Part shown: one piece after another, positions 1 through 64,000 of the stretch | How positions within the stretch are numbered: position 1 is the stretch's first letter | How the letters are laid out: each line of letters opens with the position of its first letter | Source of the DNA: Parachlamydiales bacterium | GTDB lineage: Bacteria > Chlamydiota > Chlamydiia > Chlamydiales > JAEYWL01 | Direction of reading: 5' to 3' | Length of the DNA: 64,000 nucleotides | NCBI GenBank assembly: GCA_020054065.1 | Contig: JAGVLX010000021.1 | Span: forward strand, 17,262 to 81,261 | Position numbers and translations under genes: made by a program | The notes under the pieces: model-generated | The model's database searches: none | Told to the model about the DNA's origin: nothing | What the model saw: the letters and a program-made list of their open reading frames with translations, nothing else

Positions 1-11
1 CTAATCATGGT

Positions 12-52
12 GGTGTTAACTTTCTAAATCATTTCTGATGAAAGTTAACACC
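12..52 (-). terminator. Stem-loop 3' of the 77..316 ORF
   Basis: Perfect 13-bp inverted repeat ggtgttaactttc (12-24) / gaaagttaacacc (40-52) with a 15-nt loop. It lies about 25 nt downstream of the minus-strand stop. No clear U-tract. Confidence 0.35.
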
Positions 53-76
53 GGTGTTTGTGTATTAACTACCACA

Positions 77-316
77 TTAGAAATTAGGGTTAGCATTTAG
101 ATTGTCTCCCTGATTTGTGGCAGGAGTATGCTGTAGATTCGAGTTTGTTCTTTTTGTATTCGTCTCATCTTCAGGATTATTGTTCTCCAACCTGGAATCG
201 TGCATGGAGTCAACCGCTCGTGTATCATTCTCCGAATTTCGTGGAGTAGAATTGATATTTGCTTGTAGGGTTCCCATCAGAAAAAAAGAAAACAAGATCA
301 TTAATCGCTTTGTCAT
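77..316 (-). CDS. Small secreted low-complexity protein (79 aa)
   Basis: ATG with GAGGTG 5 nt upstream. Signal-like N-terminus MTKRLMILFSFFLMGTLQA. The mature part is N/T/S/P/D/E-rich. No recognisable family. Confidence 0.45.
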   Translation of the reverse strand: MTKRLMILFSFFLMGTLQANINSTPRNSENDTRAVDSMHDSRLENNNPEDETNTKRTNSNLQHTPATNQGDNLNANPNF

Positions 317-328
317 TCTATCACCTCG

Positions 329-359
329 TTTATGCCGAGAGGTTATCTCTCGGCATAAA
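329..359 (-). terminator. Stem-loop between the 288-aa disordered-protein gene and the 79-aa gene
   Basis: Perfect 13-bp stem tttatgccgagag (329-341) / ctctcggcataaa (347-359) with loop gttat. It is 3' of the stop at 381. There is no U-tract, so it may be a stabiliser or processing hairpin rather than a strict terminator. Confidence 0.4.
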
Positions 360-380
360 CTTTATTAAAACATATCATTA

Positions 381-1247
381 TTATCGACCTTGACGATATC
401 TTCCTCTGCTTTGATCAGCAGTATTTTCATTTAAATCTTCGTCTTGATCCTCAGTATCTTCATCTAAATCATTTCCCTGATTATAATATTCTTGTCCGTA
501 GTTCCGTTCCGTGCCATAGGCATTTTCATCGCGATCTTCATCGAATGCGTCCTGATCTTCCTGACTCTGCCAACGACTATTTTTTCCCCAGTTTCCTCTT
601 CCTTCAAACTGAGAACGATTGCCCGAAGGTTCATTCCAATCTGGTTGCGAATCCCTTCCGTACCCTGAGTTCCCATATTGGCGGTTGCCGGAGGGTTCGT
701 TCCATTCTTGTGACCCCCTTCCATAACCTGTATTTTCATCTTGCCAATTGCCAGTATTTTGACTTCTCATTTGATTTCCACCGCGGTTACCCATGCGCTG
801 GCCTCCCGATCTTTGACTTCCTGAACGATTACCTCCACGCTGGGTGCCTGAAAGATTGCGCGATTGATTGCCGTAGTTTTGATTGTAATACTCATCTTGA
901 CTAGAAGAGCCTTGTCCATACCCTCCTTGGCCCCCTTGGCCTTCATTCCATTGTCTACCTTGTGTCCAAGAATCTTCTCCAGCATAGGATCTGCCGCCGC
1001 CCCAATCTGAACGAGCGTTCGAACGTCCATAGTTTGAGTTTTCATTATAGCCTCGCCCGCTTTTTCCGTAATTTACATCATTATCTTCAAGATCATATTC
1101 TCTTCCATAACGCGATTGGGATCCCGAGCGCATATCTTGCTGACGGCTTTGGTCACGTGAGCTCTGATTTCTGCCTCTTTGGGATCCTTGAGTTTGGTTC
1201 CCTCTGCTTTTAGAGGTTGAGCGAGAAGTTGAACGTCTAGTTGTCAT
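381..1247 (-). CDS. Intrinsically disordered G/N/Q/S/R-rich protein with interspersed Trp/Tyr, an RS-rich N-terminus and an acidic C-terminal tail (288 aa)
   Basis: Longest frame, with ATG and strong SD (AAGGAG, 6-nt spacer). Almost no aliphatic residues. WNEPSGNR occurs twice. Other frames in this region are low-complexity shadows. Confidence 0.7.
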   Translation of the reverse strand: MTTRRSTSRSTSKSRGNQTQGSQRGRNQSSRDQSRQQDMRSGSQSRYGREYDLEDNDVNYGKSGRGYNENSNYGRSNARSDWGGGRSYAGEDSWTQGRQWNEGQGGQGGYGQGSSSQDEYYNQNYGNQSRNLSGTQRGGNRSGSQRSGGQRMGNRGGNQMRSQNTGNWQDENTGYGRGSQEWNEPSGNRQYGNSGYGRDSQPDWNEPSGNRSQFEGRGNWGKNSRWQSQEDQDAFDEDRDENAYGTERNYGQEYYNQGNDLDEDTEDQDEDLNENTADQSRGRYRQGR

Positions 1248-1553
1248 ACCATGCTCCTTAGATTAAACATTAAAACCTATTTCTACTAAAGGAAGAGACC
1301 CGGAAACCTGCTCTTCTTTATAGAATTTATGAGGATCTTCCATATCCGGTGCAATCCTAAAAATTTCATGAAAAGTGAGGAAAAATTCCAAGCATTTAAG
1401 AATCAAAACGTGCAATAAAATGAAAATAAACGGGAGTTTTTATGCTATTTATTCCCGTTTTAGTGCGGATGGGAATGGTATCTTAGATATTAAAATTAAA
1501 TTTTAAAAAATTAAAATAATATTTATCATTAGGATTGTAACAAAAGGAGAATT

Positions 1554-1712
1554 ATGAGCCTCTACACACTACTGTTAATTATTCTTATTTTGATCTTAAT
1601 CGGAGCCTTGCCAACGTGGCCTTATAGTACTGGCTGGGGATATGGCCCAAGCGGATTGCTGGGAGCCATTGTTCTCATTTTATTAATCTTGATCTTACTC
1701 GGCAGAGTGTAG
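1554..1712 (+). CDS. DUF3309-like small membrane protein (52 aa), below the ORF-track cutoff
   Basis: ATG with AAGGAGA 4 nt upstream. Translation is MSLYTLLLIILILILIGALPTWPYSTGWGYGPSGLLGAIVLILLILILLGRV. The core PTWPYS.GWGYGPSG flanked by two hydrophobic helices matches my recollection of the DUF3309 family. A terminator follows. Confidence 0.65.
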   Translation: MSLYTLLLIILILILIGALPTWPYSTGWGYGPSGLLGAIVLILLILILLGRV

Positions 1713-1720
1713 ATTAAGAG

Positions 1721-1758
1721 AAAAAGGGAAAGAAGTTTTCACTCCTTTCCCTTTTTTT
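1721..1758. terminator. Bidirectional rho-independent terminator
   Basis: Stem aaaaagggaaag (1721-1732) / ctttcccttttt (1745-1756) with an A-run on one side and a T-run on the other. It sits between the convergent DUF3309-like and yciF-like genes. Confidence 0.6.
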
Positions 1759-1783
1759 ATCACGTAAAGACTTTCGCGCTAAC

Positions 1784-2314
1784 CTATCTACTAACTGCTT
1801 GAGCATTGATCCCTGAAGTAATCCAGTTACCCTCTGCTAGCTTTGTTAACGCTTTATTCGTTTTTCCTTCTTCATCTAAGATTTCTTGAAGATTCGACTC
1901 GACTTCTTCCAATCCTAAATGATGGGCAAAGGTTCTTAGGGTTCCATACGTTGCGATTTCATAGTGCTCAATTTTTTGAGCTGCACCAATTAAAGCCGCA
2001 TCTTCTACGAATGGTGGATACCGATGTTTAATCACTTCTTCAGATTCTTCTAAAAGACCTTTGATGGCTTCACATTCTTCTCCTTCAGGGTCTGCTCCTA
2101 AAAGTGAAAACACTTTCTCTAAGCGATCTTTCTGCCCTTTGGTTTCCGTTAAATGCTTTTTAAAAGCATCTTTCAGCTCTTTCGATTTAGCAGCCTCAAT
2201 CATTTTGGGCATATTTTTAACAATTTCAGTTTCCGCATTATAGATGTCTCTTAATTGGTCGAGAAACATCTCATAAAATTCATCGTAATGTTGACCATTG
2301 TTTTTTTTAACCAT
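1784..2314 (-). CDS. yciF: YciE/YciF-family ferritin-like stress protein (DUF892), 176 aa
   Basis: Aligns by eye along its whole length with E. coli YciF (for example DAALIGAAQKIEHYEIATYGTL versus DAALIAAAQKVEHYEIASYGTL). SD AAGGAGG. Confidence 0.85.
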   Translation of the reverse strand: MVKKNNGQHYDEFYEMFLDQLRDIYNAETEIVKNMPKMIEAAKSKELKDAFKKHLTETKGQKDRLEKVFSLLGADPEGEECEAIKGLLEESEEVIKHRYPPFVEDAALIGAAQKIEHYEIATYGTLRTFAHHLGLEEVESNLQEILDEEGKTNKALTKLAEGNWITSGINAQAVSR

Positions 2315-2347
2315 ACAATCCTCCTTGTGAGAGAGCGTACTAATATT

Positions 2348-2623
2348 TTAGAATCTTTTATTTTTTTGAGTAGGAACCTTATGTTCTTCCAAATCCTCAT
2401 CTAGATCTTCGAGAGGTTGATCACGATTGAACTTTTTTTCCCAAGTTGAAAGTTCGTTTTCAGCTTTCTCTTTGGTATAGCCGTAATATTTTTGCAATCT
2501 GCCTAACAGTTCTTCTCGTTTTCCATCAATTTGAGTAATGTCATCATCAGTGAGTTTCCCCCACTGTTGCTTGACTTTCCCTTTGAATTCTTTCCACATT
2601 CCTTTGAATGAATCTTTATTCAT
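2348..2623 (-). CDS. csbD: CsbD/YjbJ-family general stress protein (91 aa)
   Basis: Typical CsbD pattern: KGMWKEFKGKVKQQWGKLTDDDITQIDGKREELLGRLQKYYGYTKE. Confidence 0.85.
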   Translation of the reverse strand: MNKDSFKGMWKEFKGKVKQQWGKLTDDDITQIDGKREELLGRLQKYYGYTKEKAENELSTWEKKFNRDQPLEDLDEDLEEHKVPTQKNKRF

Positions 2624-2645
2624 ATAATCTCCTATTGGTTTTAAA

Positions 2646-3797
2646 TTAAGGTTTTAGAACGACTTTTAAACAACGATCTTGCTTATCATTAAAAATTTTA
2701 TATCCTTTTTTAGCATCGCTTAAGGGCAATGTGTGCGTAATGATGTCATCTAAAACCACTTTCCTTTCGCGAACTAAATTTGTTAATTCACTTAAACCAC
2801 TTGGCAATGGCACAGGTCCGGATTTCAATGTAAGGGCTTTATCAAATAATTGGCCTAAAGAGAAATTGGAATAGTTACCACCGTACACGCCAATAGCTGA
2901 TACAATCCCGCCTCGTCTTACGCCGCTCATAGCGGATTGCAACGCATTGATTGAACCCGCTTGTTGACCGAATGCATTAATCATTTTTTCCCAAAAACTT
3001 TGTTGCGCCTCTAATCCAACGGCATCAATGCACACATCCGCTCCCCGTCCCTCAGTCATTTCGCGTATTTTTTCCACCGCATTAACTTTTTTTGCATGGA
3101 TGGTTTCAGACTTAGCAGTTTGTTTTGCAAGATCTAATCGATAATCTAAAACGTCAATCCCAATCACCCTGCCTGCGCCTTGAAGCCAAGCTGCTTTCTG
3201 CGCCATAATCCCTACTGGGCCGCAGCCAAAGACAGCTACAGTCTCTCCGCCTTTAAGTTCACATCTTTCAACTGCCGCCCATCCTGTAGGAAAAATATCG
3301 GTAAGAAATAATACTTCTTCGTCTTTTAACTGATCATCAACCTTTATGACGCCAAACTTCGCCCAAGGGACGCGCACATACTCAGCTTGTCCCCCATCAT
3401 AATTTCCATTCCCTTCACCTAAACCGAACACTCCGCCACCCTTTTCTTTATCATTTCCTTCGGGCCCATAGTGATGGTTCGTATTTTGGCAGTGTGGAGG
3501 CAATCCATGCGCGCAGAAATAACATTGCCCACATCCGATGATGCAAGGAACGAGGACTCGATCCCCCTTCTTTACATGGGTGATGTTTTTACCGACTTCC
3601 TCGACAATTCCCATGAATTCATGACCCAAATGAATGGGTTTTTCAATGGGAAACAGTCCATTATAGAAATGGAGATCCGTTCCACAGATGGCGGTTGAGG
3701 TGACCTTAATGATCATATCGTTAGGCTTTAAAATGGTGGGATCTGGTACTTCCTCCACTTCAACTTTTTTGGCCTTATGAATCACGACAGCTTTCAT
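2646..3797 (-). CDS. Zn-dependent alcohol/formaldehyde dehydrogenase-like (MDR family), 383 aa
   Basis: Catalytic-Zn motif GHEFMGIVEEVG, structural-Zn cysteines CGQCYFCAHGLPPHC, and Rossmann motif VFGCGPVG. Confidence 0.85.
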   Translation of the reverse strand: MKAVVIHKAKKVEVEEVPDPTILKPNDMIIKVTSTAICGTDLHFYNGLFPIEKPIHLGHEFMGIVEEVGKNITHVKKGDRVLVPCIIGCGQCYFCAHGLPPHCQNTNHHYGPEGNDKEKGGGVFGLGEGNGNYDGGQAEYVRVPWAKFGVIKVDDQLKDEEVLFLTDIFPTGWAAVERCELKGGETVAVFGCGPVGIMAQKAAWLQGAGRVIGIDVLDYRLDLAKQTAKSETIHAKKVNAVEKIREMTEGRGADVCIDAVGLEAQQSFWEKMINAFGQQAGSINALQSAMSGVRRGGIVSAIGVYGGNYSNFSLGQLFDKALTLKSGPVPLPSGLSELTNLVRERKVVLDDIITHTLPLSDAKKGYKIFNDKQDRCLKVVLKP

Positions 3798-3806
3798 AGT
3801 GTATCC

Positions 3807-4142
3807 TTATTGCTGTGGATTTGTGGCTTTATTTTCAGTTTTCTTGGGTGTCTGCTGATCAAAGGGTGAGTGGCTTTTATTTTGATCTTTCAAAATCGCA
3901 TTTTGGGAAGGAGTATCAGGACTAGTGGGAGTCGGGATCGAAGAGTGGTATACGTCTTTTATCTGAATGTTAGTATCATTAGAGGTTTTTGGGGTACTCA
4001 TAGTTTGTTCAGAAGGCGTAAATCCATAATTATTAGGGTTTGCTGGTGATAAATTTTCATACTTTTGAGTATGCGGATTATACTGATCTGCATAAGAATG
4101 GAACGTGAGCGCGATAAATAGGGCGGATAAAATAAATTTCAT
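3807..4142 (-). CDS. Small secreted low-complexity protein (about 111 aa from the internal ATG)
   Basis: The ORF is open to 4178, but the ATG at 4142 (AGGTG upstream) starts a signal peptide MKFILSALFIALTFHSYA. The mature part is P/T/S/N/Q-rich, similar in character to the 77..316 product. Confidence 0.45.
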   Translation of the reverse strand: MKFILSALFIALTFHSYADQYNPHTQKYENLSPANPNNYGFTPSEQTMSTPKTSNDTNIQIKDVYHSSIPTPTSPDTPSQNAILKDQNKSHSPFDQQTPKKTENKATNPQQ

Positions 4143-4150
4143 ACACACCT

Positions 4151-5305
4151 TCAAGGTTTTAAGACAACTTTGACACACTCTTCATCTTTATCATTAAAGA
4201 TTTTGTAAGCGTGAGAGGCTTTGTCCAAGGGAAGTTTATGACTGATGATATCGTGAAGAACCACTTTTTTCTCTTTAACTAGTTTTAGCAGGGTATCAAT
4301 GTAATGATGTACAGGCGCTTGACCTGAACGTATCGTAATTCCCTTATCAAAAATTTGACCCAGGGGAAAATCTGAAAACTTTGTCGCATAGACGCCCAGA
4401 ATGGAAACAGTGCCGCCCCGACGAACAGCACTTAAGCAGTTCGTAAGCACTTTCATGGTTCCACCCTCTTGTTTAATTGCGCCTTTCGTTTTTTCATAAA
4501 TAGTTCGATCCGCTTCCATTCCTACAGCATCTACACAGACATCTGCTCCCCGGCCTTCTGTGATATTTCTTATCATTTTGATGACGTCATCTTGGTTATA
4601 GTTAAACGTTTCAGAATTAGCTGTTTTTTTAGCCATTTCCAACCGATAGTCTAAAATATCAATGCCGATGACTCTTCCGGCTCCATTTAACCATGCCGCT
4701 TTTTGCGCCATAATGCCTACCGGACCGCATCCAAAAACCACAACCGTTTCTCCACCTTTTAAACGTGCCCAATCAATTCCTGACCAACCCGTGGGAAAGA
4801 TATCAGTTAAAAAAAGCACTTCTTCATCGCTTAAATCATCATCAATTTTTCTTGGGCCTACGTCTGCATAAGGAACTCTCACATACTCTGCTTGGCCCCC
4901 ACTATAACCCCCGTATAGGTCTGTATAACCAAAAAGAGCGCCTCCTTTTTCTTTTTCGTCTCCTTCAGGTCCATACATTTCTGGATTTGAATTTTCACAA
5001 TGACCAGGCAAAGAGTGATGACAAAAGAAACACTGCCCGCAAGCAATAGGAAAAGGAACTACGACACGGTCCCCTTTCTTTAAATTTTTAACATTTTTAC
5101 CCACCTCTTCGACGATCCCCATAAACTCATGACCTAAGACCATCGGCTTTTTTTGAGGGATAAATCCGTTATAAATATGAAGATCTGATCCGCAAATGGC
5201 CGTTGAAGTCACTTTCAAAATGACATCATTTTCATCTTCGATTTTGGGATCAGGAACATGATCAACTTGAACTTTTTTTGAACTATGGAATACCAACGCC
5301 TTCAT
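4151..5305 (-). CDS. Zn-dependent alcohol/formaldehyde dehydrogenase-like, paralog of 2646..3797
   Basis: Same motifs as its paralog (GHEFMGIVEEVG, CGQCFFCHHSLPGHC, VFGCGPVG). Well over half of positions are identical to the neighbour by eye. The ATG at 5305 (GGAG upstream, MKALVFH parallels MKAVVIH) is preferred over the TTG at 5335. Confidence 0.85.
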   Translation of the reverse strand: MKALVFHSSKKVQVDHVPDPKIEDENDVILKVTSTAICGSDLHIYNGFIPQKKPMVLGHEFMGIVEEVGKNVKNLKKGDRVVVPFPIACGQCFFCHHSLPGHCENSNPEMYGPEGDEKEKGGALFGYTDLYGGYSGGQAEYVRVPYADVGPRKIDDDLSDEEVLFLTDIFPTGWSGIDWARLKGGETVVVFGCGPVGIMAQKAAWLNGAGRVIGIDILDYRLEMAKKTANSETFNYNQDDVIKMIRNITEGRGADVCVDAVGMEADRTIYEKTKGAIKQEGGTMKVLTNCLSAVRRGGTVSILGVYATKFSDFPLGQIFDKGITIRSGQAPVHHYIDTLLKLVKEKKVVLHDIISHKLPLDKASHAYKIFNDKDEECVKVVLKP

Positions 5306-5363
5306 ATCTTTACTCCGTACTTGATTTAGACTCAAGCTGACTAAAAAACAAAGTGTTAGGTAA

Positions 5364-5389
5364 TGACATGGCAGCGTGCTGCCATGTCA
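5364..5389 (-). terminator. Rho-independent terminator after the BON-domain gene
   Basis: Palindrome tgacatggcag-cgtg-ctgccatgtca, followed on the minus strand by a T-rich run (ttgtttttt). Confidence 0.5.
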
Positions 5390-5406
5390 AAGAAAAATAG
5401 TGGGAA

Positions 5407-6051
5407 TTATCTATTGACTGTGACTTGGTTATTAACGGCTTTGACGCCATCAATTTTTTTAATTTCGTTGGTGATGTATTGAACGTCGGAGTCTTTATCC
5501 ACTAAACCCGTTACTGTCACATTCCCATTGCTGGTATTGAGTTGAATATTTTTATACCCTTTCGTAAACCAGCCATCGCCTAACTTTTCGCGGATTTGTT
5601 TATTGATACGGCGATCGGCATCGGTTGCCGCAGTATCTAGTGAAGATTTTGTGTCTGTGTCTGTGTGGTTAGCAATATAGTTTCTATTGCTTTGATTATT
5701 ATAGGAAGACTTAGGAGCCACATTGATTTGATTGATGACATTCACCACGCCATCCACTTTTCTGACTTTATCTTCAATTTTTTGTTTTTCATCTTGCGTA
5801 TCTACCGAACCTCTTAAGGTTACGGTGCCGTTGACCACATCTGCCGTGACGTCTTCATAGCCTCTGGAAAACCAACCCGATTTGAGGTTGTCTTGTATCT
5901 CCTTGCGAATTTTAGCATCGTTGCCATTTGTGGTTTGGGTATTGCCATTGCTATAAGAATTGCTATTGTTGCTGTAAGTATTGTAAGCTGCTTGTACAAC
6001 TCCGAATTGCGCAATCAACCCGATTGCAGCTAGAAGACCTATTTTTTTCAT
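5407..6051 (-). CDS. Secreted OsmY-like protein with two BON domains (214 aa)
   Basis: Signal peptide MKKIGLLAAIGLIAQFGVVQA. Two repeats of the BON pattern (V.NGTVTLRGSVD...KV.GV..V.NQ..V). SD AGGAGG. Confidence 0.85.
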   Translation of the reverse strand: MKKIGLLAAIGLIAQFGVVQAAYNTYSNNSNSYSNGNTQTTNGNDAKIRKEIQDNLKSGWFSRGYEDVTADVVNGTVTLRGSVDTQDEKQKIEDKVRKVDGVVNVINQINVAPKSSYNNQSNRNYIANHTDTDTKSSLDTAATDADRRINKQIREKLGDGWFTKGYKNIQLNTSNGNVTVTGLVDKDSDVQYITNEIKKIDGVKAVNNQVTVNR

Positions 6052-6070
6052 AAAAACCTCCTGTGGAATT

Positions 6071-7660
6071 TTATTTTATAGGTTTAATTTTACTCTCTTT
6101 TTCTTGTTCAACATTCACTTTTTCTAAGCCATGTAAAGCTGGGCCGCATAAAACTTCACCATTCACATCAAAGCGGGATCCATGACATGGACAATCCCAC
6201 GAGTTTTCAATGGGATTCCAATGAACTTCCCCATTGAGATGCGTACATCTCGCTGAAAGTGGATACAGGTTTCCTTGGTGATCTTTGTAAACAGCAATCT
6301 TATGGATGCCATTTTGAATCACGCTTCCCGTGCCGCGCTCTATTTGATCTTCATGATGACATTTTTCGGGTGTGATCCAATCTAGATATTGATTAGCTGT
6401 ATTCAAGTTTTCTTCAAAAAAGCTACCCATTGCATTGAGCGTTTTGCGAGAAGGGTCATAAATTTTTTCCCATGGGTTTGCTCTTGCCATGATCAAATCT
6501 GTTATTAATAGTCCTGCTATCGTGCCATGCGTTAATCCATTTCCTGAATCGCCTGTTCCGATAAACACGTTCTTAGAATCAAGGGGATTACGTCCAATAA
6601 ACGCGAGCGAATCAACCGGTTCTAAAATTTGTCCTGACCATTGGTAGGTGATTTCCTTTAATGCGGGAAACCGTTGCTTTGACCAATTTTTTAGATTTTG
6701 AAACCGTTCTTCATACTCGTGATCTTGACCTGTACGCGTATCCTCTCCTCCAATTAACAGCATAAAATGGGTCGCAAAATCTGGATCTGTCGACGACAGC
6801 TGACAGACTCTAATATAATGATAAGGATCGCCAGTATCCCAGTAGAGTCCTTTAGAAATATCTGTTCTGGGTATTTTTCCTCCAATCACATAGGTTCTAT
6901 AAGCCGCCTGTTTGGTATGAATGACAAAGCGGTCATTGATGGGACTGTTGGTTGCGACGATCAGATATTTGGATTTTATCTTATGTCCATGGCTCGTTTT
7001 AACTAGACAAGAGCTTTCATCATTTTCAAAAGAATCGGCAGAAGTAAAATTATAGATCAACCCTCCTTGTCTCGTGATTGCGCCTGTCAATCCATTTAGA
7101 TATTTGACCACATCAAATTCAGCTTGATTGGGAAAAAAGATGCATGGCCCTGTATCAAATGATTGGATGGGAGCCCGCTGAACAATTCTTGCCGCAGATA
7201 AATTGAGTTGATGAAGGGCATCTAATTCTCTACTTAATGTTTCAGGTTTATCGTCGGCATGAAGAAAAAGGTAACCATTAACGCGTTCAAAATCACAATT
7301 AATTTTTTCATCTAGGATAATTTGTTCAATACGATCCACGGCGGTGCGGTGGCTTTCCAACGCGAGCTGAGAATTTGCAACTCCAAAAAGATCGATCAAA
7401 TCATAGAAGCGGTCATCTAATGCATAGGTCAAATGTCCAGTTGTACGGAATGTTTCCCCGCTTCCAATTTCGCCATCATCAAGAACAACGACCGAAACGC
7501 CCTCTTTGGAAAGAAAATAGGCGCAGCTAAGACCTGTAATTCCTGCGCCTACGATGCAAACATCAGTTTCTAAATCTTGCTCTAAAGCAGGAAATAACTT
7601 AACTGTGTTCGTTCCCTTCCAGAACGATTTTGTACCCAACTGCTCTTGTTTCATAATCAT
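6071..7660 (-). CDS. FAD-dependent oxidoreductase with C-terminal Rieske [2Fe-2S] domain (about 527-529 aa)
   Basis: Dinucleotide-binding motif VCIVGAGITGLSCAYFL. Rieske motif CTHLNGEVHW...CPCHGSRF. The architecture resembles B. subtilis YhfW. The second ATG (7654) has the better SD spacing. Confidence 0.8.
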   Translation of the reverse strand: MIMKQEQLGTKSFWKGTNTVKLFPALEQDLETDVCIVGAGITGLSCAYFLSKEGVSVVVLDDGEIGSGETFRTTGHLTYALDDRFYDLIDLFGVANSQLALESHRTAVDRIEQIILDEKINCDFERVNGYLFLHADDKPETLSRELDALHQLNLSAARIVQRAPIQSFDTGPCIFFPNQAEFDVVKYLNGLTGAITRQGGLIYNFTSADSFENDESSCLVKTSHGHKIKSKYLIVATNSPINDRFVIHTKQAAYRTYVIGGKIPRTDISKGLYWDTGDPYHYIRVCQLSSTDPDFATHFMLLIGGEDTRTGQDHEYEERFQNLKNWSKQRFPALKEITYQWSGQILEPVDSLAFIGRNPLDSKNVFIGTGDSGNGLTHGTIAGLLITDLIMARANPWEKIYDPSRKTLNAMGSFFEENLNTANQYLDWITPEKCHHEDQIERGTGSVIQNGIHKIAVYKDHQGNLYPLSARCTHLNGEVHWNPIENSWDCPCHGSRFDVNGEVLCGPALHGLEKVNVEQEKESKIKPIK

Positions 7661-7717
7661 CCTAGACTAGCATTTGGAATGCTGGTTTTTACTTTGAAAG
7701 GTCTAAAAGCATTCGGC

Positions 7718-7798
7718 TTAAATAATGCCCAATAGTTTTAGAATGATGAGTACAGAGAGAGGAACCCCAAGAAGCCACAAAATTAACATTCTGCCCAT
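7718..7798 (-). CDS. Possible 26-aa hydrophobic peptide (MGRMLILWLLGVPLSVLIILKLLGII)
   Basis: ATG with GAGGT about 6 nt upstream and a single TM-like helix. It resembles small stress-island membrane peptides. It is too short for codon statistics. Confidence 0.3.
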   Translation of the reverse strand: MGRMLILWLLGVPLSVLIILKLLGII

Positions 7799-8164
7799 AC
7801 GTCTACCTCGTTGTTTCTCTCGACTATAAAGATACACGGGTTTCTATCAAAATATTTTTTTAAACTGAGGCGAATTTATTAACTTTATATCACTACAGCA
7901 TCCACACTTAATTGTGGATGGAGAATAAAAAAATACAATAAACGCTCCCGTTTATTATTTTTATTAAAAAAACACCATTAATACTCCCTTTTTATTTTTA
8001 CTTAAAAATTTACTTAGTCTGAGAGAGTTGATAATAGGCCTTCCGTCGCCCTCACTTTTTTGATTGCGATTTTATGTTTGGGATCACATACGTATATTCA
8101 AGAAGGATACGAATTTTCGTTTGCCTTTTAGCTAACGAATTGTAACAAATTAAGGAGGACTCTC

Positions 8165-8824
8165 ATGCCTACAAGAAAATCCTCAAATCGTTCGCGCCAA
8201 TTAACTGGACGCGGATCCCCCACTACCTCGAGACAAGCTTCCACTCCCAACCGTGGAAGGACGTCTGCGCAGAAAAATACAACTTCAGGGCGATCTTCAA
8301 CACAACGGGGACAAACAAATCGTTCTAATGCTCAAGGCGGAAATCGCTCCCAAAGTAGAAGTCGTCAAGAATCCGGTAGAACGGGAACATCGCGTTGGGA
8401 ACGAGACGATGAAAATAGGATGGATCAAAGTGGTCGTGGAGGAACTCAAAGAAGAGCGCAAAATGTAACAGAAAATAGACGTGGAAGTAACGTGAACACG
8501 CGTGGCAGAAACTTTGGTTATGAAAACCCAGGCAGACAGCGTCCAAGAAAAGACACAGAAAGAGCGCAAGATCGCTTCCAACAAACTGAAAGACAAAACG
8601 CGCAAGGAAGAAGAAATCCTGAGTTTGGTCAATACGATATTGAATTTGAAGAGGATTTTCAAGAAGAGAGAAATCCGCGCCAAAGAGGCGAGATGCGCAG
8701 TCAAAACCAGCGTTCGGGGAGACAAGGACAAGAAACGGGCTGGGGCGAATTAAGTGAAGAATATGATGAAGAGGGCGAGTATACTCCTTCAAATAGAAGA
8801 ACTGCCTCTAGTCGCAGAAGATAA
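8165..8824 (+). CDS. Intrinsically disordered R/S/T/Q/N/G-rich protein with an acidic C-terminal region (219 aa), paralog-like to 381..1247
   Basis: ATG with AAGGAGG 6 nt upstream. The N-terminus MPTRKSSNRSRQ parallels MTTRRSTSRSTS of the 288-aa protein. A strong terminator follows. Confidence 0.7.
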   Translation: MPTRKSSNRSRQLTGRGSPTTSRQASTPNRGRTSAQKNTTSGRSSTQRGQTNRSNAQGGNRSQSRSRQESGRTGTSRWERDDENRMDQSGRGGTQRRAQNVTENRRGSNVNTRGRNFGYENPGRQRPRKDTERAQDRFQQTERQNAQGRRNPEFGQYDIEFEEDFQEERNPRQRGEMRSQNQRSGRQGQETGWGELSEEYDEEGEYTPSNRRTASSRRR

Positions 8825-8844
8825 AATGAAATTCCCATGTTGGT

Positions 8845-8882
8845 CGGAAAAATGACTTAAGTCATTTTTCCGATTTTTTTTA
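8845..8882 (+). terminator. Rho-independent terminator
   Basis: Perfect 28-nt palindrome cggaaaaatgactt/aagtcatttttccg (8845-8872) followed by a T-run (8874-8882). Confidence 0.7.
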
Positions 8883-8890
8883 AGGGCTTT

Positions 8891-9757
8891 ATGAAAACAG
8901 AAAAAAAGACAAAGAAGAGAAAACCTCAACACCAGCGTCCCCCTGGCATCCAATCCAAAATGCAGCCCATCCCGCATCCCGAAAAAGATTCATCCAGAGG
9001 AAGTGACAAGCTTTTAAATAAAGTAGCGATCATCACGGGAGGAGACAGCGGGATTGGAAGAGCAGTCGCGGTTGAATTTGCCAAAGAAGGGGCAAATGTC
9101 GTTGTCGTTTATTTAAAAGAGCATGCTGATGCAAAGGAAACGCAAAAATTAGTAGAGCAAAAAGGAAGAGAATGCCTTTTAATCTCTGGAGATGTGGGGA
9201 AAGAATCGTTTTGCAAAACGATTGTTCACCAAACAATCCAACAATTCGAAAAAATCGATATTCTTATTAATAATGCAGCAGAGCAGCATCCTCAAAAATC
9301 TCTTTTAGCGATTACTGAAAAGCAACTTGAACGGACATTTAGAACGAATATCTTTTCCTATTTCTTTTTGACTAAAGCAGCGTTGCCGCATCTTCAAAAA
9401 ACACGTGGTGTCATCGTTAACACCACATCTGTCACGGCATATCGCGGAAGCGATCACCTATTAGATTATTCAGCAACGAAAGGAGCCATTGTTTCCTTCA
9501 CACGGTCGCTCTCTCTTGCGCTTATAGATAAAGGAATACGAGTAAATGGAGTAGCCCCTGGACCGATTTGGACACCACTCATTCCTTCTACCTTTCCCCC
9601 GAAAAAGGTAGCGACATTTGGTTCCGATGTGCCCATGAAACGAGCGGGAGATCCTTCAGAAGTCGCTCCCTGTTATGTTTTTCTTGCTTCGGATGATTCT
9701 TCATATATCTCCGGACAGATTTTGCATCCTAATGGCGGCGAAATCATCAACACCTAG
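8891..9757 (+). CDS. SDR-family oxidoreductase of the YghA/YdaD/YhdF (general stress protein 39) type, 288 aa
   Basis: N-terminal PPGIQSKMQPIP, TGGDSGIGRA, YSATKGA and a C-terminal region all align by eye with E. coli YghA. Confidence 0.9.
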   Translation: MKTEKKTKKRKPQHQRPPGIQSKMQPIPHPEKDSSRGSDKLLNKVAIITGGDSGIGRAVAVEFAKEGANVVVVYLKEHADAKETQKLVEQKGRECLLISGDVGKESFCKTIVHQTIQQFEKIDILINNAAEQHPQKSLLAITEKQLERTFRTNIFSYFFLTKAALPHLQKTRGVIVNTTSVTAYRGSDHLLDYSATKGAIVSFTRSLSLALIDKGIRVNGVAPGPIWTPLIPSTFPPKKVATFGSDVPMKRAGDPSEVAPCYVFLASDDSSYISGQILHPNGGEIINT

Positions 9758-10196
9758 TCGTCATCTGAAAAACATGAATTGTTTTTGATCGAGCATCAGC
9801 GAGATCCCAGACTATTTGTGCCGGGCTTGCAGCCCTCGACCAAATTTTTGATCTGCATCCCAGCCCTGCACTCGCTTCGCACGTTTGGACTGGGCTATAA
9901 AACTGCCGGACCTTCGGTCCTCATGAATCGCGAGTTTCTTGCAGATTCCAGAGCACCGCAGGGGCGGTCATTTGCTCTGACTGGTACTCTTTCACTCGTG
10001 CCAACTCCGAAGGTCCGAAGGACCGACAATTTTAAAGCCTAGTCCGCAGTGAGCGTAGCGAACGGAGGGCTAGGTAAAAGATAAAATCGGATTGAGCCCT
10101 GTAAGGACGGCACAAAGACAAACCCTCACTGAATTAGCTTGATGCGTATGTGCAGAGCACCGTACTCCAAAAGTACGCTGCGCGCACGGTAAATGT
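9758..10196. repeat. Hairpin-dense, comparatively GC-rich non-coding block at a convergent gene junction
   Basis: Many local stems (ggacc-ttc-ggtcc, ggtcc-gaa-ggacc, accgc-aggg-gcggt, cgtact-ccaaa-agtacg, cctag...ctagg). Also an 11-nt long-range inverted repeat cggaccttcgg (9907-9917) / ccgaaggtccg (10007-10017). Confidence 0.5.
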
Positions 10197-10436
10197 TTAA
10201 TGGACTAACTCGTGATTTTGGTTAAACTCTACCGGCCGGCCGGTTTTTAATTCTTCTTTCCTTTGAGGAAAAGGTGCGTTTCTCTTTTTTTCCAGCTCGA
10301 CAAGAGCTTTTTCAAGCGCTTCTTCTGTCATGGATGCGATTGTGAGCCCAGGAGTCCAGTAGACTGCATTTCTTACGCGTTCAATAAGGTCCAAAGAGAG
10401 ATGGATTGTGATTCTTTGTTTTACAGTTTTTGGCAT
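10197..10436 (-). CDS. Ribbon-helix-helix (CopG/ParG-like) DNA-binding protein, 79 aa
   Basis: The pattern RITIHLSLDLIERVRNAVYWTPGLTIASMTEEALEKALVELE is a typical RHH fold. The tail PFPQRKEELKTGRP recalls small ParA-partner centromere binders (from memory). No ParA gene is adjacent. Confidence 0.55.
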   Translation of the reverse strand: MPKTVKQRITIHLSLDLIERVRNAVYWTPGLTIASMTEEALEKALVELEKKRNAPFPQRKEELKTGRPVEFNQNHELVH

Positions 10437-10451
10437 ATTCTCACTTCAATT

Positions 10452-10766
10452 TTATGTTTTGCTTTCATCAGGTAATTTTTTAATGATTTGTTTAAAATCC
10501 TCCCACTTTAAAGCTGGCCATACTTCGACGGACGCGTGACCGAATGACCTTACAAGAGATGAAACTTTAAATGCGGTTTCCAAATCGTTTGCTTCAAAAA
10601 TATCCACATAATCGTAATCGGAAAAGGTGGCGTAGTTCGCAAGCCATTTCACCTCGGGACACACTTTTTTTATCTTTGCTTCTACTTGTTGCTGAAGTTC
10701 AATAAGGGTTTGCTTAGAAGGATGAACTTCTTTTCCAATTAGCCTTGTTAACATAATGTAGATCAT
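10452..10766 (-). CDS. GYD-domain protein (104 aa)
   Basis: MIYIMLTRL... then SDYDYVDIFEANDLETAFKVSSLVRSFGHASVEVWPAL, which matches the GYD family pattern (G-Y-D, apd.e.a, s.G...t.T). Confidence 0.7.
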   Translation of the reverse strand: MIYIMLTRLIGKEVHPSKQTLIELQQQVEAKIKKVCPEVKWLANYATFSDYDYVDIFEANDLETAFKVSSLVRSFGHASVEVWPALKWEDFKQIIKKLPDESKT

Positions 10767-11031
10767 CTATCCCTCTCCTAAATTGATTTGGATAGGATTA
10801 AATAAACGGAGATCGTTTGTATACTATTCAAATATACAAAATTGGCAGGGATGCGGTGTTGATTTAGTCTCTGTGTTTTTAAGCATCTATTCACCTAGTT
10901 TGGTTTGTAAAAACTTAAACCGAGCGTAACACCTAAAAAATAATGAATTTACCTAATCACATGTTATATGCATTAGGTTAATAAAAAAACATTTTTTGGC
11001 AAGATTTTTTTGAGTACATCTTGCGTGAAAG

Positions 11032-11370
11032 CTATCTATTTTCAACCGCTATACGATTAAAAACTGCATTCACACCATCGGTTGCCCGAATTGTACTAAG
11101 CACTTTCTCAGCATCTTCAGAGCTTTGAACAGTGCCGGAAACCTCAACATCACCATTTTTTGTACTGATGGCGATGGAATCATAACCTTGTAAGCCTTCT
11201 TGCTTCAAGCGGTCGCGGATGCGTGCATTGATCACACGATCGGAATCAGTTAGGGAAAAATCTTGGGACATCTCTTTTTTCGCCGGTACATCTTGCGGGC
11301 GAACATTCGTTTGAGCTATTAGCGATTGAGTGATCACTATCATCGCGGAGAGTAAAAACATTTTACGCAT
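11032..11370 (-). CDS. Secreted single-BON-domain protein (112 aa)
   Basis: Signal peptide MRKMFLLSAMIVITQSLIAQ. BON pattern ISTKNGDVEVSGTVQS...ATDGVNAVFNRIAV. Confidence 0.8.
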   Translation of the reverse strand: MRKMFLLSAMIVITQSLIAQTNVRPQDVPAKKEMSQDFSLTDSDRVINARIRDRLKQEGLQGYDSIAISTKNGDVEVSGTVQSSEDAEKVLSTIRATDGVNAVFNRIAVENR

Positions 11371-11498
11371 AGATCCTCTTGAAAAATGGGACTTTTGCTG
11401 TCGATCATATGTTTTTTTGAATTGCCTGCAAATTTTAATTATTAATCTGAAGGCGTATTAGACATATGTCTATCATAATAAGCATTTTATTGTAATTG

Positions 11499-11575
11499 TT
11501 CCACTCTGTGATCTCTGTGTTCTCTTCGGTTAATTACAATTTTTCACCACAGAGAACACAGAGATCCCAGTGGAA
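11499..11575. repeat. Word-repeat hairpin (CACAGAG/CACTGAG family), copy 1, 3' of the SDR gene
   Basis: Perfect 15-bp stem atctctgtgttctct (11511-11525) / agagaacacagagat (11551-11565), plus outer stem ttccact / agtggaa. Confidence 0.7.
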
Positions 11576-11591
11576 CCCCATGTCAAAAGGG

Positions 11592-12314
11592 CTACGTGTA
11601 GATCATTTTTTTGGTCATACCGCCATCGACGATGAAATTCTGTCCGGTCATAAATGAAGCGTTTTCGCTGATAAGAAATCCAACAATGGCTGCAATATCT
11701 TCAACAGTGCCTACTCGTCCGCAAGGGTGTTGTTGATGGTCAGATTTTTTTAACGGTGTATCTTCTGTATGAATCCATCCGGGACTGATGCAATTCACAC
11801 GAATCTCAGGTCCTAAGCTGATGGCAAGAGCATGCGTCAGGGATACAATGCCGCCCTTGGAAGCACTATAGGCTTCCGTGTTGGGTTCTGATTGCAGATA
11901 GCGTGTAGAAGCGATGTTAACGATGACACCTTTTTGTTTGCGTAACTCTGGAATTGCATGTTTGCAACACAGAAATGTTCCGGTTAAGTTAGCATCGATG
12001 GTTTTTTGCCACTCTTTCAGGGAGAGTTTTTCCGGTGCAGGACGTTTTTCTCCGATGACAATTCCTGCGTTATTGATGAGAACGTCTAATTTGCCAAAAC
12101 GAGCGATCGTCTGTTTGATCAGTTTAGATACAGCCGTTTCGCTGCTGATATTGGTTTTAATGTATAGGATTCTAGAACGATCCGTTTGAAGTGCTTTGTG
12201 AGAAGGAGTCACAACATCGGCAATGACAACGCGATCGTGTTGTTGAAGAAGATACTGTACAATACCGGCGCCGATCCCATTGGAGCCACCGGTCACAATG
12301 GCTACCCGTTGCAT
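11592..12314 (-). CDS. Classical SDR (3-oxoacyl-ACP reductase/glucose dehydrogenase-like), about 240 aa
   Basis: TGGSNGIGAG, NNAG and YSASKGG motifs. The ATG at 12314 with GAGGA upstream is preferred, because the upstream GTG extension overlaps the hppA terminator hairpin. Confidence 0.85.
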   Translation of the reverse strand: MQRVAIVTGGSNGIGAGIVQYLLQQHDRVVIADVVTPSHKALQTDRSRILYIKTNISSETAVSKLIKQTIARFGKLDVLINNAGIVIGEKRPAPEKLSLKEWQKTIDANLTGTFLCCKHAIPELRKQKGVIVNIASTRYLQSEPNTEAYSASKGGIVSLTHALAISLGPEIRVNCISPGWIHTEDTPLKKSDHQQHPCGRVGTVEDIAAIVGFLISENASFMTGQNFIVDGGMTKKMIYT

Positions 12315-12333
12315 AGCGTATTCCTCTGTAAAT

Positions 12334-12360
12334 TTGGAGCGCAGAGTCACTGCGCTCCAA
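12334..12360 (-). terminator. Hairpin 3' of hppA
   Basis: Perfect 11-bp stem ttggagcgcag / ctgcgctccaa with loop agtca, located 12 nt after the hppA stop. The U-tract is weak. Confidence 0.5.
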
Positions 12361-12371
12361 ATCTCAAGATA

Positions 12372-14456
12372 CTACGACACTGCCAACATAGCAAGCAGTA
12401 AGAGGGCAACAATATTGGCGATTTTGATCATGGGGTTAATCGCAGGTCCTGCTGTATCTTTGTACGGGTCTCCTACAGTATCCCCTGTCACTGCAGCTTT
12501 ATGTGCCTCAGAGCCCTTGCCTCCGAAGTGGCCATCTTCAATGTATTTTTTAGCATTATCCCATGCACCGCCTCCGGATGTCATAGAGATCGCCACAAAC
12601 AATCCGGTGACAACAGTACCTAGCAACATGGCTCCCACCGCAACAAACGCTTCGCTTTGTCCAGCGAAGTAGTTGATGGCGAAATAGAGCACAATCGGTG
12701 CAAAGACAGGCAGCAAGGATGGTAAAATCATCTCTTTAATCGCAGCTTTGGTCAGCAGATCCACTGCGCGTCCGTAGTTTGGACGGGCTTTCCCCTCCAT
12801 AATCCCAGGAATTTCTTTAAACTGGCGTCTGACTTCCACGACGACAGAACCTGCAGCGCGGCCGACAGCCATCATGCTTAAAGAACCGAAGAGATAGGGC
12901 AGCAAACCGCCCACAAACAGGCCGACAACGACATACGCATCTTGCAGCTGGAATTGCAACTGAAGATTAGGGAAGTAGTGAGTGAGGTCTTCGATAAAGG
13001 CTGCAAACAGTACGAGCGCCGCTAAACCAGCTGAACCGATAGCATACCCTTTGGTGACCGCTTTAGTCGTGTTCCCCACAGCATCCAGCGCATCCGTAGT
13101 TTTACGCACATCTGGCGGCAGGTTGGACATCTCTGCGATCCCGCCGGCGTTATCGGTGACAGGACCGTAGGCGTCGAGGGCAACAACCATTCCTGCCAAG
13201 GCCAGCATGGCGGTAGCAGCAACGGCAACACCCATCAAGTGGGCGTTTAAGTAGGAAATAAGAATCCCACCGCAGATGACCAAGACTGGTGCTGCAGTCG
13301 ATTCCATCGACACCGCTAAGCCTTGAATGATATTTGTCGCATGGCCTGTTGTCGAAGCTTTCGCGATGCTGCGCACAGGGCGGTGGGTTGTCGCGGTATA
13401 GTATTCCGTAATCCATACAATCAATCCGGTGACGCCGAGCCCTGCCAAGGCGCAATAAAACAAGTTAATCGGCTTATAGGCAATTCCATTGCTTTGGAAC
13501 ACCTGATCGGGATTGAACAAATATTTAGTGACGCCGAAGATGGCAAAGGCTGATAAGATCGCTGTCGCAAAGAATCCTTTGTAAAGGGCGCCCATGATAT
13601 TGTTTGAGCTGCCTAAGCGTACAAACAAAGTTCCGATAACGGAAGTGATGACGCAAACGCCGCCGATCAACAGCGGGTAGAGCATCATTGTTTCTTGCAC
13701 ATATTCTTTGAACAATGTCCCTGCCAGCAGCATGCAACCCACAATGGTCACCACATAGGTTTCGAAGAGATCGGCCGCCATGCCAGCACAATCCCCTACG
13801 TTGTCGCCAACGTTATCGGCAATCACAGCTGGGTTGCGTGGATCATCTTCCGGAATCCCCGCTTCAATTTTACCGACCAAGTCAGCACCGACGTCGGCGC
13901 CTTTGGTAAAAATACCGCCGCCAAGACGTGCAAAAATGGAAATTAAGGAGGCGCCAAATCCAAGCGCAACGAGGGCTTGCAAAATATGGTTCATCGGCAC
14001 GCCCTGAGATTTCAAGAAGACGTAGTAGATGGTGATGCCCAGCAGCGCCAAGCTGACAACGAGCAGCCCTGTGATCGCCCCGGATTTGAAGGCGATATCC
14101 AATGCAGGCTTAAGACCGCGGCGGGCAGCTTCAGCAGTGCGCACGTTAGCCCTTACTGAAACGTTCATCCCGATATATCCGGCAGCGCCTGATAGAATCG
14201 ATCCAATTAAAAAGGCGATTCCAACATAAGTTCCTAGTTTCCAAGTCAAAAAGGCAAAGATGAGGATCCCAACCACTGTTACAGTCTGATATTGGCGGTT
14301 CAGGTAAGCGCGCGCGCCCTCTTGAATCGCAGAGGCAATCTTTTGCATCTGCTCATTACCGGTGCTTTGGGAAAGGACAGACCGGATCAAATAAACCCCG
14401 TACAAGAGGGCAAAGATCCCGCATGCCACAACGATTCCGTATGAGTTAGCTATCAT
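12372..14456 (-). CDS. hppA: Membrane-bound H+-translocating pyrophosphatase, K+-independent signature (694 aa)
   Basis: Motifs [19 protein letters not shown] and [10 protein letters not shown]. As I recall, Lys and Thr at these positions mark K+-independent enzymes. About 16 TM helices. Confidence 0.95.
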
Positions 14457-14506
14457 TGATTTTCCTTTTGTGGTGATAAAAAAAACATTTAATAATTGGT
14501 ATAAAT

Positions 14507-14535
14507 TTGATACTGCAAATCAGCAAATTTGTCAA
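14507..14535 (-). promoter_or_regulatory. Candidate sigma-70/66-type promoter for hppA
   Basis: On the minus strand: TTGACA-N17-TATCAA, about 50 nt upstream of the hppA ATG. Confidence 0.35.
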
Positions 14536-14572
14536 GGTAAGGCTGACTCCCCTCTTGCTTAGTTGTTCCCTA

Positions 14573-14671
14573 CACCACTGAGCCGCTGAGAACACTGAGA
14601 AGTCGTGAGAGGGGGAGTAACTCTTCTCAATTTTCTCCTATTTGCTCAGCGATCTCAGTGTCTCAGTGGTG
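14573..14671. repeat. Word-repeat hairpin (CACTGAG family), copy 2, 3' of the AAA+ gene
   Basis: Outer 10-bp stem caccactgag (14573-14582) / ctcagtggtg (14662-14671). The inner words cgctgag and acactgaga have complements present, but in permuted order. Confidence 0.65.
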
Positions 14672-14688
14672 ATCAATAAGCTTCTTGG

Positions 14689-24407: not shown

Positions 24408-25096
24408 AAGAGGCCCTCATCGAAATCATCAATCTCTCTAAACGATTTTTTAAACAGAACAAACACGTCACGGCGCTCGATCAAATTAGCCTAAAGATTT
24501 ATCGCGGCGAAACAGTGGGGATCATGGGACCGAGTGGCTGTGGAAAGTCAACCTTCGGTAAACTATTAATCCGCTTATTGGAACCCTGCGGGGGCGACAT
24601 CAAGTTTCATGGTCAATCGATCTTTACTTTTTCAAAAGCTGAGCTCAAGCAATTCCGTCGACATGCCCAAATTGTATTTCAAGATCCCTACTCATCGTTA
24701 AACCCGCGTTATACTGTCGGTGGTATCCTCAAAGAACCTTTTGAAATCCATACCGATCAGCCGAAGGATGTTGTGCATCAAGAAGTTGATCGGCTGCTGG
24801 ACCGAGTGGGGCTCAGTAAAAAAATGACCCACCGTTATCCACATGAACTAAGCGGCGGTCAAAGGCAAAGGGTGGCAATCGCCAGAGCCATCGCCCTACG
24901 CCCGCAGCTAATTGTTTTGGATGAACCTCTGTCGGCATTAGATGTGTCGATTCAAGCGCAAATCGTGAATCTGTTGCGTGAACTTAAACAAGAGTATTAT
25001 TTGACCTATGTCTTTATCTCGCATGACCAGACCATGGTTGAGTATTTTTCAGATGTAATCTACCACCACCAAAATGGGAAATTAATTAAGGATTAA
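24404..25096 (+). CDS. oppF: Oligopeptide ABC transporter ATPase (short form, 230 aa)
   Basis: GPSGCGKST, LSGGQRQR, LIVLDEPLSALD, FISHD. ATGA overlap with oppD. Lacks the usual C-terminal extension. Confidence 0.85.
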   Translation: MKEALIEIINLSKRFFKQNKHVTALDQISLKIYRGETVGIMGPSGCGKSTFGKLLIRLLEPCGGDIKFHGQSIFTFSKAELKQFRRHAQIVFQDPYSSLNPRYTVGGILKEPFEIHTDQPKDVVHQEVDRLLDRVGLSKKMTHRYPHELSGGQRQRVAIARAIALRPQLIVLDEPLSALDVSIQAQIVNLLRELKQEYYLTYVFISHDQTMVEYFSDVIYHHQNGKLIKD

Positions 25097-25098
25097 AA

Positions 25099-25156
25099 CA
25101 GGATCAGGACACACACGACAAAAATGTCCTGTTTGTCGTGTTGTCCCGGTCTTGTT
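25099..25156. repeat. Word-repeat hairpin (GGACA/CGACAAA family), copy 2
   Basis: aggacacacacgacaaa ... tttgtcgtgttgtcc, an imperfect version of the 18832 element, directly 3' of oppF. Confidence 0.7.
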
Positions 25157-25190
25157 TATTCAAGTTTAATTTCTGGACTTAAACCATCTA

Positions 25191-25219
25191 TTGCATTTTA
25201 TATTCATAAAAAATATGCT
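25191..25219 (+). promoter_or_regulatory. Candidate promoter of the giant gene
   Basis: TTGCAT-N17-TATGCT in an AT-rich spacer about 40 nt upstream of the ATG at 25261. Confidence 0.3.
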
Positions 25220-25260
25220 AGTTGGGATTTATTATTTTAATATTTTATTATTAAGGATTT

Positions 25261-28200
25261 ATGGAACCAGCCCCTGGTACTTTCCACCCACATCAAATTT
25301 CGCCTCCTCCTGTAGCAGCAGTTCAATCTGCGCCGCAAAGGCGACATAAAAACCACCATGTCCCCCGCCAACCCCGCTACACACCTAAGTACAAACCCAC
25401 CGATCAAATCAAAGCAACAGCTAACGACTGGGGTCTCACACGTCCTAACGGTCAATTGGAACAGAGGTTATTCGACACAGTTGGAACCATCCCGCTCGTG
25501 CCAGAAGAGGTGGAGCGCGTCAAGCAGGTCGTTCTTGAAAGAAAAGTTTCTGTTACCTACAAAACGTTTTCTTTTAACACCTCCTTCCTGATCAAAGAAG
25601 TCCTAAATCATATCAATGAAAATATCGTCAAAAAAGGGAAGGGCAGTACGAAGGAATTATTTGAGCAATTCTATTCGGCAGGCTCGGTTAACCTTTCAGC
25701 GACGGGTTTAAGCTACGCCCAGAGAACCTTTAAAGAACTTCTTAAAAAACACTTCTCTCAAGAGCCAGATGATGCCATCGAAGGCAGACTAAAGGTTCTA
25801 TTTACAAACTTGTTAGTCGATTTTTTGAAGCTTAACTACGCCCAGTCAATCACGGATATCGACATTCAAGGGTTGCTCTTGCGCATGGAAAATATTCCAC
25901 CGAATTTTCTTTATGCAGTAAATCAATACTATACTGATTTTGTCCAATCGAAAATTCCCCCCATTCTAGATCAAGAATCGCGTAAAAAAGCCCTAGAATT
26001 ATTAAAAAAGAAAATTCCCGATAAAGATAAAAACTTCGATTGGCTGACTCTGGAGCATCCTCAATTTGAATGGCATGTTGTCAACAACATTGGTTTTGAA
26101 AAAGTGAAGGTCGTGCCAAACACCTATGGCATTGTTGCATTTGGAACCCGGGGGACTTTGACGGTCGACTTTTTAACCGATTACCTTCGCGAGCCTGTCG
26201 ACCGCTTTCCCACCATGCGCATCCCTATAAAGGCACTATTGGGTAGCGCGCAAGCGAATCGGGTGCCGCACATTGTCCCTGAAGGGAAGTTTGTCATTCA
26301 ATGTGTATTGGATGAAGTGTTTGGAGTGTATAGGCCATTGATGCATAAGCGGGATGCTTATATCGCCTCCGATTACAGCTTCAAAAAATTATTAAAAACA
26401 TCTGTAAAAGGGAAGGTGTGTGTTTCAAAACGTGAGGGCGACTACACCACAATCGATGAACTGTACCATGCCGCATCTAATGAATCACAAAATCCTGACA
26501 ATTCCGTTGTAAAAAAAATATTAAAAAAGCACCCGAACTATTTTGGAGAGTTTGATAAGCAACAATGGTTATTTTTCTATCACATGCTGAAAGATACCGA
26601 CTTGCTTTATGACCCTTGTTCAGCGATTGCGGTCACGTACAACACCTGCAAGATTTTAGATGGACGTCTTCCGCCGGAACAAATCACCAAGCTCATCGAT
26701 AAATTAAAGAAATATTGGGCAAAAGTTCCAGCTGGTGAACAAGAGAAATCTGTCATTTACGCTATTGGAAAGCTTCTTTGCGACCATTCTACCCCCTTAA
26801 AAACAAGAATGGCATTAATAAACGTCTGTGCTTTTATGTTTTGCCAATCGAACATCTTAGGGCAAACCGACTATTCAAAGGTCGTTGTCTATCCCCGTTC
26901 AAACGGAACTGAAGCGCTTTCAGAAATCTCCCTCCCGGGAGGAAAAAACCCCTACACCCTTCAAACCAGCGCCGCCCACATCAATTCTGATCTCAGTGCG
27001 GTACTCACCTATCTAAGGTCGCCACTAAGTGAAGAACAACAGCGTCTCATTCAAAGAGTCATCAAAGGGTTATTCCCCCACTTGCCGTTTCCTGCAGCCG
27101 GTCAATCCCAGATGGCTGCTGACCTGCCATTTTTCAAAATCAACTATGCGCTATTTGAGAAAGCTGCCACGGACTGCCTAAACGATGCTAATCATACACT
27201 TAGATTATTCGGCCGAACCCTATACTTAGGCTTCCAATCCATGTCTAGGGGAAATCCATCCCCCTACCCCCTCTTATTAAATCTATTTGAACTGACTGGG
27301 GATTGGGAATTTGAAAATTTAAAACTCAATATTCAATCTCTCGTAGGATTTAATGCGAACGACCCGGTCTTTGAATCCTTAAAACCGATGAACGTCGCCC
27401 ACCAAGATTCAGCCACTCATGCTCCTGTTTCTGTTTTAATGCAAGCGTTAGCAAGATTGCCTAAACATGCAGCGGTCGCTTATGGGCTCTGGCAAAAAAA
27501 AATCGTAGACTCCTCTTCAAACAACGCTTTCTTTAAACTTGATTCAACCCTGGCTTTGTTCAAAATTTTCCAATCCGATCAAATCGGATATGCCCTTAGC
27601 GTACTAGGCTATGCAGCTGAAAGTAAAATCATTAACGTGGAAACGCAGATCTTGTGGCTTAACCAAATCATTAATTTACTTACACGACGTCCTGAAGAAA
27701 TTCCCATTCACATGCCGCGAATCGAACTGATCGCCCGGGCCCTAGGAGAGCGAACAATCACCCTCACAGAGCGCGGACAACTTTATGAAGCCTTAAGGTT
27801 AACTCCGGTCCATTCCCGTTCGTATCATTTCACACAGCTCGTGAAATCATTGGCTCCTGTACAAAAGGTGACGTCTGTTTCTCCTCCGCCTATTACAGCG
27901 ATGATGGCAGCTCCGATGGCGTTCATCACGCGCAGCACGATTCTTGCTTCGCCTCCGCCCGCCCCAGCCAGCGAAGGCAGTTCCAAATCATCATCCACCC
28001 CTACTGATTCAACACCCGCGGCAACCTTAGGGTCTGCGACGCCAAATGTGACTCCTCCGACGGTCATCGAAGTCATGAGACCGCTAACGCCGGGTGGATC
28101 GAGCGGATCACGGCGCGCTAAAAAAGCGATGGAAGCCGTTTCACAGCCCTTCCCCAACATCGGGGCAGCGCCTGCTGACGAAAAGAAAGTCGAACCAAAA

Positions 28201-31200
28201 CCTGTTACACCGCCACCAGAGCCTCCTAAGGAGAGCTCGATTCCTGGAGCTTACGCTCAAGCTCTCAAGAATGGGGCAGCCAAAACCCCCCAAGCCGCGA
28301 AGCCAGCAGCCCCAAAAACAACACCCACTCCGGCTCCCAAGCAGCCGCTTAAACCGGAAGCTAAAAAAGAGGCTCCTCCGGCTGCGGCTGAACCTAAGCC
28401 TCCGGCTGCCAAGATGGAGACGGTTCAAAAAACAGCAACCGTTTCGAAAGTGATCGTGGTTGAAGATCCAAAAGCGTACTTTAAAAAGAAAATCGCTGCC
28501 GTTTTGGAACTAGCCAAGAAGGACGCCTCACAGGCATGTTTTGAATTAACGGCGTTGATCAAAAGCAACCCCAAAGAGAGCGATCTGCTTCCAGCTGTAG
28601 AAGCCGTTGTTCAGTCTCTTTTAGAGAGTTCGTTATTTTTGACCGCACACAAGTTTTTGAAGTGCGCCGAATGTCAAAACCTCTATCAAACTCATCGAAC
28701 AGTCTATTATGCGCTGATTTTGAAAACAGCAGAATCGCTTAAGACAATGCTCACGCCTGAGCGGTTCAACGAAATTCAAGGAATAATCACCGATTTAACC
28801 GAATTCCTCATGAAGCTGATCGATCAAAATAAAGGGAACGAACTCACTTCAGCGCAAGCCTGTTCTACCATTGTCCTCATCGATTTGGCTGTATTTTCCG
28901 CCAAACAAGCTTCTAAACCCCTCACACCTGCTTTTGAAAAGTGCATTGCAAGAATTTATCCATGCCTCACGGCACTGGTGCAAAAAAATCCGCTGCATGC
29001 ATGCCTATTGCACCGGACAATGGTGCATACTGGCCAAAGAGCTGCGCTTGCTCCGCAAGCGGTTGTCCAGCTTCCTTCGCACCTGAAAGCCCTCTTAAGC
29101 AGCCAGCTCCCCACCGATCAGTTGGCCGTTGTTGCAGACGTTATGAATCAGCTTGAAGAGGAAGATCAAGTCAAGAAGCAGCCCGAATGGATCGAGGTCT
29201 TAAAATCAATCGCTCTAAAAGCCGCAACGACCAATCAACAAATTAAATATTTAACCCAGCTCATCCATTTAGCCAAGATCGATGAAGAGATCATGGAGTT
29301 GTTATTCAAGTGTCTTGAGCAGGCATTTGGAAAGGGAAACTCCGTGGAAGGGATATGGATCCTTGCGTTATTCCCTGCTTCCCATACCATTCAAATGAAG
29401 CCGCAATGGTTAGCGATTTATCTCCAATTTTTGGAGCGGTTACACATCACGAATCAGACCGATACTCTGATTGATGCCATCCGTAAAAATCCCTTCCCCT
29501 TAACCAGCGAAAACCGTACAAAGCTCCAATCGGCAATTAACGGCTATGTAGATGGATGCGCAGCGGCGAACGATCTTTCTGCGGATCAACTCATCGCTTT
29601 AATGGCCTTGTTGGAACTCTATCGCAATCCACATTACAAAACGTGGATGCGTATTGCGACTCGAGCTTTAGGCAGCGCCAACGGAAAAGCTGTGGAGGCG
29701 GTATGGAGACAGCTTCCATCCCTCACATCGCCATCAAGCCCCTTCAAATCCCGTGAAGCCCGCGAAGAGCTCGATGCCCTTATCTTACGCGCCGCCTCAG
29801 CCTTAAAATTTTGTCCGGCTGACGTTTTGCATAAAATTTTGGAGGATGATTCATCCTTAAGGCGTTTTGCCGAACTGCTGCCGCCGGAACAACGTGCTTC
29901 TCTGATCAGTTCGATCTTAGAATTATGGATCAACGTGCTGCGCCAGTCTAAAGAGGATGCCGCAGTCGAATGTTATCGGACAATTATTGAGTGGGGCATC
30001 CGCTGGAATCCCCTCGTTTGTAGCGCCCTATCCCCCTATGAACAAATTCGGTCCCCCCTATGCCTATTAGAATCCATCGCCAAAAGGAGCGACACTGTTC
30101 TCTTTGCACAAGCGATCGAGGAAGTCCGCAAGTTGGAAGAAACGATGGGAAGAATCGATAACAGTTCACCCCTGCGCGCCCACTACTGCGACATCCTAAC
30201 CGCATTGATCAACACCTGTGTGAGAATTAAAGATGAAGAGTACTCGCGAATGAAGAAACTCGATTTTGTTCAAATGTGCTTAAAATTTAAGTTGGAACCC
30301 GCCGTACTCATTAAGTTTCTACCCCTTTTCAATGAGTGGATCCCTAAGCCAGGCGGCGTTGCTTCAGATCCGCGTGTCTCAGAACGGATGGTGCCCATGG
30401 CTCTAGCTGTTGTTGAGAGATTTGTCAGCGAGCCCGCAGATGTACGGATAAATCGTAGCCAAATGAACTGTTATCCGTTGATCTCGCAAGCTTGTGAAGT
30501 GAATTTGGAACCGGATGCCGTCGATAAGTGCTACGCCATTGCCTTCAATGCCCGTTCTGAACTTGTCATGGCTCCTCAAGACCGTCATCGGATGTGTTGC
30601 GGGTTAGTATCCCGGAAATTAATCCCTGCAACCCAATCCGAGAATCCATCGGACTGGACCGCCGCAATCGCCTTTTACGAACAGCACCTCGATTATTTAA
30701 GAACCTACCCGGACAACTTCAAGGAAGTTCTGAACCATTTTACAAAATTATTAGTCTCGATTGCCATTTTTCATAAGAAATTTGAATACTTAGAAAAATC
30801 TTTCACAGCCTTGAATGAGAAAAAAGCGGCTGTAGATCAATCCAGGAATGGCGATCAGATCAAACAATTTGATGCCTACTATTTTAACTTCCTATTTTCC
30901 ATTATTCGCGCTAACAGCGAAATTATTCCCCTCATCAACACCGTTTCTAGTGAAGGGGTAAGGCTTATGGCAGACCATCACATTGAGGTCATGATGAAGA
31001 ATCTTAAACTTCTCATTGAACGGCAACGGCCGTTTTCTGCCGAAGAAATGGATGTAGTGGTTCACTGGGTGGCCGCTCTTTTAAGCCGGGAACCTAGATT
31101 GCCCTGCTTGACAGGGATGGAGGAACCTCCAACGAATTTTAGAAGCTCAAGCTCCTATCAACAAGCGATCGCTCTCCTCCAAGTCTTGCGAGAGTCTTCC

Positions 31201-32268
31201 GCCTTAGCGAAACATCCCAAACATGCACTCGAATTATACTTGCATGCCGATCTCACGGTCGATTTCAAGCACGCCTGCTGGACGAAGCTGAGTGAGCCAG
31301 ACCGTTTTGAGGCTTTGCGCCGAGTCTATAGCCGAATGAATCGACTCCTCCTTGAATGCCCGCAGCGCCATATCGCTGAGCAATTCATGTATATCATTAA
31401 AAATACCTTTTTAGTGATATTGGATGACCGGTTTTTGACACTGATGGACTTAACATTTCCTTCGATTGCAAATTTTGATGCGACGCAGCAATTTAAACTC
31501 GTGTGCACGTATCACGAATTGCTCACAACATTGCTGAATAAAAGCACGGTCGTCGCTCCGCTAAAAATATCTGTCCATCAAGCAAAGCTTAACTATCTAC
31601 TAGAATACAAATTTGAAGATGTCCATAAGCTAGCAGAATTTTTTGCGATTCATAATGAGATTGTAAAACTTTCTAAAGCTGCCAATGCAACCCATGATGC
31701 CAAACAAATCATTACGGTGCCGTTTGCCGCGAAAATTGTCAGCAACCAACTTGAATTCCTCAAACGCTTTTATGAAGAGGCAAGGAAAAATGAAGCCAAG
31801 GGAATGGGAAGAAGCCTGCCTGTCTTAGTATCAGAACAAATTAGAGACCATTTCCACGTGGTGTTAACGTCTGATGGGCAGCCGACTCAACTTCTCAACA
31901 CCTCTAAATATGTTGAATGGGCGGAGGTTTATGTCGACATGTTGACAACCACCATGTCTGCTAGGTCAACGCTATGCTCAGAAGAGCATCACATCATCAA
32001 TAAAGAATTATGCAGGACGGTGTATGAAATCCTAAGATTCGCCCCAAGCGGCGAGCCGCGCACACAATGCATGGTCAGATGGATCAAGAAATTAATCGAA
32101 CTGTCCACTCAAGGCAATCGTTATCACATGCTTGCCCTAGAGCTACTAGAATCGGCGAAGGAGCTGTCTGTCGGGGACGGTAAAAGGCGAGTTAAAAACG
32201 GTGAACCGCAATTCATCCTGGATCTGCGCTCATTAATTCAAAAAAAGAGTAAGGAATTTAAAAATTAA
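25261..32268 (+). CDS. Giant orphan protein (2335 aa): disordered N-terminus, central Pro/Ala/Lys-rich linker, long alpha-helical C-terminal half
   Basis: Uninterrupted 7-kb frame with AAGGA SD. The linker is encoded around 27870-28430. I recognise no catalytic motif. Confidence 0.7.
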   Translation: MEPAPGTFHPHQISPPPVAAVQSAPQRRHKNHHVPRQPRYTPKYKPTDQIKATANDWGLTRPNGQLEQRLFDTVGTIPLVPEEVERVKQVVLERKVSVTYKTFSFNTSFLIKEVLNHINENIVKKGKGSTKELFEQFYSAGSVNLSATGLSYAQRTFKELLKKHFSQEPDDAIEGRLKVLFTNLLVDFLKLNYAQSITDIDIQGLLLRMENIPPNFLYAVNQYYTDFVQSKIPPILDQESRKKALELLKKKIPDKDKNFDWLTLEHPQFEWHVVNNIGFEKVKVVPNTYGIVAFGTRGTLTVDFLTDYLREPVDRFPTMRIPIKALLGSAQANRVPHIVPEGKFVIQCVLDEVFGVYRPLMHKRDAYIASDYSFKKLLKTSVKGKVCVSKREGDYTTIDELYHAASNESQNPDNSVVKKILKKHPNYFGEFDKQQWLFFYHMLKDTDLLYDPCSAIAVTYNTCKILDGRLPPEQITKLIDKLKKYWAKVPAGEQEKSVIYAIGKLLCDHSTPLKTRMALINVCAFMFCQSNILGQTDYSKVVVYPRSNGTEALSEISLPGGKNPYTLQTSAAHINSDLSAVLTYLRSPLSEEQQRLIQRVIKGLFPHLPFPAAGQSQMAADLPFFKINYALFEKAATDCLNDANHTLRLFGRTLYLGFQSMSRGNPSPYPLLLNLFELTGDWEFENLKLNIQSLVGFNANDPVFESLKPMNVAHQDSATHAPVSVLMQALARLPKHAAVAYGLWQKKIVDSSSNNAFFKLDSTLALFKIFQSDQIGYALSVLGYAAESKIINVETQILWLNQIINLLTRRPEEIPIHMPRIELIARALGERTITLTERGQLYEALRLTPVHSRSYHFTQLVKSLAPVQKVTSVSPPPITAMMAAPMAFITRSTILASPPPAPASEGSSKSSSTPTDSTPAATLGSATPNVTPPTVIEVMRPLTPGGSSGSRRAKKAMEAVSQPFPNIGAAPADEKKVEPKPVTPPPEPPKESSIPGAYAQALKNGAAKTPQAAKPAAPKTTPTPAPKQPLKPEAKKEAPPAAAEPKPPAAKMETVQKTATVSKVIVVEDPKAYFKKKIAAVLELAKKDASQACFELTALIKSNPKESDLLPAVEAVVQSLLESSLFLTAHKFLKCAECQNLYQTHRTVYYALILKTAESLKTMLTPERFNEIQGIITDLTEFLMKLIDQNKGNELTSAQACSTIVLIDLAVFSAKQASKPLTPAFEKCIARIYPCLTALVQKNPLHACLLHRTMVHTGQRAALAPQAVVQLPSHLKALLSSQLPTDQLAVVADVMNQLEEEDQVKKQPEWIEVLKSIALKAATTNQQIKYLTQLIHLAKIDEEIMELLFKCLEQAFGKGNSVEGIWILALFPASHTIQMKPQWLAIYLQFLERLHITNQTDTLIDAIRKNPFPLTSENRTKLQSAINGYVDGCAAANDLSADQLIALMALLELYRNPHYKTWMRIATRALGSANGKAVEAVWRQLPSLTSPSSPFKSREAREELDALILRAASALKFCPADVLHKILEDDSSLRRFAELLPPEQRASLISSILELWINVLRQSKEDAAVECYRTIIEWGIRWNPLVCSALSPYEQIRSPLCLLESIAKRSDTVLFAQAIEEVRKLEETMGRIDNSSPLRAHYCDILTALINTCVRIKDEEYSRMKKLDFVQMCLKFKLEPAVLIKFLPLFNEWIPKPGGVASDPRVSERMVPMALAVVERFVSEPADVRINRSQMNCYPLISQACEVNLEPDAVDKCYAIAFNARSELVMAPQDRHRMCCGLVSRKLIPATQSENPSDWTAAIAFYEQHLDYLRTYPDNFKEVLNHFTKLLVSIAIFHKKFEYLEKSFTALNEKKAAVDQSRNGDQIKQFDAYYFNFLFSIIRANSEIIPLINTVSSEGVRLMADHHIEVMMKNLKLLIERQRPFSAEEMDVVVHWVAALLSREPRLPCLTGMEEPPTNFRSSSSYQQAIALLQVLRESSALAKHPKHALELYLHADLTVDFKHACWTKLSEPDRFEALRRVYSRMNRLLLECPQRHIAEQFMYIIKNTFLVILDDRFLTLMDLTFPSIANFDATQQFKLVCTYHELLTTLLNKSTVVAPLKISVHQAKLNYLLEYKFEDVHKLAEFFAIHNEIVKLSKAANATHDAKQIITVPFAAKIVSNQLEFLKRFYEEARKNEAKGMGRSLPVLVSEQIRDHFHVVLTSDGQPTQLLNTSKYVEWAEVYVDMLTTTMSARSTLCSEEHHIINKELCRTVYEILRFAPSGEPRTQCMVRWIKKLIELSTQGNRYHMLALELLESAKELSVGDGKRRVKNGEPQFILDLRSLIQKKSKEFKN

Positions 32269-32318
32269 ACCTTGCGTTTTTATAATTATTTGTTTATAAT
32301 ATTTGAAACCTTTTAATT

Positions 32319-33512
32319 TTGGAACATATGCAGCCTACCCCCACAAAATCCCATACCATCGCAACTGGACTAGCGATGTTTTCGATGTTTTTTGGAGCCG
32401 GGAATGTCGTTTTTCCGCTGGCTGTAGGTCAATATGCTGAGAACAACACCATTTGGGCCATTCTGGGGCTTTTAGTCACCGCTGTTGGCGTCCCGTTTTT
32501 GGGATTGATTGCCATGACTCTTTTTAATGGCAATTACACCCATTTTTTTGAACGAGTCGGCAAAATTCCCGGGTTTTTAGTCGCGCTCGTCATCATGGCG
32601 TTGATTGGGCCACTTGGAGCGATCCCACGCTGCATTACCCTTTCACACTCCACATTGTTGATGTATTTTCCGGATTTGATCTCCTTAAAGGCATTCAGCA
32701 TTCTCTCTTGTGTGATCATTTTCTTATTTACCTTTCGCAAAAACAACATTTTGGACGTGCTAGGGTACGTGCTCACTCCCGTCTTGCTGCTAACGTTGGT
32801 CATTATCATCGTCAGAGGAATTTTAATCTCGCCTGACGCCCCCCTTTCTCCGCTTCCAGAATCAACCGTTTTTTTGAAAGGGTTGAACGATGGGTATTTG
32901 ACGATGGACCTGCTGGGTGCTTTGTTTTTCTCTTCGATTGTGTTGAATTGCCTGGAGTCAGATCCTGTCGCACGCGGCGATAAAAAGAATTATAAAAAGC
33001 TTGTGTTCATGACACTGAAAGCGAGTATGATTGGGGCATCGCTCCTCGCGATTATTTACATTGGGTTTAGTTATGTAGCGTCATTTAACAGTGTGCTTTT
33101 AGAAGGAGTGCCGACCGATCAGCTGCTTGGAGCGCTTGCCTTGCATATCTTAGGACCCTATGCAGGGATTGTGGCGATTGCTGCTGTGGCTCTAGCCTGT
33201 TTGACAACAGCGATTGCATTAGCAGCGGTGTTTGCAGAATTTTTGCATTTGACGGTGACCCAGAATAAGCTACCCTATATCCCCGCTTTAATCGTAACGT
33301 TGGTCATCACCTATTTCGTATCCACATTAAGTTTTGCAGGGATTGCCCACTACTTAGTGCCGGCGCTGGTGATTATTTACCCAGCGTTAATTGTGCTGAC
33401 GGTGGTGAACATCCTGCATAAATTGCACCACTTCAAGCCTGTGGTCATTCCGTTTTTTGCTACCTTAGCTCTGTCTTGCGCATTCTATTTCCGGGATTTC
33501 CTTGGATTTTAA
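32319..33512 (+). CDS. brnQ: Branched-chain amino acid transport system II carrier
   Basis: FSMFFGAGNVVFPLAVG and multi-TM topology match BrnQ/LIVCS. The start is either TTG at 32319 or ATG at 32328. Confidence 0.85.
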   Translation: MEHMQPTPTKSHTIATGLAMFSMFFGAGNVVFPLAVGQYAENNTIWAILGLLVTAVGVPFLGLIAMTLFNGNYTHFFERVGKIPGFLVALVIMALIGPLGAIPRCITLSHSTLLMYFPDLISLKAFSILSCVIIFLFTFRKNNILDVLGYVLTPVLLLTLVIIIVRGILISPDAPLSPLPESTVFLKGLNDGYLTMDLLGALFFSSIVLNCLESDPVARGDKKNYKKLVFMTLKASMIGASLLAIIYIGFSYVASFNSVLLEGVPTDQLLGALALHILGPYAGIVAIAAVALACLTTAIALAAVFAEFLHLTVTQNKLPYIPALIVTLVITYFVSTLSFAGIAHYLVPALVIIYPALIVLTVVNILHKLHHFKPVVIPFFATLALSCAFYFRDFLGF

Positions 33513-33653
33513 AAAGTGATTTGGAGTGCGGTAACTTGTTACCGCTTTCAATAGCGCGACTTGTCGCGCGTACGAAAAAAATCGTTTATCAATACGCGTG
33601 ACCAGTCACGCTAAACAAAGCGGTAACAAGTTACCGCACTCCAAATCACTTTT
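33512..33653. repeat. 142-bp composite palindromic element at a convergent junction
   Basis: Perfect 37-bp terminal inverted repeats (33512-33548 / 33617-33653). Four internal GCG...CGC mini-palindromes: gcggtaac-tt-gttaccgc, gcgcgac-tt-gtcgcgc, gcgtgac-ca-gtcacgc and gcggtaac-aa-gttaccgc. Confidence 0.85.
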
Positions 33654-33674
33654 AAATTCTGTGGTGATATTGAT

Positions 33675-35636
33675 CTACACATGATAGGGAACTAAACTCT
33701 CTTGGACGCTGGAGACCCACGCATCGGTCACTAAAGAGATCGTTTGGCAGAAATGCTCTTGTTTATAGGGATCGTCACAGTTGTAAATGTACCCTAAACA
33801 AGGCATATCGGATGTATTGACATAAATTGACGCTAATTCCGTGGTGCCGACATTGAGTTTATTCAAAGCGGCATTCACCGCGTCTTTAATCCCATGGTTC
33901 GCCGCAGCGATCATGACGTACACCGCATCCAATTCTCGATAAAACTGCACCGCTAAATTCTGATGATCAGGGATGCCCGTTTCCAACATATTCAACAACA
34001 TCAGGAATAGCGTTCTCAGCGCCTGCGGCTCCAGCACATTCCGCATAATCGATGGGGTTAAGGAATAAAAGAAATTCTCTAACAAGAAATCGTTATACGA
34101 TCCTGCTTCCGCCAATAATGTCCGCAAACGCAACAGCGACTCGCTCTGCTTAGAAATCATGCCGCCATTATAATCCCGCACACCCCCCAAGATCCGCTGC
34201 AACTCGGCCACAACCGTCTGACGGGCCTTATAAAGGTCAATCGAATGATCGGCACGCAAGAACATCTCTTTCGGCAATTCCACGCGGAACACCGTCGCCT
34301 CTTTGGGATGTTTCTTTCGTAAATACCCCACAATCCGGGTCGAATCGTGGATATACTCTAAAAATGTATTAGCTTTTTCAAATACTTCTTCCAATTTACA
34401 GCTGTTGGGCCTAAGGACACGCACCAAAATCACCGTAAAGAATAGATTGAAATGGGTCTGCTCATCAAAGGTGATAAAGATCTGCGGCATATCCTTGACC
34501 ATCTTAAGCTGGTTCGCCAAGCTTAAGATGTTGCGCATGATCTCCTCTTCATTGCGCGGCATGAAGATCGGATGCATCATGTGCTCGATCCGGTCTTTCA
34601 AATCGTTCGGCAGTTCGCGCCGGAGTCGATTGATCTCTTCCGCTGTAAACTCCATCCCGTCATCTTTGGCGACTTCAAGATACAACGTGCAAATCGCATC
34701 CGATCCTTTTCGGTTAGCAATAAACGATCCTTCAACCGCATGAATATTCGGCATGAAACTTTGTACGGATTTTAACAGATGCTTCTCCTCAAAAATCTCT
34801 TTATCCGCCAAAAAGTTGATTCCCACAATAATTCCCAACACACTCTTCGGCTTGCCAGGAGTAGACAGCTTGCATTTGAAGATTTTAAGATTCAAATGCC
34901 GCTTTTCTGGAGTTTGCTTGACCACTTTGCGTAAGTTTTTACGGAACAAGTGCTGGATCAAGATAATCCGGCTCAAATGCCCGCACTCCCGTATCGTTTT
35001 GAAATCATCCCGGCAATTGAGCAAGATATGCTGCAGTTCCGTAAAGACATCCGAATCAAAATCTAGTGGACGGCGGCTGGCAATCGACTGGATATGTTCA
35101 AGCACATGCGCCAGTTTCTGATCTGTTGATAATCCTTTGATTTCTAAGATCTTACGCGCATTATACGGAGAACACAGTCCGAGCTTGATCTCTTTCGCCA
35201 TGGCGGGAAGGTTGTGCTTTAGTACGCTCAAATCTGCGGCATTATCGACATGGACCAGAATTTCACTTAACATGAATGTTTTCTGGCTGATATCCGGCAT
35301 CATAAACTCGATCGCATGGAATAAAACAATATTGAGTTTTTGTCCCGGGATCAGCCAATAGCGGATCATCTCCAGAAAGAATTTAAAACAATCATTTTGG
35401 TAAGGAGTGATCAGATAGAAAGAGATGGTAGCCGGAGCATACCCGATGGGAGTATGGGTGAAAATAGGGAGAAGATCGAGAAACTGTTCCGGCGACCGGG
35501 TGTAACTGAACGCCTCAGCCGGAATAATTTTTCGAAGCGTATCTTGAACAATCGTTTGAAATGCCGGATTGGCCAATGGTTTGGCAACATCATCAAGCGC
35601 AGTCGTGATTCGTGGCAGACAGCCATCTTCCGGCAT
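33675..35636 (-). CDS. Hypothetical protein (653 aa), translationally adjacent to the aspartokinase gene
   Basis: Long clean frame. The ATG is 3 nt after the aspartokinase stop. No motif recognised. Confidence 0.6.
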   Translation of the reverse strand: MPEDGCLPRITTALDDVAKPLANPAFQTIVQDTLRKIIPAEAFSYTRSPEQFLDLLPIFTHTPIGYAPATISFYLITPYQNDCFKFFLEMIRYWLIPGQKLNIVLFHAIEFMMPDISQKTFMLSEILVHVDNAADLSVLKHNLPAMAKEIKLGLCSPYNARKILEIKGLSTDQKLAHVLEHIQSIASRRPLDFDSDVFTELQHILLNCRDDFKTIRECGHLSRIILIQHLFRKNLRKVVKQTPEKRHLNLKIFKCKLSTPGKPKSVLGIIVGINFLADKEIFEEKHLLKSVQSFMPNIHAVEGSFIANRKGSDAICTLYLEVAKDDGMEFTAEEINRLRRELPNDLKDRIEHMMHPIFMPRNEEEIMRNILSLANQLKMVKDMPQIFITFDEQTHFNLFFTVILVRVLRPNSCKLEEVFEKANTFLEYIHDSTRIVGYLRKKHPKEATVFRVELPKEMFLRADHSIDLYKARQTVVAELQRILGGVRDYNGGMISKQSESLLRLRTLLAEAGSYNDFLLENFFYSLTPSIMRNVLEPQALRTLFLMLLNMLETGIPDHQNLAVQFYRELDAVYVMIAAANHGIKDAVNAALNKLNVGTTELASIYVNTSDMPCLGYIYNCDDPYKQEHFCQTISLVTDAWVSSVQESLVPYHV

Positions 35637-35639
35637 AGA

Positions 35640-36422
35640 TTATTCCGCTTCAAATAAAGGTTGGAAATTTCTTTCACAGGACGGGTCAAAAACCACAGTA
35701 CCATGAAGATTGTTTTTAGCAAATTCCGTAAAAGACAAAATATGCAGGGGGAGCCCATTCCGTTTGGCTAACTCAAGACAGCGCGTGTGTAAAATTTTTG
35801 CTCCTTGATTGACAATCGTTAACGCCTCATCATAAGTAAGGCTGGGTAAGTGTTTGGCATTGTGATTTTTAAAAGGATCACTGTCGAATATACCTGGAAC
35901 GTTTTTATAAAATTCTACGCGGCTGGCGTTCAACGCCACCCCCAAGGCAACAGCTGTCGTATCGGATCCGCCACGTCCTAAGGTTGTGATCTCTCCACCT
36001 CGGCTAACCCCCTGAAATCCAGCAACAATAACTGTCCGCCGCTGATCCAAATGCGGTAATAAACGGTGCGGCCTGACCTCAATGATGCGCGCCTCATTAT
36101 GCTTTTGACAGGTGATGATCCCGGATTGACTTCCGGTGAAGCTAATCGCCGTCTGATTTTTTGCAGCTAAAGCCATTGCCAACAACGACATGCTGATCCG
36201 TTCGCCGACGGTCAGCAGCATATCCATCTCTCGGGGAGGCGGATTCGGATTGACCTTGCGCGCCAGTTCTTGGAGTTGATCGGTCGAATTGCCCATGGCG
36301 CTGACCACCACGACAATTTTGGAGTACTCCTTCATTCGTGCAAGAATGATATCTGCAATTAAAGAAAAATGTTCAGGAGTGGCAACCGAAGCACCGCCGA
36401 ATTTCAAAACCAACGTATCCAT
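35640..36422 (-). CDS. lysC: Aspartokinase catalytic (amino-acid kinase) domain only, no ACT domains (260 aa)
   Basis: VLKFGGASV, VVVVSAMGNSTDQL, REMDMLLTVGERISMSLLA and TTLGRGGSDTTAVALGVAL are typical aspartokinase motifs. The protein ends where ACT domains normally begin. Confidence 0.8.
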   Translation of the reverse strand: MDTLVLKFGGASVATPEHFSLIADIILARMKEYSKIVVVVSAMGNSTDQLQELARKVNPNPPPREMDMLLTVGERISMSLLAMALAAKNQTAISFTGSQSGIITCQKHNEARIIEVRPHRLLPHLDQRRTVIVAGFQGVSRGGEITTLGRGGSDTTAVALGVALNASRVEFYKNVPGIFDSDPFKNHNAKHLPSLTYDEALTIVNQGAKILHTRCLELAKRNGLPLHILSFTEFAKNNLHGTVVFDPSCERNFQPLFEAE

Positions 36423-36511
36423 GTATCTAGATATTTTCTATTATTAGAGCAACGTGTATACTTTTTTGCATCGGTTGTTATACTGAATGCTTAGCTCAGA
36501 GTCAATTATTT

Positions 36512-36877
36512 ATGTATGAAGTTGAAAAAACATTCCGCTTTGAATCTGGACATTCGTTAGAGCATCATGACGGCAAATGCAAAGAGCCGCATGGTCATTC
36601 CTATGTCCTAACTGTCACACTTAGAGTGGATAAGTTAATTGAAGCGGGTCCAAAAAAGAACATGGTCATCGACTTTGACGACATCAGTAAAGTGGTTAAA
36701 CCCATGATTGAACAATCTTTAGATCATAAATGGCTAAACGCTAGCTTAAAGACCGACTCCCCCACGGCTGAATACATCGCTAAATGGGTTTACGACTACT
36801 TAGAGCCAAAACTTCCTGGCTTATATATGATTACCATCCACGAGACCGCAACAGCCAAGGCGATCTACCGTCCTTAA
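36512..36877 (+). CDS. queD: 6-carboxytetrahydropterin / 6-pyruvoyl-tetrahydropterin synthase family (121 aa)
   Basis: FESGHSL and the CxxxHGH motif (GKCKEPHGHSY). Size is typical of QueD/PTPS. Confidence 0.85.
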   Translation: MYEVEKTFRFESGHSLEHHDGKCKEPHGHSYVLTVTLRVDKLIEAGPKKNMVIDFDDISKVVKPMIEQSLDHKWLNASLKTDSPTAEYIAKWVYDYLEPKLPGLYMITIHETATAKAIYRP

Positions 36878-36966
36878 TAACAAAAATCCCCACGATCGGT
36901 GAAGTACCTCTCCAATTCGGGAGAGTAGAATATAAAAATTGGTAACAATAAAAAAAATGAACCGAT

Positions 36967-37326
36967 CTAGAATAGACCTTCTGCAGCACGGCAGAACTGA
37001 TTAAATTCGGAAGCAGTTTTATTAGCAAAAGAAGTCAGCTTAGAACCAAAATTTTGTAGATAATCAGAGGCTGCATCAGCAACATCATAGTAACGGGTAA
37101 AATAATAAAAGCTTACGACAGCCGCAATTGCAGCACAAACCGGACCCACAATGAGACCCACTATAAGAGCGATAACTGCAGTTTTGAGAAGCGTTTCCAT
37201 CTGTTTGGATGATGGCATCGTAGAAAAACGATCTAGGCACTCTTCCGTTTCTTTTTTCACATACGTTGCTGCTTGACAGCAAGCTTTTCCAATTTCATTG
37301 CAAACTTTATTAAAAGTAATTGACAT
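36967..37326 (-). CDS. Small membrane protein (119 aa)
   Basis: Central 31-aa hydrophobic stretch LLKTAVIALIVGLIVGPVCAAIAAVVSFYYF. Weak SD. Confidence 0.4.
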   Translation of the reverse strand: MSITFNKVCNEIGKACCQAATYVKKETEECLDRFSTMPSSKQMETLLKTAVIALIVGLIVGPVCAAIAAVVSFYYFTRYYDVADAASDYLQNFGSKLTSFANKTASEFNQFCRAAEGLF

Positions 37327-37440
37327 ACAAACTCTATAAATAATTAAATCATATCTAATTAATTATTAATAGTCAAGAGGGGTAATAGTGCCTTTTAGAA
37401 AAAAAGCAACCTGTCACGGGCAAGGATGGAGAATGCCTAA

Positions 37441-38865
37441 TTACAGGCCCGGATTCACATTGGCTTGTCTAAGCAAGGTATTGAAGAAAAGACCCAAATT
37501 AAAGGTGCTTTGTTCGTCAAAAATACGTGCTTTCAAAATCGCATCCATTTTGCTAGCCATATCTTGATCGATTCCAGCAGCTCCTCTATCTTGACGCATC
37601 ACCATCGCATGAGTGATCGCTGTCGCTACGATATTAGGATCTTTGACTAATTTTAAAAACTTTATCAAATCAGCAGGGGTAAATTTAGCGTCTAAAATAA
37701 GAATCGTACACAAGTTTTGGTAATAACGTTTTTTAGACTCTGCCGCGTCTCCGGTTTTATAATCCCGTTCATGTATGGCGACAACGTGCTCAATTTCTTC
37801 TCTAAATAGCTGGGGATCGGTAAAAAAGCGCGCCCGTTCTGCTCTTGCTAAAAACGTTTCACTGCCGCCCATCTCTAAATACATTTTAGACAGCTGTTTT
37901 CTATTTTCGTCTGCGACAATCGCTTTTGGAAGTTCTGGCGAGCGGATGAAATCGATGCACATTCGATGAGTATGAAAGTTTAAAAAGCGCTCTGCTTGTT
38001 CTTTATATTTTCCTGACATCCCCTTTTCCAAAAGCTCGTTCATTCTATACATTAATTTCAATTTATCAATCGGCGACTGAGCTTCTACAAACACCTTATT
38101 AAATGCCATCCGCAATGGAACCATAAGGTGAGGCTGTTTCAGAAATTCTTCAATTTGATCGCCATATTGTCTCGGGTTTTTTAACAAATCTACAGCGTAC
38201 TCAAGCCTTTCTCGACCATTCATCGTAGTAAGATCTTTGTAGGTGATACTTTGGACTAAACTGTCAAGTTCAAGGGCTGTTTCCTCTGGCTCACTGACGT
38301 CCGGCGCCGCAACGTGTCGACTTGTTCTCGCTGCGACGATGGGCTCCCTTACGGGCGCTGGAACAGGCCGCAATTCTTTGTCCACCTCGGCCACTAACGA
38401 CGCCATCTTTTGTTGGATCTCATTCAACTGCACGGCAAATTCGTTTTTTTCTAACACAGTGCCTTTTAATTGTTCGCCGATCTCAGTCAGTTGCCGGTTG
38501 ATCTCCTTCCAATCCCTGACCAACTCTTCCTTGTTAGCTCGAGTAAATTGATACGAAGTCGTGCGAACCCCCTGTCTATGCAGATTGAGCGTTTGCAACC
38601 GATCCCTTAAATCATCGACCAAACCTTTCAGTTCAGACTTAATTTCTCGGTACTCTTTATACGATTTTGTCCTAAAAATACGGCCGACGAATCGGGATGC
38701 TGCATTCGGAAGATGTTCTCTAATTTGGGAAATATTGAAATGCTGGCCCAATTTGGGTGTCTTTTCCACCTCTGCTCTTTTCATTTTGGGATCGGTTCGA
38801 TTAAGGACATTGTCAAAGGCATAACCTTTGAAAAAAGGATCAGGACGATTTGAAGCTGTTTCCAT
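37441..38865 (-). CDS. Hypothetical coiled-coil-containing protein (474 aa)
   Basis: ATG with GGAG upstream. Heptad-like N-terminal third. No family recognised. Confidence 0.55.
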   Translation of the reverse strand: METASNRPDPFFKGYAFDNVLNRTDPKMKRAEVEKTPKLGQHFNISQIREHLPNAASRFVGRIFRTKSYKEYREIKSELKGLVDDLRDRLQTLNLHRQGVRTTSYQFTRANKEELVRDWKEINRQLTEIGEQLKGTVLEKNEFAVQLNEIQQKMASLVAEVDKELRPVPAPVREPIVAARTSRHVAAPDVSEPEETALELDSLVQSITYKDLTTMNGRERLEYAVDLLKNPRQYGDQIEEFLKQPHLMVPLRMAFNKVFVEAQSPIDKLKLMYRMNELLEKGMSGKYKEQAERFLNFHTHRMCIDFIRSPELPKAIVADENRKQLSKMYLEMGGSETFLARAERARFFTDPQLFREEIEHVVAIHERDYKTGDAAESKKRYYQNLCTILILDAKFTPADLIKFLKLVKDPNIVATAITHAMVMRQDRGAAGIDQDMASKMDAILKARIFDEQSTFNLGLFFNTLLRQANVNPGL

Positions 38866-39097
38866 ATAAACTCCAAATTAAACGGTTGATTATAATATAA
38901 TTATATTTAAATTTTTAAATTTAATAAATTGAAAATTTTAAGTATAATACATAAATAGGTAAGTCTAATTGATTTAAATCAACCTGTTTTCCTAGTGGTT
39001 GACGCTCAAAAGAGTCCTATCTCTTTCCTTGCGTTTTATCCTTCTGTTTTGTTAGAGTAGACAGCATTAGCTAGTAAATATGAGGAGAAACCTTTAA

Positions 39098-40849
39098 ATG
39101 TCTAAAACCAAACAACCAACCTGGGAAGATCAAGAAACGAAGTACGTCGATGACGTCATTTTCCAGGAACATGATGCCCAAGAATTCAAAAATCTTTTAG
39201 GAGGAAAACAAGGCTCAGTCATCGAAGACGCTTCTTTGATGAACCCCGGAGCGATCCTTAAGGGACGCATTGTCGAAATTACGAAAGACCATGTCGTCGT
39301 CGATGTCGGATTAAAATCAGAAGGGCTTGTACCCATCGAAGAGTTCTCGGACCCCTCCGTTGTCGTTCTCGACGGCGATGTTGAAGTTTACTTAGACCAA
39401 ACAGAAGATGAAAACGGACAAATCGTCCTCTCCCGCGAAAAAGCGGAACGCCTGCGCCAATGGGAATATATCCTGGCTCACTGCGAAGAAGGCTCCATCG
39501 TTAAAGGACGCGTCATCCGCAAAGTCAAAGGCGGCTTGATCGTCGATATCGGCATGGAAGCGTTCTTGCCCGGTTCGCAAATCGACAACAAGCGCATCAA
39601 AAACCTCGATGAATACCTCGGGAAAACCTACGACTTCAAGATTCTTAAAATCAACATCGAACGTAAAAACGTCGTTGTGTCGCGCCGCGAACTCCTCGAA
39701 GCGGAAAGAATCTCGAAGAAAGCAAAGCTCCTGGAAAGCATCCATGAAGGGGATGTCCGCGAAGGGGTCGTCAAAAACATCACCGATTTCGGCGTCTTCT
39801 TGGACCTCGATGGAATCGACGGCTTGCTCCACATCACCGACATGACCTGGAAACGCATCAAGCACCCTTCCGAAATGGTGCAGCTCGGCCAGAAATTGGA
39901 AGTGATGATCTTGAGCATCGACCGGGAAAAAGGACGCGTGGCACTGGGCTTAAAACAGAAAGAAGCCAATCCATGGGATCATATCGAATCGAAATACCCT
40001 CCAGGCACACGTGTCAGAGGCAAAATTGTCAACCTGCTCCCGTATGGCGCCTTCATCGAAATCGAACCTGGCATCGAAGGACTCATCCACGTTTCCGAAA
40101 TGTCATGGGTTAAAAACGTTTCCGATCCAAGCGAAATCGTCAAGAAAGGCGATGAAGTGGAAGCTGTTGTGCTTTCGATCCAAAAAGAGGAAGGCAAAAT
40201 CTCCCTCGGGATCAAACAGATTGAACACAATCCTTGGGATGATGTGGAAAGAAAATACCCTGTGAACAGCGGCGTGCGCGTTGAGATTAAAAGTTTGACC
40301 AACTATGGCGCTTTTGTTGAACTCGAACCTGGTGTCGAAGGGTTGATCCATATCTCAGATTTAAGCTGGATCAAAAAAGTTTCCCATCCGTCAGAAGTTC
40401 TCCGCAAGGGGGATGTTGTAGATGCAGTGATCTTGTCGGTAGACAAAGAAAACAAGAAGATCACGCTAGGAGTCAAACAGCTCAGCAACAATCCATGGGA
40501 ATCGATCGAAAAAACGTTGCCGGTCGGTTCATACGTCAAAGGCAAAGTCAGCAAAATCACCGCATTCGGAGCTTTTGTTGAATTGGAAAACGGCATTGAG
40601 GGACTTATCCACGTGACCGAACTTTCCGATCAAGCGTTTGGCAAAGTGGAAGATGTCGTTTCCAAAGGCGACGATGTGACAGCGAAAGTCATCAAACTGG
40701 ATCCTGAACATAAGAAAATTGCTTTGTCGATCAAGGAATATCTGATCGATCAAAATCAGGAAAACCGCGACGACATCGTGCTCACACCGCCACGCAAGAA
40801 GAAAAAGAAAGACGAGCACAAATCTTCTGATGAAGAGGAACAATCCTAA
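39098..40849 (+). CDS. rpsA: 30S ribosomal protein S1 (six S1 motifs), 583 aa
   Basis: Repeated S1-domain pattern (G..V.G.V....dfGafv.l..g.eGLiHiSe). Confidence 0.95.
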
Positions 40850-40860
40850 TTAAAGGACAA

Positions 40861-40908
40861 AAGTGCGGCGGGACACCGCCGCACTTGCTGCAACGTGTGA
40901 TACGTTGC
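40861..40908 (+). promoter_or_regulatory. Tandem hairpins between rpsA and nusA (terminator/attenuator candidate)
   Basis: aagtgcggcgg-gaca-ccgccgcactt (11-bp GC-rich stem, 40861-40886), then gcaacgt-gtgat-acgttgc. No U-tract. Confidence 0.4.
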
Positions 40909-40956
40909 TTGAATAACGCGCGGACACGCCGCTGCAAATCAATTCAAGGTTTCTGA

Positions 40957-42246
40957 ATGAATAAAGATCTCATAGCCATTTTTGAGTACCTCGAAAGAGA
41001 AAAAGGCATTAAACGGGAAATTGTAGTTGCCGCGATTGAAGAATCGCTGCAGGCAGCCGCACGCAAAAGCGTTACCGGCGCCTCGAATGTCACGGTGCAT
41101 ATCAATCCCAAAACGGGTGCCATCGACGTCTTCTCTGAAAAAGAGATCGTTGAGAAAGTCACATCGCCTTCGACTCAAATCGCTCTCAAAGATGCGCGCG
41201 AAATCGATCCCGATTGCGAGCTCGGCCAATTTATCGATGTGGTCGCGACCCCTAGGGACTTCGGACGGATTGCCGCCCAAAAAGCGCGCCAAATCATCAC
41301 GCAAAAACTGCGCGGCGCCGAACGGGATGTCATCTACGAAGAGTACCGCCATCGCGTCAATGAGCTAATTTCAGGAACTGTTAAACGGCAAATCCGCGGA
41401 GCAAAATTGGTTGTCGACTTAGGCAAAGTCGAAGCTGTCATGCCGCTCAAGTTTTATCCCAAAACCGAACAGTACAAACCGGGCGATAAAGTTTTGGCCT
41501 TATTGTTAGAAGTGCGCGACACGGAAAATGGTGGAGCTGAAGTGGTCCTCACCCGCAGCCATCCAGAATTCGTCAAGCAGCTTTTCGTCCAGGAAGTGCC
41601 CGAAATAAATGACGGAACCGTCGTAATCGACAAGATCGTGCGCGATGCTGGCTACCGGACGAAGCTGACTGTCCGTTCGACCGATATGAAAGTCGATCCG
41701 GTCGGGGCATGCGTCGGAATGCGCGGACTGCGGGTAAAAAATGTCGTTCGCGAGCTGCATAACGAAAAAGTGGATATCATCCCTTTCTCCAATGATCCGA
41801 TCGAACTGCTCCAAAACGCCCTTTCTCCCATCGAAATCCGCAAGATCAGTGTCAATGAAGATGACAAGATCATCTCGATCGTCGTCGCTGATGATGACTT
41901 TGCCGCTGTCTTAGGCAAACGGGGCATGAATGCCCACCTTAACGGCGAGTTGATTGGCTACGAACTTGAAGTTCAGAAATTTACAGATTATAACCGCGCG
42001 ACAGCCATTCAGCGCGCTGAATTAGCAAGCTCCGAAGACCCCTATCTAGATCAGGAGTTGACAGCGATTGATGATGTGAATAAACTCATCTTTGAACATC
42101 TTGTACAAGAAGGTTTCAAAACCCGCAGAGCAATCTTATCAACGACTCCCGATAAACTGGCAGCCATCCCAGGCATCAGTCTCGAGAAAGCCGAAAAAAT
42201 CATTGAAAACATTCAAAAACAAGTGATTGAACAAATCAAAGGATAG
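40957..42246 (+). CDS. nusA: Transcription termination/antitermination factor NusA
   Basis: Typical NusA N-terminus MNKDLIAIFEYLEREKGI, with S1 and KH regions. Confidence 0.95.
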   Translation: MNKDLIAIFEYLEREKGIKREIVVAAIEESLQAAARKSVTGASNVTVHINPKTGAIDVFSEKEIVEKVTSPSTQIALKDAREIDPDCELGQFIDVVATPRDFGRIAAQKARQIITQKLRGAERDVIYEEYRHRVNELISGTVKRQIRGAKLVVDLGKVEAVMPLKFYPKTEQYKPGDKVLALLLEVRDTENGGAEVVLTRSHPEFVKQLFVQEVPEINDGTVVIDKIVRDAGYRTKLTVRSTDMKVDPVGACVGMRGLRVKNVVRELHNEKVDIIPFSNDPIELLQNALSPIEIRKISVNEDDKIISIVVADDDFAAVLGKRGMNAHLNGELIGYELEVQKFTDYNRATAIQRAELASSEDPYLDQELTAIDDVNKLIFEHLVQEGFKTRRAILSTTPDKLAAIPGISLEKAEKIIENIQKQVIEQIKG

Positions 42247-42250
42247 ATAG

Positions 42251-45109
42251 TTGGCTAAAAACTTAAAAATCAACATCAAGAATACCCAAATTGCCCAGGC
42301 AATCAATTTGGGCGGCCTGAAAGATAAATTGGCTAAAAAGAAAGCTGCTCACCATACGGAAGAAGCTGCGCCGCCAACTCCAAAAGCCCGCGCTAAAAGC
42401 GCTAAAACGGTTGAGCCCGAAGCCCCGAAAGAAGCGCCAAAGGAGGATGCCCCACGCATCCGTGCGCGCTCCCGTTCCGCTTTCGCCGAAAAACCCGCTG
42501 AAACTGAACAACTGCCTGCCGAAGACATTAAAACACCTGCTGCAGCTCATGCAGCGCCCCCAGCGGAAGAAGTAGAAGAGGAAATCACAGCACCTCCCGC
42601 AAAAAAAGAGAAAGCAATCTTAGAAGAGGTCGTCGAAACCGAATCGTTTGTGGAGGAAACTTCTCCCGAGCCGCAGCCTTCTATCAAGCCGCCTGCTTCG
42701 GAAAAACCTGCCGCACCGGTCCATCCTTATCTGCAAGAAAGCCGTGTATTCGCCCCTGCTGATAAAACAGCTCCAAAGCCAGTTGAAGACGCACCTCGTG
42801 AAGAAAAAACACAGGCTGCGCCACCAGCTGCCCCACATAGACCTGCCCCACCCCGCGCGCATACGCCCGGATACCGTCCTCCCCACTCCCCGCACCGTCC
42901 CCATTCCACTCCTCCTCCGCGCCAACAACATCCAAGAGCATTTGAAGAACCGCGTGTCAAACTTGGACCAACCGGGCAGCATATTAAAGATTTTTACCCG
43001 CCCCGACCTGCCGCTAAACCGCCCTATGGAGCACCAAGACCGCCACATGGAGGCGGACGGCCCCCTCCAGTCATCCCCCCTAAAGAGGGAACAACCGACC
43101 GGCAGCGGGAAAAAGGGATGCGCCCTGGTGGCACTGAAGAAGCAGATGCGAAAAAAGGGAAGCCAGGCAAGCTTAAAGAATTCCGCGATGTCAAGCCCTT
43201 GCGCAAACAAGAACAATCGTTTGATGCCCGAGACCGCAGTGGATTGCGCGCAGGCGAAGACGAGGGAGCCCATTATCGCCGCCGCAGGCCTAAACAAAAA
43301 GCTGTTCAGCATGAAGATACAACCATCCGTCCGACCAATTTGAAGGTTAGGATTCCCATCACCGTCAAAGATCTAGCAGCTGAAATGAAGCTAAAGGCAT
43401 CCGAGTTGATTGCAAAGTTATTTATGCAAGGTGTGATTGTTACCTTAAACGACCGCTTGGATGACGAAATCACTGTCCAACTGCTCGGAACCGAATTCGG
43501 TTGCGAGATCACCATCGACACATCGGAAGAAGAACGGATCCGCATTACCGACAAATCCATTCAGGACGAAATTCAAGCAACCGATCCGCAGCAGCTTATC
43601 CATCGCGCTCCGATCGTTGCCTTCATGGGCCACGTTGACCATGGCAAGACAAGTTTGATCGATGCCATCCGGAAAAGCAACCGCACTGCCGGCGAAGCAG
43701 GGGCCATCACGCAACACATCGGGGCATTCCGCTGCACAACGCCCGTGGGCGATATCGCTATTTTGGATACGCCTGGCCACGAAGCATTCTCCGCCATGCG
43801 CGCCCGCGGCGCCAGCGCCACCGATATCGTTGTCTTGGTCGTAGCCGGAGATGAAGGGATGCGGCAGCAAACCTTAGAAGCCCTCCAGCATGCACGTGAA
43901 GCCAAAAACACAATCATTGTCGCATTAAACAAAAGCGACAAGCCTAATTTCAATCCAGAAAACGTTTATCGCCAGTTAGCCGAACATGACTTGCTGCCCG
44001 AAGTATGGGGTGGACAAACCCTGACCGTTAACTGCTCAGCAGTCACCGGCGAAGGGATTCCGCAACTACTTGAAACGCTGGCGCTGCAAGCTGAAGTCTT
44101 GGAATTAAAAGCGAGTCCCTCTGCTCGTGGACGAGGCACTGTCCTCGAATCCGAGATGCACAAAGGGATGGGCGCTGTCGCAACGGTTCTCGTACAAAAC
44201 GGCACCCTGCGCCGCGGTGATGCTATTGTGTGCGATCAATTCTATGGCCGCATCAAAACCATGCATAACGAGTACGGACAAGACTTGCAAGAAGCGGGAC
44301 CATCCACGCCAGTAGAAATCACCGGCCTCTCCGGACTTCCAGAAGCCGGCGAAGAGTTTGTCGTGGTGGTCAACGAAAAAGAAGCAAAAGCGATTGCTGA
44401 AATGCGCATGCAGGGCGAACGGCAGCGTTCTATGCAGCAAACACCGCGCATCAACGTCGAAAACATGTTCCAAAAAGCTTCTGAAGCGGGGATTAAGAAA
44501 ATCTTCAACGTCATCATCCGTGCAGACGTTCAGGGCTCTTTGGAAGCGATCAAAGTTGCGCTTAAGAAAATCGAATCGAAAAAAGTTGACCTCAACCTGG
44601 TTAACAGCGGAGTCGGCGAGATTAGCGAATCGGATGTTCAATTGGCCGCAACATCCAAAGCCACCATTATCGGATTCCATACCAAAATTGAAAGCCACGC
44701 AGATAGCATGGTAAAACAACTTGGCGTGCAAGTTAAGCTGCACGACATTATTTACCACGCTGTTGACGATGTGCGAGTATTAATGGCAGCTGTCTTGGAT
44801 AAAATTGCTCAAGAAGATTATCAAGGCAAAGCTGAAGTTAAAGCGACGTTCAAATCTTCCCAACACGGAATCATTGCCGGTTGCATGGTCACCGATGGGA
44901 CCATTCACCGTAACAACCAAGTGCGGATCAAACGCAATGACAAAGAGATTTGGAAAGGATCGATTGCTGCCCTGCGCCGCGTCAAAGACGATGTACGGGA
45001 AGTACAGAAAGGGTTTGAATGCGGGATTACCTTTAACGGATTTAACGACGTACAGGTTGGCGACATCGTGGAAGCCTTCCAAGTCGTCTACATTTCACAG
45101 GAACTTTAG
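42251..45109 (+). CDS. infB: Translation initiation factor IF-2 (TTG start, Pro-rich N-terminal region)
   Basis: G-domain motifs [20 protein letters not shown] and NKSD. AAGGA upstream of the TTG. Confidence 0.95.
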
Positions 45110-45139
45110 ACTAGAACACCTAACTTAGATTGGACACCC

Positions 45140-54195: not shown

Positions 54196-54288
54196 GTTTG
54201 AGCTATTTAAGTGCTTTATATTTAAATATAGGCTATGTTGCGCTTATTCAGCGTGCTCTTAGATTTTTGAAACAAGAGTGATCCGTGT

Positions 54289-55356
54289 ATGGGTGAAAAG
54301 ACCGAGAAAGCCACACCTAAAAAGATGCGGGACGCCCGTAAAAAAGGGCAGGTTGCGAAGTCGCAGGATATGCCTTCCGCCTTCACCTTTATGGCTTCCA
54401 TTGCCTGCGTCGTAGGGATGGCTCCGTTTTTTTACAATAAACTCTCCGAATTTACCATCGCCACCTTCAAGTCAGTTGACGCCCCTAACCTAGAACAGGT
54501 CATTGGGAATTTCTTCAACGAATCGTTTATCCAGATGACACTGATCAGCCTTCCTATTCTGGCAGTTGTGTCTATTGTAGGAGTGATCGTCAACTTTATC
54601 TTGGTTGGCCCGGTTTTTGCTACAGAAGTATTCAAGTTCGATATTAAAAAGTTCAACCCGATAGAGAACTTGAAGCAGAAATTTAAATTTAAGACGCTGT
54701 TCGAACTGCTGAAGTCTTTGCTTAAAATCTTCCTGGCCTGTTACCTGATTTACGAGGTTATGAAGAAAAGCTTGGCAGTTTTAATCGTCACCGTATCCAT
54801 GCCAGTGATCAGTTCATTGGCTGTGTTTGACGCGTTCCTATTAGAAGTTTTATGGAAAGTCGGGTTGTTGTTCCTCGTCATCGCCATTGCGGACTACATA
54901 TTCCAACTCCGCACCTTCTCGAAAGAGATGATGATGGAAAAATTTGAAGTTAAACAGGAGTACAAAAACACTGAAGGCAACCCGGAAATTAAAGGCAAAC
55001 GGAAAGAGATCGCCCGCGAAATCGCTTACTCGGAAGGGCCATCATCAGGAGTCAGAAAATCCTCGGCAGTTGTGACGAACCCGACTCACTTGGCCATCGC
55101 AATCGCCTACGACAAAGAACTGGATGCCGCGCCGTATATTGCCGCAATGGGATCGGGACACATGGCAGAACGCATTATCGAACTTGCCGACCAATATGAT
55201 GTTCCTGTCCTGCGCAACGTCCAATTAGCCCGTTCATTATGGGAGAGGGGTGAAGTGTTCGAGTACGTACCGGAAGATACTTACGAAGCTATGGCAGATA
55301 TTCTCAGATGGGTACAGACCTTGAAAGAAGATGAAGATTTAATGATGAAAGGCTAG
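54289..55356 (+). CDS. sctU: Type III secretion export-apparatus switch protein SctU (CdsU/YscU)
   Basis: MGEKTEKATPKKMRDARKKGQVAKS N-terminus, four TM helices, and NPTH autocleavage motif at nt 55078-55089. Confidence 0.95.
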   Translation: MGEKTEKATPKKMRDARKKGQVAKSQDMPSAFTFMASIACVVGMAPFFYNKLSEFTIATFKSVDAPNLEQVIGNFFNESFIQMTLISLPILAVVSIVGVIVNFILVGPVFATEVFKFDIKKFNPIENLKQKFKFKTLFELLKSLLKIFLACYLIYEVMKKSLAVLIVTVSMPVISSLAVFDAFLLEVLWKVGLLFLVIAIADYIFQLRTFSKEMMMEKFEVKQEYKNTEGNPEIKGKRKEIAREIAYSEGPSSGVRKSSAVVTNPTHLAIAIAYDKELDAAPYIAAMGSGHMAERIIELADQYDVPVLRNVQLARSLWERGEVFEYVPEDTYEAMADILRWVQTLKEDEDLMMKG

Positions 55357-55379
55357 TCAACATTCTTTGGAGTTGAGCA

Positions 55380-57545
55380 ATGGGCTTAATAAGAACCATA
55401 TTGGACGGAATCACTGCTCGCCTTGGGGGCGAGCGTTCTTTTGATCGCATTTCACGCGGTTCTGATATCGCGTTGGTACTTATCATCGTTGCGATCTTGA
55501 CGATGATCATCGTGCCGGTCAATCCCCACGTGATTGACTATTTGATTGCCTTAAACTTAACCGTTTCTATCTCTTTGCTGATCGTTGCGGTGTACATTTC
55601 AAACGCCGTCCAACTGTCAATTTTCCCATCCCTCTTATTAATCACCACACTTTACCGGCTAGGGCTGAACATTGCCTCGACCCGCCAGATCCTGCTCTAT
55701 GCCTACGCCGGGGACATCATTCAACAGTTCGGTGAATTCGTTATCGGGGGTAACTTCGTTGTTGGGGGAATCATATTTTTAATCATTACCTTAGTCCAAT
55801 TTATCGTTATTGTTAAAGGTGCGGAGCGCGTTGCCGAAGTTGCCGCCCGTTTTACTTTGGATGCCATGCCTGGTAAGCAAATGAGTATCGACGCTGACAT
55901 GCGCGCCGGAGTATTGGACCAGAACGCTGCCCGGGAAAAACGGCTAGCCATCCAGAAAGAGAGCCAGCTCTATGGTGCCATGGACGGTGCCATGAAGTTC
56001 GTTAAAGGGGACGCCATCGCGGGGCTGGTCATTGTGATTATTAACGTTGTCGGGGGGATGACCATCGGGTATTTCAACGGCATGGAAATCATGCAAGCGA
56101 TGCAGACGTACGCCATCTTATCCATTGGTGACGGTCTTGTTTCGCAAATCCCTGCGCTGTTGATCTCCATCACCGCCGGTATTGTCACTACTCGTGTTTC
56201 CAGTGAAACGGTCGACACCAACTTGGGTAGTGAAATTTCGGGACAGATCTTGCGTCAGCCAAAAGCTTTAATGATTTCAGCTGCTGTCTTATTAGGCATG
56301 GGGCTGATCCCAGGCTTCCCTAAACCGCCTTTCTTGTTGCTGGCTGCGGCACTTGGACTGATCGGCTATGCGCTTTGGTCGGCTGAGCAGAAAAAAATTG
56401 AAGCTGCGACAATCACTGCTGGCGGCGGGACGATTGCGCCCTCACAGACAAGTACGGTGGAAACGCCTGTCAAAGGGCATAAAGTTGTTTCCGGCGGCGG
56501 TGTCGATAGCTACGCTCTGACGCTTCCGGTCATCCTGGAAACAGGCAAGGGGTTAAGTTTGGAAATCCAAAAAGCAAACCGCGGCGCCAGCTTTATCGAT
56601 GCGATGATCCCTAAAATGCGCCAAGCGCTCTATGCCGATTTAGGCGTGCGCTTCCCAGGGGTGCATGTGCGCACGGACTCCCCGATTTTGGATAAAGATG
56701 AATACTCAATTCATTTGAATGAAGTGCCGATTGTGCGCGGCAAAGTTATTGAAGGGCATCTGCTGACCAACGAAAGCGAAGTCAACTTAAAACGGTACAA
56801 CCTGCCGTTTGTCTCCTATAAAAACTCGCTTGGGCTTCCTTCACTGTGGGTTCCGGAAAAATTCAAGGAACTATTAGATAAAGCCGGCATCAAATATTGG
56901 AACTCGCTTGAAGTGATGATCCTGCACCTTTCTTACTTCTTCCGTCACTATGCTGCCGAATTCGTCGGGATCCAAGAAGTGAAGTCGATGCTGGAGTTCG
57001 TTGAAAAATCATTCCCTGACCTTGTTAAAGAGGTCACCCGTTTGATCCCGCTGCAGAAGATGACCGATATCTTCAAGCGGCTGATCCAAGAACAAATATC
57101 GGTCAAAGATTTACGAACCATCTTAGAGGCGTTGAGCGAATGGGCGCAGACGGAAAAAGATACCGTCTTGCTGACTGAATATGTACGCTCATCCCTAAAA
57201 CGGTTCATCAGCTACAAATATTCTCAGGGGCAGTCTGTACTTTCCGTGTACATTCTAGACCCTGAAATTGAAGATATGGTACGTGGAGCCATCAAACAGA
57301 CATCCGCCGGATCTTACCTCGCGCTCGACCCCGACTCTGTCCAACTGATTTTGCAAAGCGTACGGAATACGGTTGCGCCGCCTCCGCCCGGAGGACAGCC
57401 GCCGGTCATTTTGACCGCGATTGACGTGCGCCGTTTCGTACGCAAACTGATCGAAATGGAATTTACCGACATTTCCGTTGTCTCTTACCAAGAGATTGTG
57501 CCAGAAATACGTATCCAGCCGCTTGGGAGAATTCAAATCTCCTAA
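55380..57545 (+). CDS. sctV: Type III secretion export gate SctV (CdsV/YscV/LcrD)
   Basis: FHIPEP family: GAERVAEVAARFTLDAMPGKQMSIDAD. 721 aa. Confidence 0.95.
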   Translation: MGLIRTILDGITARLGGERSFDRISRGSDIALVLIIVAILTMIIVPVNPHVIDYLIALNLTVSISLLIVAVYISNAVQLSIFPSLLLITTLYRLGLNIASTRQILLYAYAGDIIQQFGEFVIGGNFVVGGIIFLIITLVQFIVIVKGAERVAEVAARFTLDAMPGKQMSIDADMRAGVLDQNAAREKRLAIQKESQLYGAMDGAMKFVKGDAIAGLVIVIINVVGGMTIGYFNGMEIMQAMQTYAILSIGDGLVSQIPALLISITAGIVTTRVSSETVDTNLGSEISGQILRQPKALMISAAVLLGMGLIPGFPKPPFLLLAAALGLIGYALWSAEQKKIEAATITAGGGTIAPSQTSTVETPVKGHKVVSGGGVDSYALTLPVILETGKGLSLEIQKANRGASFIDAMIPKMRQALYADLGVRFPGVHVRTDSPILDKDEYSIHLNEVPIVRGKVIEGHLLTNESEVNLKRYNLPFVSYKNSLGLPSLWVPEKFKELLDKAGIKYWNSLEVMILHLSYFFRHYAAEFVGIQEVKSMLEFVEKSFPDLVKEVTRLIPLQKMTDIFKRLIQEQISVKDLRTILEALSEWAQTEKDTVLLTEYVRSSLKRFISYKYSQGQSVLSVYILDPEIEDMVRGAIKQTSAGSYLALDPDSVQLILQSVRNTVAPPPPGGQPPVILTAIDVRRFVRKLIEMEFTDISVVSYQEIVPEIRIQPLGRIQIS

Positions 57546-57602
57546 CGGTTTTGGGCCTGCCTGCCATGACAGGGTAATCACCTGTGAAGCACTGGAGGTG
57601 CT

Positions 57603-58763
57603 ATGCCAGACCTAGGAAATATTCTACAGCAAGGATTGGGAAACGTCACCCTGAAGGCGATGCAAGCGGTTGCCGCTGACGAAACGCAAGAGTTAGCAGC
57701 AGAGCAGATGACCAGCAAGTTATCCTTTATGGATGCTTGCCAAGAAGCGGTCAACCCCTTTGCAGCCCGCCAAGCAACCCGGCGAAAAGAACTTAAACCG
57801 CGCTTGACCAAAGTTCAGAAAGCCGTCGAAGGGGGCGAGCAAGCGAAAAAACTGACCCCGGTCGCTAAACTGAAGCAAAGTGCGGAAGAGTTTGCCAAAC
57901 GCAATCCTGAGCTTAAAGCGAATACTCTTGTTCAGCTGCGCGAAATGCTCACCAACGAAGACTCGGTTGACGACATCCTGAAAAAATTGACCGACATGTA
58001 TCCCGACGTCACGTTGGCAGACGAAGTGTTGGATTTCTTGATCGAGCACACCGATCTAGAGCTCCATAACAAATGTTTGCAAGCGAAAGAGCGCCTAAGA
58101 GCCCGCTTCAAACGGGAGATCGATGCCGGCCGCAATATCATGCGTGCTGCACGTGAAGCTTCCGATAAAGGGCTCGGCACGCCAACTTCGCTCCGCGATA
58201 TGTATCGAGATATCACTGGCAATCCGCGCGACTCCGTCACTATGTTCCAGCAGCTTGCTGATAAATACTCATATAAAGACCTTAAAAAAGTGCTGGACTT
58301 CCTCCTGCACTCGCTTGGCGAAGACCTCAAATCGAAAGGACCGTCTATTGCGCGCGGGCTGTTGCATCGCTTGTTGACAGAGACCCGTTCGCTGCAGGCT
58401 GTTTTGGGAGTCTACCGCTTCTTCCGCGGCAGGATGAAGCTGATGCAAGCGCTGTTTGCAAAACAAAGTATTCCTTTTCCCCAACAGCTGACTTTCGAAT
58501 TGATCGCCAAACAGTTTGTAACGCTATGCGGCGACCGCTATCCAACTTCCGACAAAGTGATGCAGATGGCAGGACGGCTGGGAATCGAAAAATGGCTGAT
58601 CGCCAAAATCATTGTGTTCAGCCAGCTGCGAGATGCTGTGCGGGAAGTTGCGAGCCAGCAGATGTATACCTCGATCCAACACCGTGATGATGTGTTCAAT
58701 GCCATTATCGAAGCGTTGGAAAATTTGGAAGACGAACTCGAAGAACTGGAAGAACAGTTATAA
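57603..58763 (+). CDS. copN: Type III secretion gatekeeper SctW (CopN/YopN-TyeA family)
   Basis: HrpJ-like region ...SLRDMYRDITGNP...DLKKVLDFLLHSLGEDLKSKGPSI...LQAVLGVYRFF. Position after sctV. GGAGG SD. Confidence 0.8.
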   Translation: MPDLGNILQQGLGNVTLKAMQAVAADETQELAAEQMTSKLSFMDACQEAVNPFAARQATRRKELKPRLTKVQKAVEGGEQAKKLTPVAKLKQSAEEFAKRNPELKANTLVQLREMLTNEDSVDDILKKLTDMYPDVTLADEVLDFLIEHTDLELHNKCLQAKERLRARFKREIDAGRNIMRAAREASDKGLGTPTSLRDMYRDITGNPRDSVTMFQQLADKYSYKDLKKVLDFLLHSLGEDLKSKGPSIARGLLHRLLTETRSLQAVLGVYRFFRGRMKLMQALFAKQSIPFPQQLTFELIAKQFVTLCGDRYPTSDKVMQMAGRLGIEKWLIAKIIVFSQLRDAVREVASQQMYTSIQHRDDVFNAIIEALENLEDELEELEEQL

Positions 58764-58772
58764 GGAGCCCTT

Positions 58773-59249
58773 ATGGTCACCGATCAGTTCAGCGCCATTT
58801 TGGATGAAATCGGCGGTCAATTTAAGATCAAATTGACGCCGGATGCCAATAACTCCTGCTTGTTTCCCCTGCCAAATGGGCTGCAAGTGCAGATGGAGAT
58901 GGACAAACGGCGGGAATTTTACGTGATTGGGATTGATATTGGAGGGATCCCTGCCGGACGCTATCGGGAAGACCTATTCCGGCAAGCACTGCTTTCCAAC
59001 GGGCGCAAACCCCCGCGCAACGGAATTTTTGCGTATAGCAAACAACTGGATCACTTGATCCTGTTCGAAATGCTGCCCGTGAAAAATTTGACCGGCAACG
59101 ATGTAATGGCAACCTTGAATCCGATGGCTGCCAAAGCGCTGACCTGGAAGGAAGCAATCGAAAAAGGGGACATCCCCCCTGTCGAAGTCGAAGCCGTCTC
59201 AGGCAAAGACCTCCCCAAAGCCCCAATGGGCATGTTCGGGATGAGGTAG
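58773..59249 (+). CDS. CesT/SycE-like class I type III secretion chaperone (Scc1-like), 158 aa
   Basis: Small acidic protein with FSAILDEIGGQFKIKL...CLFPLPNGLQVQMEMD, a CesT-family pattern, in the syntenic position after copN. Confidence 0.7.
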   Translation: MVTDQFSAILDEIGGQFKIKLTPDANNSCLFPLPNGLQVQMEMDKRREFYVIGIDIGGIPAGRYREDLFRQALLSNGRKPPRNGIFAYSKQLDHLILFEMLPVKNLTGNDVMATLNPMAAKALTWKEAIEKGDIPPVEVEAVSGKDLPKAPMGMFGMR

Positions 59250-59337
59250 GAACAAACACGACATACAGGACCTACAAGACATTCAGGACAAAAAGCAATT
59301 GTCGTGGATGTCCTGTATGTCGTGTTTGTCCTGGTCC
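59249..59337. repeat. Word-repeat hairpin (GGACA/CGACA family), copy 5
   Basis: Perfect 19-bp stem acaaacacgacatacagga (59252-59270) / tcctgtatgtcgtgtttgt (59311-59329) with partly paired interior. Confidence 0.8.
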
Positions 59338-59381
59338 TTTGTCTTGATGCACAAAAATTCAAATCTTTGTAATATCCAGCT

Positions 59382-60947
59382 ATGTCACCTTCAGATTCCC
59401 ACTGGCAACGCATCGGCTTCAAACACCATCATGGAATTAATATTCCTTTATTTTCCTTGCGCACAAACAATAGCAGTGGAATCGGTGAGTTCAATGATTT
59501 ACTCCCCCTTGTGGATTGGTGCCAGGCAAATAAACTGGATGTCATTCAACTCCTCCCTTTAAATGACTCAGGGCTTGATCCTAGCCCCTACAATGCTCTA
59601 TCTGCTTTTGCCCTCTCACCTATCTACATTTCCCTAAAGGCGCTGCCTAACGTCGAGAAACACACTCAATTAGCTTCCCTTTTAAACGACCTAAAAAAGC
59701 TTGATCAAGCCCAAACAATCGACTATCCGCAGCTGTTTAAGCTAAAAGACCGGTTTTTACGGGCCTACGCCCACCTAGAGGGAGAAAAAATCGTTCATTC
59801 CGAGCCATTTAAGGCCTTTGTTCAAAAACAGAAAGGGTGGCTGGCGGGATATAGTTTATTTAAAGCTTTAAAGATTAAAAACTTATGGAAATCGTGGGAG
59901 GACTGGCCCGAAAAAAGCCCTCTTAAAAATCCAGAAGCCTTCCAAAAGCTTTCCACTCAATATGAATCGGAAATTCAGTTCCATTCTTACTGCCAGTTCT
60001 TAGCCTACCAGCAACTGACAGCGGTTAAAACTTACGCCAATCAGAAAGGGATCTGGATCAAAGGCGATATTCCCATCCAAATCAGCCGCGATAGTGCCGA
60101 TGTATGGTTAAATCCGGAATTGTTTCAACTCCAATACAGCGCGGGTGCTCCGCCTGATTATTATGCCAAAGAGGGACAAAATTGGGGCTTTCCGATTTAC
60201 AATTGGGAACAATTAGAAAAAGAGAATTATCGCTGGTGGAGAAGCCGGCTTAAAACAGCAGAACCGATCTACGACCTCTACCGCATCGATCATGTCGTTG
60301 GTTTTTTTCGCATCTGGGCTATCCCACTAGGGAAAAAAGCGCGCGAAGGGAGCTTTATCCCGCAAGATGAGCGCGTTTGGATCGACCATGGCAAAAAAAT
60401 CATGCTCATGATGCTGGAGGCATCTTCCATGCTTCCGATTGCCGAAGACTTAGGAACCGTTCCCCCGGCTGTACGCGCCTGCCTGCAAGAGTTGGGGATT
60501 TGTGGAACGAAAGTGATGCGCTGGGAGCGGATGTGGGAAGAAGATAGCCGTTTCATTCCTTATTACGATTATCCGTTGGAAAGCATGACGACTGTCTCTA
60601 CCCACGATTCAGAAACCGTGCGCATGTGGTGGTTTAATCAGCCGCAAGAAGCCAAAGATTTTGCGCAGTTCAAAGGGTGGCGATATACAACCGAACTGAG
60701 TCAGGAAAACCATCGTCAAATCCTTTGGGACAGCCATCGGACGCGCAGTTTGTTTCATATTAATTTGCTGCCTGAATACCTGATGCAATTTCGGGAGTTA
60801 TCTTGGGCGAATCCTGCCGATGAGCGAATCAATGTTCCTGGTACTATCACCCCTAAAAATTGGGCTTACCGGCTCAGGCCCACCCTAGAAACTATTTTAA
60901 AACATGATCGCTTGGCTGACCTTATGACCGATCTGATTCCTGCCTAA
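59382..60947 (+). CDS. malQ: 4-alpha-glucanotransferase (amylomaltase, GH77)
   Basis: GINIPLFSLR, YRIDHVVGFFRIW and AEDLGTVP motifs. Confidence 0.95.
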   Translation: MSPSDSHWQRIGFKHHHGINIPLFSLRTNNSSGIGEFNDLLPLVDWCQANKLDVIQLLPLNDSGLDPSPYNALSAFALSPIYISLKALPNVEKHTQLASLLNDLKKLDQAQTIDYPQLFKLKDRFLRAYAHLEGEKIVHSEPFKAFVQKQKGWLAGYSLFKALKIKNLWKSWEDWPEKSPLKNPEAFQKLSTQYESEIQFHSYCQFLAYQQLTAVKTYANQKGIWIKGDIPIQISRDSADVWLNPELFQLQYSAGAPPDYYAKEGQNWGFPIYNWEQLEKENYRWWRSRLKTAEPIYDLYRIDHVVGFFRIWAIPLGKKAREGSFIPQDERVWIDHGKKIMLMMLEASSMLPIAEDLGTVPPAVRACLQELGICGTKVMRWERMWEEDSRFIPYYDYPLESMTTVSTHDSETVRMWWFNQPQEAKDFAQFKGWRYTTELSQENHRQILWDSHRTRSLFHINLLPEYLMQFRELSWANPADERINVPGTITPKNWAYRLRPTLETILKHDRLADLMTDLIPA

Positions 60948-60958
60948 GCAAGTTGTAT

Positions 60959-61107
60959 GCACCACCGAGCCAGTGAGCGCACGGAGATAAAATATTACCA
61001 TTTCAATTTTGGTGATTTTGATAAGAATAATTTGTTTAAAGAATAAATTAAAAAAACCTTCTCAATCCTCTCATATCATCTCTGTGTTCTCTGTGTCTCA
61101 GTGGTTG
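60959..61107. repeat. Word-repeat inverted repeat (CACTGAG/CACAGAG family), copy 3, degenerate
   Basis: caccaccgagccagtgagcgcacggaga ... tctctgtgttctctgtgtctcagtggttg flanking a 90-nt AT-rich spacer, 3' of malQ. Confidence 0.55.
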
Positions 61108-61191
61108 AATATGAAGATAATCATTGTAAATACAAGACAAAAATAAGATGTCATGCTATAAATGAAACTTAAATCATTTCGTGTATAGCTT

Positions 61192-62715
61192 ATGATGACA
61201 ACCATCTTGCTTGCCGGATCTCTACTTCTAGCGCCGCCATCGACCCTCAAATTGAAGACCCTGCTAAACAGTTTATCGCGCGATTCGATCTCCGAGCAGC
61301 TAGCGTTTTATGAACTCTATCCAAATACGCCTGAAGGGCAGCAAGCGCTAACCCAGGCGTTTGCGTTGCTTGGAAACCCCCACACCAATCTCGCGGTCGG
61401 ATCCTCCCTGATCCAATTGATCAACAAGCAGCCGTATGAAGAGGTCACCGAAATCCCGGAAGAGCATCTGACTGCGATTGAACAATTCAGCAACCATCTT
61501 GGAAACCGCAAACTCAAAGGCCATTCAGCCAACAGCGAAGAAGAGGTGCTGGCGCTAAATTCTGAAGAAATTGATTTGGCCCGCGGATTATTCTTAAGCC
61601 AGCTAGGCACCACGCCAAAAGCTCTGCATCAAATCCGCATTTATGAAAGCATCATCGATCTGATGGCGCTTCAGATCTATGCGAGTTTGGGAAATAGGCC
61701 TGCTACACCCGAGCAAAAAATCAGTGCGATTAACACATTCATCTTTGAAAAGTTGGGATTTCGATTCCCTCCCCACTCACGCTACGCAAAAGATATTGAC
61801 CTATACACGTTCCTGCCCTCTGTCCTCGATTCCCGCCGCGGGGTCTGCTTGGGCGTATCGACACTGTACATGTGCATCGCCCAGCGTCTAGACCTCAAGC
61901 TGGAAATGATCACACCCCCCGGACACATTTATGTCAGGTATCGCGATGGAGATAAGATAATCAATATCGAAACGACCGCCCGCGGCATCAACTTGGATTC
62001 GGATGTCTATCTCGGCATCAATACCCGCTCGTTAAAACAGCGCAACGTCAAAGAGGTGATTGGTACCACCCACTTCAACCAAGCCTCCACCTATTGGCTG
62101 AAAGAAGAGTATGAGAAGGCGCTCGCTGCTTATCACATCGCTGAAAAGTATATGGGCAACGACTTTTTGGTAAAAGAATTGATGGCGTATAACTACATCT
62201 TGTCCGGCAATGAAACTGAAGGCCGGAAACTGCTCGAACTTGTGCGCCACCACCTTCCTGACGATCTCGTCTATAAAGAAACCATGGCGGATGATATTTT
62301 AGACGGATACGCGGACAAAGATGCCATCAAATATGTTTTTATAGAAGTAGATGAGACACGCGAATCGATCGAACGCAAGAAAGACAAACTCGAGGAGATG
62401 GTCAACGCCCATCCCAAATTCCGCAGCGGCCTTTTCCAGCTGGCAACGGCCTGGCTGCAACTGCACCGCGACGGAGAAGCCCTTGAAGTGCTTAAACGGT
62501 ACCACGAGTTGGATCCGAATAACCCCACTGCTGAATATTATTTAGCTGTTTTATATGGAGAGCGCCTTGACTACAATCAAGCGTGGAAACATCTAAATCA
62601 TGCAGAAAAATTATTACAAGCCCGTAACCATGAATCAAAAATTTTAAAGAAACTACACAAAGAGCTCTCTCTTTGTTGTCCTGAAACGTTACATACCCTA
62701 GGAGGTAAGTCATGA
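61192..62715 (+). CDS. Transglutaminase-like (SirB1/YchA-type core) + TPR protein, 507 aa
   Basis: RRGVCLGVSTLYMCIAQRLDLKLEMITPPGHIYVRY...INIETT (Cys/His/acidic arrangement of a transglutaminase-like fold), followed by TPR-like helices. Confidence 0.7.
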   Translation: MMTTILLAGSLLLAPPSTLKLKTLLNSLSRDSISEQLAFYELYPNTPEGQQALTQAFALLGNPHTNLAVGSSLIQLINKQPYEEVTEIPEEHLTAIEQFSNHLGNRKLKGHSANSEEEVLALNSEEIDLARGLFLSQLGTTPKALHQIRIYESIIDLMALQIYASLGNRPATPEQKISAINTFIFEKLGFRFPPHSRYAKDIDLYTFLPSVLDSRRGVCLGVSTLYMCIAQRLDLKLEMITPPGHIYVRYRDGDKIINIETTARGINLDSDVYLGINTRSLKQRNVKEVIGTTHFNQASTYWLKEEYEKALAAYHIAEKYMGNDFLVKELMAYNYILSGNETEGRKLLELVRHHLPDDLVYKETMADDILDGYADKDAIKYVFIEVDETRESIERKKDKLEEMVNAHPKFRSGLFQLATAWLQLHRDGEALEVLKRYHELDPNNPTAEYYLAVLYGERLDYNQAWKHLNHAEKLLQARNHESKILKKLHKELSLCCPETLHTLGGKS

Positions 62716-62993
62716 AATTAAAAACAACCCTATTCACCTGTGCGCTCGTCGCCGGACTGCTAGCAGTCAGCTCCCCGCTTTCCGCCCGATCGTGCTTTAG
62801 CTTCGGTTTCAACTTCGGCGGATTCTTCCCCGTCGTCCAACCCGTGCCTGTCTATGCTCCTCCACCCCCGCCATGCTACTACGGACCTGCTCCAGTCATC
62901 GTCGGCCCCTACCCTGTTCCCCCGCCCTATCCCTACTATAGCTATCCAGTTTATTGTCCAGGACCCTCATTCGGCTTTGGTTGCTGTAGGTAA
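62712..62993 (+). CDS. Small secreted Pro/Tyr/Cys/Phe-Gly-rich protein (93 aa)
   Basis: ATGA overlap with the upstream stop. Signal peptide MKLKTTLFTCALVAGLLAVSSPLSA. The mature sequence is bracketed by CFSFGFNFGG and SFGFGCCR with a PVPVYAPPPPPCYYGP core. Confidence 0.5.
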   Translation: MKLKTTLFTCALVAGLLAVSSPLSARSCFSFGFNFGGFFPVVQPVPVYAPPPPPCYYGPAPVIVGPYPVPPPYPYYSYPVYCPGPSFGFGCCR

Positions 62994-63086
62994 ACGACAA
63001 ACGACTTAACGACCAAAAGGACTCAAATGACCCAAGGACCAAAATTTTTGGTCGTTTAGGTCGTTTGGGTCCTTTTGGTCGTTTTC
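62993..63086. repeat. Word-repeat hairpin (CGACCAAA/GGACCAAA variant), copy 6
   Basis: aacgaccaaaaggac (63008-63022) pairs with gtccttttggtcgtt (63069-63083). The central pair is ggaccaaaa / ttttggtc. Confidence 0.7.
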
Positions 63087-63132
63087 TTTTCCAAAGAAAT
63101 AAATGTAATCATATATTGGCTGTTAAAATGGA

Positions 63133-63723
63133 GTGATGATGACTAAAATCTACACCCGCAAAGGGGATAAGGGCGAAACTTCGCTGTTCACAGGCGAACG
63201 GATTTCAAAAAGCGCAGAGTGCTTCGATGCCATTGGAACAGTGGATGAGTGTAATTCTGCCATTGGCGCTGCGATTTCATTCACACCGACCTACGGTCCC
63301 TATGTCGAATGCATCGAACAGCTAGAAACCATTCAACATGCTTTATTCGATCTGGGTGCCGTGCTAGCCACACCGCGCACAAAAGCTTCTGCACAGAAGA
63401 TTGAAAAAACCCGCTTCGATCATGAAGCCACAACAGCCCTGGAGCATTGGATCGATGCCATGCAGACGGAACTACCAGTCCTGCATTCGTTTATTTTACC
63501 TGGAGGACACCCTTCAGGAGCAATGCTGCACTTAGCTCGCAGCTTCTGCCGACGCGCAGAACGGTTAATCATTCCTCTGAATAAGCACCAAGATGTACCC
63601 GATGAAGTGTTAGTCTATATCAACCGCTTATCCGATTACTTATTTGTGATGTCCCGTTATTTGAATCATTTGGCGCAATGCCCCGAAACGACCTGGGTCC
63701 ATCACAAAAAAGTAGAAGTGTAG
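63133..63723 (+). CDS. PduO-type ATP:cob(I)alamin adenosyltransferase
   Basis: KIYTRKGDKGETSLFTGERISKS and the overall MMAB/PduO pattern. GTG or ATG start. Confidence 0.9.
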   Translation: MMMTKIYTRKGDKGETSLFTGERISKSAECFDAIGTVDECNSAIGAAISFTPTYGPYVECIEQLETIQHALFDLGAVLATPRTKASAQKIEKTRFDHEATTALEHWIDAMQTELPVLHSFILPGGHPSGAMLHLARSFCRRAERLIIPLNKHQDVPDEVLVYINRLSDYLFVMSRYLNHLAQCPETTWVHHKKVEV

Positions 63724-63727
63724 AAAT

Positions 63728-64000: not shown

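Follow-up and report, generated by a model that had tools for sequence, protein, structure and literature searches.

About sixteen 'general stress' protectant genes within 12 kb of an environmental chlamydial genome

Found within 12 kb of the genome of an environmental (amoeba-type) chlamydia are about 16 'general stress' protectant genes. On balance, these probably represent an accessory island, that is, functional cell-protection genes which would serve extracellular survival of elementary bodies (EBs) and which belong to a pool exchanged among chlamydiae. By analogy with Protochlamydia, the island most likely helps the dormant infectious stage to survive outside of host cells. The gene families involved are already known in environmental chlamydiae, and the most novel elements are two orphan R/S/G/Y-rich disordered proteins.

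Gene content and chlamydial context

The window, i.e., the whole 64,000-nt stretch of DNA analysed, is identified as chlamydial by ychF, sctU, sctV, copN, scc1 and malQ along with rpsA, nusA, infB, rbfA and truB, with synteny of the CT087-CT098 type (T3SS and rpsA-nusA-infB). Host-type effectors (RasGEF, BTB/LRR) are seen in the window as well. The island's left edge lies outside of the window, while its right edge is g16, adjoining the gene for an H+-PPase. Every island ORF is present at the coordinates given here:

77-316, minus: g01, 79-aa secreted low-complexity (N/T/S-rich) peptide, downstream of g02; Sec-type N-terminus MTKRLMILFSFFLMGTLQA
381-1247, minus: g02 (IDP288), orphan hydrophilin-like disordered protein; GRAVY -2.09, Gly 16.7%
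1554-1712, plus: g03, DUF3309 small membrane protein, 52 aa; Pfam PF11752, 72.6 bits
1784-2314, minus: g04, YciF-like protein of ferritin fold (DUF892), 3'-terminal gene of the main operon; Pfam, 177 bits
2348-2623, minus: g05, CsbD/YjbJ-family protein; Pfam CsbD, 68.9 bits
2646-3797, minus: g06, Zn-dependent alcohol dehydrogenase (ADH) paralog 1, 383 aa; Pfam ADH_N and ADH_zinc_N
3807-4142, minus: g07, 111-aa secreted low-complexity peptide between the ADHs; signal-peptide-like MKFILSALFIALTFHSYA
4151-5305, minus: g08, Zn-dependent ADH paralog 2, 384 aa from M11; Pfam ADH_N and ADH_zinc_N
5407-6051, minus: g09, secreted protein of OsmY-like architecture (two BON domains); Pfam BON, 95 bits over two stretches; signal peptide
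6071-7660, minus: g10, FAD-dependent (DAO-type) oxidoreductase with C-terminal Rieske [2Fe-2S] fusion; Pfam DAO 168 bits, Rieske 45 bits
7718-7798, minus: smORF, 26-aa hydrophobic peptide MGRMLILWLLGVPLSVLIILKLLGII, an additional conserved membrane ORF
7823-7850, minus: sigma-70/66-type promoter of the smORF-g10...g04 operon, TTGATA-N16-TATAGT; 10/12 match
8165-8824, plus: g11 (IDP219), orphan arginine-rich hydrophilin-like disordered protein, 20% R, net +17; GRAVY -2.12, Gly 11%
8842-8875, plus: terminator-like strong hairpin 3' of g11; 15-bp stem and T-run
8891-9757, plus: g12, YdaD/YhxC/YghA-type short-chain dehydrogenase (SDR), 288 aa; passes NCBIfam NF005214 (PRK06701) with 433.5 bits (cut-off 413)
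9815-10116, no strand: MITE-like element, a gene-free, imperfect palindrome of ~300 nt joining the island's two halves; 34-nt terminal inverted repeats
10197-10436, minus: g13, 79-aa, N-terminally truncated ParG-like (CopG/RHH-type) partition-protein relic; 65-72% identity to ~110-aa proteins
10452-10766, minus: g14, GYD-domain protein; Pfam GYD, 70.6 bits
11032-11370, minus: g15, secreted single-BON-domain protein; Pfam BON, 47.6 bits; signal peptide
11592-12350, minus: g16 (SDR252), second SDR, 252 aa, 21 nt downstream of the H+-PPase gene; Pfam

All domain calls lie above Pfam gathering scores or curated HMM thresholds. HMM searches thus verify the gene set put forward in an earlier, sequence-only reading, i.e., YciF, CsbD, three BON domains in two secreted proteins, two SDRs, two Zn-ADHs, a FAD/Rieske protein, DUF3309 and GYD, and names given automatically by JGI to the same proteins (YciE-like ferritin, YjbJ/UPF0337, OsmY twice, GYD) concur. 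Sec-type N-termini, as read from the sequence, are seen with both BON proteins and, as had been proposed, with both low-complexity peptides. These families are indeed those of the RpoS, SigB and EcfG general-stress regulons, going by established knowledge and by NCBIfam and JGI family names. To describe a YghA/YdaD-type SDR and its companions as unexpected in a chlamydia was nevertheless an overstatement, as the families are annotated in environmental chlamydiae and small clusters of them recur in chlamydial MAGs. Scattered housekeeping orthologs, as found in all Chlamydiae, are not what is seen here.

The two disordered proteins are hydrophilin-like, as had been suggested (GRAVY -2.1; Gly 17% and 11%), both combining Gly >6% with high hydrophilicity. 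Protein g02 consists of a basic R/S-rich head, a G/Y/N/Q/R-rich middle, an acidic C-terminal region and an RxGR tail, with RG/GR, SR/RS and [GSNQ]Y[GSNQ] motifs more frequent than in composition shuffles. No homologs were found at E<=1e-3 among 5.8e9 proteins, and its C-terminal half is recognisable in the sister contig, L090. No relatives of g11 were found among 1.84e9 representatives; its L090 ortholog carries a 43-aa insertion (dN/dS 0.21). For g01 (GC3 0.39) no Pfam family was found, and the g03 peptide is identical in L090. Further to the right, g12 matches the structures 3i3o (E 2e-109) and 3r3s (E 1e-72), g14 is 100% identical in L001 at a dS of 0.14, and dN/dS is 0.065 for g12 and 0.08 for g15.

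The main operon, its timing and its possible function

Minus-strand operons with tight spacing had been noted and are confirmed, with gaps from g10 through g04 of 8-33 nt except for one of ~100 nt, which contains a hairpin; RBSs, too, speak for the operon. About seven transcription units are proposed for the island, of which smORF-g10...g04 is the largest. Its first gene is probably the smORF, which follows an RBS-like AGGTAG and encodes a peptide that is identical in L090 (dS 0.38, dN 0). Starts are probably at M13 (4142) for g07, a 123-aa ORF, and at M11 (5305) for g08 (ADH394, ORF 4151-5335).

Protein g04 matches the structures of YciF stress proteins (4eru, E 5e-33; 2gs4, E 1e-28) and has a dN/dS of 0.01-0.02, that of g05 being 0.02, of g06 0.06 and of g09 0.19-0.20. 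The g07 peptide is 95.5% conserved in L082 (dN/dS 0.115). The ADHs are 62% identical to each other; to Bacteroidota ADHs g08 shows 63-66% identity and g06, in this case to YciF-adjacent ones, 55%. The sister ortholog of g10 is 94% identical and all further relatives <=55%; no full-length solved structure related to g10 was found.

Oxidoreductases make up five of the 16 genes, with cofactor and Zn motifs intact. These might be viewed, alternatively, as a catabolic or detoxification operon, with FAD/Rieske, the two Zn-ADHs and the two SDRs oxidising one particular alcohol, amine or aldehyde that comes from the host or the environment, and BON, CsbD and YciF being incidental. The closest curated ADH family, glutathione-independent formaldehyde dehydrogenase, points that way (g08, which also matches structure 4cpd at E 1e-65), as does linkage of FAD/Rieske to an SDR in L084 and to an ADH in Bacteroidota (L020). 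Scores, however, are far under every equivalog cut-off, including for g08, and therefore no specific substrate is assignable; the island also lacks a transporter, a regulator or a further pathway enzyme. The oxidoreductases, moreover, are interleaved with BON, CsbD and YciF in one operon, a linkage that recurs, and the YdaD/YghA-type SDR is by established knowledge a classical general-stress protein. A dedicated catabolic role hence seems quite improbable.

As protectants, by contrast with such catabolism, the secreted BON proteins and secreted hydrophilic peptides would stabilise envelope and periplasm. YciF, CsbD, GYD, the small membrane peptides and both hydrophilin-like proteins would protect cytoplasmic macromolecules, that is, under low water activity and metabolic quiescence, and the five NAD(P)/FAD oxidoreductases may clear reactive aldehydes and carbonyls or maintain redox balance. 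We know of no biochemically defined protective mechanism for any of these proteins, in model bacteria included.

A search for an alternative-sigma motif common to the island's units had been suggested. None was found, candidate shared motifs not being kept in the sister strain, where two exact shared 11-mers are mutated; the main operon has instead a conserved sigma-70-type promoter, both of whose hexamers are kept in L090 with a diverged spacer. No regulator was found in the island, nor, by inspection of upstream regions, a SigB-type promoter (GTTTAA-N12-15-GGGTAT). To our knowledge, chlamydiae possess Rsb-type partner-switching proteins but not SigB. As the largest operon has an ordinary sigma-66-type promoter, chlamydial stage regulators, rather than a dedicated stress sigma, would set developmental timing.

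A link to extracellular survival, also suggested by the earlier reading, gains indirect support from P. amoebophila. There pc0632 (CsbD), pc0952 (YhxC), pc0953 and pc1147 (both YciF) and pc1171 (OsmY) all are late I/II genes (Koenig et al. 2017, PMC5451489, Data Set S1) and the EB proteome contains the product of each (PMC5451489). Expression of the family members is highest at 96 hpi and extracellularly, with its minimum at 48 hpi, a time at which reticulate bodies are the sole form (PMC5451489), this being a comparison with the window's genes at the level of families. By this analogy the set would be expressed late in development, and its products would be taken along in the elementary body, there lengthening survival outside of the host. 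The same expression pattern and EB presence count against protection instead of replicating or persistent bacteria within the host (from oxidative burst, osmotic change or amoebal encystment). That role would accord with established knowledge on free-living bacteria, where these families respond to oxidative and osmotic stress and to that of stationary phase, and with the window's effectors, which suggest an encysting amoebal host, but is, overall, rather improbable.

Composition, mobile-element traces and origin

Codon composition deviates: island GC3 is 0.365 versus 0.507 for its surroundings (MWU p=4.6e-7), Karlin B is 0.293 (null 0.12+-0.02), and the compositional break is sharp at g16 and the PPase gene (GC3 0.42 vs 0.55). 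Since the equivalent L084 cluster is low in GC3 as well, however, this may reflect expression-linked codon usage instead of transfer.

Against the sister genome there are gene-sized indels, i.e., a clean deletion there of SDR252 and the presence, in the sister alone, of BON124 and a YflT/DUF1269-like gene within its version of the operon, along with the 43-aa indel in IDP219, though some of these differences may be Logan unitig assembly artefacts. For the same genome pair, genes in the left half of the island have dS values of 0.19-0.42, and flanking core genes 0.06-0.12. Across 14 island genes dN/dS is 0.00-0.21, with PPase and Opp genes in the same range; island genes are under purifying selection.

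Between the halves, the gene-free region (9758-10196) contains the MITE-like hairpin (MFE -143.6 kcal/mol, z -8.6), which has two inverted matches to Acido-Lenti-1, both sub-threshold, and which in the sister genome is replaced by unrelated sequence. Relatives of g13 occur in Parachlamydia, Protochlamydia and Cardinium; within DnaB/integrase elements of the first two, full-length homologs immediately follow ParA. Lacking the N-terminal ~45 residues, with an RHH fold looked for but not confirmed and a dN/dS of 0.04, g13, a gene absent from the earlier reading's list, reads as a mobile-element relic, from chlamydial plasmids or integrative elements, and not as a stress gene. No integrase, tRNA or direct repeats were found at the island's edges (the left one lying outside of the window).

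The island could then be plasticity-zone junk, that is, a hotspot of unrelated acquired and decaying genes lacking functional integration, whose stress flavour is a by-product of the donor pool. Atypical composition, the ParG-like relic and MITE-like element, the lack of a shared regulatory motif and the indels between close strains (the sister being without SDR252 and possibly without ADH394 and IDP288) are all as this would have it. Every gene tested is nevertheless under purifying selection as strong as that on core genes, and the sister lineage has the seven-gene operon complete and in synteny. Combinations of the same families are also seen in Bacteroidota and in three further chlamydial lineages, which random accretion would not produce. 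We thus consider junk unlikely.

For the preferred accessory island, smaller clusters of the same families are found at other chromosomal sites in other chlamydial lineages, i.e., BON-CsbD-YciF(+IDP+BON) in L003, BON-YflT-like-DUF892-FAD/Rieske-SDR-DUF6496 in L084 and three DUF892 in L002, and free-living Bacteroidota have the same families near YciF. The earlier proposal of a horizontally acquired module holds in part: foreign-looking composition and mobile-element traces fit an accessory or exchanged module, but a recent free-living donor is not indicated. Chlamydial YciF copies group together, if weakly (21-43% support), and the SDR closest to g12 (75% identity) is in L084, another probable chlamydia. 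The module may instead come from an accessory stress-gene pool moving and being reshuffled among environmental chlamydiae, as neither core chlamydial inheritance nor recent free-living import.

Comparison with known systems

As in chlamydial plasticity zones and genomic islands, composition is atypical and gene content changes between strains, but unlike such zones and mobile elements the island is without integrase, tra genes, tRNA target or flanking direct repeats; of a ParA-ParG plasmid partition module it keeps the ParG-like relic, with ParA absent. Both disordered proteins fit the definition of hydrophilins or LEA-like proteins (Gly >6%; GRAVY -2.1, Gly 11-17%) and adjoin stress genes, with a similar protein in the L003 cluster. 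No known family was found to be related to them in sequence, and whereas LEA proteins have K/E/A-rich amphipathic repeats, these are R/S/G/Y/N/Q-rich with RG, SR and [GS]Y[GS]-type motifs.

The RpoS-dependent osmotic and stationary-phase genes of E. coli (osmY, yciGFE, yjbJ, yghA) are of the same families, as seen with the YciF fold (2gs4/4eru), the YjbJ model (g05, 96.6 bits), secreted two-BON OsmY (like g09) and the YghA-type SDR (3r3s, matching g12). Equivalog cut-offs nevertheless are not reached for OsmY (28.8 against 174), YjbJ (cut-off 113) or YghA. YciG, a short, basic and hydrophilic partner, has as counterparts the orphan disordered proteins, which are unrelated to it in sequence. 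The E. coli genes are scattered and under RpoS, whereas the island's are clustered in 12 kb, with no RpoS, no evidence of RpoS-type promoters and a main operon that is sigma-70-type. With the SigB regulon of B. subtilis (csbD, ydaD/GSP39, yhxC, yflT/GSP17M) the island shares the CsbD family and the YdaD/YhxC type, g12 passing PRK06701, which covers it, and being closest to B. anthracis 3i3o; the YflT/DUF1269-like gene is in the sister strain's operon. Neither SigB nor, in the upstream regions inspected, a SigB-type promoter is seen.

The best functional analogue, by family-level analogy, would be the late/EB genes of P. amoebophila, which share phylum, lifestyle, four families and SDR-YciF adjacency (pc0952 YhxC and pc0953 YciF). 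Those genes are dispersed over four loci, whereas here 16 genes form one compositionally distinct block, to which are added FAD/Rieske, a duplicated Zn-ADH, GYD, DUF3309 and the orphan disordered proteins.

Gene content and operon layout

In this environmental chlamydia the locus amounts to a sizeable accessory island of general-stress-type protectants, set apart in composition and plastic in structure yet functional. It lies in the first 12.4 kb of the window and consists of the 16 open reading frames (ORFs) listed beforehand plus one small ORF which is added here. Domain assignments made in the sequence-only reading were judged by Pfam gathering scores, and all of them lie above threshold. 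These domain-bearing genes are as follows.

Domain-bearing genes of the island, with the source of each call
1554-1712, DUF3309 (Pfam)
1784-2314, minus strand, DUF892/YciF protein (Pfam; PDB matches)
2348-2623, minus strand, CsbD (Pfam)
2646-3797 and 4151-5305, minus strand, pair of Zn-ADHs (Pfam)
5407-6051, minus strand, signal-peptide protein with two BON domains (Pfam)
6071-7660, minus strand, FAD oxidoreductase of DAO type with a fused Rieske domain (Pfam)
8891-9757, plus strand, SDR, here SDR288 (Pfam, NCBIfam, PDB)
10452-10766, GYD protein (Pfam)
11032-11370, secreted protein with a single BON domain (Pfam)
11592-12350, second SDR, here SDR252 (Pfam)

The two Zn-ADHs are 62% identical to each other. 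Automatic JGI names for the exact island proteins concur with the domain calls (YciE-like ferritin, YjbJ, OsmY twice, and GYD). As based on Pfam, NCBIfam, PDB, and these JGI names, that is, the member genes represent protectant families of general stress regulons (RpoS, SigB, or EcfG type): OsmY/BON, YciF, CsbD/YjbJ, and YdaD/YghA SDR. At a finer level, SDR288 matches the YdaD/YhxC-type model NF005214/PRK06701 over its full length and passes that model's curated cut-off (433.5 bits vs 413), while falling below the cut-offs of the E. coli YghA-type equivalog models (313 vs 481 and 276 vs 538 bits). The two-BON protein does not reach the OsmY equivalog model, NF007858 (28.8 bits, with a cut-off of 174). 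Neither tRNA nor Rfam RNA genes were found in the 64-kb window.

Spacing and ribosome-binding sites (RBSs) suggest about seven transcription units. The largest, on the minus strand, runs from a small ORF (7718-7798) through the FAD/Rieske gene, the two-BON gene, a hairpin, an ADH, a secreted peptide, the other ADH, and CsbD to YciF. The small ORF was absent from the earlier gene list, matches no Pfam family, and encodes a 26-residue hydrophobic peptide, MGRMLILWLLGVPLSVLIILKLLGII. It is real, the peptide being unchanged in a sister contig despite a dS of 0.38. In the opposite orientation to this main operon are the gene for IDP219, a disordered protein, then a strong terminator, and then SDR288. 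A second divergent pair has the gene for IDP288, the other disordered protein, followed by one for a 79-residue secreted peptide, on one side and DUF3309 on the other. A gene-free gap divides this left part of the island from the right part, in which GYD is followed by g13 (a 79-residue protein), the single-BON gene, and SDR252, with the latter 21 nt 3' of an H+-PPase gene.

Composition, plasticity, and origin

The source organism is a chlamydia. Its window carries ychF / sctU-sctV-copN-scc1-malQ as well as rpsA-nusA-infB-rbfA-truB, in the same order as in C. trachomatis CT087-CT098. Amoeba-associated chlamydiae typically have eukaryote-like RasGEF and BTB/LRR proteins as insertions. Here such proteins are found in 46823-51435, between the conserved truB/ribF and rlmL/ychF blocks, i.e., a RasGEF protein (47549-49828; GC3 0.36) and a BTB plus LRR protein (49942-51435), both being probable host-interaction effectors. 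The low GC3 seen in the island is seen as well in this RasGEF gene and in its neighbour at 46823-47509. Elsewhere in the window, immediately 3' of the oppABCDF operon, a 2335-residue ORF (25261-32268, plus strand) has no Pfam match at E<=1e-4.

That the island should deviate in GC and codon usage was proposed as a check, and deviate it does, as judged against a reference which is only 64 kb of the genome. GC3 is low in all 16 island genes, averaging 0.365 vs 0.507 in the window's 34 remaining genes (Mann-Whitney p=4.6e-7), and the Karlin codon-bias distance is 0.293 vs 0.12+-0.02 for random gene sets (null maximum 0.193). At the right edge the change is abrupt, from 0.42 in SDR252 to 0.55 in the PPase gene. 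Low GC3 of such genes recurs, however, in a related cluster on another contig, L084 (0.39 vs 0.55), and weakly in one on contig L003, so expression-linked codon usage may be the cause of this compositional signal. In the window no integrase, tRNA target, or flanking direct repeats were found, with the left island edge lying outside of it. Traces of mobility within the island are two: a ParG-like plasmid relic and a MITE-like palindrome.

The first of these, g13 (10197-10436), is not a stress gene. Its relatives are proteins of about 110 residues (65-72% identity) in Parachlamydia, Protochlamydia, a Parachlamydiaceae MAG, and Cardinium, some of which JGI names CopG/RHH. Full-length homologs are encoded directly after a ParA ATPase, either in elements of about 12.8 kb with DnaB, integrase, and YhcG or in an integrase/primase island; no such position downstream of a ParA gene on an element is seen for g13 in the window. 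Without both ParA and the N-terminal ~45 residues, g13 is a relic or domesticated copy of a ParG-like partition protein. An AF2 model (pLDDT 68) consists of an extended N-terminal segment plus two helices; a Foldseek search of the PDB with this model gave nothing significant in support of an RHH fold, nor was there any Pfam or PDB sequence match. As a separate observation, contigs L086-L089 are near-identical elements of ~12.8 kb with DnaB, a YhcG nuclease, an integrase, an acetyltransferase, ParA, and a g13-family protein. They turn up in a JGI metagenome and in several sequencing runs as well as in a Parachlamydia assembly at NCBI, and represent a chlamydial plasmid or integrative element of wide occurrence.

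The palindrome (9815-10116) is in the gene-free gap, is imperfect, spans about 300 nt, and has a minimum free energy of -143.6 kcal/mol (z -8.6). A search of the gap for structured RNA turned up Rfam Acido-Lenti-1 only, in two inverted matches whose 24 and 21 bits fall short of the gathering score (37). At the same position the sister genome has, instead, an unrelated sequence of ~320 nt. Two further hairpins, at 11506-11570 and 14573-14671, flank the H+-PPase plus SDR252 unit, have arms of 27-28 nt that are 85-86% complementary, and are alike in sequence (…CACAGAGAACACAGAGATC… and …CACTGAGAACACTGAG…). These may be REP-like elements.

The sister genome is represented by Logan contigs L001 and L090, which overlap by 30 nt and thus come from one genome; contig L082 is ~99% identical to L090. 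Synteny with the sister extends over the whole island, though with gene-sized differences. SDR252 is cleanly deleted, with its first ~45 nt left, and hairpin 11506-11570 is deleted along with it. Only the sister has, between the small ORF and the FAD/Rieske gene, a segment (L082 105-1083; L090 2356-3346) encoding a BON protein of 120-124 residues and a 201-residue YflT/DUF1269-like protein. The latter is 49% identical to a 178-residue L084 protein and gives weak YflT/DUF1269/glycine-zipper matches. Judging from these contigs, the window has lost this 1.06-kb segment. IDP219 differs between the two by a 43-residue insertion. In L090 the ADH duplication and IDP288 appear to be damaged: L090 5715-7099 lacks the counterpart of window 3840-5113 (ADH394, encoded at 4151-5305, and the secreted-peptide segment), and the ADH that is left is called in pieces; the duplication may truly be decaying, or the assembly may be at fault.

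Despite this plasticity the genes are functional rather than decaying, as dN/dS is 0.00-0.21 in all island genes tested, just as in core genes. Synonymous divergence is another matter: dS in the left half of the island (window 1-9757, vs L090/L082) is 0.19-0.42 vs 0.06-0.12 in flanking core genes (12372-24259, vs L001), i.e., 3-4 times higher for the same genome pair, a hint that either recombination has replaced alleles here or the mutational regime differs. Beside the PPase gene, 14689-18741 (minus strand) encodes two proteins, one of 776 residues whose sole match, to AAA_16, is weak and one of 544 residues without a family; both genes are kept in the sister genome, the 544-residue one with a relatively high dN/dS (0.19).

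The sequence-only reading had offered, as one possibility, a horizontally acquired module. Compositional deviation and the mobile relics would fit an accessory or horizontally exchanged module, but a recent free-living donor is not indicated. The source species is not among GTDB representatives. Closest to its YciF are two chlamydial MAGs (50-53%), and then Bacteroidota and PVC bacteria (45-53%); chlamydiae account for only two of the 80 best YciF loci. For the FAD/Rieske protein, identity drops from 94% (sister) to at most 55%, with thousands of soil-bacterial matches. Some free-living Bacteroidota genomes have a YdaD-type SDR (~60%), a Zn-ADH (63-66%), and FAD/Rieske near YciF. Related clusters occur elsewhere in chlamydiae. 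L003 has a two-BON, CsbD, and YciF trio, a 273-residue hydrophilin-like protein, and a further BON protein, beside rnhB/rplS/trmD. L084, which is probably chlamydial, has BON, YflT-like, DUF892, FAD/Rieske, SDR, and DUF6496 genes beside fused glyQS and rlmN, with its SDR 75% identical to SDR288. Contig L002 carries three DUF892 paralogs. The clusters of L003, L084, and the window occupy different chromosomal sites. A neighbour-joining tree unites the five YciF copies of chlamydiae, with Phycisphaerales neighbouring, although with bootstrap values of only 21-43%. Recent import from a free-living donor does not fit this grouping or the related chlamydial clusters; rather, the pattern fits an accessory stress-gene pool which would be old in, and reshuffled among, environmental chlamydiae.

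Promoters and candidate motifs

A search for a shared alternative-sigma motif upstream of these genes had been suggested as a check, and it failed. That is, no dedicated motif common to the island's units survives comparison with the sister strain, with candidate sites conserved neither there nor in the other clusters, and the upstream regions inspected contain no convincing matches to SigB, sigma-28, or sigma-54 consensus sequences. Among large ORFs of the window, no sigma factor gene was found. The main operon has, instead, a sigma-70-type promoter: 5' of the small ORF is TTGATA-N16-TATAGT. The sister strain retains both hexamers around a diverged spacer, which is the phylogenetic footprint of a promoter of the ordinary sigma-70/66 type.

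CGTTTATT is enriched in the window (13 observed vs 3 expected), with 6 of the 13 in the island. Both divergent intergenic regions share two 11-mers, TCCCGTTTATT (1425-1435 and 7946-7956) and ATTGTAACAAA (1533-1543 and 8138-8148). The former is found as an exact match upstream of both IDP genes, and its copy in the second region forms a perfect palindrome, AATAAACG-N4-CGTTTATT. As a conserved operator, CGTTTATT/TCCCGTTTATT was rejected, being missing in L082 and L084 and mutated in L001 and L090. The core of ATTGTAACAAA, TTGTAACAA, occurs exactly twice, 5' of the RBSs of the DUF3309 and IDP219 genes. It is similar to GTAACAA, which de Barsy et al. (PMC4989314) quote as the core of the site for Euo, a developmental regulator, in C. 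trachomatis, but is not enriched when one mismatch is allowed and is altered in L090. A Euo-like site here is only a lead.

Disordered proteins and extracellular survival

The most novel elements of the locus are IDP288 and IDP219. Hydrophilins are defined by more than 6% glycine and a hydrophilicity index above 1, and both proteins, as the sequence-only reading had proposed, fit that definition (16.7% glycine and GRAVY -2.09 for IDP288; 11.0% and -2.12 for IDP219), such that a hydrophilin role is putative, going by composition. No relatives were detectable for IDP288 in 5.8 billion sequences nor for IDP219 in 1.84 billion, and the two are not alignable with each other, BLAST giving marginal results for this pair as well as for comparisons with the L003 protein. 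That L003 protein (L003 11701-12522, minus strand) has 273 residues, is rich in R/S/T/G/N, has a GRAVY of -1.55, and is encoded beside the BON-CsbD-YciF trio; at both its N-terminus (MVTKTSRSSS…) and its tail (…RSGR) it is similar to the window proteins. All three have an M-x-T-[RK]-x-S head with a basic, R/S/T-rich N-terminal part, end in an R-x-GR-type tail, contain very few aliphatic residues, and show an excess of RG/GR and SR/RS dipeptides, while two of the three have an excess of [GSNQ]Y[GSNQ]. They may constitute one fast-evolving family. IDP219 is kept in the sister strain, with a dN/dS of 0.21.

What might such an island be for? In P. amoebophila, CsbD (pc0632), a YhxC-type SDR (pc0952) with adjacent YciF (pc0953), another YciF (pc1147), and OsmY (pc1171) are late/extracellular and associated with the elementary body (Koenig et al. 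2017, PMC5451489), and in Heinz et al. 2009 (PMC2811131) the chlamydial proteins predicted for the envelope already include an OsmY cluster. Other than the supplementary table of the former and the OsmY listing of the latter, a search of the available literature yielded no paper tying chlamydiae to CsbD, YciF, or general-stress islands. The sequence-only reading had considered so concentrated a set unexpected in a chlamydia and possibly related to extracellular survival. Its observation of the gene cluster is confirmed and its interpretation supported in part: by analogy with P. amoebophila the link to extracellular survival gains support, but for that same reason, together with the prior OsmY listing, these families in a chlamydia are not in themselves surprising. 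Unusual, rather, are the presence of 16 genes in one block and the added FAD/Rieske, duplicated ADH, GYD, DUF3309, and orphan IDPs. Following the same analogy, the island probably comes into use late in the developmental cycle as well as in the elementary body.

Long extracellular survival of the infectious stage of environmental chlamydiae is only partly understood. The island offers a compact candidate set in this regard, i.e., envelope BON proteins, YciF, CsbD, carbonyl-detoxifying reductases, and orphan hydrophilins, as drawn from what is probably a mobile, reshuffled accessory pool of stress genes among chlamydiae. It is also a natural case of a lineage which keeps general-stress protectants but has no general-stress sigma factor, and thereby bears on the rewiring of stress regulons during intracellular adaptation. 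Interest in the locus would rise were the orphan IDPs or a developmental rewiring of the stress regulon demonstrated. A speculative and rather improbable extension is that of a ‘dormancy kit’ of the chlamydial elementary body, a counterpart of spore and cyst protectants, in which the R/S/G/Y-rich IDPs (IDP288, IDP219, and the 273-residue L003 protein) would be condensate- or glass-forming protectants of cytoplasm or nucleoid, with timing by developmental regulators (Euo-type repression or SigB-less Rsb partner-switching) rather than by a stress sigma factor. If true, a developmental programme would here have taken over, by rewiring, a general stress response.

With OsmY the two-BON protein shares layout only, that is, a signal peptide plus two BON domains. 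In ParA-ParG modules, adjacency to ParA is a feature of the homologs of g13, whereas g13 in the window adjoins the GYD gene instead.

Follow-up and report, generated by a model that had tools for sequence, protein, structure and literature searches.

Among the described systems to which the locus presented here can be compared, the sigma-S-dependent yciGFE locus encodes YciG, a hydrophilin with KGG repeats, and the definition of the hydrophilins is cited in the same work (PMC5437024). The YciG/KGG proteins, which include those of the E. coli and Salmonella yciGFE locus, are small-to-medium in size, Gly-rich and extremely hydrophilic, show a composition of the disordered type, and are encoded beside yciF/DUF892 in a general-stress cluster. 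Assignment to the KGG family (PF10685) is based on at least one acidophilic repeat of about 22 residues, similar to GFASMDxxxxxxIxxKGGxxS; adjacency to yciF provides context and is no proof of KGG/YciG membership. In Acinetobacter baumannii, the hydrophilins DtpA and DtpB are involved in desiccation tolerance, and enzyme protection has been described for DtpA (PMC13552118, PMC13232832). The cluster that encodes these two disordered proteins also encodes KatE, and its expression falls in a bfmR mutant. Finally, the prion-like and RGG domains of the FUS/hnRNPA1 type are built on a G/S/N/Q matrix with approximately 10% aromatics and abundant Arg, in which a Tyr-rich segment is followed by an RGG-like one and the aromatics and Arg are better conserved than the spacers.

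The gene analyzed here, referred to as the target, encodes a 288-aa protein and is located in a window of 64,000 nucleotides (the whole stretch of DNA that was analyzed). An SctU-SctV-SctW cluster and RasGEF and BTB/LRR proteins identify the organism as a chlamydia. The size, Gly content, hydrophilicity and disordered-type composition of the YciG/KGG proteins and their position beside yciF in a stress cluster are all found in the target. Unlike them, it has no KGG repeat at E ≤ 10 and no alignment signal beyond composition, is Trp-rich and carries a WNEPSGNR repeat. Together with a second gene, IDP2, the target also resembles dtpA/dtpB in that two disordered hydrophilins are encoded in one stress-gene cluster; the phylum and the regulators differ, and the likeness is one of protein type and cluster make-up.

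Genomic context of the target gene

The features of the locus are collected in Table 1. The genes encoding CsbD, YciF, DUF3309 and OsmY are all found within 5 kb. The yciF homolog shares the strand of the target and is separated from it by 537 nt, which include the DUF3309 gene. The sequence-only reading had likened this neighborhood to the yciG-yciF arrangement. The target does adjoin yciF, but because it lies downstream of this gene, with an oppositely oriented gene between them, it falls outside the upstream, co-oriented position of yciG.

Table 1. Positions of the target gene, its segments and the surrounding features in the 64,000-nt window.
Feature	Position	Strand	Remarks
Target CDS, 288-aa disordered protein	381..1247	-	ATG start, stop codon included; ORF listing and composition
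Basic Arg/Ser/Thr/Gln block, residues 1-48	1104..1247	-	Net +9, pI 12, 1 aromatic
Tyr/Trp/Gly/Asn-rich block, residues 49-130	858..1103	-	Net -4, 12 aromatics, recurring NYG; dN/dS 0.10
Basic block, residues 131-228	564..857	-	Net +5; RGG-like start, then Trp-containing repeats; dN/dS 0.14
Tandem pair of ~22-residue units GYGR-x-SQ-x-WNEPSGNR, residues 174-217	597..728	-	Both units kept in L163
Acidic Asp/Glu/Tyr tail, residues 229-288	384..563	-	Net -19, basic tip SRGRYRQGR (+4); dN/dS 0.11
Shine-Dalgarno AAGGAG of the target	1254..1259	-	6 nt 5' of ATG, read from sequence; kept in L163
Hairpin past the target stop	328..360		Perfect 14-bp arms (15 pairs in scan); -23.8 kcal/mol, z = -5.8
29-nt upstream element, target copy	1425..1453	-	178 nt before ATG; conserved in L163
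29-nt upstream element, IDP2 copy	7928..7956	+	83% match to target copy, same orientation relative to gene
DUF3309 small membrane protein	1554..1712	+	PF11752, E 2.9e-20; between target and yciF
YciF/YciE-like ferritin-like protein (DUF892)	1784..2314	-	PF05974, E 3.4e-52; source annotation YciE
CsbD/YjbJ-like general stress protein	2348..2623	-	PF05532, E 3.5e-19; NCBIfam PRK10428
OsmY-like protein, two BON domains	5407..6051	-	PF04972, E 3e-27; source annotation OsmY
IDP2, second disordered-protein gene, 219 aa	8165..8824	+	N-terminus MPTRKSSNRSRQ resembles target's; acidic aromatic C-terminal part, basic tip
Canonical terminator after IDP2	8844-8873		
Type III secretion apparatus: SctU, SctV, SctW	54289-58763		

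No Pfam match was obtained for IDP2. When compared with its counterpart in the related strain L002 (1079..1867), it showed a dN/dS of 0.21 and one in-frame indel of 44 residues. Both disordered-protein genes are preceded by a 29-nt element containing the 12-mer CTCCCGTTTATT, which has exact matches at just these two sites in the 64 kb; this element may be a regulatory site common to both genes or else a weak hairpin. Comparison of the two proteins gave no support for paralogy of the target and IDP2 (BLASTP E 2.2, z = -0.2), and the two genes share only this upstream element and a general layout. The Rfam scan of positions 1..10000 gave no convincing RNA element. The G+C content of the island was 0.40, compared with 0.45 for the window, a difference too slight to count as evidence of horizontal transfer.

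Composition and charge architecture

The protein is composed of G 48, S 36, R 35, Q 34, N 32, D 23, E 20, Y 18, T 12, W 8, A 5, M 4, L 4, K 3, P 3, F 2, V 1 and I 0, in exact agreement with the counts initially given (4 Leu, 1 Val, no Ile, 8 Trp and about 18 Tyr in 288 aa). Only 6% of the residues belong to I/L/V/M/A/F/C, 28% are charged and 28 are aromatic (approximately 10%), and the protein as a whole is net acidic, with a pI of 5.15. Garay-Arroyo et al. (2000) reportedly set the thresholds for hydrophilins at more than 6% Gly and a mean hydrophilicity index above 1 (Kyte-Doolittle GRAVY below -1). The target passes both, with 16.7% Gly and a GRAVY of -2.09, which bears out the proposed hydrophilin composition, a definition that is purely compositional and silent on mechanism. 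The disorder check suggested previously was run with AlphaFold2, and the target was predicted to be unstructured, with a mean pLDDT of 43.7 and no secondary structure, a low single-sequence pLDDT being weak evidence of disorder.

The two copies of WNEPSGNR that had been reported start at residues 182 and 204. None of 2000 shuffles of the sequence produced an exact repeat as long as this 8-mer (maximum 7), and Tandem Repeats Finder detected no tandem repeat at the DNA level behind these units. WNE occurs three times (0 of 5000 shuffles reach that), YG ten times against 3.0 expected (0 of 2000 shuffles), NYG four times against 0.34, and SR/RS 18 times against 8.7 (p ~0.0015). Charges are strongly segregated along the chain relative to shuffles (SCD z = -6.2, kappa-type delta z = 4.0). 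The Arg/Ser-rich N-terminus and the acidic C-terminal tail described from the sequence were both recovered: the protein begins with MTTRRSTSRSTSKSRG and its first 48 residues carry a net charge of +9, while the net charge of residues 229-280 is -19. Residues 126-167 form an aromatic-free, RGG-like stretch in which RGG, RSGG and RGG follow each other within about 35 residues (131-167). The charge-block architecture, the second disordered gene, the pseudogene in L002 and the recurrence of such proteins beside yciF in other phyla were all absent from the sequence-only reading.

Conservation in a related strain

An intact ortholog of the target was found in the related strain L163 (291..1163), encoding 290 aa with 89% identity. 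Over 284 codons, the dN/dS was 0.13 in the frame of the target and 1.49 and 1.42 in the other two, which answers in the negative the earlier question of whether a different reading frame is conserved in relatives. Genuine neighboring genes gave comparable values, between 0.01 and 0.19. The three indels of the alignment are all in frame, the first 22 residues and the C-terminal tip are identical, and the region upstream of the gene is conserved, including the Shine-Dalgarno sequence, which is near-consensus as had been stated. The hairpin that begins 20 nt past the stop codon lacks a U-run on the minus strand and is likely a transcript end or a stabilizer. Judged by this pattern of substitutions, the target is a real, selectively maintained gene; in our best reading it is monocistronic and its product cytoplasmic.

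Homolog searches and comparison with KGG proteins

The Pfam scan of the target gave no family at E ≤ 10, including KGG/PF10685, LEA and CsbD, when the same scans did detect KGG in L053, L117, L148 and L111. NCBIfam and the PDB gave no match either. The previous statements that the protein has no KGG repeats and belongs to no described family therefore stand in these collections. By contrast, the suggested analogy to the chlamydial histone-like proteins is unsupported because the target contains only 1.0% Lys; it also has only 1.7% Ala, a pI of 5.15 and no Pfam or NCBIfam match.

No homolog of the target was detected by a word-indexed search of 5.8 billion protein clusters, by tblastn-confirmed scans of GTDB genomes and JGI metagenomes, or in plasmids and PDB sequences, and tblastn against 162 yciF loci found only the fragment in L002. 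An exhaustive phmmer search of 1.84 billion representatives yielded one match, a 1112-aa repeat protein that was rejected as spurious. These negatives are weak evidence, since the databases lacked every disordered protein that was looked up (7 of 7: the target, IDP2, the gene-called IDP2 homolog of L002 and four others). The target has a self-score of 585 bits in a local phmmer run, yet it is absent from the protein collection.

Of 160 yciF loci, at least 11 encode a disordered protein of 200-290 aa next to yciF, and four of these proteins have a Pfam KGG match. Bacteroidota and one other chlamydial genome have proteins of this kind, many with KGG, beside yciF. The long KGG-bearing proteins of Bacteroidota share with the target an N-terminus of the M-x-T-R-x-S type, acidic Tyr-rich and Gly/Ser/Arg-rich blocks and a basic, RGR-like C-terminal tip. 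Nevertheless, Smith-Waterman alignments of the target with eight yciF-adjacent disordered proteins (Bacteroidota-type loci, several with KGG) remained within shuffles (z from -0.35 to 2.4). Overall, nine of ten comparisons did not exceed shuffles, and the tenth was marginal after multiple-test correction.

The only alignment above composition-preserving shuffles (z ~3.3, p ~0.004, marginal after that correction) was with a 273-aa protein of an uncultured Chlamydiae MAG (L004, 7701..8522), with a BLASTP E-value of 0.028 as a single comparison. This protein belongs to the same phylum, is similar in length and is encoded in a comparable island (BON-CsbD-YciF, the disordered protein, BON-BON). Like the target, it has a basic N-terminus rich in RS/T and ends in a basic tip, with a middle part rich in YG/N/Q; unlike the target, it has neither an acidic tail nor the WNEPSGNR unit. 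It contains a possible degenerate KGG-like stretch, SEAGRKGAAARWG, unscored by Pfam. Moreover, members of one family can lose a recognizable KGG motif: the homology of L021 to L136 is clear (z = 14-23), but L021 has no Pfam KGG match and its N-terminal motif is visibly degenerate. The target is best read as a lineage-restricted, KGG-less positional analog of YciG. A remote relationship to the long KGG-bearing proteins found beside yciF is possible, in which case the target would descend from YciG-like proteins.

Sticker-and-spacer features

A FUS-like sticker-and-spacer organization had been proposed for the target, and only part of this proposal held. A strict pattern fails because the aromatics are not evenly spaced: the coefficient of variation of the gaps was 0.94, against 0.90 ± 0.16 in shuffles, and the longest aromatic-free gap spans 43 residues. 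Neither [GS]Y[GS] nor RG (8 vs 5.9 expected) nor RGG (2 vs 0.96) was enriched over shuffled composition. On the other hand, the putative stickers are conserved. Between the target and L163, one strain pair, Y/W/F/R/K changed at 2 of 66 positions, compared with 32 of 222 for the other residues (p = 0.009), and only 1 of 38 Arg/Lys differed. The result was replicated in IDP2, also in one strain pair, with 2 of 57 against 23 of 161 (p = 0.03). The target thus shares with the FUS/hnRNPA1-type domains the matrix, the proportion of aromatics, the abundance of Arg, the order of the Tyr-rich and RGG-like segments and the better conservation of aromatics and Arg. It differs from them in its non-uniform aromatic spacing, in the lack of [GS]Y[GS] enrichment and in that its charged residues (28%) are arranged in strongly segregated blocks; it is bacterial, has no RRM or zinc finger and shows no homology to them.

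Proposed function and alternatives

We consider there to be about an even chance that the target protects the bacterium against water stress as a hydrophilin of a new type, functionally grouped with the surrounding stress genes and, like them, presumably induced by stress. The protein would behave as a blocky polyampholyte, with a basic RS-rich head, a Tyr/Trp/Gly/Asn segment, a basic segment of RGG-like and Trp-repeat sequence, and an acidic, Tyr-bearing tail. When water activity drops and the cytoplasm crowds, the opposite charge blocks and Arg-Tyr/Trp contacts might lead the chains to associate mutually and to coat other macromolecules, so that the protein would act as a molecular shield or a gel-forming matrix limiting aggregation. 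Other hydrophilins have been shown to act in this way. For a chlamydia associated with amoebae, such a protectant would be fitting in the extracellular stage.

Of the alternatives, the idea that the target is not functional at all, whether as an ORF that arose by chance, a pseudogene in decay or translated junk of biased composition, is scarcely credible. It could draw on the lack of any curated family or structure match, on protein- and DNA-level searches that gave no homolog and on the broken copy in one related strain. Nevertheless, the low dN/dS of 0.13 extends along the whole length and is found in the target frame only, the indels are in frame, conservation extends to both termini and to the upstream region with its Shine-Dalgarno sequence, and the protein-database negatives weigh little when none of the seven disordered proteins that were looked up was present. 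The selection test thus refutes this explanation as far as sequence can. A rather unlikely explanation is that the RS-rich head and RGG-like middle bind polyanions such as RNA, DNA or polyphosphate, so that the protein would serve as an RNA chaperone, a compaction factor of the nucleoid/ribosome hibernation type or the scaffold of a ribonucleoprotein condensate in stress or dormancy, with the acidic tail auto-regulating binding. Such charge blocks drive RNA-dependent condensates in other bacteria, as in the C-terminal domain of Caulobacter RNase E. The head (pI 12, net +9), the aromatic-free RGG, RSGG and RGG of residues 131-167 and the almost invariant Arg/Lys would fit this role, and the stress-island location is compatible with it. 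However, RG and RGG are not enriched, the whole protein is net acidic, no RNA- or DNA-binding domain is recognizable, the 1% Lys is unlike the Lys-rich Hc1/Hc2, and no genes of nucleic-acid metabolism are adjacent.

It is very unlikely that the target is an effector whose low-complexity domain resembles those of eukaryotes, a Tyr/Arg/Gly-rich protein that the type III system would secrete by means of its polar, Ser/Thr-rich, acid-free N-terminus and that would enter or perturb the ribonucleoprotein granules of the amoeba. Components of the secretion apparatus and the eukaryote-like RasGEF and BTB/LRR proteins are indeed encoded in the genome, Ser/Thr make up 44% of the first 25 residues and none of these after the Met is acidic or hydrophobic, the protein is lineage-restricted and disordered like many effectors, and the gene was lost in one close relative. 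But the N-terminus is extremely rich in Arg, which known secretion signals typically are not. Furthermore, the context is a cytoplasmic/periplasmic stress island and no effector or chaperone locus, a similar disordered protein is encoded in the comparable island of another chlamydial MAG, and similar proteins occur in free-living Bacteroidota without such hosts.

A further reading, distinctly unlikely as it stands, would make the target, IDP2 and the L004 protein a bacterial counterpart of the FUS-type condensate scaffolds. Conserved Arg/Tyr/Trp stickers, freely drifting Gly/Ser/Asn/Gln spacers and opposite charge blocks would then make the chlamydial cytoplasm gel or vitrify reversibly, possibly together with RNA, on entry into the dormant extracellular stage. 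Fast-evolving disordered proteins would be an unrecognized conserved part of yciF/CsbD islands across phyla, with KGG/YciG as no more than their detectable tip.

Should the protectant reading be true, environmental chlamydiae would possess hydrophilins that belong to no family, providing a handle on the survival of infectious particles outside amoebae. With its 288 residues, charge blocks and 28 aromatics, the target is in addition a compact natural test of eukaryotic sticker-and-spacer rules in bacteria. The disordered proteins found beside yciF recur in several phyla, but their sequences change so rapidly that searches cannot connect them; at present they can be found only through synteny together with composition.

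The broken copy in strain L002

In the related strain L002, the copy of the target was apparently inactivated by a 623-bp deletion at the 5' end together with a frameshift. An assembly artifact was considered as an explanation of the truncation and disfavored, the microhomology at the junction (2 nt) being too short for a k-mer graph collapse. The frameshift, a deletion of 1 nt in a G-run, is a second and independent lesion. Because of the short microhomology and this additional lesion, a genuine deletion is more likely than an artifact, with a chimeric contig as a possibility. Outside the lesions, the copy is 98.9% identical to the intact one of L163. With its copy inactivated, the target gene would therefore be dispensable, at least in that strain.

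Related strains and the reality of the gene

Related strains were located in Logan assemblies, and a homologue of a 79-aa neighbour, 86% identical, led to contig L163 (run SRR28285590), in which an intact orthologue of the gene for the 288-aa disordered protein had been called as a gene of 290 aa. The two proteins were 89% identical, their three indels were all in-frame and their N- and C-termini were invariant. In the annotated frame the dN/dS was 0.13 (Nei-Gojobori; 284 codons, 55 synonymous and 36 non-synonymous differences), and the check for conservation of an alternative frame gave 1.49 and 1.42 for the other two. The ratio was even along the gene (0.18, 0.10, 0.14, and 0.11 in four blocks), and the constraint is comparable to that on the bona fide neighbouring genes yciF (0.01), CsbD (0.02), SDR (0.07), DAO-Rieske (0.12), and OsmY (0.19). 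The reading as a non-functional ORF was ruled out by this selection test. The expected Shine-Dalgarno sequence (AAGGAG, 6 nt 5' of the ATG) was found and is conserved in L163 together with 250 nt upstream, and the hairpin that begins 20 nt 3' of the stop codon is very stable (-23.8 kcal/mol, z = -5.8).

Over this region, contig L002 of another related strain (run SRR17413116) and L163 share 98.9% identity. The L002 copy lacks 623 bp, a loss that takes out the 5' half of the gene and the sequence upstream of it (L002 8276..8315 against L163 70..692, with a 2-nt microhomology at the junction), and also carries a 1-nt deletion in a G-run at about L002 position 8404. This looks like recent pseudogenisation, or is possibly the mark of a chimeric contig. 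Given the dN/dS and these lesions, selection maintains the gene in two strains, and the third has apparently lost its function. The comparison of related strains is the decisive evidence that this is a real gene.

The 79-aa neighbour, which starts like a signal peptide and is otherwise polar and rich in Asn/Thr/Asp, matched no family; its dN/dS against L163 was 0.22.

Features of the window
Position	Strand	Feature
77..316	-	79-aa protein
381..1247	-	288-aa disordered protein (288 codons, ATG start)
1425..1453	-	29-nt element, 5' of the 288-aa gene
1784..2314	-	YciF (DUF892 ferritin-like)
2646..3797	-	Zn-dependent alcohol dehydrogenase
4151..5335	-	Zn-dependent alcohol dehydrogenase, paralogue
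7718..7798	-	26-codon ORF
7928..7956	+	29-nt element, 5' of IDP2
about 7984		second, more degenerate copy of the element
8165..8824	+	IDP2, second disordered protein (219 aa)
8844-8873		canonical terminator, 3' of IDP2
25261..32268	+	2335-aa ORF
47549..49828	-	RasGEF-domain protein
49942..51435	-	BTB plus LRR protein

Composition and disorder

The residue counts of the sequence-only reading were exact (4 Leu, 1 Val, 0 Ile, 8 Trp, 18 Tyr); I/L/V/M/A/F/C make up just 6% of the protein, whose matrix is built of G (16.7%), S (12.5%), R (12.2%), Q (11.8%), and N (11.1%). The Arg/Ser-rich N-terminus (MTTRRSTSRSTSKSRG) and the acidic C-terminal tail that it described were recovered as well. The protein is a blocky polyampholyte, with charge segregation far above that of shuffled sequences (SCD z = -6.2; delta z = 4.0).

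Block layout of the 288-aa protein
Residues	Character	Net charge	Aromatics
1-48	basic, RS-rich	+9	1
49-130	Tyr/Trp/Gly/Asn-rich	-4	12
131-228	basic; RGG-like aromatic-free start, then Trp repeats	+5	9
229-280	acidic	-19	5
281-288	basic tip	+4	1

The two copies of WNEPSGNR that had been reported lie at residues 182 and 204, each at the core of one of two ~22-residue units in tandem (GYGR-x-SQ-x-WNEPSGNR), for which no tandem repeat was detected at the DNA level. The longest exact repeated k-mer was 8, a length never reached in shuffles (none above 7, n = 2000). WNE occurred three times, a count reached by 0/5000 shuffles, and the observed numbers of YG (10), NYG (4), and SR/RS (18) compare with shuffle expectations of 3.0, 0.34, and 8.7, respectively.

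AlphaFold2, run on the single sequence, gave a mean pLDDT of 43.7 and a pTM of 0.13 without secondary structure, which is consistent with the proposed disorder and weak evidence when taken alone. Since the N-terminus, as read from the sequence, has no hydrophobic segment, Sec export is unlikely. The numerical thresholds for hydrophilins reportedly go back to Garay-Arroyo et al. 2000. With a GRAVY of -2.09 and 16.7% Gly, the protein falls on the hydrophilin side of both operational thresholds, and the hydrophilin-type composition that had been proposed for it therefore agrees with the operational definition (PMC5437024). No match was obtained in Pfam and NCBIfam (E <= 1-10) or among PDB sequences, in keeping with the view that the protein lies outside described families; this includes LEA, CsbD, and the YciG-type KGG repeat (PF10685), whose absence had already been remarked upon.

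The label of a FUS-like sticker-and-spacer protein held in part. The aromatics were not more evenly spaced than random (gap CV 0.94 against 0.90 +/- 0.16), one aromatic-free gap spans 43 residues, and [GS]Y[GS], RG, and RGG were not enriched over composition. What stood was the conservation of the putative stickers (Tyr/Trp/Phe/Arg/Lys), with 2/66 changed between the window and L163 against 32/222 of the remaining residues (Fisher p = 0.009). By class, changes affected 1/28 aromatics, 1/38 Arg/Lys, 10/48 Gly, 9/48 Ser/Thr, 6/66 Asn/Gln, and 4/43 Asp/Glu. The same trend was observed between IDP2 and its L002 orthologue (2/57 against 23/161, p = 0.03). Because each test covers one strain pair and was chosen after inspection of the data, the better conservation of stickers in both proteins is taken as suggestive.

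The stress island and its second disordered protein

The window comes from a chlamydia, as judged from its gene content: it has the chlamydial type III secretion order SctU-SctV-SctW, an rpsA-nusA-infB block, and RasGEF and BTB/LRR proteins, and the closest relatives of its yciF are from Waddliaceae and uncultured Chlamydiae MAGs (50-53% identity). The minus-strand genes of the island run from the DAO-Rieske oxidoreductase through OsmY (with two BON domains), one Zn-ADH, a 123-aa ORF, the other Zn-ADH, and CsbD to YciF. The 288-aa gene had been placed beside yciF; both belong to the same island, at one end of which the gene lies, but DUF3309, on the plus strand, intervenes.

At the opposite end, divergently oriented, stands IDP2, whose N-terminus (MPTRKSSNRSRQ) resembles that of the 288-aa protein; its C-terminal part is acidic and bears Phe/Tyr, and its tip is basic. 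It had no Pfam match, and the alignment of the two proteins was not significant. Compared with its 262-aa L002 orthologue (dN/dS 0.21, one 44-residue in-frame indel), IDP2 is likewise under purifying selection. A 29-nt element, 83% identical between its two copies, lies ~180-210 nt upstream of each gene in the same relative orientation, and its 12-mer core CTCCCGTTTATT has no other exact match in the 64 kb. Before IDP2, L002 has only the more degenerate copy. It might serve both genes as a regulatory site (an operator or part of a promoter), form a weak hairpin, or be left over from a duplication; all three concern the 29-nt element as such.

Both L001, another related-strain contig (105..1083), and L002 (2356..3346) carry two genes that have no counterparts in the window (7675..7963), one for a BON-domain protein of 120/124 aa and one for a protein of 201 aa that has no Pfam match; close strains therefore differ in the gene content of the island. 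The 26-codon ORF, found by eye in the divergent region from the DAO-Rieske operon to IDP2, encodes a very hydrophobic peptide (MGRMLILWLLGVPLSVLIILKLLGII) that may be a small membrane protein like DUF3309. The paralogous alcohol dehydrogenase genes, 1505 nt apart with the polar 123-aa ORF between them, correspond to the direct repeats D1 and D2, whose identity is about 76%. In L002, three separate gene calls (74, 150, and 222 aa) take the place of the 4151..5335 gene, pointing to decay there too.

Disordered proteins beside yciF in other genomes

Searches of a large protein collection with the 288-aa protein were empty, and the protein itself was missing from it despite a 585-bit self-match in a local test. 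All seven disordered proteins looked up were missing (this one, IDP2, the IDP2 homologue called as a gene in L002, and four more, one of them from a RefSeq Chryseobacterium genome), whereas ordinary neighbours were present. Low-complexity proteins may be systematically absent from that collection, and its empty searches are therefore not evidence of orphan status. DNA-level scans of GTDB genomes, JGI metagenomes and plasmids detected no close relative.

Synteny told more than these searches: 160 loci around yciF homologues were surveyed, with ORFs screened by composition. A hydrophilin-type ORF of 200-290 aa adjoined yciF in at least 11 of them; in Bacteroidota-type loci it was usually directly upstream and co-oriented, like yciG in E. 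coli. The long proteins at L117, L148/L151, L136, L111/L129, L053, L021, L069, and L135, loci mostly of Bacteroidota type, combine KGG motifs, both at the N-terminus and internally, with blocks of Asp/Glu/Tyr and tails of Ser/Gly/Arg. Pfam KGG matches were obtained for four yciF-adjacent disordered proteins, and others had visibly degenerate motifs, the repeat being degenerate or lost in L021 and L135. The L021 and L136 proteins are unambiguously homologous (z = 14-23) and neither has a Pfam KGG match; since an N-terminal KGG-type stretch visible in L136 is degenerate in L021, KGG motifs decay within one family. The group seems to be an extended YciG-like class that is as yet uncharacterised, and shares with the 288-aa protein an M-x-T-R-x-S type start, a short RGR-like end, and blocks of two kinds, acidic ones rich in Tyr and others rich in Gly/Ser/Arg.

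In the chlamydial MAG L004, a BON-CsbD-YciF island includes a disordered protein of 273 aa. Of ten proteins compared, it alone aligned to the 288-aa protein better than composition-preserving shuffles did (z about 3.3, with an empirical p of about 0.004); after correction for ten comparisons this similarity is marginal.

Interpretation

The best-supported reading is that of a lineage-restricted, KGG-less hydrophilin, comparable in position to YciG. The observation of the sequence-only reading stands, and its interpretation is partly supported. Under stress the protein would be protective, its charge blocks and Arg/Tyr/Trp residues engaging in multivalent self- and hetero-association. Other bacterial hydrophilins supply an experimental precedent, among them YciG, encoded in the sigma-S-dependent yciGFE locus (PMC5437024). 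In Acinetobacter, DtpA and DtpB, whose genes form a pair within a stress-gene cluster, both contribute to desiccation tolerance, and DtpA shields enzymes from heat and drying (PMC13552118, PMC13232832).

The basic RS and RGG-like segments would suit a binder of nucleic acids or other polyanions, a reading that we regard as rather unlikely; the suggested likeness to chlamydial histone-like proteins was not borne out, the protein falling outside the Hc1 family. It is improbable that the protein is a type III effector whose low-complexity domain resembles those of eukaryotes.

The wider lead may be worth more than this protein alone: fast-evolving disordered proteins accompany yciF/CsbD stress islands across phyla, and were missed by the sequence searches and the protein collection used.

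Elsewhere in the window, the RasGEF-domain and BTB plus LRR proteins are eukaryote-like, and the 2335-aa ORF has no Pfam domain. The three products are typical candidate effectors of amoeba-associated chlamydiae.

Follow-up and report, generated by a model that had tools for sequence, protein, structure and literature searches.

A taxonomically restricted gene in a chlamydial general-stress island encodes a predicted disordered protein, probably of hydrophilin type

Hydrophilins are a physico-chemical class of proteins, delimited by a glycine content above 6% and a GRAVY score below -1 (PMC4190154), the hydrophilicity criterion also being stated as a mean hydrophilicity above 1. Enzyme protection and improved desiccation tolerance are described for bacterial hydrophilins, DtpA among them (review PMC13552118). 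The hydrophilin YciG is encoded in the sigma-S-dependent yciGFE locus alongside yciF and yciE, both of them DUF892 genes, the CsbD-like YjbJ being found in a table of sigma-S-dependent small ORFs (PMC5437024). An association with DUF892 also emerged from 80 soil-metagenome loci, in which hydrophilin-like ORFs occurred approximately 27 times more often than expected at distances of up to 1.5 kb from DUF892 (11 versus 0.41); several of these carry KGG motifs, and the model of the YciG/KGG-repeat hydrophilins (PF10685) matches such neighbours with E-values of 4e-14 to 3e-6. Long tails rich in D/E/Y and in RG/S are found in the metagenomic KGG proteins, and MATRNSGRRG is an example of their N-termini. 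We know of no described hydrophilin in which a charge-block architecture with acidic-aromatic repeats is a feature. Chlamydiae, for their part, condense the nucleoid with the small basic proteins Hc1 (HctA) and Hc2 (HctB), which are Lys/Ala-rich and lack acidic tails.

The locus compared here with these systems lies in a window of 64,000 nucleotides, by which we mean the whole stretch of DNA that was analysed. An ORF at 8165..8824 of the plus strand (stop codon included, as given in the ORF listing) encodes a 219-aa, predicted-disordered protein rich in Arg, Ser, Thr, Gln and Gly, hereafter A219; its length, N-terminus, two Trp and four Tyr are as originally described. Divergent from it on the minus strand (1784..7660) runs a string of general-stress genes separated by short intergenic gaps and assigned with Pfam to a FAD/Rieske oxidoreductase, BON, two Zn-ADH, CsbD and DUF892. 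Directly 3' of A219 on the plus strand is a short-chain dehydrogenase (SDR; 8891..9757), identified by Pfam and by synteny with relatives, whose homologs in Parachlamydiaceae and Protochlamydia are annotated 'putative oxidoreductase YhdF'. Near A219 are thus found DUF892, CsbD, three BON genes, DUF3309, two Zn-ADH, the YhdF-like SDR and GYD, and SDR, DUF892, CsbD and BON genes cluster in other chlamydial relatives as well. A second hydrophilin-type ORF, B288 (381..1247, minus strand; 288 aa, rich in G, S, N, Q, R, Y and W and with an acidic tail), belongs to the same island, some 7 kb from A219; it is downstream of DUF892 at a distance of 0.5 kb, the DUF3309 gene lying between the two. Low GC3 is common to A219, B288 and the island genes. 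The main text of the Protochlamydia developmental transcriptome paper does not mention the island's stress genes.

A219 consists of 19.6% Arg, 1.4% Lys, 3.2% Ala and 11.0% Gly, contains neither Cys nor His, carries a net charge of +17 and has only 10% hydrophobic residues. The thresholds of the hydrophilin class are passed by A219, by its 262-aa ortholog (see below) and by B288, with glycine contents of 11.0%, 11.8% and 16.7% and GRAVY scores of -2.12, -2.08 and -2.09, respectively, although membership of a class defined in physico-chemical terms does not establish function; A219 and B288 have the lowest GRAVY of all window ORFs of at least 80 aa. AlphaFold2 in single-sequence mode returned a pLDDT of 50.7, a pTM of 0.14 and a single 6-residue helix as the only secondary structure, which points to an intrinsically disordered protein.

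The layout originally proposed for A219, a basic body with acidic stretches and a basic tail, is borne out by its sequence. Residues 1-68 (8165..8368, plus strand) form a polycationic segment with 15 K/R and no D/E that is rich in S, T, Q, N, G and RG/GR dipeptides (16 versus 9.4 in shuffles, P = 0.015). Two acidic-aromatic motifs follow on the same strand, EEDFQEE at residues 162-168 (8648..8668), which is invariant in the orthologs, and EEYDEEGEY at residues 198-206 (8756..8782), which shows a single E-to-A change in one of them (from relative L010), and the basic C-terminal tail RRTASSRRR (8795..8821, plus strand) is again invariant. In the other relative, L009, repeats of the motif E[DE][FY][DQ]EE are spaced 120 and 105 nt apart. 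An acidic neighbour accompanies 10 of the 11 aromatic residues of A219 (91%, versus 43% in shuffles; P < 0.001).

In these respects A219 resembles the YciG/KGG-repeat hydrophilins, which are likewise small, extremely hydrophilic, Gly-containing, disordered and encoded in the company of DUF892 and CsbD-type genes. Unlike them, neither A219 nor B288 contains a KGG motif (no PF10685 match in Pfam at E up to 0.1); A219 is Arg-rich whereas those proteins are Lys/Gly-rich, its sequence is not significantly similar to those of the metagenomic KGG examples, and 5.8 kb separate it from DUF892, which is in the same island and on the other strand. CsbD, LEA and GsiB-type families also gave no match to A219, while the island's genuine CsbD gene does match its family. 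With DtpA and DtpB of Acinetobacter baumannii, and with hydrophilins generally, A219 shares glycine above 6%, GRAVY below -1, predicted disorder and a stress-gene context; hydrophilins are a class and not a homology family. By analogy, A219 is best read as a counterpart of YciG beside DUF892 that lacks the KGG motif.

Orthologs of A219 were reached through 90%-identity cluster mates of the downstream SDR, which served as the anchor gene. In two independent SRA assemblies (L009 and L010), a 262-aa ortholog lies directly 5' of the same SDR gene. A219 is 88-89% identical to these proteins in the protein alignment, and the difference in length is a single in-frame indel between codons 134 and 135 (8566..8567, plus strand), where the orthologs have 44 extra codons that encode one further basic stretch and acidic-aromatic module (NDFEAEDFDEG). 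The ATG is conserved in both relatives, the reading frame is intact across the 132-nt indel, and dN/dS of A219 relative to the orthologs is 0.21-0.27 (Fisher P = 7e-9), compared with 0.01-0.19 for the genes neighbouring it. Together with the Shine-Dalgarno site, terminator and upstream region described below, which are kept in both relatives, this purifying selection agrees with the original view that the ORF is not spurious and indicates, on comparative grounds, that A219 is a genuine, selectively maintained protein-coding gene. The coding case rests on such comparative data because codon statistics taken from the sequence itself lend the sense frame no support: owing to compositional bias, the codon-usage log-likelihood is unable to choose a frame (-1.1 for the sense frame versus 17.4 for frame +2).

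More distant relatives (SDR identity 75-78%) have no A219-like gene at the corresponding locus, so the gene is dispensable for the wider group, and by these comparisons it is taxonomically restricted. Neither A219 nor B288 had a match in a word-indexed search of 5.8 billion clusters, and A219 had none when it was compared exhaustively, by phmmer, with 1.84 billion representatives. Nothing emerged when GTDB genomes and JGI metagenomes were scanned with back-translated patterns, and exact look-ups of the window's SDR and DUF892 matched no contig. The nulls from protein collections are uninformative, since the 262-aa orthologs, though called on SRA contigs, are themselves missing from the collections searched, as are the window proteins. 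Family searches with A219 gave no match in Pfam (E up to 0.1) or NCBIfam (E up to 1), sequence searches of the PDB returned nothing significant, and Rfam had no match anywhere in the window. A scan of GTDB genomes anchored on the FAD/Rieske gene yielded only distant, non-syntenic loci in Pontibacter and Clostridium; at the former, the hydrophilic ORFs are 9 kb away from the gene that matched, have unrelated neighbours and are not similar to B288, and they were set aside.

The expression signals named in the original prediction were recovered. A consensus Shine-Dalgarno site, AAGGAGGA (8152..8159, plus strand), lies 5 nt before the ATG and is identical in L009 and L010, and a textbook intrinsic terminator (8842..8883, plus strand) follows the gene, with a 15-pair hairpin at 8842-8875 and a T-run; in the two relatives it has changed only in the loop and by one A-to-G substitution that retains a G-T pair. 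The 185 nt upstream of the ATG (7980..8164, plus strand), presumably the promoter and 5' UTR, are common to A219 and the divergent FAD/Rieske-BON-ADH-CsbD-DUF892 string and are identical to those of L009 at 170 positions (92%), compared with approximately 77% at synonymous sites of the coding sequence. A promoter scan found no consensus sigma-70-type promoter on the plus strand upstream of A219, and Sigma-28-like and other hand-read candidates there were too weak. The terminator supports the description of A219 as an independent unit in part only: the T-run ends just 8 nt or so before the SDR start codon, so that, as far as the sequence tells, the SDR is probably expressed by read-through or from a promoter inside the A219 gene.

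Taken together, we consider it somewhat probable that A219 is a genuine, lineage-restricted, disordered hydrophilin-type protein of a chlamydial general-stress island, in an environmental chlamydia whose relatives probably include the Parachlamydiaceae, and a lineage-specific stress protectant is its most likely identity. Stress induction, abundance and protective activity are the inferred elements of the following model. The conserved divergent control region would drive both A219 and the opposite-strand string of stress genes, with water, osmotic or stationary-phase-type stress, or the extracellular stage, as the trigger; the strong Shine-Dalgarno site would yield abundant A219 protein, and the hairpin would let just some of the transcripts continue into the YhdF-like SDR. 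The protein would have no fold, its acid-free, Arg/Ser/Thr-rich polycationic N-terminal third being followed by two to three modules, each a basic Q/N/R/G stretch with a terminal E[DE][FY][DQ]EE, and by the short basic tail. Such a blocky polyampholyte could serve as a hydrated molecular shield or form a glass, in which Arg-aromatic and charge-block contacts might lead to self-association and to the coating of proteins or nucleic acids, and this coating would limit aggregation and damage on water loss. Against a hydrophilin role, the Arg content and the charge of +17 are atypical and would fit nucleic-acid binding equally well, and searches with Pfam, NCBIfam and the metagenomic examples found no homology to any characterised hydrophilin family.

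If this function is true, an unrelated Arg-rich family with acidic-aromatic modules joins the few known bacterial hydrophilins, and it does so from a lineage of obligate intracellular bacteria, about whose survival outside the host little is understood. The case also illustrates the repeated recruitment, by DUF892/CsbD/BON stress islands, of disordered proteins that evolve fast, are not homologous to one another and escape homology-based annotation. For A219 itself, an unannotated-looking orphan ORF becomes a verified gene with a testable role; taken alone the result is modest, as it concerns one taxonomically restricted stress protein and not a new system.

A possible but rather unlikely alternative is that A219 binds or condenses nucleic acids in the manner of protamine, Dsup or RGG proteins. 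Its Arg-rich, acid-free N-terminal third would then be the part that binds DNA, RNA or ribosomes, with the acidic-aromatic C-terminal modules as an autoinhibitory or competitor tail, and the protein would compact or protect the nucleoid or ribosomes in a dormant extracellular stage. The Arg content, the net charge, the 15 K/R without D/E in residues 1-68 and the enrichment of RG/GR all speak for this, as does the layout, since nucleic-acid binders of the HMGB, SSB and Hfq types typically combine a basic body with an acidic tail. Nucleoid condensation by Hc1 and Hc2 supplies a chlamydial precedent; these proteins are, like A219, small, strongly basic and of low complexity, and Hc2 varies in length by gain and loss of repeat units, which resembles the 219-aa and 262-aa forms of A219. 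The likeness to Hc1 and Hc2 does not extend to composition, as A219 is Arg/Ser/Thr/Gln-rich, with little Lys or Ala, and contains acidic modules, nor does it extend to sequence, as searches of Pfam, NCBIfam and the PDB revealed no resemblance to Hc1, to Hc2 or to any domain that binds DNA or RNA. In addition, A219 has only one RGG/GGR tripeptide, and its neighbours are general-stress and redox genes, not nucleoid genes. A bacterial precedent is available for protection through this route, as DNA-binding activity by itself is able to confer desiccation protection on bacteria (PMC11654893). Nucleic-acid binding by A219 overlaps with the hydrophilin explanation, and the two are compatible.

A219 and B288 were originally taken to be diverged paralogs of one small family, with a shared upstream 10-mer as a common promoter or operator. 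We regard co-regulated paralogy as doubtful. Both genes lie in the same island, share low GC3 and preferences for AGA/CGT, CAA and ACT codons, pass the hydrophilin thresholds as the window's two most hydrophilic ORFs, and present their features in a common order (an M-x-T-R-[KR]-S N-terminus, a basic body, an acidic region and a short basic tail). This shared layout is real but generic, with a charge segregation (kappa) of z = 1.7 in A219 and z = 3.6 in B288, and the resemblance of the N-termini (5 of 11 identities, P of approximately 0.005 given the local composition) holds for a comparison that was picked post hoc. Over their lengths, the two proteins align no better than shuffled low-complexity sequence, the outcome that the original prediction had itself named as its refutation: BLASTP gave E = 4.9 for A219 against B288 (1.2-4.9 over the comparisons made), hhalign a probability of 0.5%, and Smith-Waterman alignment z = 0.4 against shuffles and z < 0 against block-preserving shuffles (local and global z of -0.8 to 0.4 for A219 and 1.1-2.4 for its 262-aa ortholog). 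Aromatic and acidic residues are also arranged differently, as the aromatics of B288 sit in [G/S/N]-Y/W-G contexts with no acidic-flank bias. Nor do the genes share a history of maintenance: L009 keeps A219, but in its assembly (SRR17413116) the copy of B288 has lost the 5' 630 bp and is frameshifted by 1 nt (substitutions by codon position 5/12/25 in this remnant), so that B288 is not uniformly maintained. From these sequence comparisons, homology of A219 and B288 does not appear to be demonstrable.

The 10-mer itself, CCTCACTTTT, occurs once per strand, at 8050..8059 (plus strand; not at 8049-8058 as first given) and at 1371-1380, and ends 105 and 123 nt before the respective ATGs, as had been stated. 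We judge it a chance match, as a word of at least 10 bases is shared by 17% of random, size-matched segment pairs from the window and in 36% of trials with mononucleotide shuffles. In both orthologous upstream regions the site reads ACTAGTTTTT and is the most variable patch within the otherwise 92%-conserved 185 nt, which argues against a common promoter or operator. The A219 and B288 upstream regions also share a 12-mer, in the same order relative to the 10-mer, but the spacing between the two is unequal (105 versus 56 nt) and the 12-mer belongs to an AT-rich hairpin that varies by indels.

A more elaborate proposal, which we hold to be speculative and improbable, is that A219 is a recent, clade-specific, Arg-rich polyampholyte that condenses with nucleic acids and proteins, by way of Arg-aromatic and charge-block interactions, and vitrifies or shields the cytoplasm of the extracellular stage. 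It would then be a bacterial functional analogue of the tardigrade Dsup/CAHS type that evolves as basic-plus-acidic-aromatic modules are gained and lost, with B288 as a FUS-like counterpart of independent origin in the same island. A219 is like the eukaryotic RGG/prion-like proteins (FUS-type, tardigrade Dsup, CAHS-type) in its disorder, its Arg and aromatic 'sticker' grammar and its charge blocks, and the likeness to FUS is found mainly in B288, which contains RGG-type motifs and [G/S]-Y-[G/S]. It is a resemblance in composition alone, between proteins of bacterial origin known here from sequence and eukaryotic proteins to which they have no homology.

It is very unlikely that A219 is a type III-secreted effector, with its disordered Ser/Thr/Arg-rich N-terminus as a putative secretion signal and with EEYDEEGEY, EEDFQEE and the Arg/Ser-rich body imitating short linear motifs of the amoebal host, for example those of kinase substrates or of nuclear proteins of the SR/RGG-like kind. 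The genome does encode a type III secretion system (SctV at 55380-57545), many chlamydial effectors are lineage-specific disordered orphans, as A219 would be, and the N-termini of A219 and B288 are alike in being polar and acid-free. A219 nevertheless lies inside a cytoplasmic/periplasmic general-stress island and shares its codon style, chaperone, Inc-type or effector genes are not among its neighbours, and no effector family was matched in Pfam or NCBIfam.

The notion that the A219 region is a spurious, purine-rich and stop-poor ORF, or that its real product is an RNA or an antisense ORF, could appeal to antisense ORFs of 144 and 155 aa, to the codon log-likelihood and to the protein's absence from protein collections, but appears effectively refuted by sequence comparison, since, beyond the dN/dS and the conserved ATG, Shine-Dalgarno site and terminator, substitutions relative to the orthologs fall on codon positions 1, 2 and 3 in a 12/15/36 pattern whose third-position excess would fall on position 2 of one long antisense ORF and position 1 of the other and is incompatible with both, the sense frame alone is open from end to end in the window and both orthologs, and gene callers predicted the 262-aa ortholog on both SRA contigs.

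The open reading frame at 8165-8824 (+) encodes a product of 219 residues (A219), composed largely of Arg (19.6%), Ser, Gln and Gly (11% each), Glu (9.6%), Thr (9.1%) and Asn (8.2%). As in the original prediction, it contains two Trp and four Tyr residues, the acidic stretches EEDFQEE and EEYDEEGEY lie in its C-terminal third, and RRTASSRRR forms its final nine residues. Cys and His are absent, the net charge is +17, and residues 1-68 include 15 Lys/Arg and no acidic residues. The predicted Shine-Dalgarno site (AAGGAGGA, 5 nt upstream of the ATG) and terminator (a 15-pair hairpin plus T-run at 8842-8875, 3' of the stop codon) were likewise found.

With a GRAVY of -2.12 and 11% Gly, A219 falls within the definition of hydrophilins (Gly >6%, GRAVY <-1; PMC4190154). 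When the ORFs of the window were ranked by hydrophilicity, A219 and B288, a second hydrophilin-type ORF with an acidic tail (288 aa; 381-1247 (-)), were by far the top two, and the CsbD protein encoded in the same general-stress island was third. Single-sequence AlphaFold2 modelling of A219 gave a mean pLDDT of 50.7 and a pTM of 0.14, with a single 6-residue helix as virtually the only secondary structure, and searches of Pfam, NCBIfam and PDB identified no relative. RG/GR dipeptides are enriched, and an acidic residue lies no more than two positions away from 10 of the 11 aromatics, compared to 43% in shuffled sequences (P<0.001).

Standard homology searches with A219 returned no match, and its exact sequence was absent from the protein collection searched. 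Orthologs were instead reached through the YhdF-like short-chain dehydrogenase/reductase gene directly downstream (SDR, 8891-9757), for which the database contains an identical entry as well as homologs at ~75% identity in Parachlamydiaceae and Protochlamydia. Its 90%-identity cluster mates led to two SRA contigs of close relatives, L009 and L010, both of which carry a called gene of 262 residues immediately upstream of SDR. These proteins are 88-89% identical to A219, from which one in-frame block of 44 codons sets them apart. Both this family and B288 are missing from clustered protein databases, despite the recorded contigs with called 262-aa genes; the null searches therefore do not indicate rarity, and for low-complexity proteins of this kind they are not readable as absence.

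Intrinsic codon statistics are uninformative for the coding status of A219 because of its compositional bias. Comparison with the L009 and L010 orthologs, however, yielded a dN/dS of 0.21-0.27 (Nei-Gojobori), close to that of the neighbouring BON protein (0.19) and above that of SDR (0.07), with a significant excess of synonymous change (P=7e-9). Differences at codon positions 1, 2 and 3 number 12, 15 and 36, respectively. Two antisense ORFs, of 155 and 144 aa, were rejected as the selected frame, since the substitution excess falls on position 2 of the former and position 1 of the latter; the sense frame alone runs uninterrupted over the full length of each of the three sequences. The Shine-Dalgarno site, start codon and terminator hairpin are conserved in the orthologs, and changes in the terminator either lie in the loop or retain a G-T pair. 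These findings bear out the view that the ORF is not spurious: A219 is a real, clade-restricted gene under purifying selection, located in a general-stress island and encoding a disordered protein of the hydrophilin type.

The 185 nt upstream of A219 are 92% identical to those in L009, versus ~77% at synonymous sites, which argues for constraint on promoter or 5'-UTR sequence. Downstream, the terminator T-run of all three sequences ends ~8 nt ahead of the SDR start codon, and SDR expression would depend on read-through or an internal promoter. Within the protein, the motif E[DE][FY][DQ]EE occurs three times in the 262-aa orthologs, 35-40 residues apart, and twice in A219; the protein therefore evolves through gain or loss of a module consisting of a basic stretch and an acidic-aromatic motif.

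The island (381-12350) encodes DUF3309, DUF892 (YciE/YciF type), CsbD and GYD proteins, two Zn-dependent alcohol dehydrogenases (ADHs), three BON-domain proteins, an FAD/Rieske oxidoreductase and two SDRs. GC3 of its genes is 0.30-0.42, except for the 52-codon DUF3309 gene (0.51), versus 0.44-0.57 for other sampled genes of the window, suggesting that these genes either were acquired horizontally or share a codon style linked to expression. A219 and B288 match this low-GC3 style, including its AGA-rich Arg usage. SctV, IF-2 and a pyrophosphatase are also encoded in the window, which fits an environmental chlamydia as the source. Gene order in L009 is syntenic with the window, and in three chlamydial relatives SDR is grouped with DUF892, CsbD and BON genes, joined in two of the three by a YflT-like protein. 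Relatives whose SDR is 75-78% identical have no A219 at the syntenic position, which restricts the gene to a narrow clade.

Island content varies among close relatives. In L009 (2247-6292, compared with window 2646-8164), two additional genes, for a YflT-like membrane protein of 201 aa and a BON protein of 124 aa, lie between the FAD/Rieske gene and its A219 ortholog; this relative is without the second ADH and a 123-aa ORF, and its ADH is broken into three separately called ORFs. That 123-aa ORF (3807-4178 (-), between the two ADH genes) and a 79-aa ORF at 77-316 (-) have no Pfam match, and each combines an N-terminal hydrophobic, signal-like segment with polar N/T/P/S/Q-rich low-complexity sequence. 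Four large ORFs elsewhere in the window matched no NCBIfam model at an E-value threshold of 1e-5: 25261-32268 (+; 2335 aa), 17107-18741 (-; 544 aa), 33675-35636 (-; 653 aa) and 47549-49828 (-; 759 aa).

A219 and B288 had been proposed to be diverged paralogs. Although they occur in one island and have the same codon style and gross layout, shared ancestry is not demonstrable. BLASTP gave E=4.9 (E=1.2 with the 262-aa ortholog), hhalign gave a probability of 0.5%, and local and global alignment scores fell inside the distributions from whole-sequence and block-preserving shuffles (z-scores: A219, -0.8 to 0.4; ortholog, 1.1-2.4). Over the N-terminal 12 residues, 5 of the 11 positions that follow Met are identical (P ~0.005 given local composition, for a comparison picked post hoc). 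The sequence grammar of B288 also differs from that of A219: its 28 aromatic residues lie mostly in [G/S/N]-Y/W-G contexts without acidic bias, and it contains RGG motifs. In L009, the B288 homolog (1-470 (-), compared with window 300-1560 (-)) has lost ~630 bp comprising the upstream region and first 135 codons, and in the remnant 12 nt are inserted in frame and 1 nt is deleted from a G-run. Differences by codon position across its 366 nt (5/12/25) indicate formerly coding sequence. The large deletion looks real and the frameshift could stem from misassembly; this copy is either a recent pseudogene or in part an artefact of assembly.

A shared upstream 10-mer, CCTCACTTTT, had been put forward as a possible common promoter or operator. 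It does occur once per strand, at 8050-8059 (originally placed one nucleotide off) and at 1371-1380, and its 3' end indeed lies 105 and 123 nt, respectively, before the ATGs of A219 and B288. Random same-size segment pairs from the window, however, share a word of at least 10 bases in 17% of trials (36% for mononucleotide shuffles), and in L009 and L010 the orthologous site reads ACTAGTTTTT, the most variable spot of the conserved upstream region. Farther out, both genes have the 12-mer CTCCCGTTTATT (7945-7956 (+) and 1425-1436 (-)), with three matches at up to one mismatch in the window versus 0.4 expected. It forms part of AT-rich hairpin-plus-T-run elements pointing toward the genes, is indel-polymorphic (present in L010, deleted in L009), and by coordinates is unequally spaced from the 10-mer (105 versus 56 nt). 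Neither of the two words makes a good case for a shared operator.

The KGG-repeat hydrophilin YciG of Salmonella and E. coli has its gene in a sigma-S-dependent locus together with the DUF892 genes yciF and yciE, and the CsbD-like YjbJ is tabulated among sigma-S-dependent small ORFs in the same paper (PMC5437024). Across 80 metagenomic loci with DUF892 homologs, hydrophilin-like ORFs of at least 100 aa lie within 1.5 kb of DUF892 in 11 cases versus 0.41 expected (~27-fold), a few of the 11 being duplicate contigs or doubtful ORFs. In several, an N-terminal KGG motif precedes long tails rich in D/E/Y and RG/S. A219 and B288 resemble this arrangement in position and inferred function, yet are not KGG family members: a Pfam search found no KGG motif in either, and neither is significantly similar to the metagenomic DUF892-linked hydrophilins.

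Judging from composition and context, A219 is most likely a stress protectant of high abundance, part of whose action may involve nucleic-acid binding. Hydrophilins, among them DtpA of A. baumannii, protect enzymes and promote desiccation tolerance (PMC13552118). As DNA binding by itself can guard bacteria against drying (PMC11654893), a nucleic-acid-binding variant of the protectant model may still apply to the Arg-rich A219.

Three adjacent orphan ORFs of extreme hydrophilicity in Pontibacter sp. H259 (L001:19959-21522), with no Pfam match and no significant similarity to B288, are N/Q/Y/R/E/H-rich and encode 210, 198 and 73 aa (GRAVY -2.15, -1.71 and -1.60). Hydrophilin ORFs of 200-270 aa also lie next to DUF892 in soil-metagenome loci L039, L045, L057, L063, L064, L073, L076 and L079, where they often precede the DUF892 gene and have N-termini such as MATRNSGRRGF.
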